Positions 1-64,000 of a DNA stretch of 64,000 nt are shown here, piece after piece. The notes below the pieces were generated by a model, which saw only the letters and a list, made by a program, of their open reading frames with translations, was not told where the DNA came from and did no database searches. Origin of the DNA: Perkinsus chesapeaki ATCC PRA-425. Its lineage: Eukaryota; Protista; Perkinsozoa. The first letter of the stretch is position 1. The number at the start of each line of letters is the position of its first letter. Location: the NCBI GenBank assembly GCA_013115145.1, contig JAAPAO010000067.1:31111-95110 (forward strand). The letters are read 5' to 3'. A program made the translations under genes and the position numbers.

Positions 1-2904
1 TCAGCTGACAACACGGGCTCGTAGCGCCTGAGAAATCGGTATAGTCCTGGCAGCCTTGGCATGCTGCGAACTTTTGTAGCTTTGGGTTGATACCGGAGAC
101 CTTGCCTGCTGCAAAGGTACTCAAGAAGAACAATAATAAAAAGGTAAGTGTTACCATGAGAAAAAAAACTAATAGGTTTGATAGGGACAAAAACACTCAT
201 GTGGCGATTGATATAATAACGGTTGCGGAATGCGATTACGATCAAGTCATGTTCAATTTATCGAATTTGGGATCGTTCAATAAACCGATTTTGAAATTCA
301 GAATCGATTCCAGAACTGCTTTTAACACGTAAAATGCGATGCTGGAATCGATTCTTGGGTTTGACCGAGTAAATCTATCTCGGTAAAAAGCGCGCGCCCG
401 AAAAATCGCTTGTACAGGAATTGAAGAAGGGGGTTCAACCACCGTGGTTGACTACCACTGGTCGTAGATAGGTGTAAAGGCGTATGGTGTGATGGTGTAG
501 GAGGGGATCCTGAAGAATCATAGGAAAAAGAAACTTTCTTATACCCGTCTAAGATTCATGAATAGTAGTATAAATTACACTGTATAATCATCATCATCCA
601 GATAATATTGTTCAGTAATAGAACGGAGTTTATCGACAGAGTCTTTCCGTGACTCTCTCGAGTTATGGACCTCACGTTCGATAACTGTCTCTAGAACCCG
701 TCTGTAAGAACTGATGATAGGGTTAACAGCCGCTCCCACCCTGTTAACCAAGTCGTGGGCATTGGTTGTATGAACCAACTGTAAGAGGCCCAGTAGATTC
801 TGTGTAGATTCTGATAACGGGTAGAAGTAGGCGGGTAAGAACATATTTTTATATAGTACAGAAATGATGCACACATACACCAAGTAAAGTGGGGCATACT
901 AACGATGCCAGCTCAGCTGACTCAGCTGTCAGTTATAGTAATGAGTCCCTCTTTAATGAACTCGACCGATCTCGACAAGGTAACAGTAAACGCATGTTAC
1001 ATGCCACCACCCATACGCAAGCCGAAGACCGTCACAGCAGACTGCGTGTGAGCTTAAAGCGTCGCAAACACAAATAGCGTATCATTATCATCATCATCAC
1101 CGCCTCTTGTGTGATATGAAATCCTCGACCATTCTTCTTACATCATTCTCGAGTGCCTACAATGATACTTCTTGGCAGAAGGGCGAGTAGAACATATCGG
1201 ATGCCTGTCGGGGTTCGTGGATTCCACGAGACCGTCCAGAAGTCTGGCTGCACAAACTAAGCAGAAATATATCCTTTACTGCGGAGCCACAACAAGAAGC
1301 ATAATACAAAGTGTACATCTGGAGCAAAAAGAAACGCACCCGACTGCATTCCCTATATAATAATTCTCAACTCGCCAAGCTATTGTTCTTAAATAGATGA
1401 TGCGAACGTCATGCTGTCTCACAATGATAGAGTCCCCTGACGACTCTGATGAGGTCACAAGACTGTCTGTAGAGATCTGTTCCATCTCTTCAGCGAAGAC
1501 CCGATGATGAGTTGAGATTTCGGGGTTAAATGTGCCTGACCAAACCGAGTAATCGGAAGGACATAACGAAAAAAAGAATATTCAACAAAGAGCAGGCTTC
1601 ACTAAATGTTTCGAGCCGAGGTGGTCTTATGAGCTCACATTCCAACATTTCTTCCTCTACACGTGCCTTCCTCGCTGTAGCGTACATCGCATCTCTTCTC
1701 ATCTTACTCAGTATACCCCTACCAGTAGAGCTTCAATGCTAACTTTAACATAAATCCCGACCTCTCGTATAGTCTTTCGTGTACGCTCTTCCGGGACTGA
1801 GGCTCAACTTGAGCGCGACTCCGCAGCTTCTCTCCCTACATGAAAAGTAAGTCACCTAATGCAGCTTAGAATCCTTACGTTAAGGCCTGTGACAGCTCTG
1901 ATGCTTGGCTGGAATGTGCATTCGGACATCTCGATCATTCTGGCAACATATTCCCCATTATCATTTCTTCTCGTACGTCTCACCGATGCAGATCCGACTT
2001 AGCTTTCGTACGCCTCTTCCTGGATTCCAGGACTCTTTCAGTGCGGGACAGGAATTGCTCTATTCTGTCCGAGGCGTCCTCGGGAGCTTTAGTTGTACGA
2101 GCCTTCGGACTCTCTTCGAGCTCCAATCTGAAGCGGATAGATGGCTCCAATTTTACGACTTGAAAAAATAGCCACAAGCATTCCACATTATTCACACCGA
2201 ACGGGCATGCACGCGTGCGTTCGCAAAAGCTTCCGAGTAAGCGCTCATAGTTGCCGTGACTCCGGCGTGGGAGAGAGAATAGATCATTCAGACTAATTCA
2301 GATCGGAGAGATAATTGACCCCTCCAAGCTTGAGGATGGCAACAAGGAGTCGTCTGGCCTCAGAAATTGAAGATCGAAAAGTGTTACTGGTACTGAGATA
2401 CAAAGGAACTATGAGAATATGTTTCTGAGCCAATAAGATGCACTCCCCCCGAGGGGCATTCGATGTTCCTCTATGGCAGCCTCACATGTGGCGGAAGACT
2501 CTCGGTGTGGTCACTGGCATCCTCCTTGTTTTCCCTTTCCTCGCCAAAGTTATCGATTTCGGGCACATCTTTCTAAGTCCTGCTAAAGCCTTGGCCTCCA
2601 TCTCCTGTAAAGCTTCCGAATTTTCTTGCTTCTTTCTGCGAATATCTGCCTCCTTGTACCTAGTCGAACTCCTCTAGCTCCGCTAGAGTCATCTCGATGA
2701 TCATCCCTAATATGACTCCAACCGGGCTACATGGGCCATCACTTGGGCCGGGTCCTGCACAGAACCTTACAAACTTTCAAGCCGTTTCGTTGCTCTCCTA
2801 TAAGCCGCGATATCTTCATTTTTCCCCTTTCTCCTATTCGGCTGCTCTCTCTGCAGCATTTGCTTCACCACAGCATCACGGTATCTAGCGATAGGGGTAG
2901 TCAT
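1..2904 (-). CDS. Hypothetical multi-exon coiled-coil protein (3' end probably runs off the window)
   Basis: Stitched exons: MTTPIARYRDAVVKQMLQ...KRLESL|YKEADIRRKKQENSEALQEME; SVHERLYER; EEEMLEC|TFNPEIS; REVHNSRESRKDSVDKLRS. Charged, helical composition with GT-AG boundaries. No recognisable domain. Confidence 0.5.
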
Positions 2905-3299
2905 CCGACTATCTTTGAAGGGAGCCTCGAGCCGCTCGTCACTGGAGGCTATCCACACTCACAGCCTTCTGCTAGCTATTGCTGCGTTCCCCATACAATC
3001 TCCTTCCATTCGCACAATAGCGGGAGAGAACCCCCAACTGAGAAGGGAAGTCAGCGACGCACAATTAGTTTCTTGGTAGCCGGCCGAGTCTACCATCAGC
3101 CGGAAAGACGCCGAAGACGTTGGCAACGAGCCGCTTCTAGAGCTGTCGAGAACCGCTTGATTGGTCGCAATTATAGGTCAGGTGTTGCCGAGTATCAGTA
3201 GCAACGAAGGCTTGCTACTTGTCATAGAGACGCTGTCCGTCATTTTTCCTTCTTGCATGTTTTTCGGCTTGCTCCTTCCACCCACGGATCTGAAGAATG

Positions 3300-4660
3300 C
3301 CTGGTGTCGGTGAGGCTTACGGGAGCCGCTGTGAGCTATACTTTACACTGGGTAGTCGATATGTGATTGCGGAAACTCCCGAATACGATTATATTTGTGA
3401 CCCGGTGGTGCTCACTGGATCAACATAGACTAGCCCTCCCTGATCGAGTATCTCCCTGCTCTTCTTCATGCCAGGCCGATCGATTGGATGAAAAACCTAA
3501 AGTCCATTTCATCTCAAACAGCACTTGTCAACTCGCCCCGTGCCCACGCGGCACCCGAGTTCAGAACATCCATGTGTGCGAAACATCACGTCCGGAAAGA
3601 TAGACAGGCAGGTAACCATCAGATTCGAGTCGGACTATGATTAAATGGTCCTGCTTACGCATTCAGCCATAGTCTGCATTTCAACCGCTGTCTTCTTTTC
3701 TGCGATGGCGGCATCACCTGGGAACGCATAGGCTATGCCAAGCAAGTCTCATACGGCTCATCTGCCACCCTTTGCCGAAATCAGCCTCTAGTGGTGATAG
3801 CCGTGGTGAAGGGTCTTCTCGTGACCATTGTCTCGGTGTTTTCTTACCAAGGCTATGATAGGGAAACTGAGCCAAGTAGCTGAGCACGCTTGGGGAACTG
3901 AGCAGTAGTTGAGAAGGCTGGATCCAGCTTTACCGTTTCGCTCCCTGTAGGACTGCCTTGGTCATTACGAATAAGCCGACGAGGCGGGGTCCTCTTAGGG
4001 CGCGGAGAAGGAATCGACATGAAGTTGATACTCTATCACGCATTCCTCATGCCAGCCACGTCGAAATTATCTTCAAATCGCGCCCCGCAGGCCGTGAGCC
4101 CCAATGTGAGCGCTGAGTTGAAACAGTGACTAACGTCCATTGTGGCTCCATCGGGCTCATCTCTCAATTTCTCGTCCAATGATAAGAGAGCCCCGGACAC
4201 CGCCATGAGACCCTGTTTCAAAGCGAGGTCTCCTCGAGAGATACCGTGTCATTGGCAATTTGCCATTCAGTTATTTAGCAATGCGATACCCTGCGCTCGT
4301 CTCATCAACACGTCTATTTACGCGATTTTGCTTTCGCGGGTCCCGAATCCGAGGGATCAACTTCCGAGTAACCTTCTATTCAATTGCTAGGCTAACTTTT
4401 ACGAGTGGCGAGTATTAAGCATATTTGGCAGTTTCCGAAGAGATGCTCGCGAGCTCGTCACCAGCAACCTTTACTCTCAGTAATCGCTGGAGGGCTAGCT
4501 CTCGCCGCCTAGCCGGCTGGCTCTATGCCCCTCTACAAGTGGCTGTCCCTGAGCCTCTGACCAATAGTTCGCGGAGTTCTCGCTTACACTGTTGTAACAA
4601 CACAAAGCAGATTCATTACTTGATAAAAAACTACGCGATTAAGAAATGAAACTGTTTCGG
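3300..4660. mobile_element. Possible degenerate repeat or TE-derived segment
   Basis: Intergenic, GC-richer, broken coding-like frames with no intron pattern. No diagnostic motif seen. Confidence 0.2.
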
Positions 4661-4830
4661 ACAAATCACATTTAACTAGAACCACGTATAAAAACTCATA
4701 GTCGATCACGTCCGCCACGCACGTTGCCTTACAACTTGGCTCTTGAAAATGATGTAGACGTGGTAGGTATAGACATCGGCATTGATGGACTAAAATTCAG
4801 AAAAATTCTCAAGTGCAATTCTTGCGCGCC

Positions 4831-7800
4831 TCACTCCCGTCCAAAGGCCTTTAGCTTCTCCAACAGCTCTTCATGTCGAGCTTCGATCCCATGCCGGGAC
4901 AGCTTGTTGGTGGCGGTTAAACATCTGACATCAGTGTTAAAGCATACCACATGCACCCAACACTGACTCAACTAGCATGCTGGAAAATTTGGGAAATACG
5001 AAAGACTTTCGATTTCTATGCCCGGACTGCAGTGAGAGCTCAGCAGCAGCAACCAGACACGAGAGGCTCGAAATTTCCCACTTGCTCCCCTTGCTAGGGT
5101 GCCTCCGCCCGGTGAAGAGATGCTCCAATAATGTTAATGGATGGAACACTCAGCCGAGATTCCGCAGATCTTCCAAGATATTGCCTATCGCGTATCGAGT
5201 TCCTTACTTGTTCTCAGGAGTCCATGGGTCATTCAACAATACCACCGCACATAGCTGCTCCAAAGGAGACAGCTTCCCGACCTTCCAGCACTTCCTCAAA
5301 GAATCCATCACCTGCCCAGATTTGAACCACCATCACACCTTGGCCATTCGCCCTACCGCTTTGTTGGCCTCGGGCTTCCTGATAAGCTCCTCATAGGTGG
5401 CATATTGTACGTTTGCAGACTTTGCCCAATTAATAAGGTTATCCTTATTCACTTGAACCATCGCTACTGGCCTATCCAGGCCACCTAACACCAACTCAGC
5501 TATCTCGAAACACAAGAAAATCGAAGGACCGGGCATTTTTCTCACTTTCCACCACGCAAGTTTCTTCTCACCTAGGCTGCTACTAAACGGAGTGTTCTAA
5601 AACTAAAGGATATTCCGACACTTGTTGACGAGCTGCTGCTGCTGCTGTTGCTGACCCATCCCCCACTATCCTACCATCGCCGTAACACATTATACCGCCA
5701 TTAACAGCATCAATAAAGGGCGAGCTGCCGTACACGAGTTCCATATTCTCCAAGGCTATGTACCTACAATGGGGAGCTTGACGCACAAGTGGTAATGGTG
5801 AACTCACTCTCCTCCGCGCAGCTTCACAAGATTCTTTACGCGGTCTATCAGCTGCAAACTGCCATCCGCGAGGAACTGCCCAACATCACCGGAGTAGAAC
5901 CAGCCGTCGGGTTTGAACCTAATAAAAATGGTAAAGAAAAATCGCTTCGCTCCGCTAGCATACGCCTCTTTTGTCTTCTCCGGTAGTTTATAATAGCCAC
6001 TTGTCACACAAGGCCCGCGAATTAACACCTCACCGCGACCTGCCCAGAAATTGACCAGACGAAATCCACTAGACATACCTATAACCCGTTTGCCGTTAGC
6101 GGCCCTAGTATCCTTCGATAAGTATGGCTTCCCGTGACGGTCCAAGATCTCCGGCTCACCCTTGGCATCGAGGCAGGAACGGAGCTTAATCTCAACACCA
6201 GGAATGGGCGGGCCGACTACTCCAGTGCGAAGGTCATCAACTCTGAAGACAGCAAAAATAATACTTCTAAATGGACCACTGCGCGAGACCGAGGCTGAAG
6301 GAAAATATAGTGGTCACTTTTTTATACGTACTAGGTATTGCTGCGCTCGAATACTCGTTGAATCTCTTCACTTACTAACGTGTATTTGAGAAAACGTTCC
6401 AAGGCGAGAGGGCGCGAGAATCGACCTCAATTCTACCCCCCCCCGAACCCCTGGGCTCGCCCGAAGATTAGCAGTGTAGTTGCTGCCTATCACACTTCTA
6501 AACTTCAAGGAGATATTCGAAAGCATTATAAATTAGGATGACCTAATTTAACCCCGCCGACCGCCACTTACAACTGTATGGTCGATCCAGCGTTGGTCTC
6601 GGTAAGTCCGTAACCCTGAATTATTCGGCATCCGAAGGCCGTTCTTATCCACCTCTGCACATCGCCAGATAAGGGTCCACCACCAGACACACACAACCTG
6701 GCAATTAAAGCTTTTCCAGCCGACGACGCTCGATGAACTCACGAAATGCGACCTCCAAAGAGGGCCTTGAACTTAGAAAAGACAAGACGATCGAATATAG
6801 GCGTAAATCTGCCATCTGAAAAATGGCATCAAATTCAACCAAACCAACCGCTATGTCACTTTCGATGGCCTTCGCTTTGGACTCGAACGCCGCATTGATC
6901 AGACTTCGCTTGGTTGCTGAAGAACACAATCGAAAGAGTGCTGCTGGTAAGTTCAAGGCTTACGAGATTCCGCGGCAATCTTGGCAAGTGCCCCTTTCAT
7001 AATGACGTCATAGATCTTGGGCACCCCAATGAAGATATGCGGTTTGAACTCCTCCAAAGCTCCATGTGGCTTACTTAGAGTAACCGTCAAGCTCTCTGAG
7101 AAGGAAAGATCGAGCCAGATGCGATATTAAGAGCTTCCTCTACTGGGGTCGGCAAAGCCTATCCTGGCACCGGTGCTCAGACACCCAAGGTGAACTATGA
7201 GCTCGAAGATATGCGCAAGAGGCAGGTACCTGCGGAGGAAATGGATCGAGTAGCAACTCAGGTGTGTTGATTGATCAAAGGATGCCGGTGCTTCCGCCAG
7301 AGAGGAACGCATCCAGCGTCCCCATATCGATTCGAGATTCCGAAAGCACTGGTTGTAACCAAGTGGTTTCCGACCCTAGCCGTGACTAGCCCGGGGCTTA
7401 CGAAATATGCGTGAAGTTGGCCGGCAGCCCGTGTAGCACCAGAGGTGTCACCGAGCGCATGCACGCCACTGTCTGACCGTGCTTTATTACAACACCCTTC
7501 GGATTTCCAGTAGTGCCTGAATGATTACTGAAATCGACAAGAAAACCCGTCCAAAAAAGTCCCCGGAAATTCCCAAAGGCTATCGTACTGAAATCGACAA
7601 GAAACCCGTCCAAAAAAGTCCCCAGAAATTCCCAAAGGCTATCGTACTGAAATCGACAAGAAAACCCGTCCAAAAAAGTCCCCAGAAATTCCCAAAGGCT
7701 ATCGTACTGAAATCGACAAGAAAATTCCAAGTCCGAAGGAAGCCAAAAAATATCCCATCACTGAGTGGTCACCTGAAGTATACATAATAATAGCAACACT

Positions 7801-9609
7801 CTCCTTCTTTGGGGGCACTGGAGGGAACTCGCTCACTGCACTCTGACCACGTTTGAGGAGATCCTCGAAGCGAATGATCTCAATGCCATGGGTATCTGAC
7901 AAGTGTACGGTAGTCAGTTACAAGTGGTATGAAACTAACTATGGACGATGTCTCTCTGTGGAGCAGAGAACTGGAAAACTTGGAATACGTGAGCATTTGT
8001 AGTTAATAACAATTGGTCGTATAGTAATTGATAGGACTTACTGAGCCCACCAGCTCACTCAAGTACTCATATAAATATAACGAATAGTCCAGCATTTCTA
8101 CAAGGATTTTTTGATGCAAGTAACGCACAATAATCCATGACCCTTCTAGAGCCTATCAACAATTAAATTGACCTTCACCTTAACCACGTAAGGATAAGAA
8201 ATATCCCAACAAACGGGTATACAGAACGCTTCGCGACCATTAAGCGACCTCCCTACGAAGCATATGGCATATCCAAGACGGGCCGTACCGAAACGAAACG
8301 CACTACTGCTAGTGTTAGAGTGACGCCAAATTGACTAATAACTCTTCAACATTGCTTACCATCGATCTCCAGTGGTCTGAGTCTGTCCTTTTTCTCCACA
8401 CCTTCATCAGTGTAAATGATATGCCTCAGGGATGGCATTGTATCACGAGCAGCTATAACTCCAGCAACCTATTATCAATAATTTCGTGGCGCAGTGACGA
8501 AATTCAGCTTACATTCTTCCTGTTACAAAGCAGAGTCGTGCCCTGACCTTCCATGAAAGCCTGTGCCACCGCGTCAGGTCCAAGTGTGCCTGGGGGTGAA
8601 TCTTTCCGAGTGAGTTGGCCTCCTCAGTTACTTACCGTAAATAGTCATGACCACCATGCTCTGCGACCAAGCTCCCAAAGCTGCTGTGATCCACTCGGCA
8701 CAGGTGTCCTCGAAAATAACTAGGGAGATCGGACCGGTCTGAAATACAGAGACCCCCTGCAATAGAAGCCAAGTTTATCCTTCATCATTTATAGCATTGA
8801 TTTCAAAAGTTGAATCTTTCATCAAGCCAGGAGATCATCGCAATGGTTTTCGATATCATCAACGGGAGAATCCTGAGGAGCTCTTGAAGCGCCGTGAATG
8901 TCGTTTAATATTCAAGAAAGCTTATTTCGAGTAAGCTTAGTGAGTATCACCCGACCTTACCAATGTGTCAACATCTCCAACATGTGGCGGTTGGGGGTTG
9001 TTGCCAATACAACGAAGACCGGCTCCAAATGCCAATACTCTTTTTTGAACTTGACGATATGTACCTGAAAACCGCAGTATTGGAATATCAAAGTCAATCT
9101 TACGCCATGTAGTCTTGCCGAACTCCTTGCCAGGTGCTGGCTGGCCCATGTCAACGAACCGCAGTAGCTCTCGAGTGCCTTGGCACTGAGCTTTACTGTG
9201 ACTGAATAACAACAGTGTATCAGAGACCAGCCATAAAGCTCGGAAGGTATCAGCTGACGCTCCAAGTCGGTAAGATGAAACGTGAGAGCGGATTCATTAA
9301 CTTACGTTTTAGCAGCAAAGGTGAAGACATCATGGAGCGACTGAGCTGAGGGGTCCCACGGCAGACCCTCTCCTCGAGCCGACATGCCAGTGCGACATCT
9401 TGCTGGAGCTTCCTAAAATGCCCCAAGCAAGAATTGAACCGAGGGTCTTTGGATACCGAGCCTACCGTATTGCCAGGATCGGGATAGGGGCTGGGCTCTG
9501 AGTTGGACATCGTTGCTGGATCGGTTGGTCTGAAGGCTGAACGTATGGGACCAGCGGCGGGTACGGCCCAAGTGAGGTAGTCGAGACCCTTCACGAGCTC
9601 ACCGATCAT
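4831..9609 (-). CDS. ACSL: Long-chain fatty acyl-CoA synthetase (multi-exon; a further 5' exon near 10177 is possible)
   Basis: AMP-binding motif split by an intron (IIMYTSG|TTGNPKGV). Also [73 protein letters not shown]. Stop after KLKAFGRE at 4831. Confidence 0.9.
7527..7724. repeat. ~60-nt tandem repeat, about 3.3 copies, inside an ACSL intron
   Basis: Unit ACTGAAATCGACAAGAAAACCCGTCCAAAAAAGTCCCCAGAAATTCCCAAAGGCTATCGT starts at 7527, 7587, 7646 and (partially) 7706. Confidence 0.95.
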
Positions 9610-10599
9610 TTAGAGGAGATTACAATAACTACAATATGACTGGAGCATTTCAGAGGGAGACGTTAAGTGAAGGGAATGCGAAATATAGCGAGTGAGAAGC
9701 TACTTGAACGATGAAGCGGAGGAGTTATCATAAGATATGATTCACAATGACACACAGTACAATTTTCTCGAGTCCAAATGTTATTGAAGCTACTTGACTT
9801 TGGAGTCAATTGAACAACCCACGGAGTATCATTCGAGTTCGACACCATAATCGGCAGATATTTCATCTCGCCGATCAGAAAGATACTTATTAGCTCAGAA
9901 TGATGTTCCCTAGCATGCCTTCGCTACTATTACTATGCAAGTCATTTCAAACCAGTAGTGAGTGCTCCTTTCTTCAACTGGGAAAAATCAATTTTTATAT
10001 ATTGGGCGCGCGCTAGTTTCCTGCGCAGGCGTACGCGTTTGGACGGCTGTCCTGTTTCGCAACGTGTCACGGTCCCACAGGCACCTTATCTTGGGGATAG
10101 GTACCAGGTGCCTTGAGGGGCCGGGTCACCTATTCCACACCTTGCCCTCTACGCACTTTGCCTCGTGAGACTCACTCATAATCGTTGGATAAAAAGGCGA
10201 CCCTACGTCTCCAGCGAGTGAATAATGTTAAACATAGCAAAATCGGTCGATCCTTGATCTATGTTGTTTGTGTACATTTAAATACAGGTTAAGTTGGATT
10301 CCGGAAACATGGGACACACAGCGGAACTCGCGAAGCATGAGCGCACGCGTGACACGTGTTGAGGACGCCACTGGGGCAGCAAGCACTGGAGGCCCCCGGC
10401 CCCATGCGATTAGCGCATGGGGCACCGGGTGTCGGCACCCCACAACCCAAACCGAACATAAGACCACCCGGCTGCGGTATGCACGGGTTACTTAACTCTT
10501 GAAATGCCTATAGTCAGCCCTCAGCTGCAAAGCAGGTCCACGTGCGATATGCGGTTAAATTTAATTAAACGCTGCGAGAAATTACCTCCCTTAATGCCA

Positions 10600-10900
10600 T
10601 TCAACAGACTATTTTCTCGAGGCTGGTTCAATCCGTTCAGGTGAACGTGGTCATAAAACTTGTGGCCCAATTGAGAAAGGCAAGCGATAGACATTTTAAC
10701 ATCGCTACGGTTATTCTACGACTTCTAGTGGACACAATTGAAGTCTCGCGCTTGCAGGAGCGCATTGGATCTCCAAGACGTCGATCTCTTTGGAGGATAG
10801 GAGAGAATTCTCCCAGCCGCGAAGCATGTACAGAGTCACTATCTTGGACAAACGTCATGGGTTTCTGACGTTCTCATTGAATTGATGCCAAACAAGGACT
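10600..10900 (-). mobile_element. Degenerate LTR-retrotransposon pol fragment
   Basis: Stop-interrupted frame containing VYRLPF, which resembles the PYRLP segment preceding RT in Ty3/Gypsy pol. Confidence 0.3.
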
Positions 10901-11355
10901 GCGATCGAGAACACTTGTAAGGGATGCTATTTGGGTGTTCCGTTATGCTTCACAGTTAACACAACAGTTAGGAAGATACCCAACAATAATGATATGTAAC
11001 AAGAGCAATCACCGGACAATTAGCTAAGGCGGTAGTTATTGTGTAGCTAGAATCATATGAGTGTGCAGGACCTGCACCTGGTGTATGTCTGGAAATACAA
11101 CGCGCCTCCGGTCATGCCACAAAACGAAGTTACTTCATACTTATTGAGACTCAACTCGAGAATTCATTTAACCAGAGAATTTCTTTGACTAAAGAGATGT
11201 AGAGCCTGTGTCTAAATGGCCCATTTTGAAGTCACGCTTGTACGGAGCGTGTTTTTGTCTCTGACATTCGCTATAATAATAGATGTGGTAATGAGAAGAA
11301 TAAATGTAGCGTAAAGCCACAAGGACACCTTACTACGCTGAGCGTAGCACAACGA

Positions 11356-13674
11356 TTAGGACTCGTCTAATCGAGCAAAAGATACTTTATGTAATGAAGC
11401 ATCGAACTGAGTATAATAGTTCCTGAAATAAGGCTTACCAAGGAACCACTTATCTCTGTGATCCGGATGCAGAATTTCGCCAAAGAGAACCCTGCAAGTA
11501 CCACAATCAATAGTACTAGGAGCTGTATAATCTTCTGGTTTGAATGTAATTTTAACCTCACCTCCGCCATAACGTTGTAACACTATATGTACATCCGGTA
11601 ACTTCTTAACATCTTTACATAAAACCGTCCACCCTTGCTTAGCGTCCTTAACTTCTAGCTTATCCAACGTAGCCTTATTCAGAGCACTGGCCATCTCGTC
11701 TATGAGGTTATCAAGAGCATATGTTGGAGCATATATTAGTGGATAGGCACTGGCGAACCCAACCTCGCTGAAGTCTTTCACCTTACCAAACGGTGTGGAT
11801 TGCCCATTTCTAGTAGTATAACCTCGTATACCATTGACCCTAGGCCAAGTGCTGTTGTCAATTGGTCTTAGTGCACTACTCAGCTTACCTTCTGTAAGTG
11901 AGGGAGGGAGTCTAAACCCACCGAGAGAAAGGATCCCGAGGGCGTCAGTGGGCGAACGTTGACCATAGATAGAGAACTGTTTATGATTCTCTAGAGGTAG
12001 TTTACTCATTTGAGACAGTAGTGAAGGTCCTAGTAGTGACGTATCTGGGAAGGCAAGTCCAAGAGACTGGTAACCATTAGGATAGGCGCTGGATCCAAAC
12101 TCTGAAACCGCAGTTATTGGAATCTTCACCGAAGTTGCTCCAATGGTCACGTAAGTGCCCTCGAGCGAGTAAATAGAACGATTGGTTAACATAGGATCTG
12201 TGTATTGTATTGGTACCTTATTTGGACAGTCGTGACTGTTGAGCGCTGCCGTGCAGCTATAGCACTCCTCCGGACGGCCACAACCTTCGCTCAGGATCGT
12301 CTTATCCAGGAGTATGATAGAATCCACCGAAGTATCAGCAACAACGTTGAGAGGTTGACGATCCACTGTTAAAATAGTTACCATGTCGTAGTCCAGAGCA
12401 AGTTGGATAGAGCCGTAGAGGGACGACGGCTTGGACTTCTGGTTGAAGTAGATCCTATTCTTTGGTTTGAACGAGAACGCCATATTATTAGCCCGGAATG
12501 CCGGCCAACCCAAAATAACATATGGCCTGTTATTATTTTGATTCAGTCTGGTAAAACTATCATCTTTAGGAGCACCGAATAGCCATCTACATCTACCATC
12601 ACGTTTGTCGCCCAAAGGCATGACAGTTGCCCAATTCGGGATCAGAAAGCTCCTGGTGGTTGATCCGTGAGCGAAGAAGACAAAGTTGAACTCCCAGTCA
12701 GGTAAATCGTCCACCACTTCACATGGGATAGTGTACCCTTCGATGGCATCTTCGACCGCAATCTTGGTCAAAAAGTGCCCTGTCCTTTTGAGAGCATCAT
12801 TCACAGCCTTAATGTATTTAGAGTACAGGTCCTCACTTCTAACATAAACCAGCGGTGCCCCGGAAACGATACCACAGAATGGAGCAACGGGTCCGTGGTT
12901 CCACCCGGCACTGGCATATAGTGTCCGGGAATTGCCGCCAAAATTGGCAGCTACAGAACCAGCCGAACCCATGTAGTGACTTTGGCGAAGATCCTTGAAG
13001 AGCTTCCTGAGATCCTCGTGGAAGTCAAATGCATCATTCTCAAAGAAGCCCTCCTTTTCGGGGTCGAGGCCATATTTTACACTTCCCGGTGGACCAAGCG
13101 GAGAGTCTGCCGAGAAAATGCCGAATGCACAATGTTCAGCGAGCTTATTGGGCGCACCATAGAGTTGCTCGAAGAATAGCCCTTCGGCGGTGCTTTCCTT
13201 CCCTTGTACGCCAGCAAAGCCAAGACCAAACCTAGTGTCAACAGGGCTCTCAACCCCCGGTCTTTTGTCATCAGGCTCCAAGTATACGATATGCTGTATA
13301 TTCATACTCTTCGTTTTGTTACCATCTAACGATACTTCAGCGGTAGTATCAGCAAAACGCTGGGCATAACCATAGTACCCAGAATCGGTTGCTGCAGTAA
13401 TTGGAGCTCGGGGGCAACGCTCATAACAGTTGTAGCACTTGTCGCCCGAGCAAGTGCGTTCGTGACCAAAGGCTCCTCGTGGCTGATGGGTATGAAGCCT
13501 TACCGAAGGGGCACCGGTATCGACAGTCCCAAGTACAATCTGGCCGTCGAACATGATGGTCGAACGGAAATCGTAGGTTAAAGGCAAGGATACTTGGCAG
13601 TCTACCAGCAGCATCAATGTCGACCCACACAGAAGGTACCAACACAAGGTGATAGAGTATAATGAGTGTTCCAT
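11356..13674 (-). CDS. Secreted intronless pepsin-like (A1) protein with two tandem protease modules, probably catalytically impaired
   Basis: Single long ORF. Likely start MEHSLYSITLCWYLLCGSTLMLLVDC (signal-like). Module 1: VDTGAP...ILGWPAFRANNMAF. Module 2: VADTSVD...FLGKPYFRNYYTQFD...VSFA. Confidence 0.8.
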   Translation of the reverse strand: MEHSLYSITLCWYLLCGSTLMLLVDCQVSLPLTYDFRSTIMFDGQIVLGTVDTGAPSVRLHTHQPRGAFGHERTCSGDKCYNCYERCPRAPITAATDSGYYGYAQRFADTTAEVSLDGNKTKSMNIQHIVYLEPDDKRPGVESPVDTRFGLGFAGVQGKESTAEGLFFEQLYGAPNKLAEHCAFGIFSADSPLGPPGSVKYGLDPEKEGFFENDAFDFHEDLRKLFKDLRQSHYMGSAGSVAANFGGNSRTLYASAGWNHGPVAPFCGIVSGAPLVYVRSEDLYSKYIKAVNDALKRTGHFLTKIAVEDAIEGYTIPCEVVDDLPDWEFNFVFFAHGSTTRSFLIPNWATVMPLGDKRDGRCRWLFGAPKDDSFTRLNQNNNRPYVILGWPAFRANNMAFSFKPKNRIYFNQKSKPSSLYGSIQLALDYDMVTILTVDRQPLNVVADTSVDSIILLDKTILSEGCGRPEECYSCTAALNSHDCPNKVPIQYTDPMLTNRSIYSLEGTYVTIGATSVKIPITAVSEFGSSAYPNGYQSLGLAFPDTSLLGPSLLSQMSKLPLENHKQFSIYGQRSPTDALGILSLGGFRLPPSLTEGKLSSALRPIDNSTWPRVNGIRGYTTRNGQSTPFGKVKDFSEVGFASAYPLIYAPTYALDNLIDEMASALNKATLDKLEVKDAKQGWTVLCKDVKKLPDVHIVLQRYGGGEVKITFKPEDYTAPSTIDCGTCRVLFGEILHPDHRDKWFLGKPYFRNYYTQFDASLHKVSFARLDES

Positions 13675-14099
13675 TGGTGGTAGAACCAAAGTTGAAACTA
13701 AAAAGGACGCATTATGTAATGTACTGCACAAGGAAGCACAGCTCACCGCGCCTTAAGCTCAGCTAGCTATCGCGTAGCTTTCTCGAAGCTTACTGACCCC
13801 CGTAAGGTGCGGCGCGATGTGGAGCGATATAGTATATTCAGTTCTTCACCCAACTCGCGTCAGACCGCTATCCTGCCAATAGCAGGGCACCAAAACACAT
13901 TGGCTAGCGAATCATCTAGTGATTTGTACCCCTCAGAGATCAAGCTGTTAGTGATGTGTCTGACTCAGTTTATTTGTTGATATGCGTGTGCGCCCTGTAG
14001 TTGTACGCATACGCATAGCTAAGTCGGTGCAAAAGGCTCCCTTGATGGTTAAGCTCGGCTTTCATTTATCTCTAACTTGAGTTACACCAGGGCGACTCC

Positions 14100-16720
14100 T
14101 CTTCCCCTCCCACTACTGGTCCCTTAACTGCTCAACCTTTACACAAGCTTACGAGTGAATGAAAGTTGAGAAACAGAAAACACGGTACAATGCATGACAA
14201 ACGTGTCACAGTCGTGTGACGCGAAATCCTGCTGAAGCAACCTACAATATTGCCCCATGCTTAGTACCAGCTCGAGATGACACTGTGTTTCCCGAGTTTA
14301 ATTGTTCGTATAACAATGACATGAATTCTCTAAATTTCCCACTCGGGTCAATATCCGAATCACTTCCACGTTGCGGGACCTCTGCAAGCAGCAGACTCGA
14401 TAAGTGCATGCGTGTCGATTGCAGCGTTACCACGCTCCATGCTCTAGGATTTAAATGATTATCAAAGATGGATAACTACACCGGCGCGTCAGTGTAATGA
14501 TTAGATGTAAGATTGCTAGGTCTTATGCTTCGGACACAACAGGTATATCCTTTCCTCGTTGAGTGAGCCTAAGTTTCAGCTAAATTTAGCCAAGACGCAT
14601 GATTCGAGCCTTCTATCGAATGCAGCATAATCAGAGTTACGCGCCTTGTGCGAACAGTTTGTTGGATTTCGTACACTGTATGAATCACTGGCTGATTTAC
14701 CACTCATCACATGTCTAGCTGTCCGCAATCGACCTTGCCTGGTTAAACACTTCCCTCGACACCACTCAACTCCATCGGCGCGTACATTTACGAACCCGCC
14801 TAAGCTATTTTCGAGAAATTCGGCTAGGCTCGTCGACGGAGGTGAATCGAGGAGTGGCAAGGCGGCCCGAGATTATAGGGCCTTCGCTATTAGCACGAGT
14901 AGCTATTCTATATTGTATTTGCCTCAATAATGTCGGCTAATTCAGAGTCTGAATTTCAAACAGTCCAATTATTAAAACAACTACGCTACCTGTAAGGCCT
15001 TTAAATCTAGCCAAGTTGACACAAGGGTATGGATGGATGGTACGGAACGTGGAGTAGGGCAGTTAATCAGATCCCAGGGAAGGTTCAATCACGTATTAAC
15101 CACACCAGCATCGCGCGCTTCGGACGGCTCTGCTCCCCTGGAGGCAGCAGGGGCGGTCACACAGCTCCCTGAAGATATAGAGAAGCCCTCAATTTGAAGA
15201 TCGCATTGGCGACGCCAACTTGGCGTCTCGTGAAGTAGAACGTATCTCAAAGTCTCCACAGATTGGCATCATTACTAATGATTCATTATTCGGTGCTTCG
15301 AGTCGGTGGTGAGCGGAGATCTTGTCCATTTTCGCAACCTAGATACGTCGGCCCTCTCAAACAATGGGGCCCATTGAATGGGCTCTCTATTATCAGTAGG
15401 GAGTTAATACAGTAGTAGGCTACTAGGGAGTCCCTAGTTCCGAGATACTCTTGGAAGTGATACGCGGACCATCTCCTACAGCAGTGACTGTCAAATGCTT
15501 CTTAGGAGCGTGACTGCTGATGCAGTCCGCTTCAAGTTCAATAGGCTTCAATAGGCTTAGAGTCCTACTCGCCAAGAGTCACTCTTGTCAAGAGCTGCAA
15601 TATCTTCATAAATCTTTATAGGCTCAACGTCAGATTTGCTTCCTGGTCTAAGCGCCAGGTCAAACCCTGAACGCTATTCTGTCATCTAATCGGAACGGAC
15701 TGTTCCCTCCATGCGGGATTGAATGTACCCTTCCTGTTCCCTATGCCTCTTCACGCAGCCTTCTCATTAGCTAGCTGAAGTTACTAACTGTCTTCACCCG
15801 CCTCATTATACTCAATCTCGCTCACACCTGTATAGCATCCGCTACAGATGATCTGTACCAGAGCCTTTTGTAGGGAGAAGGTAATGTGGGCTCCTTTTGA
15901 TCATCGGGGAGAATGATTCTCCCCGATGATCAAAAGGATTCTCCGGAAATCTGTAGTTTACAGACTGTATATGACTTTGCTTTTTTAAGTTGAAACGGAG
16001 CCCAATTTGACAAATCGAATTTGTGTCTTAATGACCTGGTACAGTACCAGGAATGGCGTCCATTGGAATACCTACCGAAAGTGGAGATACTCTCCTTATA
16101 GCAGGATAAGGTGATGAGGGAGCGGTGGTGTTTGAGGAAGGCAGATGTAGGCGAAAATACTTTGAAGACGAGGGGATGGATGTAGAGGGCAGCATAAGAA
16201 GACTGAGGATTTAGGGCACTGAAGCAGCTAGATCTTATTAGGAATTAGATAAATGATGTACTTTCACAGGGAATCGAACAATGGACCTTTCGATTGCCTC
16301 CATTGATCAGCTTTGAAGACTGCATGGCAATCGCTATTTTTCTTCCCACCAGCCACCCTTATTCTCATCCAAGCCGGCCCTACTTTAGGCTCTAAAGTTT
16401 AGGGCCGCCTTGGATGAGATTAGCGGGTTTAATTCTTAAGGGCACCTGAACATCTTCCTGGAGTCCAGGAATCCTGGTGCCCGAGCGCCTATCTGATGAG
16501 GTTGCGAGCAGCTTCGGAGTCGGCTTCGTCTGAATGCGTCCTCCGAGAATCATTCTCGGATGAGTCACTCCTGAGAAGGAATCGAGCAAGACCGAAAAAG
16601 TGTTTCTTCGGCACACGATGCTCTCGGCGTGTTTCAATGGAAAGCCTTCTTTATCAACCCTTTACCATGTATCCTGATGAGTGTAAGAGTTGTCCAACCG
16701 CTCTTCTGTAGCCGCATCTC
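14100..16720. mobile_element. Degenerate retroelement debris (Gypsy-like)
   Basis: QPRYVGP at 15335-15355 (+) matches the GPY/F-type motif at the end of Gypsy integrases. Surrounding frames are stop-riddled. Confidence 0.4.
15892..15938. repeat. Perfect palindrome, 23-bp arms, 1-nt centre
   Basis: TCCTTTTGATCATCGGGGAGAAT-G-ATTCTCCCCGATGATCAAAAGGA. Confidence 0.95.
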
Positions 16721-17002
16721 ACTGATGTATTAATATGCGTGAACTTATTAAGTACGTATACTGCGGTATCGTCGTGGTTAAACCACGGTGGTTCCTAGAG
16801 TTTCATCATACTATGAACTATGCTATGCTATGAACTGTTCATACTATGCTCTCCCACAGTTGGGTTGAAGTGGGACGTATATGTTGGATAAAATGGTACA
16901 GGATGATCACCTTTGAAAAGCTTTTCTCTTCTGAAACGACAGCAAAACTGTTAAGCTGGATGAAATAACAATGAATGAAGTAATGATGGATCAGCAGATA
17001 CA

Positions 17003-17570
17003 ATGGCACCACTGGACCAACTGGCCACTGGACGTAATTGTACTGGATCAGATGAGATCCACTCAATCGATTCTGCTCGGTCACATGAAGCTACGAGTCC
17101 TTGCATTCCCCCTACTGCTGTGGTCGGTCGCAGGTGTGGCGCTCTTTGCGCGAATAACCTAATTGAGCACGCGTACGGTCACCGTACTGCGGTGTAAGTC
17201 GCGAAGGGAAGATTCGCCGGAATCTTTTATCCGTGCTGTTGGTTCACCTACGCTTCATTATTCCTCCGAGGTCTCGAGTCATTAGTAAGTACCTCGACAT
17301 ATTGTACGTCGAAGCTGTATTGCCTGCCCCGCTGAGCACTACTTCGTAAAAAGCCTTTGGGATTGCGTTACCAGAGTCACCCATCGTCTACCGACAGTAC
17401 CAATCGACGTCGCGAGCACGACTCCGCCCACAACATGCCTAATTTGTGTCGAATCGTGCGAATTATCATTGCTAGTGCGCAAGTTGTTATTGCGCTGATT
17501 ACAGCGGAGCGAAACACATTCAAAGTTGTGGTTTACGGGTCTCTTCCACAAGCAACTCACCCATGAACAT
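17003..17570 (+). CDS. Possible small spliced hypothetical gene upstream of menF
   Basis: ATG (MAPLDQLATG) after an AG, several GTAAG donors and coding-like patches. No consistent model built. Confidence 0.2.
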
Positions 17571-17789
17571 GACAACTTGACGTAAAATCGTTTACCACCG
17601 AAACCCTAGAGTGGATTCGATGGTATTTAGGTGATTTTTCTCGTGACGTTTTGCGCTTCGTATGGCGGCGCAAAACAGCGCCATTTAAATCTGCAACTGT
17701 TCCCTTGCTGTATATCACATTCATATGAGTGTCGCGTTTACCTCTTAATTGTGGTCATTGCTTATGGTCTTTCTTGGTTTGTTGTAGAG

Positions 17790-20700
17790 ATGCCATCGCT
17801 CAGTTCGGCTCCCCCAGCAGCTCTAGGGGGTTCTATAATGAACTCCCATATCAAGTTGCAATACTGTCCTTCACCAGAAGTAAGCCGGGGACTGCAAGTT
17901 GACCTATTTTGTATCGTTGGCAAGTTGACCTATTTTGTATCTTTAGATTGCCTGTCTTCGTATCATGGATGCGATATCGCACTATGGACATTCCCAGGCT
18001 ACCACTGCACCATCTCATACCAGTAAGGTTGACCATGCTTCTGGTCCCTGTAAAGATACCTTGTAGGGATTCTCCGTATTGAGTGCCCGACATCTCTCAC
18101 CATCGAGAGCGCTGATGGGTTGCCGAAGTATCTCTTACGGCTATTACGTTACCAATGCTTTGGACGACAGTCTCGTAAGTATCTTGACGCAGTAATTGGG
18201 TTCTCAGAGCTGAGTCCTTTCCAAAAGCCTTCTATTTAACGCGGTGGACGGTCTGCGAGTTTTTCACATCAGGCAGGTTATTGCAGTGTCACCATGGCGC
18301 CTTGAATCCATTATCGAGTTCGTAATCGATTACCGCATTGCATTTTACGTGTAGAATGGCTGTTGAGTAGCAGCTGAACAAGAAATAAGTATTGAAGGTC
18401 TCCTCAGTCTGTTGCTTTGTCAGGTTCCCTATTTGTGGCGCGTGACTGTTCTTATTCTCTGGCTGGATGGGGCCAAGCCCACGTTGCATCCTCATTGGAG
18501 ACTATGCTATTAGCTGATACCGACAAGAGTGTTAGATACGTTGGAGGTTAGTTCGTGTCCCATGGCAACTTAGCTCCATTTTATTAATTTAACTTTTACG
18601 TGCTAATTTCAAGCATTTCCGACTCGATATATTACTGACTTCAGTTTGATATTTCCGACATTTCGTATAATATTTTCAATTTTCGGTGAATTTCGGGGCG
18701 CTTTTTGTCTTGAATAATGAGAGATAAATGTGGCCAATGATCTCACAAACCACATCGGAACCTCTCCAGAGTTCTTGGTAGTTTTGTTTCCATCAGTCTG
18801 CCACTTTTCCCGTATTAGCACTCTCCGTCTCGGAATCACCCATTGCTATCGCACACTTGACTTGTCGTCATTCTCTCAGGCCGCCGATTCGACGAGGATC
18901 GAGCGGTAGGCCATGAATGGCGCGATTTCTTCCGCGATCCAACTCAAGAGTAATGCCGCAGTAGTAAACTGCTGCCTGGTTGATCGTCTCTATCATCAGG
19001 TACTGGGTACTACCTCGTCTGGAGATATCAACAGATGGTATCTTTCCTGATATCACGTGCACGGTCGCAGCTAATCTGCTTTATGACGATCGCACTGGCA
19101 ATATTCTTAAAGGAGAATCGGATGAGGGTAGTATTTTATGGGTGTTGTGGCGGGAGCGGTAGAGGTGATTTTCAGCTCTGTCAACATTGGTCTCCTTTAA
19201 ATGGCCGACGATGCTCAGCGATCTTAGTACTGGTCCGGCCCCTCTGCCACCCCTCTCTGGCGATATAGCGCAGGCAAACACGCTGGAAGAGTAATAATGG
19301 TTGCGGGGTTCGAACGCAGGACCTTCGGATTAATTTGAAGAGGATCGGCGCTCGACTATTAGGCTAACATTTCTCTTAGATACACTGATACTGTCAACAC
19401 AGCTATTTCCAAATTCCGTAACGGTTCTTTAGATAAAGTGGTAAGCTGCTAATCTATTGCATACCGCTCCTCCCTTATATAGTAATGCTTTTGCAGGTAA
19501 TTTCCCTTCGGTCCACGTTAAGTTTTGTTGATTCCGCCAACCCGATGGATCCCATCGATTGGCTTATTACTGTTGTTGAAGCAGTACCGGATACCAAAAG
19601 ATATGTAATATATTTACCACGCGGGATGCTGCTCCTGCCACGTCGAGAAAAAATCATGTGGAAAAATTCTTGGTGTTTCCGTGCTTCCCTACTCTGTGCA
19701 GCGAAGTTTGAATGCATTATAATCTCTTCCCACCGCCTATCACTATCATTGAAGGTTTCATTTAGAAGGTCGTTCCTAGGAGGGTTTTCTCATTCTTGTC
19801 TTATGTCAGACTATCTATCTGGAGCCCCCGGTCGGCGGTGACAGTGCTTTCGTTTGCCTAACTCCCGAAAGACTTTGCCGTGTTGTGGGTGGCCATATCG
19901 ATACGGAGGCGGTCGCTGGCACTTGGAAACCATCTGAGATCAACACTAAAGATGAAGTAAAGGCTTCGAGAGGGGATGGTAGTGTAGTTCGCTTCAGGCC
20001 GATGTAAAGCGAACTACCGAGCATAGCACCGTGACTAAGTACATAAAGGGCATACTTTGTCGGAAGGCACATGACGTAAGGGTCGGGGAATTGTGGGCCA
20101 ATTTGGTTACATTAAATTGCTTATATTGATACTTGCTATATCTTACCATGCTTGATATATTTACTAATGTGTGGTTAGCTTTTATAGCATTATCTTTTAA
20201 TACCGTATTTCTCTCAACTTTATGATAGGTAGTACGTGTCTGTAACCTTTTCATTATCAGGTACACGTTAGTAAGGTTCATCTATTGAAATTAAAGGAGT
20301 TGGTGCATTGCAAGCAGATGCTTGAGGGAACAGTTGACTTGGTCTCCAACTGTGCTGAAACTAACGTCAATGGTAGTAGTATTACTACTTTAGGCTAGTA
20401 CTAGGATCTAGCATTTCCTACTACTGTAGTAGGAAATGCTGATACCTCTATTCTCAGCGCAGTATGGCTATAGTCTCTCGGCACTCCTTGCTTGATGTGG
20501 CTTTGGAGGTCCACCGAAAAGCCTTATGTTTATGCTCTTTAATGAACTTAAAACTGAACGAAGAGTATGTTTTATTTATTTAAACTCGTCTTTGTCACAT
20601 TCTGCATGCTTCTCAGAATCGATCTACTGTACATTGGTTCTAAGGTACTGTTGAAGCCCCAAGGACCGGCCGAGAGGTGCTCGAGTGGCTGCTCCGAGAT

Positions 20701-21295
20701 CTGCATCCTACTCCGGCGGTGGGAGGTCAACCGTTAAAAGATGCTATGACATTTATTAGAGCTCGAGAGCCGTTTGATAGAGGTACTTACTATTATTATT
20801 GTCCCTCGATGAGCATTCCATCACAGGCTTCTTTGCGGCACCATGCGGGGTGGTATCATCAGACGGCGGAGAGCTTGCAGTGTCCTTGAGGAGCGCTTTG
20901 GTGGAGCGTCGTCATGGATCCAAGGTCATACATAGGGCTCGGGAGTGTCGGGAATGTTTCTTATCGGTCGTAGAGTTGTCCTTGATTTTCTACATAGGGC
21001 TGATCTTAAGTGTTTACAAACACCTGCGTAGGTTACGGAAATGCCATTAGAGATGCTTGAAGAGTTACTTAAGAAATTTATTTAAGCCTTATAAAAGTAG
21101 CGGTATCTTATTCGATAATAATAAGGGATGTCTTCAAACTAGGCCGCAGCAGGCTTTGATTATCTCATTAGTAGTATGCTTTTTGGTAGGTCCATGTGAT
21201 GGCCGGAGCAGGCCTGATCGATGGCTCAGTGCCAAAGGACGAGTGGAATGAGATACGCCTCAAAATGAGACAGTTTGTTGGGACTCTTTCTGATG
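17790..21295 (+). CDS. menF: Isochorismate synthase module (N-terminal part of a MenF-MenD(-MenH) fusion)
   Basis: Stitched exons: ILRIECP; RYVGG|RRFD...EW; YWVLPRLE; LDKV|VISLRS...DPIDWL; FVCLTPERLC...TEAVAGT; EHSTV; HLLKLKELVHCKQ; DLHPTPAVGGQP...EPFDRG; ELAVSLRSALV; VHVMAGAGLIDGSVPKDEWNEIRLKM. All follow the order of MenF/ICS motifs. Confidence 0.88.
20410..20440. repeat. Perfect palindrome, 15-bp arms, 1-nt centre, in a menF intron
   Basis: AGCATTTCCTACTAC-T-GTAGTAGGAAATGCT. Confidence 0.95.
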
Positions 21296-21339
21296 GTGAG
21301 CGGAGCGAAGCGATTCGTGAATTACGATTTTGCTGTTAG

Positions 21340-24300
21340 GTTCGAGGCCTGCTTTACAGGACCCGAAAGATTTCCCGAACTTCAACACCTTCTGGTGTGC
21401 AGTTTTTGTTGATGAATTAGTTCGACTTGGCATTAAACATTTCGTAAGTTGCCATCACGTTGTGCGTGCGTGCACGTGCGCATCCGTTGGTCCTCAGGTG
21501 GTGTGCCCCGGCAGCCGATCGACTCCATTAACGATAGCTGTTACGCAACATCCTCAAACGTCTCATATTGTAATGAAAAATGGATCAGGTTTGAGCGGAG
21601 CGAAGTTTTATTATTCTTGTTAAGGTTCACACTGATGAAAGGGGCGCGGCGTTCTACGCTCTTGGGTATGCTAAAGCGACTGGCTTGCCGGCACCTGTTA
21701 TAGTTACTAGTGGTGAGATAGGGTCGAAGAGGGTTACCCGCATTGATGGCCGATATTTTGGATTAATGGAAACAGTCGCATCAACAGTGAAATGTCAGAA
21801 AACTCTTTGATGTCTTCGCAGTCGAATTTATTTCGGGCACGATCTTCGGTTTTCGGAAATTAGATTGTTTTTTGGGTTTCGGCTGCGAGAAGCCAGGAGA
21901 TATGAGTGCGTCGGTTAACCAATTATACTTTACTGTTTTCAGGTTCAGCAGTTGCTAATTTGCTGCCAGCAGTGACCGAGGCCGAGGCCGCTCGAGTGCC
22001 GATGATGCTTTTGACAGCGGACAGACCCGCTGAACTAAGAGATACTGGGTAGGGGCATTATTGGTAATTTCGTGGCGCAGTGACGATTGTTTCCAGGAGC
22101 AACCAGACCACTGATCATATGGGTATCCTGCGGTCCTTCGCTGTGTGGTCTCGAGACATCGCTCCGCCGAGTGAAGCCTTACCGATTCGATCGCTACTGA
22201 GTGACGTTGATTATGCCGTTGAACGGTGTCTGAGCCAGAGGGGAATGATCCATATGAACCTCCAGTTTCGGGAGAATCTTGCGCCGGAAGGAGGACCAGT
22301 AGGGAATTGAATTGATGGTCTGGATTATCAAAAGGTTTGAGTTCAGGTTCGTGGTGGCCAGTATGGCGAGACGAGCGCGTTCCATGTGCCAGAAGATGGC
22401 CGGTTCACTCGTTGGCAGACGAGATCGACCGAGCCTTTTACACTTCCGGCTCGTCGATCGGAGAGGATTATCAGCGATGAGAGAATTAAGGAAATGATAG
22501 GCAAGTTGGAAGGGTTTTCCTTTCCCCGTTAAGGGCTGTATTTCAGGCTCAAATACAGTGGTTTTGGTTGTGGGGGCATTATCGTCACCGATGGAGGCAG
22601 CGGCAATCGATGCTGCTGCGGATAAACTACAATGCCTTGTGTTGGCTGACGTCACAAGCGGTAGTATAGAAGGCACTGGTGTTGGGTTACTTCAGCGGGA
22701 TACTTTGGTTGTTCGAATCTGATGTTCTTAAATTGTTTCCAGAGGGATGTATCACCTTCTGGTTCATTATTGAGATATTTCCGGTCGCAATAGCGCGAGT
22801 CTGACGGGGCTTGGGGGAGTTAGAGTCGCTGAAATTGGAAGTATAATTTAATAAGAGCCGTGCGTCATCTGTATTCAAGTTGGAAATACCGTAGCTTTCT
22901 CTGGCTTCATTTTAAACTGCTGCTATGTAGGTTGCCGGCGGGAATGCCTTCCGAGTCTATGTCTCGGTTCCCAGCCAGTAGTGGATCTGCTGGAGCTCAG
23001 TCGTCCAGTGGTTGTCAGACTGGGTGGTGCGTTGATATCTAAGCAAGTACAAGGATGGATGTCGTCCAAGATGGGGGGGCCTGTAGGAACTTCATACCGC
23101 TCCTTTCTCTGATCTTATGTCAAGGTTAAGGATCAAATCAGAGTAATTGATGTCCCTATCAGACATGATGTTGACTGGACAAGTAAGCAATATCGCTATA
23201 CAGATATGGAATCCTTCGTCCAGAAAATTTTCGGAAAATCTTATTGGAATTTTCGGGTTTATTCTCGTATGCGTACGTTGGTGAGTCGAAGTAGAAATGT
23301 TGAATTCGAAAGGTTCAACTGTGATTGAGCTTCAATTGTGAATGATAGCTTTCCCGTCAGGCACCACCACCCTCGATGCCACTTGCTCCGAGTTCGCTCG
23401 TATGGTTGATGATCTGAGTGTATCGCCACAGGTACCCCAGCCATGCCTCGCTTCCTCCAGACCCTGCTGCTTGTTCAGGTGCTCAAATCTAATAGGGTGC
23501 TTCGTGACAGGGTTAAGGCGATCAGTCGTCGGGTGGACAAAACCGTTGAAGATGAACTTGGCAATTCCTGTAGCATTGAAGCGCTAGACGTAGGGATCTA
23601 TTCCTGGCAGGCACTGAACCTAATATTTCACGAACTCTGGCTAGTTTTGTGGCGCGCAAGAATGAGGCATTGGTCATCAGTAGCAGCATGAGCTGTCGTA
23701 ATTTCGACACGTTCGTGAGTACATTGTTTCTTCGTGCCTGTAATCTCCAATTTTCAGTGTCCTCTCGGCTTGGATCTTCCTCGGGTATCCTGTAGTAGAG
23801 GGGTCAGTGGCATCGACGGCACAATAAGTATTTGCCTGCTTCGCTCCGCTCCTGTTGTTGTATTTACTTTTCAGGCACGGTTATTGGATACGCCTTTGGA
23901 CTTGGTCGAGCGACGAATCTTTTGATTGGTGATGTGGCTAGTATACACGATTTGAACTCGATAGTTCAGTAAGATTCTAAATGAGGTCGATTGGCTGCAG
24001 CTGCAGTTGGCTGCGTATCTTAGGTTGGCCAACTACCTGAGTGGGCGTGGTGTGATGGGCGACGTTAAGGTTCCTTTGGTTAAGCTTGTTGTCTGCAACA
24101 ACGATGGTGGCAGTATGTTCAAGTTCGTGCCGATCGGGAAGTATTCTGATGACGTTGGGTTCAATGAGAACTTCCGAACTCCCAGTGGAGTGTCATTCGC
24201 CGGCGCTGCTAAGATGATGGGCTTGAATCACTGCTCGACTGTCGATAGCCTCGAGAAACTGACCAATGCCCTCGATAAGAGCGGTCTTACGGAGATTGTA

Positions 24301-24544
24301 AGTGGTAGCGGAGTAGTCGAGCTTCGTTGTTCATGGTGGCAGTGAAGAGAATTTAAGCTATGGAACTTTCTCGCGGGAAGGAATTCTTGTGGAATTCTAT
24401 TTTGGAATCAACCACTGGCATGTCTGTCTGATAGATACCAGAGACCACCCAAGATGAGGACGTGGCATTGCGCCGGCGGATATCAGCTGCTATTGGTCAG
24501 GTTGTTGATGACACGCTTAGGCTTCATCCGAGAGTTAAATTAAG
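21340..24544 (+). CDS. menD: SEPHCHC synthase module (ThDP-dependent), in frame with menF
   Basis: [21 protein letters not shown]|[11 protein letters not shown]; [16 protein letters not shown]; VTS|[11 protein letters not shown]; [13 protein letters not shown]|SNQT; [10 protein letters not shown]; [10 protein letters not shown]|S; [14 protein letters not shown]...[10 protein letters not shown] (GD..NN ThDP motif); FRTP. Confidence 0.93.
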
Positions 24545-24833
24545 GTGCGCGAAGTGAATAGTGGGATTTTATCATCATTATAAGTTTATACACGTATCCA
24601 GAAACGTTTTAATCTCCGCCTGGGCCTGAAAAGATACTAGAGTACTAATTTTCGAAATCAATTATTGCCGTTCTTGATGAAAATAAATCACAGTAAAATT
24701 TCCGTAAGTTCCACGCAACTGCAGCGAGCTTTATACAGCGGATAGGTGGGCAGCAACTTATGAGAAAGATGACTGAGACAAATCCTGCAGCACTGGGGGA
24801 AATGATACCATGTTCATGTGTTACTGTTTTCAG

Positions 24834-25614
24834 TTATATCCGCGGCGGTACTCCTGGTAAGGCTCCCCTCGTGCTTCTACATGGCTGGATGGGCAGCGCG
24901 AAGTCCTTCTCCGATTGGCTTGGGTGTGACGAACTTGCTGCCAAGTACGACATCATTGCCATTAGTCTACCTGGTCACGGTGACTCGTTGCCTCTTGAGA
25001 GCAGCACTTTGTTCGATTACGGTATGTCGGCCACGATCCCCAACCTCCGTGGTTTGGTCAAGGAGTTGTTCCACAATAAGCCGGTCACGTTATGTGGGTA
25101 CTCGCTTGGCGGGCGAGTAGCTCTTGAATGGGCGCGTCGTGCTCCAGCGGATATCACTCGTTTGGTCATTCTTGCCGCCAGCACCTTCGTTGGTGGCCCT
25201 GCGGTGCGCGAGAAGCGCTGGTGGACTGACTGCGCCTGGGCTGACAAACTTGAGTCTCGCAATCTGGACCTTGGTCTGTTCCTCACCAAATGGTATGGCT
25301 CAGGCTCGGTGTTTGCAGACCTGCCGACCCGGAGGCCTGAGGAGTTCTTCGGCCAATGGTTGCCATCACGTGTCGGTGAAGCTGCTAATCCCTTAGGATG
25401 GGCGAAGTCAATGTTGGCCATGAGCCAGGCGTGGGGTGTCGACTGCACTGATGTCCCTGTTGATAGATTTGTCGCTGGTGCGTTGGACGCCAAATACTCT
25501 CGTATGAAGATATCTCTGGCAAGCGATAAAGATAGGATAATCATTCCAGATGTGGGCCACAGTCTTCTTTGGGAAGTTGACTGTGAGACCCTCATTCACG
25601 CTGCAATGCTGTAG
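24834..25614 (+). CDS. menH: SHCHC synthase-like alpha/beta hydrolase module, probably the last exon of the fusion
   Basis: PLVLLHGWMG, ISLPGHG, GYSLGGRVAL (MenH-type Ser motif), GALDAKY (Asp) and GHSL (His). The acceptor TTTTCAG at 24833 is in the same phase as the menD donor at 24545. Confidence 0.85.
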
Positions 25615-25884
25615 ACTTGTAGTAACTACTTCTTTACTCCTATCGAGTCATTAGCGCCTCATGCTGCGCTTAGTGTTTCTAAACGCCTATTGCTTGAGCG
25701 ATCTTATGTTGTGTTTTAGAGTAATCTTGAACGTCAGCTAATGCTGTCTCTATGAAAAAAGCGACCTTAATTATTGCAGACACAGTCTCCTCGTTAGCTT
25801 CATACTGTAAACAGACCTACACTGATATCGCAGCCTTGATAATGAGATACAAATTTCTACACCTGTTCATCTGCTATAGGAGGA

Positions 25885-26400
25885 CCCTAGGACTCTACAA
25901 CACACGCCAACTTGGTCCCTTCCGCGACATCCTTGACACTGAAAATGTCCATCGTGAACATTTGCAAGCAAAAGAACGAGATAGCAGCATTCGGGCGTTT
26001 CTCCAATCCAGCCTCAAATGGTGTTGTTGTTGTCCCTTACTTCGTGGGCGAAGCTTGAGTGGCGCTCAGTGTGTGCATCCAGGAAGCCACAATGGTGAAG
26101 GTGTTCGGGCCTCTAGGAGCAGTGTGCGCCACTTACTCGATGTTTGACGCTTTTTTGGGGCTTCTGACAAGAAACACTAGGAAGAACGTGCACCTAGAGG
26201 CCGCGCCAGCGCCCTTCAAGAAAAAATTAAAATTCTTCCCATACTGTTTGTTCACAAATTGTTCCTGTAAATATTCCCAGGAACAGGAAACAATAACCAA
26301 TTATTCCCGGAGATGTACAACCCTGTAAATTGCGAGCTCTCCTCTCCTCCGAGGAATGTTCTTCCTTCACCAGCTCAGGTCACGGTGAGGCGGCGCACAG
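25885..26400 (-). CDS. Small hypothetical spliced gene with apparent very short introns
   Basis: Minus-strand GTAAG donors at 26136 and 26040 with nearby AG acceptors. Frame not resolved. Confidence 0.3.
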
Positions 26401-26853
26401 CAGCATACACCCGCTCCCTAATGGTTATTTCATAAACTAGAGAAGATAAGCAGCCATACTCGAAATTATTGTCTGCTATTTTCAGAAAATAACAGAAAAT
26501 AATTTGGATTTCCCGTGAATCGCCTCGCATCCGTACTTTGGGTAGACTCCAACACGGGCATGTTTGTTGATACAGTATTATAAATTAAGTAGTAGTGTAA
26601 TGGGTAAAACCTCGGAGTTAACTACGTCTCCGTCTCTCATCGATCAATCGATGTAGCTAATGAGGCGCTACTATAACAAAGATGAATGATGCGCTGAAGC
26701 ATCTACATTCTTAATATCATCAGGATCATCATATAAACTTGAAACTCATATAAGGCTGCGTTATCTTCATGAAGGAGAATTATTCTGATAGAGCGGTGTT
26801 CCTGTACAACGGGTCTCTACCGACAACACTAAAAAGTTGGATACACACATTCA

Positions 26854-27300
26854 TCATCTTGCGCATACGATAGCTGGATAGAGGTGGTTAGCCGGTAGAG
26901 CGATAACGTTACCGGGATCACCAAGGTCTAGCACAAGTCGTGCTGGCCCATCAAGCCATGCAGCCTGTCGCAAAGCTGTGCGCCCCAGGTTAAGTCCGGC
27001 AATATGTTGATCATTGAATTCATTGATGAGCTCTAGGCGGTCTTGATCATGCCAATCAAAGGTAATAGTATCATCGTTCATGTCGTACCCGAGACGTATG
27101 TGGAAGGCAAATTCTTCAGTATCGATCAAGAACAGAACTTGTGGTGGGACACGGCCTGGCTGAAACGGTAGAAAGGCAACGTTGATACTGGCCACAAAAT
27201 TACCGTTAGGAGAGTAGCGCAACATGAAGGACACCCCGTTCAGCTGGGCATCACCGCAGGCGACTAGGGCCATCAGAAACCAGCCGTGAATCAGCATCAT
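26854..27300 (-). CDS. Intronless secreted orphan protein (~148 aa)
   Basis: Open frame starting MMLIHGWFLMALVACGDA (signal-peptide-like), followed by a beta-rich body. Confidence 0.6.
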   Translation of the reverse strand: MMLIHGWFLMALVACGDAQLNGVSFMLRYSPNGNFVASINVAFLPFQPGRVPPQVLFLIDTEEFAFHIRLGYDMNDDTITFDWHDQDRLELINEFNDQHIAGLNLGRTALRQAAWLDGPARLVLDLGDPGNVIALPANHLYPAIVCAR

Positions 27301-28482
27301 AGTCAGCTTCAACAGTTTTTGAAGGCGACTTTAGCAATCGTTTTAGCCAGGTAACTTGCTGGGCGCACGTACTGCCGCTGTAACAGCGGCTCGGCTGAAA
27401 GTTCCATGCTCCGGAGCCGAGCATTTGACATATTATCGACTTCGTTCATTCACTATGATTGGTCGCAGATTGCCTTCAAGTGACACACTAAGAGGTTTCG
27501 GTCGCTCTGCTCCTGAGAGGACGGAGAGCGGACCTAGACATGCCAAGCTTTATATAGCTGATATTGTGAGCTGGGGCGTATGTGCAACTCGGCTTCATCT
27601 CTCTCACTCAATATAAAGGGATAAGGCTGGGCACAAGACAATCACACCTGCAGTAGGTGACCTGGTCGGTGACCTACTCGACTGAACTCAGAGAAAGCCT
27701 CAAAGAGTAGAACCACTTAAGCGGAAAATCTTCCTGCGGTTGTTCCCTTAACCAAGCCGCTTGTTAGAAACACTCGCCTTGGATAAAGGAGCTCCCGCAG
27801 AAACACGGTGCTTCTCCCGGAGCGACACGGTGGGTAGCCTACCCAGGATAGGCGCTTTCCAGCACTGGCAAGTCTGAAAAAAGCGCCGAAGTGCCAGCGA
27901 AAAAGCGGATCTTCCGCGACACGGACACGTGAAGGGTTGAAAAGCAGAACAATTCTGCGTCTCAAGCTCAGTGGAGGCTCCAGAACAAGGCGTGGAGCGC
28001 GGCGTACAAGCCGACCGACTCTCTCGCTGCATTAGGTGCGAAAGGCGTAAGGTGTGAAATAGGCCGCCTCACACCTTAAGGCACCTTCCGCCTTGCACCG
28101 TTCGTAAGGAGCAAGGTGACAGACTCTTCCTGCAGTGCAGGCTGCACTTCGCTCATTTACTCTACGCACAACAAGTGGAGCTCCGCAAATACCGGAATCG
28201 AATGCGACTGACTATAGCCGATATACTCGGAGTGCGTCTCCCCATGAGACCCTCATATTGTATAGCAGTCGCACAGCTCAAGACAACGTGGCAAGAGTAG
28301 GTCACTTTTCATCGCGGAAGCATTTTCGCCTCGCCGGTGGAGTTTCGCATGCATACTTTTAAAGCTATGAGGAAGTTGCACGTACATCGGGGCTCTCGAT
28401 GACCGGGCACACTTGGGTATCCGTCACTTTAACCTCAGGATCCCTGAACCAGTTCCACACTGATTGTTCATCACTCTCCCGT

Positions 28483-29037
28483 ATGACGAACATCGCTCTG
28501 CTCGCTCTCCTTGTTGGTGTGCTACCTGAATGTTATGCTGAGGACATCCTGCGTGGATACGTACTCCGAGTTGCGGATGGGGAATGGCAGATTATGGTGG
28601 CATTTGAACCATATAGCGATAGGGTATACATTTCGGCTAATTCTCCTCAACACTCAATCAATGCTTTTTTGCCCTACGAGGTTGATTTGGACGAGGGTGT
28701 GCCGATAGAGGTCCATCTGCTATGGGACCATCCCAGCGCGTCTACAACAAGGGCCAGCTTCTTGAGGTCTATTGGGGACGCTGGAATCAATGATCCTGAG
28801 ATCACCGCAGATGACCGAATCGATACCATATATGTGTCACGAGATGATTTTGGAAATAATGTCGTCAATATATTAGCGCTGGCCCCGCGACTGAGCCGCT
28901 TACCTGTAGTTGTGTCAACAACCACCGACCCATTACACACCTTCAGCATGGCTATAATTGCTTTGTTCTGTGCTATACACAACAGTTATCAACCACACAG
29001 AAGTCTGATCGACGAGAGCTTGCTAACTGATGCTTAG
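28483..29037 (+). CDS. Intronless secreted orphan protein, paralog of 30353-30898
   Basis: Signal-like MTNIALLALLVGVLPECYA. Shares the blocks WQI.V.FE, F.PYE, VHLLW, LSRL and ALFC.I with the downstream gene. Confidence 0.75.
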   Translation: MTNIALLALLVGVLPECYAEDILRGYVLRVADGEWQIMVAFEPYSDRVYISANSPQHSINAFLPYEVDLDEGVPIEVHLLWDHPSASTTRASFLRSIGDAGINDPEITADDRIDTIYVSRDDFGNNVVNILALAPRLSRLPVVVSTTTDPLHTFSMAIIALFCAIHNSYQPHRSLIDESLLTDA

Positions 29038-30352
29038 TATTGACTCTTTCTGTGGTATTCTTAGAAAAGTATCCTATGCCGTTTAGTTATGCTGTTCTTG
29101 AAAGTTTCAAGTTGAAACGGTCTATCGGTATGATGATGTTGCTCCTCCAACGATCCGATGACATCCCTCATGCTTCACGGGTGTGTATTCCTGTAATCTG
29201 AGTACAGTACTCGTTTCACTAATCCAGGATATCATTATCATCACCCGCCTCATCCGCTATCATAAACAATGGGCAATAATTGGTCGCCCGTTCAACACAA
29301 CAATCTTTTATAAGAAAGAACTTTCACTGGCCGGGAGCTGTGTTGAGTCAATCAAGATGAAGTGAACTAATTATTGATTCTTCGGGGTAAGCCGACTTTG
29401 GCGAGGTAGACGAAACCACCACCGCCGGCACATCATGGGTCTATTAAGTTAACCCACTCGATACAGGGTTCCGTGTATTGTTGCTGGGGGGTTCCAAGTT
29501 GCTCACTTCGAGGGTCGTCTCCAAACGTGTGCTGCAACTGAACATCACCCTATCTATCGCACCGTGTTGGGTGCACACAGTAAGTGTCGACAACGCTACC
29601 GTACCCCAGTCTGCCGTCATCTACTTTAATGGGTCAAAGGATGGTCACTGACCATTGGTCAGCTGCTGAACGCAGCGGGCACTGACCCATTGCCGAGCCA
29701 GAGGTGGCGGACATGCTGCGCAGTTGACTGTCTCATTGTATTGTAGTCTTGTGGTATTCTTCCCAGTGAGGCTCTATGGAGGTCTATTATAGCTACAACA
29801 GGAGTTCACCTCTCCAGCTTAATCAAGGCTACGAGCTTGAATTGAAATGACCTCCCTCTGAACTAACGCTACTCAGGGATGAAACTCGGACTCGAAACCC
29901 GAATAACTACTTATCCATCTTATGATACCTTATATGAACCAAGTTCTTATTAAAGGCACCTTGAGCATCGAGATATGTGGCTGAGATCCGCCTGGTGATT
30001 CCTTCGCCAAAAAATTAGTATGCTTGCACCAGCATGTGTGATGGACAATTGAGGTAACCACTGAACACACGATGTGTTGGTCTTATGGGTGTAGACTGTA
30101 CTAGGCGTATAGCCCAATAACCAAGTTAAGTAAAAGACAACTACAACGGGACAAATTAGTTAACAATTCTGAGACTATCAGGGAATAGCGTCTGCGCATG
30201 ATGCAAGAACGCTCGTCATAACGATCGATCAGGTTCAAGGTTCAAGGCTGGTATCAACAAGTGTTTATCCTACAAACGACAACGAGACCATCATAACATA
30301 TACACTGGCAGACGCGAAGCATAGAATAAGTAGAGATACTTGAGAATAGTCA

Positions 30353-30898
30353 TCAAGTTGATAGGCTCCTGCCGAAAGGATTCCTCCCCGGCCGATAACG
30401 GCTCTGTATCGAACAGAACAGAGCGACCACAACCAGATTCAAGCTTCTTCTGAAATCGGTACTTGTTGGCACAAGGTTAAGGCGAGACAAACCCGGTCCT
30501 AACTCGAATATGTTGAGGACATCGTCCTCGGTGTCGTTTTCAGCCAAAAAAATAGTAGTAAAAGGGTTATCCCCGCTGAGATCAGCATGAAGTAATCCAG
30601 CATTCCTCATAGAAGAGACGAAGTCGGTGTAGGTTGACCCAGATGCACCAGGACTGCCCCACAGCAGATGGACAGGTATGGACACAGCATCAGGGTCTCC
30701 AAGCTCATAGGGTACAAAAGCGTCGAGCCATTGGTCAGGGGAAGCAGCTTGGATGTATAACAGATCCCTGTCTGACTCAAATGTAACCACAATCTGCCAA
30801 TGCCCATTCGCAATAGAGAAAACATGCCCACGTGGAAACTCTTGACCGTAAGACATGGATAGCGCAGCCAAGAGTGAGCCAAAGAAGATGCTCTTCAT
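30353..30898 (-). CDS. Intronless secreted orphan protein, paralog of 28483-29037
   Basis: Signal-like MKSIFFGSLLAALSMSYG, plus the collinear similarity described above. Confidence 0.75.
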   Translation of the reverse strand: MKSIFFGSLLAALSMSYGQEFPRGHVFSIANGHWQIVVTFESDRDLLYIQAASPDQWLDAFVPYELGDPDAVSIPVHLLWGSPGASGSTYTDFVSSMRNAGLLHADLSGDNPFTTIFLAENDTEDDVLNIFELGPGLSRLNLVPTSTDFRRSLNLVVVALFCSIQSRYRPGRNPFGRSLST

Positions 30899-31099
30899 GT
30901 TGAAGAGTATGAGTTAGCCTCAACGTAGCTGTGGATTGTAGCCTGTAGTTTTATTCGCATGTCTGATAGGCTATTCGCTAGACTCATCCCTACGGATTGA
31001 CTCGATCGGCTAGCATGTGGTTTCCGGCTTCAGTAGTTTCCTGCTGCATCTGGCGATCGTGACGCATCTTGCGCGAAGAAGCCAATTGATTCGTGGCTC

Positions 31100-32260
31100 T
31101 TGGCTCTATGATATGGCACTGTTATGAAAGCTCTGTTGAGCAGCGCTGCTTATCAAGCTTCCACGGAGCTAACGCATCAACGACGCGCGATTATCATTAG
31201 ACGGTGTCACTCTTATTCGACTAACACTCGGTGTATCCTATTATCTAACTGCCCCTCCTCGAGGCCCCTCGAATTGATTCTAAGGTTACTATTACTGACC
31301 CTAGATAAGCCCCTCCGTAGAAGTCCGCCTTGAAATAGGCTCGAAACACCGCCATTCGTGGTAGTCTGAAGCTATGGTAGCTGGGAAGCATCAACTTGAT
31401 CAATTGAGTGATTGCTCGTCATGCATATCTTCCGGATAGTGGCACCAGGAGTCGGTCGTGGTGTTCAATCGATCATCTTCCACCAGTCTCACTGAATGTC
31501 CAGACCACGAGGCTCCGCCACCGCGAGGCACTTCGCGGACCGCGACACAAGCTAAATTAGGTTGGCTAATAGTTGGGGGAGCGAGGCACTCGGGAAGATG
31601 CCAGCCACTGTGACCGCGGAAACGAGTCGCGCTAGCCAATACGACTGAGCCACATACAAGATAAACTATGCATCTGTGGAACTCCGTAGGCTACCCAGGA
31701 CCTGCCCAAACCCTCTGGCGGACCAATGAATTCCCCTAACAGACTTCCAGTATCGTAACAGCCCGTATGTACGCTCGCCCTCGTGGGAAACTCCTAGTGA
31801 GACGCATCACCATTCTACCACTCCACGGATCATCACAACTGCCGACAGCCATACCCGATGAGAATATAGTAAACATCTTAGCTACTTCGCTCGAATTCGC
31901 GATCATGCTGGGGAGTCATCATAACGCTTCCACAACACTCATCGGACTTATCAGGTATGAATGCTGCACTATTCGATTCTTGGTAGGATGCTTGCAGTAC
32001 TATTTTGCTGAGAAATATACTCACGACGTCTTCGTTGTTATACCCGAGATAGTCTTAGAGTTATTTCATCTTCACGTTGGCCCGCAGAGTACACACGCGC
32101 TACAAACTTGGCTGTGTTGGCTTGGCTGTTCTGTCCCACACACAAGTTATCGGACGAGAGCCAAAAGGCTCTTCTAAAAGAGCCACTCGACTTGATGGTT
32201 GTTTCCAGTGCTACCTAAGATATTCCTGCTCGCCTATATCCTATAGTAGCACGGCTTGTC
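31100..32260. mobile_element. Possible degenerate TE-derived segment
   Basis: Broken coding-like frames without an intron pattern. No decisive motif. Confidence 0.2.
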
Positions 32261-32726
32261 AATGAATTATAGGCGATAACACTGCCAGCGATGATGTGCA
32301 CGATAATGGAATGGTGGACTGAGTGCCATTCAGTGGTGGAGCTGGAGTCTTAAAGTTGAAGCTCTCTTCAAGTGACAGGCAAGTGAACTGTATTGAGTAA
32401 ATTAGTAGAAATAGAAGCAATGACAATGGGATATGCCTACTGGAAGTATGCTGAACCCAATAAGTGAGATTCTATAAATGACATGATGCGAGATTCAAGT
32501 TTGATTTGGGTGTGTAGTACACAACGTGTGTCCGCGTGACCTGGGTACGAAAACTAACAACACCATATGAAGTATGAATGAAAAGTATTCATGCAGAATG
32601 ACTGTCAGAAACAGAGTAGTGTTGTTCTTCATTCTATCCGCTACCGTAGATGACCATATTATGTACTTCGCCTCATCACGGAAGCAGGGGGCAACTTGGT
32701 ATGGAGAGTGGTTATCTAAGAGACGG

Positions 32727-35700
32727 TCATTGATTAGAGGGGTATCTTGCTACCAGCTCTATATGCGCCGGTGCTTTAGCAGTCTGTTTCCTCCAAGTGT
32801 CTCGATCAAATACAGCAAAGCTTGCTCTTGGTTTCTTCGCTTCCGACGTCGAGCTTTCCCCTACAAAAATGTCAGCGGTGCATTATTTCACCAAGTAGAT
32901 TGGACGAACCAGTATCTGTCCGCTGCCTCTTGCCAGCGGAAGCATCTGCTGCCGGTGCTACGGACCCTCCGAACCTTGGAAGGGGTGGGAGGGACCTGAC
33001 AACAACAGACAACATTCACATCTTGCGGCCTCGACGATAGACCTACGTGTCAGTCCGGCTCCTGGTATTCTCACGCGCCACCGCAAACGGATTCGCTGAA
33101 ATCTTCCTCCGAGTCGGCGCCTTGCGACGAGGGATCGTGTTTCTCATTGCCTGGTCTGAATTTTGCTGAGCTCCCTCGGTAACTGAGCCGCAAACCCAAT
33201 GTCCGAAACCGAGCCTCGGCGATTCCATCTGGCATACCATCATCAGCGGTGAGATCGTTCAACAAATCTTCCATATCGAACTCCTCTTCATCCATCTCCC
33301 TGGTGACGGATGTGCCGAAGTTCGACAGGCCGCCCAGCAACTCGGCTTCGAATGTATCCTCGACCGTGGTCTCCACCGTCACCGCTGAGAGAGGTCTAAC
33401 TGTTAACGATGTTGACGCAGATCCATACCGGAGCACTGTGACACGTTCTTGATCTCAGCTTGTCCTCTACTCGCAGTAGTCGCTGATTTTTCCCCTCGGC
33501 TCGTCGGTGCCTCCGCAGATTTCCCTGCGGTGGCCACAGGCTTGAGCGCTCTTGCGAGACCAATCAACATCTGAACACACGTCTTCCCTCGACCAAAGGC
33601 ACCGATGCTGATGGCTCACCTCGCTATCTCGTCCACGTAGTTCTTCTCCTTTTTTCTCTCTTGCCTTTTCAGCACCTTCGACAGTTTCCTTCTCCAACCT
33701 TCGCTGTTCCTCCCGTCGCTTGCGGAGTTGCTCGTACTCTTCTTGGAACCTGCTTGCAGTCTGGATTCCAATACCCAACACCAGGAACGGTCCACCGGGT
33801 CAGAGCCGCAAACTCCATTTTATTGAAGGCGACCCGTTTGCTATGTGCCTCCGATACCTTAGCGGTCGACCGGGCTCCTTCCGTGGCAGCCGAAAAGTCC
33901 TGAAATGACGATGCTCGCATATTAGCAACATCTCCCACTATCGCGCTGCCCGTCCTGGCGCAAATCTTCGCTTTCATAATTCCGGTGTCTACAAGATCTC
34001 CGACGACATCTGCTACGGAAGCACCAGAGAATTGTAGAGAGCCATTGTCAGAGAGGATGGGGCTGAGAAGAAGGCTTAAGATGCGGATGGCAAAATTATG
34101 AGCGCGAAATCCATCTCCGGTGTGGTCTAACAGGTTAAGACGTTCGCACTGTTCAATCAATGCGCGAACGATCCAGGTTCGAATCCTGGCACCGGACAAG
34201 TTCTAAAGGTGTTTTCATGAAATTTTTGGCAAACTGCACAAGCTCGGCTTATGGCTGATTTAGCATGAGGAATGCAATGGGACGGGAGGCAGCTCAACGC
34301 CACTTCCGCGTGGCGGAATGACCCTTACTGGTTTATCAGAAAAGTTGATACGAAGTTAATACTCGGTGGGTTAAGTGACGGTACCTTATGTCATCCGTAA
34401 TCGATTTGCAAATCTCTGTTTTGGGATCGAACACACGATGCAGGAAGAACACCGAGCGTGCTAATTCAAAGTTCTTCCGGAACGTTTCGAACCTGCCAAG
34501 GAGAATCGAAAAACCCGACGGACTGGAAACGCACCTGTCATATTCCAACTGTTTCCTAAACCTATCTTCCATCTTCAAGGATCGCAGAGCCCTCTGCCAA
34601 TCCCTGTATTTATTAATAAGCTTCATTGCTGTTTTTATACCCATTCCATTTAAGTTGCATGCATGAGAGTAATCACAGCCGGCGAGAACCTGCACTAGCT
34701 CCTCGACAGCCGCACGGGGCCGCTTAGAGCCGTACACAGGCGTCGATGAACATATCTTTAGTCCAATCCCTGAGGTTGGCCAGGTCGGCTCCATATTTGT
34801 TTCGGAGCTCCTTCAGAGGGAGGCGGTTCTCGCGCTTATCATCACTTTCCTGCAAGTCGGAATGAGACCGGCAAAAAGATACTTTTGCACTTTGGACTTC
34901 TTGCTGCCTCCCTGCAAGGCCCAAGTGAAGTTAACAACTTGACAGTCTCCTGCTTGATCTAGCTTTGCTATCATCAACTTGCAGCCGTATCTGCGAGATA
35001 CCAGCCATCGAAGCTCATCATCCAGGCGGAACTACGCAAGAACGTCGCTGTCTTCGGAGATAACAGCGTCGACGAGGCCTGCAGGAAGAGGGATTGAGGC
35101 GAGGGTCGTGGAGAGTTGTGGAACTCACCGACCGAATACATATATCCCAGTTGAGCATCTGCCTCATAGGCGGCTACGATGAACTCTACCCCCAAAGCGC
35201 GGAGAGCGCACATGACCTTTGGGGAAGAAAAGCCAGGATGCTGAATGGTATAGCTCACCTTCCTTATCATCTTCTTGGTTATCCTGATGGCCTGCATACA
35301 TTTGGTGCGTATCTCACCAGTCATCTGAGACGCCTGAGTTATACCAGCCGATTCGATCATCGCTTTGGCGGACTCGCTTGCAGTCGTACGAGATTCGCCT
35401 AAGACAAAAGCGATAAGACAACGCCCACTCTCCGCAGAGGAAGAGGTACTTCGTTTTTTTTCCTCCTCGGCTTTGCCTGGCATCCGACAACCATCGAAAA
35501 CGACTACTGGCGTAACGCTGAGGAACGATATCGGCACTGCGGGAAAATTGCTCCTACTCATATCCTTGCAATAGGGCAATCATACGAAGGAAGAAGGTGA
35601 GGAACTTATCACTCTCCTTACCAGAGACCAACTCGAAACAACAGGCGATGGCGCCGCGGTGCATCCAGCACTGAAGGGAGAAACCAACACATGGCCAACA

Positions 35701-35841
35701 CACCAGTGCCCAGATGTAGCGGTGGAAGCAATAGGGGCTTACCATGGCGTCTATTCCAACCCGTTGCCCCTTGAACTCAGATATGTTCTTATTGGTTGCA
35801 GTGCAGCCTTTAAGATATTGTAACAGGTTCTTGACTCCCAT
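32727..35841 (-). CDS. EXO1: Exonuclease 1 (XPG/FEN1 family), multi-exon
   Basis: MGVKNLLQYLK...VGIDAM|CWMHRG; PVVVFDG; AAYEADAQLGY; EDSD; VLAGCDY...GMGIKTAMKLI. Long low-complexity C-terminus containing NPFAV. Confidence 0.9.
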
Positions 35842-36007
35842 ACTGGGACCGTATTCCGCTTTAAAGGATTCGTTGCCACTTAACTGACTAACTCAACACT
35901 CAATGGACAGTTCACGACTTGGGTTTATATAGTGTCACAGAAATGGTACAATATTATATCAACCGCAGCGGAGCGGAGTTTTGCAAACAGTCTCAGTCGA
36001 CGAGGCG

Positions 36008-37652
36008 CTACTCTTTGAGGTATCGATTTCCCAAGCGGGTGTTGTAGGTCGTTTGCTTCTCATGCAGTTGGTAGAGAATAAGGCCACCAATGCCAATCAT
36101 GCACAATAGAAGGAGCATTATCGAACGCAACTGAAGAGACAACACCAAGATAACACATTGAACGATAACCACCTTACGCAGCCTCACATAATTTCGTACA
36201 GTACCGCTATCTAGATACGGTTCGACTTTCAACGCCCCGTAAATTCAATCTTTAAAGGTTCACTTGGAATCTCGGATGTTAGTTTTTTACATATTGCAAA
36301 CACTGTGAGCTGGCGAGCATTCCCCTTCCCTTGCTTACCGGCGATCGCGGTGTGTACATGGTCTCAGTCTTGAAGGTGTCTCCTAGATATGCCTGCACCA
36401 GCCAGTGGTAGACGACCTTCTCAGAGTACCCTCCAGTAGGCCCCAACAGGCATGCTGGACATTGAGACGCGCTCGGCCACTGTGATTCTTGTGCATCATC
36501 ATTCGGCCGTTTGTATTGAAATACTCGAGCGCTGACTGAGTTATGAAACCGCCAAAGCCACATGACAGTTTGCTCCCTTGTTGGAGCATCGCCACCCACA
36601 CATCTGTCATAGAGGCACTTGCCGTAATCTTCCACGAAGTGCCGAGAACACTCATCACACTTAAAGTACTGCGAGACGATAGTCTTGGTCGCCTCCATCG
36701 CTGCCAAGCCTGTGTGGTCAAACACCAGATCGGTGGAGAGCTCCTCATTATAGGGGCGGTCTACCCCCAATGTGAGGTAGTGTAGGAACTGCCAAAGGCC
36801 GCAGCTCAACTGCCCACAAAGCTTCCACTGCCCGGCTGGCATCAACGCCATATCGAGGGTAATCTGTCCGTTCAGGAAAGGCTTTTCTGCGAGTAGGCTC
36901 ATCCATCTTTCGCGAGTTAGAGAATAAACGTTACTCAGGTTATTTCGTATGTCGGCTACCTCTCCTCGGAAGCCCTCATTGGGATACAAAGTAGCTACGC
37001 TGGGCAACACCACGTACTTCAATGCATCCAGACGGTCACCCTCCAGGGCCTCTACCCCGGCCGGAAAGACCGCAGTCGACATTAAATTAGCAAATGCCAG
37101 GATGCTGTCGTGCATCCGATCTTTCGGCCCTCCTGGTTTTCCCGCTCTCGAGACTTCGCTCTTCTCCATCTCAACCGGGGTGCCTCTCAACTGTTCTACT
37201 TTCGGCACGGTAGAAAGGCGGAGCTCTTCGGGCAGCTGGACGTTGACGTACTCTGCAGCACTGATTTGTCTATCCCACACTTCACCTGTCCTCTCGCCGT
37301 TCCTGAACCCCATCAAAGTAGGGTACCGATCAACTCCAGCCGCCCCGCAGGCATCTCGGTGCTGGTTACAATCGATCGCGAAGAACGTCAATGACGGCAC
37401 CCCCGCGAAGGCCTCTGCTATGGCCTCGTATTGGGAGGCGAAACTCGCGCAATGTCCGCACCAAGAAGCGTAGAAGAGCAGCATTCGGATGTCGTCGGAC
37501 TTGCTGTTAACGGTGAGGTTTCGGAGGAGTCCTCCATCGATATCTACCACTTTGCCGTTTTCGGGTGGGAAGAATCCCTGCCCTTGCGCGGATGCTAGAG
37601 GCTTACCGGCGACCACAAGGAACAGAAACAAGCACAAGAGCAGGTTTATCAT
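36008..37652 (-). CDS. QSOX: Quiescin-sulfhydryl oxidase (thioredoxin + ERV/ALR), probably with a spliced C-terminal TM exon
   Basis: Signal MINLLLCLFLFLVVAG; FYASWCGHC; CGLWQFLH; FKCDECSRHF; WLWRFHNSV; WPSASQCPAC. The hydrophobic segment in 36008-36232 is the likely last exon. Confidence 0.9.
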
Positions 37653-37855
37653 AATTATAAAGGAAATAATCTACAAAAAATAGGCGGAGCGAAGCACAAC
37701 ACAAACCAGAGACCGATGGAATCCCAGCTACCAGTGGCGAGGTGGGGGATTGCGAGTGGTATATACCTTACGTGGTGTTGGCGGCAGTGATGATGATGAT
37801 GTACAATCGAATGATGAAAGTGTACATCAATACTTCACAGAAACAGTGTGTCTAA

Positions 37856-39846
37856 TCAATACATATGCATATTGAGGCCATCGGACTTCCCTCTAGGCCA
37901 TCGGATCTTCTCATAGTTCTTCTTGACATATATGTGACAGTGCAAATACCTAACATAACCAACAAAGTGATGATACTACATTCAGATGACTTATTTCAGT
38001 AAATAATATACAGTGGAATCGCCTAGTAAAAACACCTGCCAGTTCCCAAGTCCTAAGGCGTTATACGGATGACTAACATTTGCTAGTTTGCATAACAAAC
38101 GGTGACATGCGTTCCAATATTATCAATGGTTGCATAGTGCTTGATTCAAACATCACAAAGTAGATAAATGATATGGAAGGGAGAATTCCCGTCCGTATTC
38201 CCCCTCATTCCTTCCTTACATGCTGATGAGCTCCTGCATTTCGTTCCTCAATGTGAAGTACTGCAATGCATCATGACGAGCAACGTAACTGAGAAGACTG
38301 CTGCCGACGACGACGAGGCTGCGCCAAGGGTAGGACTCACCTCAGAAGGTCTCCAAGCTGAGGCACGTTAACCACGGATTTGGTAGCCCTTGACTTGGTC
38401 ACCTGAATCACACGTACGATGTTGATTAGAACTCCTCCAACCTTTCGGGAACTGCCACGACCTTATTAATAACCGGAGCAACAGAGCTTAGGAATTCCAA
38501 CGCTCACCGTATAGGACCGACTGGGACACTACCACAACGCCATACCATCATTAAAATGAAACTAGCAACCCCTGCCGATGATAGTAGACTATCGAGTTAA
38601 TTATGAATAGATCATAATGAAGAAAATTATAAACCATAAATGTCTCCTAGTGAATATAGAGCTCCAAAGGTCGTAGAAGTGTAGCTATTCACCAACGGAA
38701 AGACAACATTCATCATACTCCCGGTACTTTACAGTTGGTTTGCCAGTAAAGAGCATAGTGCCAGCCTACCTTATCGTCCTTCTCACAAACCGTCTCCCTC
38801 TCCTCTACAGCTCGTTCAAACTCCATTTGTCGGATAACTAGGATAACCACATATCACAAAGTCACTGCGCCACAAAATTCGACGCCTCACTTTCAGCTCG
38901 AGCTTGATGATAGACCTTGTTTTCGTCCTGTGTATCATCGCACCATTTGAGGTACTCTCCTAATCTGCAATGGAGATATCCAATCCTGCGATTACAGGGC
39001 TCATCTCACTTCCCATTGAATTGAGCTTGCACTTCAACACCAAAGTTGTTTCCGTCCTCTTCACGGGGTATGTGCATCAGTACGAAGCGCTGAAGTCGAG
39101 AAAGCCTAAAATAACGAAACGAGTGACGTACCGAGTACAACTTCATCGGATGCGTTTTCGCGGAATGCACCCGTCGGCTCGTTGGGTCACATGTTAACGG
39201 TTTCAAATTTTCCTGGTGAATCGGTACACGCATTACAGAGAGAGGACCAAGTTCCCGGCGGCTACGCCTCTACGAGAGCCTCTTCAAATAGCGCGGTGAG
39301 ACTCCACTGGTTTACCTCTCACAGGCCTGGTCGAACTCCTTGGTGACGATCTTATTAACTTCAACAATTACAGGGTTCGGCTTGCCCGATTGGATACCCT
39401 CGGCTGAGCATTCCTGACCGCACCGCGATAGAAAGGAAGCTACCAAACACTCGCTGACCTTCCTAGCAAAGGCCTCCTCCAGCTCCACAATGTCCTCAGT
39501 GCGATTGAATATCTTTGGGACACGGTCCTCCAAATCAAGAATTATGGATGGAAGCTCCTTCATGATGTCCTCGCCAACTAAACAGAGCAGCATAATAAAG
39601 TCAGGAGCTCCAAGGCTCGTACCGCCTCAACGGTAAGAAAGTCGGTCGGGAAAAGGCAGTACCATTGCACTTCATCGCGCTCGTATAGACCCCACCGATT
39701 TCGCAAAAAGTTTTACCCGAATCAAATCGCTTGATGAGCTCATCGAGCTTCTCCTGTGCCGATGCTGCGGATGCTGTCGAGGCTTCCTTGGTCGATACCG
39801 CACCGTTGGACAAACGCCTTTTCTTAGTAACAACAGGGTCAACCAT
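37856..39846 (-). CDS. Unknown-family tandem paralog A (multi-exon)
   Basis: Exons: AQEKLDELIKRFDSG; KELPSIILDLE; RLSRLQRFVLMHIP; ETVCEKDDK; ARHDALQYFTL; YVKKNYEKIRWPRG...NMHMY*. Confidence 0.65.
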
Positions 39847-39980
39847 TATCAACAAAACCTGCCACTATCAACATACAGCACAAGATACCCCTCTGCTTTC
39901 CCATTCAACAGACAAGGGGGCAACATTCAAAAGCATAGATTCGGTCGAAATGCCTGACTGGTCGAGTGGCAGGACACTTG

Positions 39981-42276
39981 TTAATACATATGCATGTTGC
40001 GAGCACCAGAGCGCCCTCTAGGCCATCTTATCTTCTCATAGTTGTTCTTAACATACACATAACAGTGTACATACCTACACCAATACACACTTCTCATCAT
40101 CCTTCCTCTGCCTTCATCAATGCTACCGAAGAAGGTACGAGTACAGTACAAGGTTCACCACGGAAAAGTGTACGAAGCGGAACACTGGCGACGACTAGTG
40201 TTCCTGACTGTCAGCTATATCCTATCATCTTCGGTTTTGGCCTTTTCTTCTTGATATGTATTACTGTATGATCCAAGCAAGCCACCCTTAAGAAATCCCA
40301 GAGCGAAATTATCGAAATTGGGCAAGTGATGTAAAGTTGACTGATTCCTTGAGATATGCAATTCGCTTATCAGTTCTGTTTGAACAGCTAATTGCCTCAC
40401 ATGCTTATTAGACCTTGTAACACAGTCCTCAGCTGGAAGTAATGATTGGCGTCATGCCGAGCCAGGTAACTAGAAAGGCATATCCAAGCTCCACGCTGGT
40501 GAGATACAGAAGAGCTCAAAACGAAGGATTCACCATAGAAGATCTCCCATAGGCGCTTTATCATTCACTGTTTTCACCGTTCTTGATGATGATACCTGGC
40601 ACTGTGATTGCCTCCCAAAACAATCATGCTAAAAAGGGACACCATTCCCTTACCTTATCCCCGGCCTCCCCCGAATAGTTCTCCCGTACTTCTAATTTCT
40701 TATCAAGCTCCATCTTCCGCAGTACTAAGCAGCAGCAGTCCCTCCCCAACCCCTACCGCTCCCTCCTACTATCGGCTCTTATTGCATGATACGCCTTACA
40801 GCCCTCTTGAAGGGACTCACACCACTTAACGTACTTAGACACTCTGAAAAATACCATTTTGTGGCGCGCGGGAATTAGGCCCTATTACTTAGCGTAAAAG
40901 CGTGACTGGACAGCCACACCGAAGTTATTGCCGTCCTCTTCGATCGGAGTGTGCATTATAACAAATCTTTGCATTTGGCCCAGTCTGCTGCCAATAGTCA
41001 GCGCCTTCCTCCACAGCAATGGACGCCTTACCTCTCCAAACCATCCTCAATGGCCTTTGCAATGTACTGGTTGATCCGTAATAGCTCCGGATGAGCCTTG
41101 CCGGACCGGATACCCTCAAGGGAGCATTCCTAATAAGGAGTCTTCGATAAAGAAATCAATATAGCTGTCATCACCAACATCAACAACTCGCTGGTGCTGT
41201 CAACAATGGGCGAGCAGGCCCATCTATAGACAATTCCGATACCGATTTTTGCGTGTTGATCCAAAAACACCGTCAAAAGTTCCACTCAACACGAGGGACT
41301 TTAGCCTCCTCTATCCTGCCCCTCTGTAGACTATAAGTCGGCCATAATAAAGTCAAACGCCTCAACGCTTGCAAGTGATACAGTGTATTCATAAGGAGTT
41401 CAATAATAACAATAGAACTATAGTAATTCCTCGATATGAAAACGCTTCCCACCTCCTCGCCTCATCACCACCAAAGTACTACCTTCGCCGCAAAGGCCTC
41501 CTGAACCTGCTGTATATCTCCCTGTAAATTAAAAACTGTTTTGAGGTCCTTTTCAAGCTTTATAACATATAAAGGAAGCTCCTTCATTACCCTCTCACCA
41601 TCTAAAAAATATTCGCCACATTGCCTTGCGTGGTCGGAAAAATGATAGATCGTAACAGTAATAGTGATCACTGCCAAAATTTAAAGTCTGCTGGGCCAAT
41701 CTCTACAAGCTGTAGACCTCTCTGTGATCAGCTAAATACAAGTTCGGATCCACTGTTGAGTGCTGCTTCATGTTGATCATATAAATTGAGTGTCATTCTG
41801 GATGAGAGAGACATTGTGGAAATATAGTTCCCAGCCTCGGAATCCCAGGATGATACCTAATCCTGTCGACTTTAAGAGTTAACTATTCCGAATGATGATA
41901 GTTGCCTATTAAGCTGATAAAGAGATATTATACATCTTATGACTATATACCAACAATTTAGAACCTAGACTACGATATGGCATATAATATAAAATAGCTT
42001 ATCTAGTCATGCCCAATAGATGCGATGATGAACAAGCTCATCATCATCACACCAACCCCAAACAAAGATTTGTAGATCCTTCATCTTAGAAACGAAAAAA
42101 AAACCAGCGCCTACGGTGTTGGTGTCAAATTAAAAAGTGAGAGACGTCATCGAGATGCTAACACCATCAGAGCCCAGTAACGGTATCCTACTACCTCCAT
42201 CAAAAACATCCAACAAGACATCGAGCTGCGCCTGGGCCTCCTCGATGGTGAGTTCAGAAGTAGCCTCAACAGACAT
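39981..42276 (-). CDS. Unknown-family tandem paralog B (more diverged in the middle)
   Basis: AQAQLDVLLDVFDGG; KELPLYVIKLE; YVKNNYEKIRWPRG...NMHMY*. Confidence 0.55.
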
Positions 42277-42442
42277 AATAAAAACTGCCTTCCCATTGGA
42301 CTACTTGTAACCAAACACTCTTCTCCGCGATTCGGGGAGACTGTCTACCACAGCAACGTCCAATCGCCCACCCTCCTAAAGCTAATACCACATTGCAGAC
42401 GTTGAAAGCGGCGGCGGCGGTGGAGTGAAGATGTAGGTATAA

Positions 42443-44959
42443 TCAATACATATGCATGTTCAGTCCCTCAGATCTTCCACGAGGCCATCGGATCTTCTCG
42501 TAGTTGTTCTTCACGTAGACGTAGCAATGGACGTACCTATGAGGGGCCAAGATGTGAGGGAAAATCGGTATGAGGTTGAGCTGTAGAGGTATTAATAATA
42601 ACATAGTCGGCGCTGCACCACACACCATTCACATAAGACCCATAGCAACACATCACCGCTCTGCCTCAATCTCCCATGTCAAATGTGTGTTCACACTGAA
42701 GGGCCAGTGCTCAACAGCAGGCTCAGTCAGCCAAAGCACGGCCCTTTCCTGCTCATACAATCGTTATTTGAGGGGTGACTTTCTGTATTGTTTTTTTCAC
42801 GCCACGTGACATAGTAGCTGCGCCATTCCCCGAGAGCCAGTCCCGCTCTTACATGCTGATCAGCCCTTGCATTATATTCTTCAAAGTGAAGTACTGAAGC
42901 GCATCGTGTCGAGCAAGATAACTGAGAAAAGTGCAATTGGACTTCGAAACAATATTTTCCGTACCATGTTAAATCACCCATATGAGGCACGTTGGCAACG
43001 GTCTTGGTGGCTTTCGACTTCGTTACCTAAAGAACCCGAGATTTCGGACCAACAAAGACTGGAGAGATCTGCAAGCAATAGTAGCACGGTTCTCATCCGG
43101 TCAGTCCTTTATCTTCAGTTTAGACAGATGAAATATATAGGAGGCATTTGTCTTTTGAGCAGTGTCGAGATATTCCTGGCCCGAGCATAATCTGCTCGCA
43201 GTCTGCCGGAAGTCGGACAAATGCAAAACACAGTCTTCAGCGAAAATCATTCCTTATCCTCCCATGCGTTATACTTCTCTACACCGATACACCCAGGTTC
43301 GATCCCCGGGAGTACTACTTTGTCTTCCTTTTCGCAGACAGTCTCACGGTACTCGAGCTTCTCGTCCAACTCCATTCTGCGGAGAACTGACAAAGATTTC
43401 GGACTTTCCGAAGAAAAATCTGGTAGAGCTATACCGACATATAGAACCATACTACCGCTTGTTGAACACCAGTTTAACTAAGCCTGAGGGAGCCATCCAG
43501 CATCACAGAAATGTGCTATTTGGACATTTCTAAGACTAAGTATCTAAGCTACCTAGAAATGCCCATGATAGAGCATTTCCGTTGCACCGATTACGCAGAG
43601 CATGATAGCGGTCCCATGATAGTAGAGGATGCCTCAGGTCGGGATACAATGGAAGTTGTACGACACAGTATATTCCTGTAGAACAGGGGACAAACACATC
43701 CCTTGTGTGCAATATTCCTCTATGACTCCCCGATCCAGTGTCGTAGTTCAGTATCATCTTAAAATATAGCTCTATTAGCTGATTAAAATGTTGATACATA
43801 CCAACCCACAGTCACTCTCCCGCCCCATCTATTACTATCAGCTCTTGAATGGTGATACGACTTCCCCTCGTCCTGTACAGCATCGCACCACTTTAAATAT
43901 TTCGATAACCTATCAGACACTTTATCCGCCACCACCACCATCGCCCATCCCACCACTACTACTTGGAATAAAACTGGCCCTGAACTGCAACACCAAAGTT
44001 GTTGCCATCCTCCTCTTTAGGAATATGCATCAGTACGAAACGCTGTAGCCGTGAGAGCCTAACAACAACATCAACAGAAAGACTCCTCGTTCGGAATCAA
44101 ACTCAGTCCAGTCCGTGCCCACGGTACAGAGTACGACTTCCGGATAGATCGGCGCAAGCCCGAAAAGGTCAAGACGAACGAGACGAACGAGATGGGGGTC
44201 ATCCAACTGGGTAACAGACAGGAGTCTTGCCTGTCTTGCGGCCCCCAAGGAGATCCCTCTGACCAAACCATACACCCCTCAAGCGCCATAAAGTATCACG
44301 GATTCTTCCTTCACATACGGCGGGTAATGGGTCGATATTCTATAATTATTTCAATGCTCCACGATTTCGAAGTCTACTTCTATCGGCCCCTCTCACAGAG
44401 GTATATCGGAGCCGTGTAATAGAAAACCTAACTGTTGGAAGTACCTGTCAATTGCAAGGTCTATCTCCTTAGTAACAGCCTTGCCGGCTTCAACAACCCT
44501 CATGTTCGGGCTACCCGATCGTACTCCCGATGCTGAACACTCCTAAAATAAGCATCCCTGGGAATCGAACCACCGACCTTTCGATAGGAAATCACAGCTC
44601 TATACTACTTGGGCTGCGAAGGACTCTTCAACCTCGATAACATCGCCAGTTACTGTGAATATGGTAGGTATCTTTTTCTCTACTTCTAGAATATACAACG
44701 GTAGATCTTGTAACAGATGCTCTCCATCTGAAAACACACCAGCCAATTGCATCATCGAATACCACATCATTCTTCCCATTTTCTGACACCTCTAGCCATA
44801 CTTCCCCTTATTACCATCATCGTAGTTCTTAAGTAGCTGCTCCAGCTCTCTTTTCGCCGTAACCATATCCGTTCCATTAAGCATAGCACTGGCCGCCGAA
44901 TTCAACTCGCGGCCGCCGGTCGATGCCGTTGTTGACGATGATTGCTTATTGTTGACCAT
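42443..44959 (-). CDS. Unknown-family tandem paralog C
   Basis: AKRELEQLLKNYDDG; RLSRLQRFVLMHIP; ETVCEKEDK; ARHDALQYFTL; YVKNNYEKIRWPRG...NMHMY*. Confidence 0.65.
44553..44624 (-). pseudogene. Degenerate tRNA-like sequence
   Basis: The 3' half CGAAAGGTCGGTGGTTCGATTCCCAGGGATG has a T-arm signature. The D-arm and anticodon stem do not pair cleanly. Confidence 0.4.
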
Positions 44960-45072
44960 CGCGTACCACTCTTGAGCAGCACTAGAGATTACCGAATTCT
45001 CAAGAAGAAACTGCAATTCTCCCTTCACCGCCTCTTCAAGCTAATTACCCGTACTAATTGGTACCATGTGAT

Positions 45073-45318
45073 CTAACACCACACGTTCTCTGTTGTTGTA
45101 GGAGACCAATCATTAAGCAGGGACCTATATAATTGGTATTCGTAGCAATTAATAACGCACACCATATTGCTGAGGCAGCTGTGTTGATCTGCCGCCGCTC
45201 TGGTGATTCGTTCCTTCCCCGCCTTTTCATGACTGGCCTGCTTCCAGGACATTTCGGAATGGTACAGATGTTGTGAGCCATCCACACCAACAAGCACGAC
45301 AAGCAGCACGCATTTCAT
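45073..45318 (-). CDS. Possible small secreted Cys-containing peptide
   Basis: MKCVLLVVLVGVDG start, ~81 aa, several Cys. ORF evidence only. Confidence 0.25.
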   Translation of the reverse strand: MKCVLLVVLVGVDGSQHLYHSEMSWKQASHEKAGKERITRAAADQHSCLSNMVCVINCYEYQLYRSLLNDWSPTTTENVWC

Positions 45319-46186
45319 ATCCGCTTCAAGAATCTCGGATCGAGGTACTGTCAAACAGTACCTACTTCTAATAATTCAGTATATACTGTAAAACTGTCTG
45401 CTGTAGAGCTATATAACTACGCCAATTAGTTGATCTCTGAGCAGCATAAGATAGAAGCAGTGTTCGCTTTGAAAGGATATGTCGCATCCAATGCAGGAGG
45501 AGACTCGATTGATGTGCTGAGCCCAAGGTATCTTTTGTTGCGCACGCCATCACGACGATGATGAAACCGTTGCCAATCACTTACAATTAGATTAAGATAA
45601 GATTTGCTCAATTCCTTTGGTTAGTATTCATATAATGTCTATCGAAAAAGAACAGCACACTGAATGAGAGAGCGTCTCCAAGCACATCACCAGACGTAAT
45701 CTATGCCAGGCCTCCGAAGAACCGCTGACCAGCCATCCTGGTCGTTGAACGTACGCAAATTGCGTCATACAGTACTTCCTATTCGATACAGATGTTTACA
45801 TGGCTCGGAACCTCCACGTCGGAAATTCCGAAACACATGGCCAGCCAAAAACGACAAACTTTAAAGCTCAAAATCTAATCGGTCACCCAAACTTAAACCG
45901 CAAAGCTTATCGTATTCACTCAATGCAGGGGGCGCGATTACTCTGGTACTATTGCAATTTGAACTCAGCCAACGGGAAAGCAAGGAAGGTCGCAGGTGAG
46001 CTCGTTTAACCCCACGAGACCCGTGCCACGTTCTAGTGTGATAGCTAATGAATGCATTTCAACCTTCAGCGGTTGTATACGTCCGACCCGCTCCCCGCGT
46101 ACGCTCGACCCTATTGACCGTCCAACTCAAAAGAACTAGCTATCGATCGTTTGGGCGAGCGCTAAACGCACAGAATCTCGTCACCG

Positions 46187-47896
46187 TTACTTCTGCGATG
46201 CTACTTCAGCTTCCATAATGTCAATCATCTCCGAATCCGTTACCGGGTTCAAACGAAGATCATTCATCGCACTGTGACGGATACCATATCCGAAGTATAT
46301 AACAGAGCCCAAAACAAAGTAAACCAGAACTATGCAGAATGCTAGCCAGCCTAAACTAGCCATAATAAATATATTAACAGTAACAGCAGCCATAGGCACG
46401 ATTAATGTCAATGCGTTAGAGCCCATAAGCTTCCATGTACGCAAGGCAAACGCCACCAGCCCAGCAGCATACAGACATAGGAATACGTATACAGCGATCT
46501 CGCTGCCTGGTCCTCCTTGAAGGCAAAGACCGGCTACTATAAGAACCACCATCATACCTCCCAAATAGATACGAGCTTCCTTATCGATTTTATCATAGAC
46601 GGCATCGCTTGACTTTGGTATACCTCTACGGATACGTCTGAGGACGCAGCCAACACATACGAAGCCCTGCATCAGAAGGATGCCTGCCGAGATAGCTTGA
46701 TTGAGAATGTCAAAATCCAGCAAGGCGGAAATTATGACAGTTAAGACTGAAGTCCAGAAGATGCCATAAACCGGAGAGCCTTTGCTGTTGACTTTAGTGA
46801 ACTTAGGTGACAGTAGACCATCCTTACCCATTCGATAAAATACCCTAGGCTGACCAGCGCTCGTGCCGTACGTGGCAGTGACAGAGCACGTTACCGCAGC
46901 CACAGCTACGACAATTGCCGCCCAATCAAGTCCTATGTATTGGAATGCCGAAAAAATGGGGGTGAGCGGGTTGATCTGATCCACACCTACCATACCGATC
47001 AAGGATATCGATACCAGAGCATACAGGGTGGCAGTTACCGAGATGGTGATACCAATCGCCCGGGGAATCACCACAGTAGGCTTCTCTACCTCCTCCGATA
47101 GAACGCATACTGCATCCCAGCCAGCATACGAGAAGAAAACAAAGGAGGCGCCACCAAGGATGCCAGCTGCTCCACGTGGGGCGAAATCCGAGAAATGATC
47201 TGGTGCAAAGAAAGGCAAGCCAGCAATAATAATGAAAAGAATCATAGAGATGTTACAGACGGTCATAAGGGAAGATACCCAAGCTGACTCCCTGACCCCC
47301 ATAGTGCATAAACCAGCTACTGCGATGCACAGCAGCGGTGGTAGCAAATCCAACACGAGTACATTCGAGCCGTTTACAGGGTATTCTTGCAGAACTGACG
47401 GTACTGATACGCCACATGCCTCTATTAGCTCTCTTAAATAGCCAGCAAAGCCTCTGGCAATGGCGGCGCTTGATACACCGTACTCGAGGGTGAGGCACAT
47501 GCCGGAAAGGAACCCCAGATACTCACCTAGAGACGAGTAGACGTACGAATAGGCACCGCCACTGGCTGGCAAACGACTTGAATAATCTGCATAACAAATG
47601 CCAGAGAGACCACAGGCCAAACCAGCTATCATAAATGATATAAACAATGCCGGTCCAGCATACTCCTTAGCGGCTGTTCCAGGCGTTACAAAGATTCCAG
47701 AACCAACAGTGTTGGCTATACCAAATAGGAAGACATGCCAGAAGCTGAGGACCTTCTTAAGACCAGAACCGTCCTTTTGTTCTTCTTTTTGTTCTTCCCT
47801 TAATATTGCCTCGGTTTTACAACGTGTCATTCTCCTCCATATCTCAGATGCTGCATTCGACCCATTCATACGGGAAGAGGGTCTACGAACGCCCAT
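46187..47896 (-). CDS. Cationic amino-acid transporter (APC/SLC7-CAT family), intronless
   Basis: 569-aa ORF with GIANTVGSGIFV, EYAGPALFISF, RLPASGGAYSY, FFSYAGWD, QPRVFYRMGKDGL and many TM segments. Confidence 0.92.
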   Translation of the reverse strand: MGVRRPSSRMNGSNAASEIWRRMTRCKTEAILREEQKEEQKDGSGLKKVLSFWHVFLFGIANTVGSGIFVTPGTAAKEYAGPALFISFMIAGLACGLSGICYADYSSRLPASGGAYSYVYSSLGEYLGFLSGMCLTLEYGVSSAAIARGFAGYLRELIEACGVSVPSVLQEYPVNGSNVLVLDLLPPLLCIAVAGLCTMGVRESAWVSSLMTVCNISMILFIIIAGLPFFAPDHFSDFAPRGAAGILGGASFVFFSYAGWDAVCVLSEEVEKPTVVIPRAIGITISVTATLYALVSISLIGMVGVDQINPLTPIFSAFQYIGLDWAAIVVAVAAVTCSVTATYGTSAGQPRVFYRMGKDGLLSPKFTKVNSKGSPVYGIFWTSVLTVIISALLDFDILNQAISAGILLMQGFVCVGCVLRRIRRGIPKSSDAVYDKIDKEARIYLGGMMVVLIVAGLCLQGGPGSEIAVYVFLCLYAAGLVAFALRTWKLMGSNALTLIVPMAAVTVNIFIMASLGWLAFCIVLVYFVLGSVIYFGYGIRHSAMNDLRLNPVTDSEMIDIMEAEVASQK

Positions 47897-48401
47897 TAAC
47901 GGACTAATTACAACAACCTACAACGACGGAGTGCTTATGCGTGCCCACACAGTACCAACTTTCCTCTTTTTACAAAAGCGCTCGCCATTCTAATCGATTA
48001 TGGATCATCACGTCACTACTTTGAGGATCACAAACGCTGAGATGAAAAGATATGAAAGAGTTGAGTTAGGGCGATTGACGGGCTGTGCTTGGATAGCCGG
48101 TATGTCTGGATCACATATCAAATAGGCAACATGCCGGCGGCGCATGGAGCGTCACGGATAAGCCCTCATAATAGCTTGCATCATCATCTACACCAGCACG
48201 CTGTCATCCTCCTCCTGCTGCAGCAGCCAGTGCTCTCGTTTGTCTACGCTGCCAGGTGAGGTGGTGTAAGGGTGTATGATACTGTCTATGTCACATGATA
48301 TCTTTCTCTGTCCAGTACAGTAGACTTTCAAAACATCATGGCTCCCATGCTCTAACTTTAACGTCACTGTTCCACAACTCATACCATAATAAATAATGAA
48401 A

Positions 48402-51400
48402 CTAATCTATCGTATTTTGCTGCTGTTGTTGGCTGGGCTGCTGCAGCATCCCCAAATTGAGCATCTGTAGCATCTTCTTCCGTTTATACCTAAACCAATT
48501 CACCGCCGCTACACACTGGACCTCATCGACTTACTGTAATCGTTCCCGATGGATATTGTCCGGCATCGCCGTGAGAAATGACTTCGCCAATAGAGCTTCC
48601 TGATCCTCCTTAATAATAACATCGTCATCATCATCCTCCTCCTTCTGATCCTTCCCATCAAACGCCCACCTTACAAATGAGAGCCTTGCTCCGAAGCGTG
48701 TCAATAGCCGTACCTCTTCAAAGTGAGCCCTTGAAGTTCCTCATCCTGCCCGGAATCGTTCCCCGTGAGCCGCTTAAGATCAAGAAGCCCCGCGAGCGTC
48801 GCCGTCGCCGATTTTCCCGTGCTCGCGCCCTTGGTTAGCCGCTCCATCCTCTTATCGTACATGTACCTGGCCAGAATGGCATTGAATTTATTGGCGCGCG
48901 GTTTTCACTTGTCAGCCTGCAGTTCTCGGTAGTTATCTACATCAATCATCGGTAACTCTAGCGTTTGTAAATAGCGTATCTGTTGCTCCACATCGGGGAG
49001 GGACAGTGCTGTAATGGTCCTCTCAACAGCCTAGAAAGACAACAGTAATAAGATCCTATTGGGTAGTGCAATAAACTCACCCCTGCTCCTTGCACTGCTG
49101 CCAACAACTGCGCTGTTGATTGCTGGGAGCTACTGCCACCAGTACCGGCCTGAGGGTGTCAAAGAGTAAAAGGCCGTTCGGAAAATAATATAAGCCGCTC
49201 GAGGGCCATGTGTGTGTGAGTTTATAGTCCAACGACAAAAATGGCTAGACTATCCATTCTATATGCAGCTGCTCCCGGGAGAGTTTAATACCTATACTGT
49301 TTTCGTCACTGTGTCGAGGGCCATGTAATGTACAAAAAAGTTTGAAAGTTTACAAAAGTCACTCCGCCGATACCAAGACGCTAACACTTGAGGGCCGATT
49401 CGCTTACCGGTGGTACGGCAGCTAGTTGTTGACCAGTCCTCTGTAGCATCGCCTCAAACTGTGCCTGTTGTACAGCTAACTCAGCTGTCCTGAGCTGCGG
49501 TAGAGCACTCTCTGGTATTAGGTCGATGAGGCCACTGAGGGCAATGATAAATAGGAATTCCCGTACGATATGGGAAGTGTTAGAAATGTACTCTACCCTA
49601 GCGATCCTACTCGTTTTCGTATGCCGACCCACATGTCACGTTACTCTACAACTTTGCCGACGCCATGAAGCACCATCGCAATCCTTACAGAATGGGTGTC
49701 GGAGTGTCAATCCTAACAGAGTCTTCAATGGTCGGCGCCGGTGGGTCCGGCCTCGTCGCTTCGGCCTTCAACTCCGCATCATTTGCATCAGGCGCACCAC
49801 CGGCTTGGGCTTCCTCATCTGGCAAGATATAATCGTATGAAGCAGTAATACATTAACCCACATAGTGTTGACGATGGTGGTGGTGCGATTAAACGGGGAA
49901 TCCATAAATTAATAAAGTCCAAAGCCATTCAAGTGTTGTTTCTAGTACACTAATTACGAATTACAAATACAAAAGATTAAATAACATGCTCACACCAAAC
50001 CTGAGCCCAATTCCAGCGTTAGGCTCGAAAGTCGCAGAGCGATAGAGATTCGATCCACAAGAATAATTCAGCAGCTACCTGCATTTTGCTGCATCCCATG
50101 GTGTGCACTGGGATCGCTAAGCTTGAGCAACTGTAGCGTTCGCATATCTGGTCGCTTTATGCCTTGGGATAGCAGCTTCGTTGCAGTATGCTGCCCATCC
50201 ATATCATCATCATCTAAATCATGCACCACGGGAATACCAGCAACGGATATGAGTTAAATTGAAGGAGTAATTGAATACCAGGTAGAGGTTAGCAAATACA
50301 GAAAGGCGGAGGAGCGTACATATTTCAGAGTTAAATAGGCTATACTAGAACCTATACTAGGGCCCCGCCGGGAGGGAAAACACTGCGCACTATAAAGATT
50401 AGCCATAACCCAGTCTGATGTATAAACCCACCTTCATCAAGCGACACAGCCTCGTCGAGATCCTCGAGATTAATAATACCTTCCTCGACCGCCGACCGAC
50501 CCTTCTTACTCTGAAAACAAGGCCCTCTCCGGTAAGCCGCGACAACCCGACGGCGAAACGATAATATTCGAAGGCACTGCGTGACTCACCGATTTCCTCC
50601 GACCGCCTGAACCACGCCTACGATATCCACCGGCAACCAGACCTCGGAATCTCAAAGATGCGACGAAATCACCGTAAGACTTATAGCTGTACGGAGCCGG
50701 TGCCGGTAAGATACGCCTAAGCAGGCCTGGAGCGACTACGGATCGCGGTAGCACAGGCATACGTGTTGAAGTAGTTGGAGTCGAAGACTCCCAGCTCCTC
50801 CGCTAGTTCATTGCGAGCTTCAACGCCGTGGACATCCGCAACGAAGTCCTCCAGTATTGGTATGAGCATTGAACGCTTTTCTGGGTAACGCTCGAGTGCC
50901 ATCTTCAACAAGTACTCCGCCGCTGCAGCATTATTGACAACCTGATGACAACCAAAACCTTACCAAGTGCAAGATTCATATCGCATAGCAGAACCTCACA
51001 ACACTTGGCCTCCTCATTCGGAGTAGCAGTTCTAAAAACGGTTTACCCCCGTAAGGGATCTTACTGTAACACATGTTACATTAAGCCTGCCAACCTCCAC
51101 AGGTCAACCACATTTCCCTATTGTTCGATTATATACCAAACTGTCAATACAACAACTAATCCTAGCTTATTTTTCATTCCGCTAGAGGGTCGGTAATATC
51201 CAACATCACCGTCGCCACGGATCTTACTCGATACTCCAGCCGCGCCATGTCAACGATGACCTCCGCGGTCATGTGCCGAGATTTGCTAGTAAGCTTTTGG
51301 GTAAAAAGCTCTCGACACTTCTCTATACCGTACGTTCGACACTTATATCTGATAATCGTCACTGCGCCAGGAAATTCCTCACCCTTAACGGAGCCTTACC

Positions 51401-54400
51401 GTAAATAGTGGGCCAGACCGGTAGGGCAGCTTTGCTGTATCGAATCGAAGACCGATAGGAGCTCCACGTAAGCTTGCTCGGCCTCATCTACTGGACGACC
51501 GTTCTCATCTGACATAATGAAGATTGCCAGGCAAAGCGTTAATGGTCGCACAAATTTCGAAAGAGCGTTAGTCACTAGTTGTAGATCTGCAACCAATCGC
51601 AAATTCACCTACACTGGAATGTTCCCTCTGATGGACAGTTCTCACTCCATCCACAACAGCCTTGCACTATTGGTAAGAGTATAATCGATTATATATTTAA
51701 TATACAATCATAAAATAGCATATGTCAGAATGGGCGTCGTTGTGGCCCTTGAGCACTTCCGTGCAGGGCTCAGTCTTATATCCCACAGCTCCAACTCTAT
51801 CGACCTGCCTACCTCTCTTCTTCATGCCGTAGCCATTGCTCTGCTCCTCTTCAAGCACCATCGCCAATACCAGACGGAGGCATACATCATAAGGCAAGTA
51901 TTTCTGACAAACCAACCGTACAACAACGTCCATCACAACACAGTGACAACCGGTACGTTGATAGCTGTCCGTAGAGTCTCGACTGGAACCGATTCCGACG
52001 ATCTCACCAACTGCTGAAGTTGGTATGAATATTGCCACACAAAATAATCATACCAGAACTCGGCAACGTACCTAATGTTTTTCTGACACCTCTAGCTATC
52101 GGTTGCCTCTAATCCTTACGCGTTCCCCATAAGGCATTGTCGGAACACCAAATCCACTCGCGCTCGGAGGGCATCAGTGCACTCCGGCTGAGGCAACTGA
52201 ACCCAACAAACTCATCTTTAGATTTCGGCGCCGTTGGCATCATCTCCACCACAAACCTGTAAGGGATTGGACTTCTCATACAGCAGCACTTGCCGCCAGC
52301 CTTTGATATTCCTTCGGAGCTTCCGAGCTGACTCGGCTGTCAGGGGCACCGGCACGGCCAGGGGGATGATCTGAAAGTGCTCAAGTGATAAAAGCAGTCG
52401 CTGCACTGCTGCGGGAACAATGATATGGCTACGATAACTGCGACACGGGGAAAATATATAAGTCTGTTCAAATTGACCTCGTCAGAAAGGTATCAGTCTG
52501 ACTCTAATAGCATCTTATGTGTCGCCTACAAGTCATCCTTTCAAGGGCGGTAGCCTATCACCAATAGGAAGCTCTTAACACCAGAGCCTCCTCCTCCTCC
52601 TACTCACCTGGCCGTAGAGCCTAGTAAGCTCCTTATACACCTGCTTTGATGACATATATCTATTAGAGTACTCAGTTAGTAGTCTCGAACACAGTGACGG
52701 GCCGACAGGCTGAAGAAGATATGGGAAAAGTTAGGACGACAACAGCCGACTACATCCCCATAGTGACCGTGCTCCCAACCAGTGGCCACGGGCTTCTTCT
52801 TCTCACTCTTTTGCTCATGATTGTGGATAGCTTGCTCGAACTCCTGATACTCATCCCTGAGAATCTTAGCTTGAAGCAGGTAAACAACGTGAGGATATGT
52901 TATTGGACAGAAAATAGCAACAAGCTTCTCGTTCACATCAAACCGAGCTATAGGTAATCTAGCCTTCCAATCAACGACAGTCAATGACAAGCAACGTTCC
53001 TATGTAAACGAACCATGGTGGATTTGACCTTCCAATCCAGCCACCTGTTCGACACCACGGTAAACTTCACAAGACATGCCAGTTGTCCTCGCATTGCACC
53101 CTTCTTACCATAACTGATCCACAAAGTTGCTGGGCGTCGACACCGCTGTCTGGTAGTGTTGTCGAATCACCTCTACATCTGGCTGGAATGATACCTTCAC
53201 AACAAAAAAAAGCGAAAATCTTTTCACCACTCTTAGGGGCCACATTTTAACAACCCAATGAAAGCCCCTATCCGTACAACGTAGAGAATCAACACTATTT
53301 GCTTCCCCCAATATCCCTACCTGCTCCAAGTTAGCTTCCGATACCAAAGCCAGAGATATTCCTGATGGTGGCTCATCCGGCACTGGCAATTCTAACGGAG
53401 CGTCGTCTAAAGGAACAACAACGTCAATAGCAGCAGCAGGAGTAATACTCTCAATAAAGGCACTACCCTTCTTTTCCACGTCCGACACATCCTCACTAGA
53501 ATCACCTCTGGTGAGTGCATATGCCGTCTTCTGTTGATGGTTATAAAGCATCTTTAGCAGGTAACTATACAACACGCCCGTCGCTATAAAGAGGAGGAGT
53601 GCAGTCTGTGTTACCCATATTCCATCCAGAGCCTTCCCGATTCCCTATCCTGCCCCACTGCCTCCAAGGCATCACTGTACGTTGGCAAAAGCTGTGCTAA
53701 GGGCTCCGCTGCCTTAACATTAGCAAGATGCCTCTCCCATACGGCGACCTGATTGGGCAGCCATCAATGAACAACTCAACTGCGGCAAGGGCAACCATCT
53801 GCCCTCACAGAAATAAGTTTTTCGGTGTTCCTAGCGCGAAGAAGATATAATCGGAAATTTGCTAGAAAATAAATTCCTAGGCCGGAAAAAGACCAACACT
53901 ACGCCTCTTCTGGGCCTGATATCTCACGTTCCTGTATGACCCCTTAATCGGACCCACTGCAGACTTCCCGTATACATTTCCCACCCCTGCAGGAACTCTC
54001 TCCAGCTGGAAGTGCCACCGTAAAGGGAGTGGCCTGTATTCCAGGCGCGCAATAATATTATGTTCATTCGAATGGGATTTTGGTTTTCATTTGCGGACCA
54101 TGACCAATTTCCCTACAGCTACTGATACAATACGCCGATTGTCTGCTCGTAATTCCCAGCGCATCGAACTCAAAGGCATCGCGGGATCAACTTAATCATG
54201 TATTTGCAAACTGCCAAGCAACCGAAACTAGCATTATGGCATCATCCCCCTTGCGTATCACCGTATCCAATCACAATCGCTAATTTGAGTTATATAGAAT
54301 ATGCAGCATAGTAGACACGATTAGCTACCAAACGCCACCTGAGCCGGTAAGTCTCCGTCGCGGTAAGTCCGCCAAGCCCAGTAACCTCCATAGCACGAAG

Positions 54401-55701
54401 GATGCAGAACAATGGACAGTGTAACGTGTGTTTTCGTCCCCCTCCGTTCCCGAGGCACTACTATCGGACAATGCTCCGTGGCTCGTAGTGATAGAGCTGC
54501 TCTTCTCTTAGGGTCGGCTCCAACAGTCTCCGACATGTAGTCCAGATATTTGATCCAAAAGACTGCCGCTGATGGATACTTCTTTACCGCGGACTCGAAT
54601 TTGGATACTAAAAAGGAACCATGAGGAGGCACCCTGCTGACATCACCGAGAAAGTGTGCCTCTCTATCGTCTGCCCGACCAACTTGAAAATCCCTGTTTG
54701 TCAGCTTACAATTGACAGTTCTAATGTAAAACTGGCGAAATCACAAGTACAAAGGGAGAAAGCATTGTAAAAGAAATGAAGCGTTAGATCGCCGCTCGAC
54801 AGCATTCCCTTACTATTGCAACCTTATTACCTGTCGGCCGAGCATCCAACGACGCCAACAGCTTAGTGATGTCTTGCAGGCTCACCGAGGCACTAGTCCC
54901 ACTTCCTACCACTGCTGCTAACGGTGCCATTTGGACCACACGAACAAGCTGTATATCGATCTGTACCGCTCTTCGATTGCCCTTAGGAGTTGGTAGCGAA
55001 TCTCAATGGTGATTTCCTGTGCCCCATCTCACTTGAACACAATATAGCCTTTCATAGCAGACAAACAGGCATAACCTGCCATTCCGAGACCATACTCACC
55101 AGCTACTTATAACTGATCATGGCAGTATACTCAAGCACGTTGAGGAACGGGACAACACGTCCCTTCCAATAATCCAGAAGAGTTTCCAATTCGGCCCTCT
55201 GCGCCGCCGCTTCTTCGCGTCCGTTTTGGCCGTTTTGGTGGTGGTGCTCAACACACACGTAGTTAGGCATGTGTGATTGTTAACTAATGCCCTTCGTGCT
55301 GCTTCACATACGCCAGCACGGCACGCCATGGCCACTGAGCCCTTAAGGCGATGCCCTCCTGAAATTGCAACACAATACCGACAAAAACTCAATGCATTTC
55401 TAACTCCATCCGAAGGAGCGCCGCTACGCCGCCCATCGCTGTTTCGGTGAGGCGTAGAAGTAGTGTACTTGTTCACTAATGCGCTCTACCCACAGTGAAT
55501 CACATAATGGCTGCTGAGCCCAGGCCTCCCAGAACTGCAACGCAATACCGTGTTCAATTTCATGCAAGAAGCAGCAGCTGTTAAATTAACCTATCACTAC
55601 TAGAAAGCCACCAAACGGGCATGACCTATCATAACCATATTAACATGCAAATCGGTAGTACCGACGATACCAGCTTCAGACAACTGCTCCCAACAACTCA
55701 T
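48402..55701 (-). CDS. HAT-repeat RNA-processing protein, SART3/Prp24-like N-terminal region (start approximate)
   Basis: HAT-type segments FESAVKKYPSAAVFWIKYLDY...LSLRATEHCP; HYLR|YKCRTYGIEKCRELF; MARLEY. A phase-consistent exon chain runs to ...QQQQNTID* at 48402. Confidence 0.55.
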
Positions 55702-55910
55702 AGTGATATCAATAACATAATAATAAATACTACACAAACATCATAGGTCAGAGGAAGCATATACCAAAGACACCCAACCACCGGAGACCACAGTAGCGGG
55801 TCGCCGTAGTCGTATACGTCGAGCATCCTCAAGACCACATACGTTCAGCCAAGAACAAGCAGCAGCAGCAGCCATGCATTAGCAATTCGAGGTGCTTCAA
55901 GGAACAGCCA

Positions 55911-57301
55911 TCATATACTATCCAGAGTATCTCTAACATACTTGTCAAAATCAAAGTCAATTCCGCTCAGACCAACACCATCGTTGTAATAACCATTACT
56001 GCTGACAGCGGTGCTGCTGTCGTCGCGCGAAGATGACACACAAGACGAGACCGGGCTGGATTCGATGAGACCAGAATGTTCCTTAACAAATGGTGCAACA
56101 ACAATAGGCACACCTGATGATGACCAGCCGGTGATGATGACAGCCGCGCGCCCCGGTGATCTATTTACCTTCCACGTCGATCGTACCTCCGCCCAGGTTG
56201 TTGATGGCGATAATAGCCTGCACTTCGTAGGAGTCTAATAATACATCGTCAGCGGACTCGAAATATTACGTCACGCGCCACGAAATTACTTTCAGCGATA
56301 ACGAAGCCCATATTAGCCGGGCGCTTCCGCTCCCTGTTGGGCTTGACCGATGGCGCGCGGTCACTCGGTGCATCCGGAGCAGTACTGGCGACAACCTGCG
56401 GGAAAATCGAGCAAACTGGATCCGTCAGCCTCCATACCATAACCCGGCGAATCTGCATTCCGAGGTCCTCCTTGAAAAAGTTATATAAAATGTCAGGAGA
56501 ATCATAACCCAATCGCTGAATTCGTCTCACTATGAAGACCTGTCCGTCTGGCTGATTGTGCCTGATCAGAAAGGAAGCTCTATCCGACCTGTTATGTATC
56601 TTGCAAGGTAGAGCTCAAGATACTCTCGTACGTGTATGATAGTATATCCCTAAGCGATGCAGTGACATTGCCTCCATCGTTTTCCTCCTGTCATCAAACA
56701 ATCACCCCAAACTCGCATTTGTCAGTATTACCGGCTTCGGCAGTGTAACACAGGCCGGTACTGTCGCCACCGGTGCAGCTGCAGCAGCAGCACTCTGGCG
56801 TGTTACCGGAGCTCGGGGAGGTGGGGGCGGTGGCACTGGAAAAGTTATAAGGCAGGGAAATGGTTATATAAATGAGGAAGTGGAGGCATAAAAATAATAT
56901 ATAAATGTGATGAGGAAGTGGAGGCATAAAAATAATATATAAATGCGACGAAACCGTCGGGAGTAACAATTGCCATTGATACGTTGATTGCGAGCATAGC
57001 CCCCACAACAACAACAACACAATGATAAAAGTCACCGACCAGGCACCATCCATCAACACAGTCATGCCTACCTTCCTTTCGCCCCCAACACTTCCCTGGG
57101 CAATGCGAGCTGCTCGGTGATGTCGTCGGGTACTGCAATGGAGATAGAATGACAATAAATGACACACACTCTTCTTACATATGCTCCAAGCCGTTTAGGT
57201 TGGTTTGTCTTCGCAATAGTATTATTGCTATCTGCGGTTTTGGTAGCTGACACTGAGCTCTCATCAGTAGACCGCAGACGCAGGGCTTGGGCGCGGTACA
57301 T
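55911..57301 (-). CDS. Hypothetical RRM-like protein (multi-exon)
   Basis: MYRAQALRLRS start; IQRLGYDSPDILYNFFKEDLG...NMGFVIAES resembles RNP2/RNP1 spacing; ends DFDKYVRDTLDSI*. Confidence 0.45.
56872..56945. repeat. Two-copy ~38-nt direct repeat (intronic)
   Basis: ATGAGGAAGTGGAGGCATAAAAATAATATATAAATG at 56872 and 56910. Confidence 0.9.
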
Positions 57302-57613
57302 GTTAACTAATAATGAGGTAAATACTACTGAAGGAGGAGATGGATTCTGTAAGAGCTCCCGTATGAAATAATTAAAAGCAGTTGAAGCAGCTTGACAATG
57401 ATAACTGTAATAATAATATCAAACAAAGGTAACCTTAGTAATATATAAAGCATCGAAAATCAACAGCATTTCGATAAGAGATATAAGCGAGGGGTCTCGG
57501 ATAGCCAACAAGAGGAGGTACACCATTCCTCGGTATTAATCCTACTCACTAAACAGAAAGTCTCTCCATGAAACAAGTAAAACCATAAAATCATGACAAC
57601 TTCGTCAACATCA

Positions 57614-60600
57614 TCACGACGCCTTCGTGGCCTTCTTCGGCGTGACCTTCTTCGGCTTTGTAACTTCGTCTAGCTTCTTAACTCTCCTACATTACAAAAA
57701 CCTTCAACAGTCTCAGCTAGCGGCCAACTTCTACTAATTACTAAAGATTCATCTACACTGACGGACAAGGGATCAAGAACGGTTCCTAATGCCTTGATTC
57801 AACAACAGCAGTTACGAGATATATTTCTACCAGCTGCTCAACATGTGCCCCCCGAGGCCCAACTGCCAATAGTAGCTCGCTGGATTAACAACAAGTGGTT
57901 CTGTCAAGTAGTGATTCTCGTAGATTAAGCAGTCAGAACTACCCAAAGATTTCTCTTAGTAAGTATAGTCACCGACTTCTCAAATAAATGATATAAACAA
58001 TAGTATACCTATACGTATATGTAATATATATGACAATTGTATACAGTACTTATATTGAGTCCAACAAATAACGAGATGCGGAAGCCAACTGGTCACAATA
58101 CCAGCACCCTCCGCAACTCACTCAAGAATGCCCTGACCATCACATGTACCCAACATAAGCTCACTGGTCCTTGGCATCATACCCCTCTTCATTAGCTCAC
58201 CACAGGCTACAGCCACTGGATCAGATCCTACTGTTGCCACTGCAAGGATATGGTCACCCTAAACGACAACTATACGTTAAACAAAGGGCCATCATAATAG
58301 TTAATTGCGAATGAGCAGTAATATACACCGTTGAGGTCTACAAGGTGGAATGCTCAAAATTTTGCCATAGGTAGTATAATTATAAAAAAAACGCTTCGCT
58401 CCGCCCGTTACTTACTCTGCAATAATACGCTATAAACCTACTCTCCTTGAAATCGCCCTCAATAATAACATTATCGAAAAAATTTGACCCGTCCTTTCCA
58501 CCGGTGCTGCCAACGTACCGCAGCGACTTGCCGAAAATCATAGTCCAAAAATAAGGAACAGTTGTATACCTACACCTGGACCATCAAAAAATACCGCGCG
58601 CCACGAAACTCACGGTTTGAATTTGCCAGCCATATTTGCGCCTGCCACTCTCCCCATTTGCAAAGCCACGTCCCAATGCTCCACTCTCAGGGGTTCACCT
58701 GAAAAGATACCTCTAAAAGATACCCAAGAAGAAAAATCTTACCAGTGCGCACATCCGGGTATCTTGCCACATCTCCTGCAGCATACAATGTGTTGCTGAA
58801 CGTGCCGTCAGCCAGCTGCACCCCCAAAAACGGATCGGTGGGGAGTGAGCCGTCGGCCTGAAACCGAAATCCAAGCGCGCTTCTCTCAAGCCCGCAGACC
58901 CTACCGCTCGCTGAACTCCAGTGAGCTGGGATGTGTTAGGAACTGCTCCAGTGCCCATGATGACAGCATCAGCAAATAGCAGGTCACCATCGTCAAGCTC
59001 GACACCATTCACGAGAGTGTCCTCATTATAAGCTGATGAATAACCGCGCAGAGTAAATCTCGCTCGCCCCAAAATGATGAAACGGCGAACGGAGGGAAAT
59101 GGAGGATTTTGGTAAGGACTGATAAAAGTGGGTTAGATAGAGACCCATACTGATGGATAGGTCCATAAAGAGGCACTATACCGCACGTTGGCAGTTTTTT
59201 AGCGGCAACCAAGCAGAACTGACAGCGGAATTGGTAAGTATCCACGCTTGGTATCCGAACGACCCTCGGTTCTATTCCCCCTACATCCATGCTCCATCGC
59301 CTCTGACCTCAACAACTTAACTGTCGTACCACCAATGAACTGGATATGCCTAAAACGACACAGACACTCCTTCTCGAACCCCTTCAGCCACAATATCGCA
59401 CCAGGGAAAACAACCAACACCACAGAACCCTTGACGAACATACGGTGCGAACAGTGACAGTGCACTAGATGTTCCCTGTCAGAATACATTTTGCCTATCA
59501 CTCACATTAGCATTTCATGTCCTTCGGTTGATGATCTAGGATCACAACACGTTTTTCTACCATACAACTTTCCATTCAAATTCTTACCACATTTTGCTCA
59601 TCGTAATGTGAAATATTTAATATCGACTTCCCCAACAAACACACTGTAGAATAATACTACGCAAAGTGTCGCAATATGTACTAATACCAATCGGATAATA
59701 GTGTAAACGTTAGCGTTACTACTATTACAGTCTATAAAACCGTTAAGCACCAGCACTGTATTATATAGTAGCACTATTATTGTTCTACTTCATTACACTC
59801 TACTGCTACCATAGCATTATAGTAGTGCACGATACTGTAACTACCGTTGATACCGTATAATAGTACTTCGCTCGCTCCACAATAATAATTATACAGTGGC
59901 CCAGCTCACCACGTTACCTCTCTGCCAACATATGGGCGAAGTATGCCCCAACCTTCTTTCCTAGCACTCTTTGAAATGGCACTGTTTCCCGTCCTAAATA
60001 CATATCTTACACAACACCATCACATTCATCACCTCCTCCTACCCACTACTGTAACATCCACACCCATACTCACTAAAGCACTTGCCATCTCCATGCCGAT
60101 AAAGCCGGAGCCAACCAGAACTACCTGAATAGTATCCAGAACTGAACATACTACGAAAGGGGACAAGTTGCACAACACTAATACATATAAGGGGGTTGAG
60201 AAATACAAGGCCACTACAGTTCACTGTGAAAAAGCGGTCCATTGTGTTAATATGCGAGTATAAATAAGTGAAGACGATGGACCGAAAGGTCTAACTTAGA
60301 TCACCGTTGTCCAATCTTTTGCATGTCGTTCTGGGCCAGCTAGCTCTTCTGGTCGAAGTGCCACATCAGCATTATTTTCAAACGCACCCCCCAAGCCAAC
60401 TTGACCAACGACCACGACACCCAACGAACTTCTGACCAAGCTCCCCTTTATTACCCTTTGCCCGGCCTCTGCGTACTCCGTGATGGCATGAGCATCATCT
60501 GGCGACCTCAGGCAAAACACATTCCTACACCATTTATTTTCCAACCTCTCTCTGCCGCCGTCCTACTTGGCGTGCAATCCAGGAATATATGCTTTCCTCG

Positions 60601-63600
60601 CATCCGAGCCTGCAGCCCATAAGCATTTATCATAGCTTAATTCAGCTGGATGACTGCAAAGATACGCGTATCTTTACGCACCCGGAAGATTTTTACCTTA
60701 CCTATGAGATTCAGATGGTTGTATCTCCACAATACGGTGTTCTGCATCCACTTTTGTGACAGTTGTCTCCGTCCACACCTCAATACCATACCTACCAGCT
60801 ACAAAAGTGGCCATCACGATACAACGTAGATATCAAGAATACCCTACGTCTTGAACATCATTCCCTGCAGCAAGCAAGCAAACGGCTGCCAGCATGCCTG
60901 CTGGTACCTCAGCAGTTCAAATTCAAATAAGTGTATAAAAACAGGCACTACTAAAGTGCACCATAACAATACTAATAAAGATATATTTGCACATCAATCC
61001 AGAAAGGATTCTATTCCAGAAATGTACTGTATTTCACTGGCATTCAAGTGACCTTAACAAGAGTTACATTACCAGTAGCGTAGAGTACCGTATTACGACA
61101 TCTCACACTGTACATAAGCCATGATTTCGAGCAACATAGGGCCTACCCCTCGAAGGTAGTTCCACAAGAAGAAGTGTATTAACCGTCACCAGTCCTACTA
61201 CTTATCATAAAAGTCCTTATCTCGGAGATAGAGCTTGGATATGTCATCAGCTGCATCCAGCTTCTTAGACAACACTGGTCTATCGTAAGGCAGATGCTTC
61301 TCCCTCGTTATCTGAACAACCTCTCTATACGTCCAAGATGACAAGTGCGGCATAATAATAACAAGTGCGGCATAATAATAACAAGTGCGGCATAATAATA
61401 ACAAGTGCGGCATAATAATAACAAGTGCGGCATAATAATAACAAGTGCGGCATAATAATAACGAGTGCGGCATATATAGCNNNNNNNNNNNNNNNNNNNN
61501 NNNNNNNNNNNNNNNNNNNNNNNNNNNNNNNNNNNNNNNNNNNNNNNNNNNNNNNNNNNNNNNNNNNNNGCATAATAATAACGAGTGCGGCATATATAGC
61601 ACTCCTCTCCAGTACCATGCAATGCTAAGACTTTTTAATTCCTCCACATGTAGCCAAATCCTGTCCGGCCCTTACCATTATGATCCTTCCTGTATATCCA
61701 TTTTGCCTAAGGCTCTCCACCGCTGTAGCAGCCGCAGCTCCCCCTCCTACTACTACATAAACTAAGACGAATGATGCGTCATACCGTACCCTCCTCAACT
61801 TTACCAACCCAGGTACCTCTCTTGTCTTCAGGATCTCTCAACACCATTCCTTGAAGGTTCTCCTTGGCTGTCCAGACGTCCGATTTCTTGGGCAAATCGG
61901 CATACACGCCATCATCACGAATTTCAACTGAAAGGAGTCTCTTACGACCACAGCCTGTAGCGGAGCGATACATGATATAGTACAACATAGATAAAGTGCT
62001 ACTGTATAAACATATACTGCATATTCATAAAGTATACAAGAAGTTTTACTCCTACTACACATACTGTAAAACATTTTCCCCCGTTGCGTGGTTGATTTCC
62101 TCAATGTGAGGAAGGGTAACAGTACACTCTTTCAAACGTGAAGAAGTTATTTACATTAGTTATTAGTTCGGCATACGTTATTTTAAATAATGCATTCCGG
62201 AAATATTAATACGATATTACGATTTATATTAATACGATATTACGATTTATATTAGTACGATATTACGATTTATATTGATACGATATTACGATTTATATTA
62301 ATACGATATTACGACTTATATTAATACGATATTACGATTATATTAATACGATATTACGATTTATATTAATACGATATTACGATTTATATTAGTACGATAT
62401 TACGATTTATATTAANNNNNNNNNNNNNNNNNNNNNNNNNNNNNNNNNNNNNNNNNNNNNNNNNNNNNNNNNNNNNNNNNNNNNNNNNNNNNNNNNNNNN
62501 NNNNNNNNNTATTAATACGATATTACGATTTATATTAGTACGATATTACGATTTATATTAATACAATATTACGACTTATATTAATACAATATTACGACTT
62601 ATATTAATACGATATTACGATTATATTAATACGATATTAAGATTTATATTAATACGATATTTCGCCTACTATTGTAACATTTTGCATGAAACAAAAAAGA
62701 CGACATGAAGTAGAAGGAACTTACCGTGTAAACTGTTTACGAAGAGACCTGCAAGCGTGGTCCAAAAATTTTCAATGTATCATTCCGTACTTTACATAAG
62801 ACGAGTCCCATTAAAGCCCCTTATTACTCTTATACGTCGGTATGGCATCCAAACCCGGACCACGTAGAGGCTGCCCTGTTCTGATATCAAATGTGGCATC
62901 ATGCTGTATAGCAAACAATAAGGACCAATTGAGCGGTGGCGGTGGGGCTTACCAATGGACAAACAACTGTGTTATTGAGAAATATACCCTTCTTTAAAGG
63001 GAAACCATAATGACTGCAGAGAGCTCCTGTGCAGTACAGTCTGCCGTCTTTGGTCCTCGTTATTAATATCTATGCCGGCCGCATAGGTTCAATCCCGGCA
63101 TCCGTCATTCTTCTATTACCTTGCGGTTCTCACCCACTTGCATCTCGTACATTTCGCCGTTCTCAAACTCCTTGTCATCGCCCAACCTAACCCATTCCCC
63201 GCCTTTAGAGAACTCATCTGAAAAATGTACAAAATTATAAGTTGAAAATAGGGAAATTATTCGAGACTTGTATTATTATACTACCTATTATTAAAGCCAC
63301 TTATTATTAATACTGTTATATGTTTAGAAGTAGTATATTTATATACTGCACTACAGTTTAGCATACTTATGCTTCAAGAAAGAAGGTATATTATATAACA
63401 GTAAGGTATTGTAACATTCAAAAAGGTATATTCAGTAATTAAGGGCAAATTAAATCATACCACTCTTCCCACAAATCTTACGTTCAACCTCCTTGCAATA
63501 AACCTGGTCGTTCTTCATCAACACTAATCCAGCTACAGTAAGACTGCCCAATGCTAATGCCAAACTGGAGCCGGCTGCTGCTGCTGAGCCTGGCGTCTTC

Positions 63601-63695
63601 TTGAATGATATTCGATGCCCACGTGTTGCTGAAGGCCTCAATGGGAGAGTTGCAAGCAGCCGAGAACAAGGGAGAATGAACCGATGACTTAGCAT
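57614..63695 (-). CDS. Rieske + FAD/NAD(P)H oxidoreductase (AIFM3-like flavoprotein), multi-exon
   Basis: Presequence-like MLSHRFILPCSRLL... followed by a hydrophobic segment. Rieske ligands CSH and CPL|HDATFDIRTG. VVVGGGAAA; PYDRPVLSK; LVGSGFIGMEMA; ADAVIMGTG; VPYFWTMIFGKSLRYVG. Confidence 0.88.
61341..61595. repeat. 20-nt minisatellite (ACAAGTGCGGCATAATAATA)n spanning assembly gap 61481-61568
   Basis: At least 6 copies before the gap and remnants after it. Lies in an intron of the flavoprotein gene. Confidence 0.95.
62204..62662. repeat. ~23-nt AT-rich minisatellite (ATTAATACGATATTACGATTTAT)n spanning assembly gap 62416-62509
   Basis: Many near-identical copies on both sides of the N run. 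Intronic. Confidence 0.95.
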
Positions 63696-64000
63696 ATTAA
63701 TAATAATAACTATAACCGTTATAATATAGTCAATCTTAAATAATAATACCATCAGTCCCACACGCCCCTCATAGATGGGGCAACTCGGACACGAGAGTTC
63801 ACTCCGACTCAGAGAAAGATCCACCCTGTTATATGATTGTATAGGCATTTTATATTAGTCTGAAAGCCAAGTATCCTGCTTCATTTAATCCACAACAGCC
63901 CCCGGAACTGCTTGAACTCAGGACGCGGGCCGGTGGTCCCAACGTATGTACTTTTCGGTCCCAACGTATGTGCGCCGGAGTGGTGCTTCTGCCTAAGCCT

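Follow-up and report, generated by a model that had tools for sequence, protein, structure and literature searches.

A spliced MenF-MenD-MenH fusion gene, probably of the PHYLLO type, in Perkinsus chesapeaki

The window, the whole 64,000-nucleotide (64-kb) stretch of Perkinsus chesapeaki DNA that was analyzed, carries at 17790-25614 on the forward strand one real spliced gene that fuses MenF, MenD, and MenH (Table 1). This is probably a nuclear Perkinsus gene for a trifunctional enzyme of the PHYLLO type, covering early steps of the o-succinylbenzoate (OSB) route in one polypeptide. After removal of 31 introns, it would encode 1,368 residues in three modules: an isochorismate synthase (ICS, MenF) predicted to convert chorismate to isochorismate, a ThDP-dependent MenD predicted to convert isochorismate and 2-oxoglutarate to SEPHCHC, and a MenH predicted to eliminate pyruvate and yield SHCHC. 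These would be the first three steps, in sequence, of the OSB route to 1,4-dihydroxy-2-naphthoate and naphthoquinones, and the modules are presumably translated as one protein, within which intermediates may be channelled.

The gene model was obtained with a home-made spliced aligner guided by the P. olseni and P. marinus orthologs. The predicted coding sequence, joined from the ATG at 17790 to the stop at 25612-25614, has 4,107 nt and no internal stops, and its 31 introns range from 31 to 333 nt (median about 55). A chance origin of the model is ruled out by this stop-free join of 1,368 codons, colinear with the orthologs. The frames of the modules were joined in silico by canonical splice sites, and the joins are kept in P. 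olseni and P. marinus. The inferred micro-exon has an equal-sized counterpart in P. marinus (GTCGCCT, L005 5675-5681) with the same AG/.../GTCT flanks. At the MenF-MenD boundary, the last ICS exon closes at 21295 with ...GTLSD and a further G, and the first MenD exon opens at 21340. The intron between them reads GTGAGC...GTTAG and includes the 13-mer GAGCGGAGCGAAG; if it were not spliced, the ICS frame would meet a TAG at 21337-21339, and the 21295/21340 join reproduces GTLSDGVRPALKEP of P. olseni and GTLSDGVRPALNDP of P. marinus. Around 22501-22546, a GT-only model was rejected because it left an insert unmatched in P. olseni. The join after GLTEI across 24298-24434 matches P. olseni GLTEIMPKTSQDEDV and leads into the last exon of the MenD module (24435-24544), which codes for a C-terminal helix/linker. 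An earlier note on this DNA had placed a 44-nt phase-1 intron between ICS and MenD, with no stop at the join, and a MenH-type hydrolase after MenD across a 24544/24834 splice. Both junctions proved exact, the second being a GT...AG intron of 289 nt in phase 2, and the PHYLLO-like MenF-MenD-MenH fusion that the note proposed for a Perkinsus-like parasite is borne out by the spliced alignment, the ortholog joins, and the MenD tree.

Within the ICS module, Chorismate_bind (PF00425) and TIGR00543 match stop-free pieces at 20644-20886, 20781-21047, and 21190-21336 (all forward). The motifs are GGRRFD, LDK222VV, TPE279RL, TEAVAGT, TE316H, LHPTPAVGG, FDRGFFAAPCG, LRSAL, and AGAGLIDGSVPKDEWNEIRLK. As the note had observed, this full set is hidden from the list of open reading frames, because it is spread over exons 1-15, each shorter than 150 nt. 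K222 (LDKVV), E279 (TPERL), E316-H, HPTPAVGG, FDRG, and AGAGL...E..E...K align with algal ICS modules. The Perkinsus proteins have KVVISLR where KVVLAR(R) is otherwise found, and AGTWKP instead of AGTRxR; the AGTW variant is common to the dinoflagellate relatives (AGTWPI). Among solved structures, Arabidopsis ICS1 comes closest to the clade (searched via P0277). A chorismate-binding ICS module with the catalytic Lys and Glu motifs, as in a PHYLLO-type protein, is thus present.

The MenD module is the best match of TIGR00173 on five pieces within 21321-22719 (forward). Its P. olseni ortholog scores 357 bits against this profile (cut-off 244) and aligns, motifs included, with the MenD structures of B. 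subtilis and E. coli (E 1e-58 to 1e-54). The motifs PGS528R529STP, TDE551RG, TADR603P, GSN613Q614, SR940GVSGIDG, and IGD969V...N1006N1007DGG are all found, so that E551, S528/R529, R603, N613/Q614, D969, and N1006/N1007 are present. A PHYLLO-type MenD is expected to have a ThDP-activating Glu and a GD...NN motif for metal and diphosphate, and both are present. For MenH, TIGR03695 is the top family on 24697-25611 (forward; E 2e-29), with 102.8 bits, under the curated cut-off of 208.55. The putative triad S1199 (GYSLGGR), D1327 (GALDAKY), and H1351 (DVGHSL) falls in the columns of the E. coli MenH structures 4myd/4mxd/4gdm, as expected of the Ser-Asp-His α/β-hydrolase module of a PHYLLO-type protein. 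Y1198, R1203, and W1262 also align with E. coli MenH, and presumably have the functional roles assigned to them in the MenH literature. Hence the profile searches suggested in the note match in all three modules (TIGR03695 below cut-off), and, by alignment, the catalytic residues have not been lost from any of them.

Table 1. Features of the fusion gene (positions in the window)
Feature	Position	Strand	Basis or remark
Whole gene	17790..25614	+	32 exons, 31 introns; model guided by P. olseni P0122 and the P. marinus locus L005
MenF (ICS) module, exons 1-15, residues 1-487	17790..21295	+	PF00425/TIGR00543 matches, algal ICS alignment
MenD (SEPHCHC synthase, ThDP enzyme), exons 16-31, residues about 488-1104	21340..24544	+	TIGR00173, five pieces
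MenH (SHCHC synthase, α/β hydrolase), single exon, residues about 1105-1368	24834..25614	+	TIGR03695, E. coli MenH alignment
Exons 1-8	17790-17879, 17947-17953, 18067-18174, 18424-18546, 18880-18949, 19000-19146, 19228-19290, 19380-19440	+	
Exons 9-15	19497-19604, 19810-19956, 19998-20075, 20261-20378, 20645-20782, 20827-20924, 21190-21295	+	
Exons 16-23	21340-21443, 21498-21569, 21625-21712, 21943-22048, 22097-22298, 22347-22500, 22547-22660, 22931-23082	+	
Exons 24-32	23125-23182, 23361-23431, 23479-23569, 23611-23714, 23758-23827, 23875-23968, 24024-24297, 24435-24544, 24834-25614	+	
Micro-exon, 7 nt, ATTGCCT	17947..17953	+	Keeps frame between exons 1 and 3; inferred
F-to-D intron, 44 nt, phase 1, GT-AG	21296..21339	+	Sequence read directly
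Probable GC-AG intron, 46 nt, ATAG/GCAAGT...TTTCAG	22501..22546	+	Only join matching P. olseni protein
Intron before linker exon, 137 nt, phase 0, GT-AG	24298..24434	+	Joined protein matches P. olseni
MenD-MenH intron, 289 nt, phase 2, GT-AG	24545..24833	+	Join gives VKL-S-YIRGG

Exon structure and joins, those of the N-terminal ICS exons among them, are shared with the orthologs at L001/L002 (P. olseni) and L005 (P. marinus). At the amino-acid level, 74-83% of positions are identical to P. olseni; dN is 0.11-0.19 and dS is saturated (NG86 undefined, or 3.4 for MenH), which indicates purifying selection on all three modules. In a tree of the MenD domain (47 rows, 573 columns; quick search, SH-aLRT support only), the two Perkinsus sequences pair at 100 and sit in a clade supported at 95 with Durusdinium and a Breviolum-like protein. 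This clade lies within the red-lineage algal PHYLLOs, so that the Perkinsus MenD is inside the algal fusions and apart from bacterial MenD. The placement with PHYLLO-type proteins of Symbiodiniaceae points to algal inheritance, not contamination. Downstream, a Thioredoxin+Erv1 gene and an XPG gene on the minus strand are syntenic with P. olseni, as expected of a genuine Perkinsus chromosome. These data support an intact, constrained gene of the PHYLLO type and of algal (dinozoan) ancestry.

The plant and green algal PHYLLO (Arabidopsis At1g68890, Chlamydomonas Cre16.g659050) is likewise a nuclear fusion of men homologs with MenF, MenD, and MenH in one frame, according to the passages that cite Gross et al. 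2006 in PMC5299476 and PMC6189191. It makes early intermediates of the naphthoquinone ring, as the Perkinsus fusion is predicted to do. The module order is F-D-C-H in plants, but F-D-H, without MenC, in Perkinsus, an organism with no photosystem I. The MenF module of Arabidopsis PHYLLO lacks the chorismate-binding part (PMC5299476), whereas the Perkinsus ICS is complete. The closest relatives in the MenD tree, the red-lineage F-D-H-C PHYLLOs (Durusdinium trenchii P0273; diatom-like P0131, P0154, and P0201; the P0274 cluster member of 1,845 aa), share with Perkinsus the F-D-H order and the C-terminal helix/linker of MenD, but run on after MenH into MenC_N and MR_MLE_C; the diatom-like ones bear a further C-terminal domain. 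A protein of 1,425 aa from Symbiodiniaceae (P0277 cluster, including a Breviolum minutum fragment; mRNA contigs L006-L008) resembles that of Perkinsus in its three modules, the lack of MenC, the AGTW variant, and its place in the same clade, and differs in its photosynthetic host, its intron-less mRNA contig, and an identity of about 45%. Full-length Symbiodiniaceae mRNAs with relic spliced-leader sequence carry F-D-H in one intron-less reading frame. Hence the sister lineage does transcribe the fusion, and F-D-H without MenC is not unique to Perkinsus. Bacterial MenF, MenD, and MenH (E. coli, B. subtilis, S. aureus; 2eua/3bzm, 2jlc, 2x7j, 4gdm, 2xmz) align column for column at the catalytic motifs, but are separate polypeptides encoded in operons, with menB, menC, and menE as neighbors in L003/L004.

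In three Perkinsus species, the protein stops about 17 residues past the catalytic His of MenH, and the MenC module that PHYLLO carries in the same protein is absent. Ten MenC queries (tblastn) gave nothing better than E of about 0.02 in the 64-kb window or in P. olseni L001/L002, and the Pfam domains MenC_N/MR_MLE_C were not found in P. olseni P0270, but were found in Durusdinium P0273 and in P0274. Queries with MenE and MenB from bacteria had no match in the window, P. olseni L002, or P. marinus L005. Stand-alone MenC transcripts do exist, of about 390 aa and 53% identical to the Durusdinium MenC module; together with the Symbiodiniaceae F-D-H mRNA lacking MenC, they indicate that a split MenC is normal in the clade. 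None of the 38 matches listed in a word-filtered search for stand-alone MenC is named Perkinsus, which is a weak negative.

There is next to no chance that the contig is an algal or bacterial contaminant, or the gene a recent horizontal transfer, since nothing beyond the algal-type affinity of the protein speaks for it. The gene has 31 spliceosomal introns, its orthologs in the independent P. olseni and P. marinus assemblies share intron positions and downstream neighbors, and in DNA data of the same species one 12.9-kb contig covers the whole gene stretch, at a depth equal to that of the flanks. The MenD tree, synteny, introns, and orthologs in two other assemblies thus dispel the worry about contamination raised in the note. 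It is also very improbable that a photosynthetic ancestor left the gene behind as a relic, unexpressed or decaying and without present function. Perkinsus is a plastid-relic parasite without photosystem I, no transcript of the locus was found in the indexed RNA runs (two small same-species RNA data sets gave no match), and no matching term was found in the P. marinus EST supplements; but the frame is intact over 32 exons, the catalytic motifs survive, and the gene, conserved in at least three Perkinsus species, has a dN far under the saturated dS. Somewhat less remote, yet still improbable, is the production of two proteins. Retention of the unusually long last intron (289 nt) would end a MenF-MenD protein at ...VKLRCAK-stop, and an in-frame ATG at 24760, inside the intron, could begin a stand-alone MenH frame of 284 aa. 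However, the P. olseni counterpart of this intron measures 35 nt and that of a P. marinus-like contig (P0001) 42 nt, neither with an ATG, and an independent MenH start is therefore not conserved. Nor are the 25 residues before YIRGG conserved; the splice sites are good (GT...polypyrimidine-CAG), the phase-2 join restores a conserved Ser (VKL-S-F/YIRGG), and relatives code for D-H in one reading frame.

If the trifunctional enzyme is accepted, its end product has to be considered. It is possible, though somewhat short of probable, that Perkinsus builds its own naphthoquinone from chorismate, similar to menaquinone or phylloquinone, and uses it in redox reactions unrelated to photosynthesis. An OSB synthase, separately encoded or unrecognized, and the downstream MenE/B/A/G steps would then exist, and the candidate roles are hypoxic mitochondrial electron transport, plasma-membrane redox, and oxidative protein folding; such a use of a vitamin-K-type quinone, for which the note had suggested low-oxygen respiration, is plausible. 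Unlikely, but the most serious of the alternatives, is a real enzyme whose SHCHC or isochorismate feeds a product other than vitamin K (a soluble compound of naphthoate or benzoate type), or a truncated remnant reused after loss of OSB synthase. The failure to find MenC in the gene, the window, the P. olseni locus, or under a Perkinsus name among the matches listed would fit this, but a split MenC is normal in the clade and the negative is weak; no function of MenD or MenH is known beyond the OSB route, which also counts against it. Quinone synthesis after loss of photosynthesis has precedents: both PHYLLO and phylloquinone have been retained in holoparasitic plants and in Euglena longa, a non-photosynthetic species that synthesizes 5-hydroxyphylloquinone and has a PHYLLO of predicted cytosolic location (PMC7580956, PMC8133638). 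Perkinsus resembles them in keeping genes of the pathway, but in those organisms the quinone and MenA/MenG are demonstrated, whereas here there are genes for the first three steps only. The predicted short N-terminus, without an obvious signal peptide, hints at a non-plastid (cytosolic) location, as for the Euglena PHYLLO.

In the current view, non-photosynthetic relatives of apicomplexans and dinoflagellates have retained their plastid heritage chiefly to make isoprenoids, fatty acids, haem, and Fe-S clusters; an intact, selected naphthoquinone entry enzyme would be evidence of one more pathway kept from the algal past. It also bears on the claims of vitamin-K synthesis in Plasmodium, for which the biosynthetic route is not worked out (PMC9069557). 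If the quinone is made, vitamin-K synthesis would for the first time have a basis in genes in a myzozoan without photosynthesis. The pathway, which the molluscan hosts lack, would then also be a drug target in an important pathogen of shellfish, one that devastates cultured oysters and clams. In the literature searched, no paper links Perkinsus to the naphthoquinone pathway or reports its product or activity. The novelty is nevertheless less than the earlier note implied, given the persistence of PHYLLO in E. longa and holoparasitic plants and a P. marinus fragment already named "menaquinone biosynthesis protein, putative" in GenBank. The public P. marinus annotation divides the gene into two models plus an assembly gap, and one public model from P. 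olseni is fused to a retroelement as a chimera; such split or mis-joined models make the fusion invisible in databases.

The plus strand between 17.8 and 25.6 kb, in a window of about 47% G+C, is crowded with short stop-free pieces. A home-written program that aligns proteins to genomic DNA across GT..AG introns of any phase, guided by the Perkinsus olseni orthologue P0122, several algal fusion proteins, and lastly the P. marinus ATCC 50983 locus L005, gives a model of 32 exons running from an ATG at 17790 to a stop at 25612–25614. The coding sequence has 4,107 nt (1,368 aa) and zero internal stops; of the 7,825-nt gene span, 52% is exonic. As a predicted gene model, the spliced MenF-MenD-MenH fusion proposed in the earlier note is fully confirmed. 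On sequence grounds the gene is a putative, previously undescribed PHYLLO of F-D-H form in a nonphotosynthetic perkinsid.

The family assignments stand in pathway order along the gene, as the profile searches proposed earlier now show on plus-strand pieces. Stop-free pieces at 20644–20886, 20781–21047, and 21190–21336 match Chorismate_bind/TIGR00543 (isochorismate synthase, ICS), five pieces within 21321–22719 match TIGR00173 (MenD), and 24697–25611 matches TIGR03695 (MenH, E = 2e-29). The MenH score is below the curated cut-off, yet MenH is clearly the top family; for MenD, the contiguous orthologue in P. olseni reaches 357 bits on TIGR00173 (cut-off 244). The ICS motifs GGRRFD, LDK222VV, TPE279RL, TEAVAGT, and TE316H align with algal ICS modules, as do LHPTPAVGG, FDRGFFAAPCG, LRSAL, and AGAGLIDGSVPKDEWNEIRLK. 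Among solved structures, the one closest to the ICS of this clade is Arabidopsis ICS1, with bacterial MenF next. Two deviations are lineage specific, KVVISLR in place of KVVLARR and AGTWKP in place of AGTRxR, the latter type of change being common to dinoflagellate relatives (AGTWPI there). MenD has PGS528R529STP, TDE551RG, TADR603P, GSN613Q614, SR940GVSGIDG, and IGD969...N1006N1007DGG, and in MenH the segments GY1198S1199LGGR1203, KW1262Y, GALD1327AKY, and DVGH1351SL match the columns that hold the Ser-Asp-His triad in Escherichia coli MenH. This sequence evidence is taken as decisive for the identities of the modules.

Both junctions are spliced as first described. The ICS part ends at 21295 (...GTLSD plus G) and continues into MenD through a phase 1 intron of 44 nt (21296–21339, GTGAGC...GTTAG); the join gives a 24-residue segment that can be compared with one of equal length in P. 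olseni, and without splicing the frame meets a TAG at 21337. Between MenD and MenH there is a phase 2 intron of 289 nt (24545–24833), and the join reads VKL-S-YIRGGTPGKAPLVLLHGWMG, the P. olseni equivalent being VKLSFIRGGSPGKAPLVLLHGWMG. One could instead suppose that MenH is made separately from an in-frame ATG at 24760, but this start is not conserved: the corresponding intron is shorter and free of ATG in both P. olseni (35 nt) and a P. marinus-like contig (42 nt). GT-AG borders with good donor and acceptor contexts are found in 30 introns of the gene. The remaining one is best read as GC-AG, because only that join recovers the orthologous segment beginning KE(M/L); a model restricted to GT-AG, with a 31-nt intron at 22528–22558, left an unmatched insert and was dropped. 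Near the 5′ end, the frame requires a micro-exon whose P. marinus counterpart (GTCGCCT, L005 5675–5681) has equal size and the same flanks (AG before, GTCT after).

Features of the window and of the sequences compared with it
Feature	Position	Strand	Remark
7-nt micro-exon	17947–17953	+	ATTGCCT
Probable GC-AG intron	22501–22546	+	Donor ATAG/GCAAGT; others GT-AG
Intron	24298–24434	+	Precedes last MenD exon
110-nt exon	24435–24544	+	Encodes conserved MenD C-terminal helix
Thioredoxin+Erv1/Alr and XPG genes	34974–37652	−	Conserved synteny
Same genes in P. olseni	L002 (JABAHT010000334.1) 9380–14538	−	Conserved synteny
796-aa single-exon ORF	11356–13746	−	C-terminal eukaryotic aspartyl protease domain
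569-aa single-exon ORF	46187–47896	−	Amino-acid permease
L006–L008		 	Full-length Symbiodiniaceae (Breviolum-like) mRNA contigs; JGI samples 3300030703, 3300030661, 3300030695

In database searches the nearest proteins, 65–80% identical, are partial P. olseni entries labelled "hypothetical"; the window therefore comes from a Perkinsus species. Downstream of the gene, synteny with P. olseni extends to a Thioredoxin+Erv1/Alr (QSOX-like) gene and an XPG-nuclease gene, which confirms that the DNA belongs to a genuine Perkinsus chromosome. P. marinus has the same exons, the entire N-terminal ICS part among them, but its annotation (L005 5563–11961, GG680950.1) splits the gene into two models of 752 and 354 aa. 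The shorter one (XP_002773568.1, C5LD40) is named "menaquinone biosynthesis protein, putative" in GenBank/UniProt. A 100-N gap (L005 11748–11847) cuts the P. marinus gene and stands in place of the linker and MenH; in a Logan contig from a P. marinus-like sample (P0124, P0001), the MenD C-terminus and MenH occur together. Amino-acid identity to P. olseni is 83% for the C-terminal part of ICS, 74% for MenD, and 83% for MenH. Because dN is 0.11–0.19 while synonymous sites are saturated, all three modules must be under purifying selection.

Relative to P. olseni, the window has about 7 kb of extra DNA between MenH and the Thioredoxin+Erv1/XPG genes, with ORFs lacking any Pfam match at 26854–27312, 28399–29037, and 30353–30898. 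In P. olseni itself, a contig-end retroelement ORF (gag zinc-knuckle/aspartic protease, L002 1–810) reaches to about 60 nt from the ICS exon TIYIEPP. In the NCBI model P0270 (FOZ61_006018), this retroelement is fused with the enzyme and two introns close to MenH are left unspliced; the model was rejected as a guide for the N-terminus, its first 200 residues being gag/protease read-through at the contig end.

A tree of the MenD domain (47 rows, quick search, SH-aLRT support) pairs the two Perkinsus sequences with a support of 100. The pair falls within a clade (support 95) that also holds Durusdinium trenchii, the Breviolum-like protein P0277, and two further fusions, and this clade lies inside the red-lineage algal PHYLLO group, apart from bacterial MenD sequences. 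Such a placement fits vertical descent of the gene from the photosynthetic ancestor of myzozoans.

The Durusdinium and diatom-like proteins have the order F-D-H-C, whereas in all three Perkinsus species MenH is the last module. Neither the window nor the P. olseni loci show a MenC (OSB synthase) signal. When the Durusdinium MenC module was used to look for a stand-alone protein, none of the 38 matches listed carried the name Perkinsus, a weak negative given that the search was word-filtered. Two mid-range Logan matches from the MenC search, P0407 and P0409, are bacterial menB-menC and menC-menE operons and were set aside. The F-D-H architecture is not unique to Perkinsus: the Breviolum-like protein of 1,425 aa also lacks MenC, and it is a complete ORF (nt 126–4403) on intron-less contigs of 4.49 kb from several samples, which carry relic dinoflagellate spliced-leader repeats at their 5′ end. 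Related transcripts of 1,845–1,849 aa appear to include MenC, hence both architectures exist in dinoflagellates. The stand-alone MenC proteins from that search are about 390 aa long, lie on contigs of roughly 1.4 kb, and share 53% identity with the Durusdinium module. Since F-D-H occurs without MenC in the Breviolum-like protein and stand-alone MenC proteins exist, the most economical expectation is that the Perkinsus OSB synthase, none being found here, would be encoded separately. In P. marinus, an AMP-binding gene (758 aa, L005 1804–5104, minus strand) faces the F-D gene head-to-head, an arrangement that the window does not share. It was rejected as evidence for a MenE, having only a weak long-chain acyl-CoA ligase match and no match to a bacterial MenE.

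PHYLLO is already well described (Gross et al. 2006, cited by PMC5299476 and PMC6189191), and phylloquinone synthesis is kept without photosynthesis in Euglena longa (PMC7580956) and in holoparasitic plants (PMC8133638). Our literature search gave no paper pairing Perkinsus with isochorismate and only incidental mentions of Perkinsus alongside vitamin K, menaquinone, or phylloquinone; nor does any matching term appear in the EST paper on P. marinus or in its supplements. Two small RNA sets of the same species have no reads on the locus, and the matching indexed runs are all DNA, with DNA data sets covering the stretch at uniform depth. It is reasonable to suppose that a vitamin-K-type quinone is made and used by the parasite, and we give this a little less than an even chance.

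The introns of the gene share sequence with other sites. The 13-mer GAGCGGAGCGAAG is exact in three of them (21298–21310 and 21593–21605 on the plus strand, 23839–23851 on the minus strand) and has further sites in the window at 5945, 17502, 28491, 35966, 37154, 37682, and 58394; at two mismatches or fewer there are 10 matches in the window versus 1.15 expected. The short introns 21296–21339, 22049–22096, and 23083–23124 match, at 90% identity or more, 25–46-nt pieces of numerous other contigs in this genome. The recurrence of the 13-mer, together with these matches, suggests that short introns form a family across the genome, or that introns share a motif.
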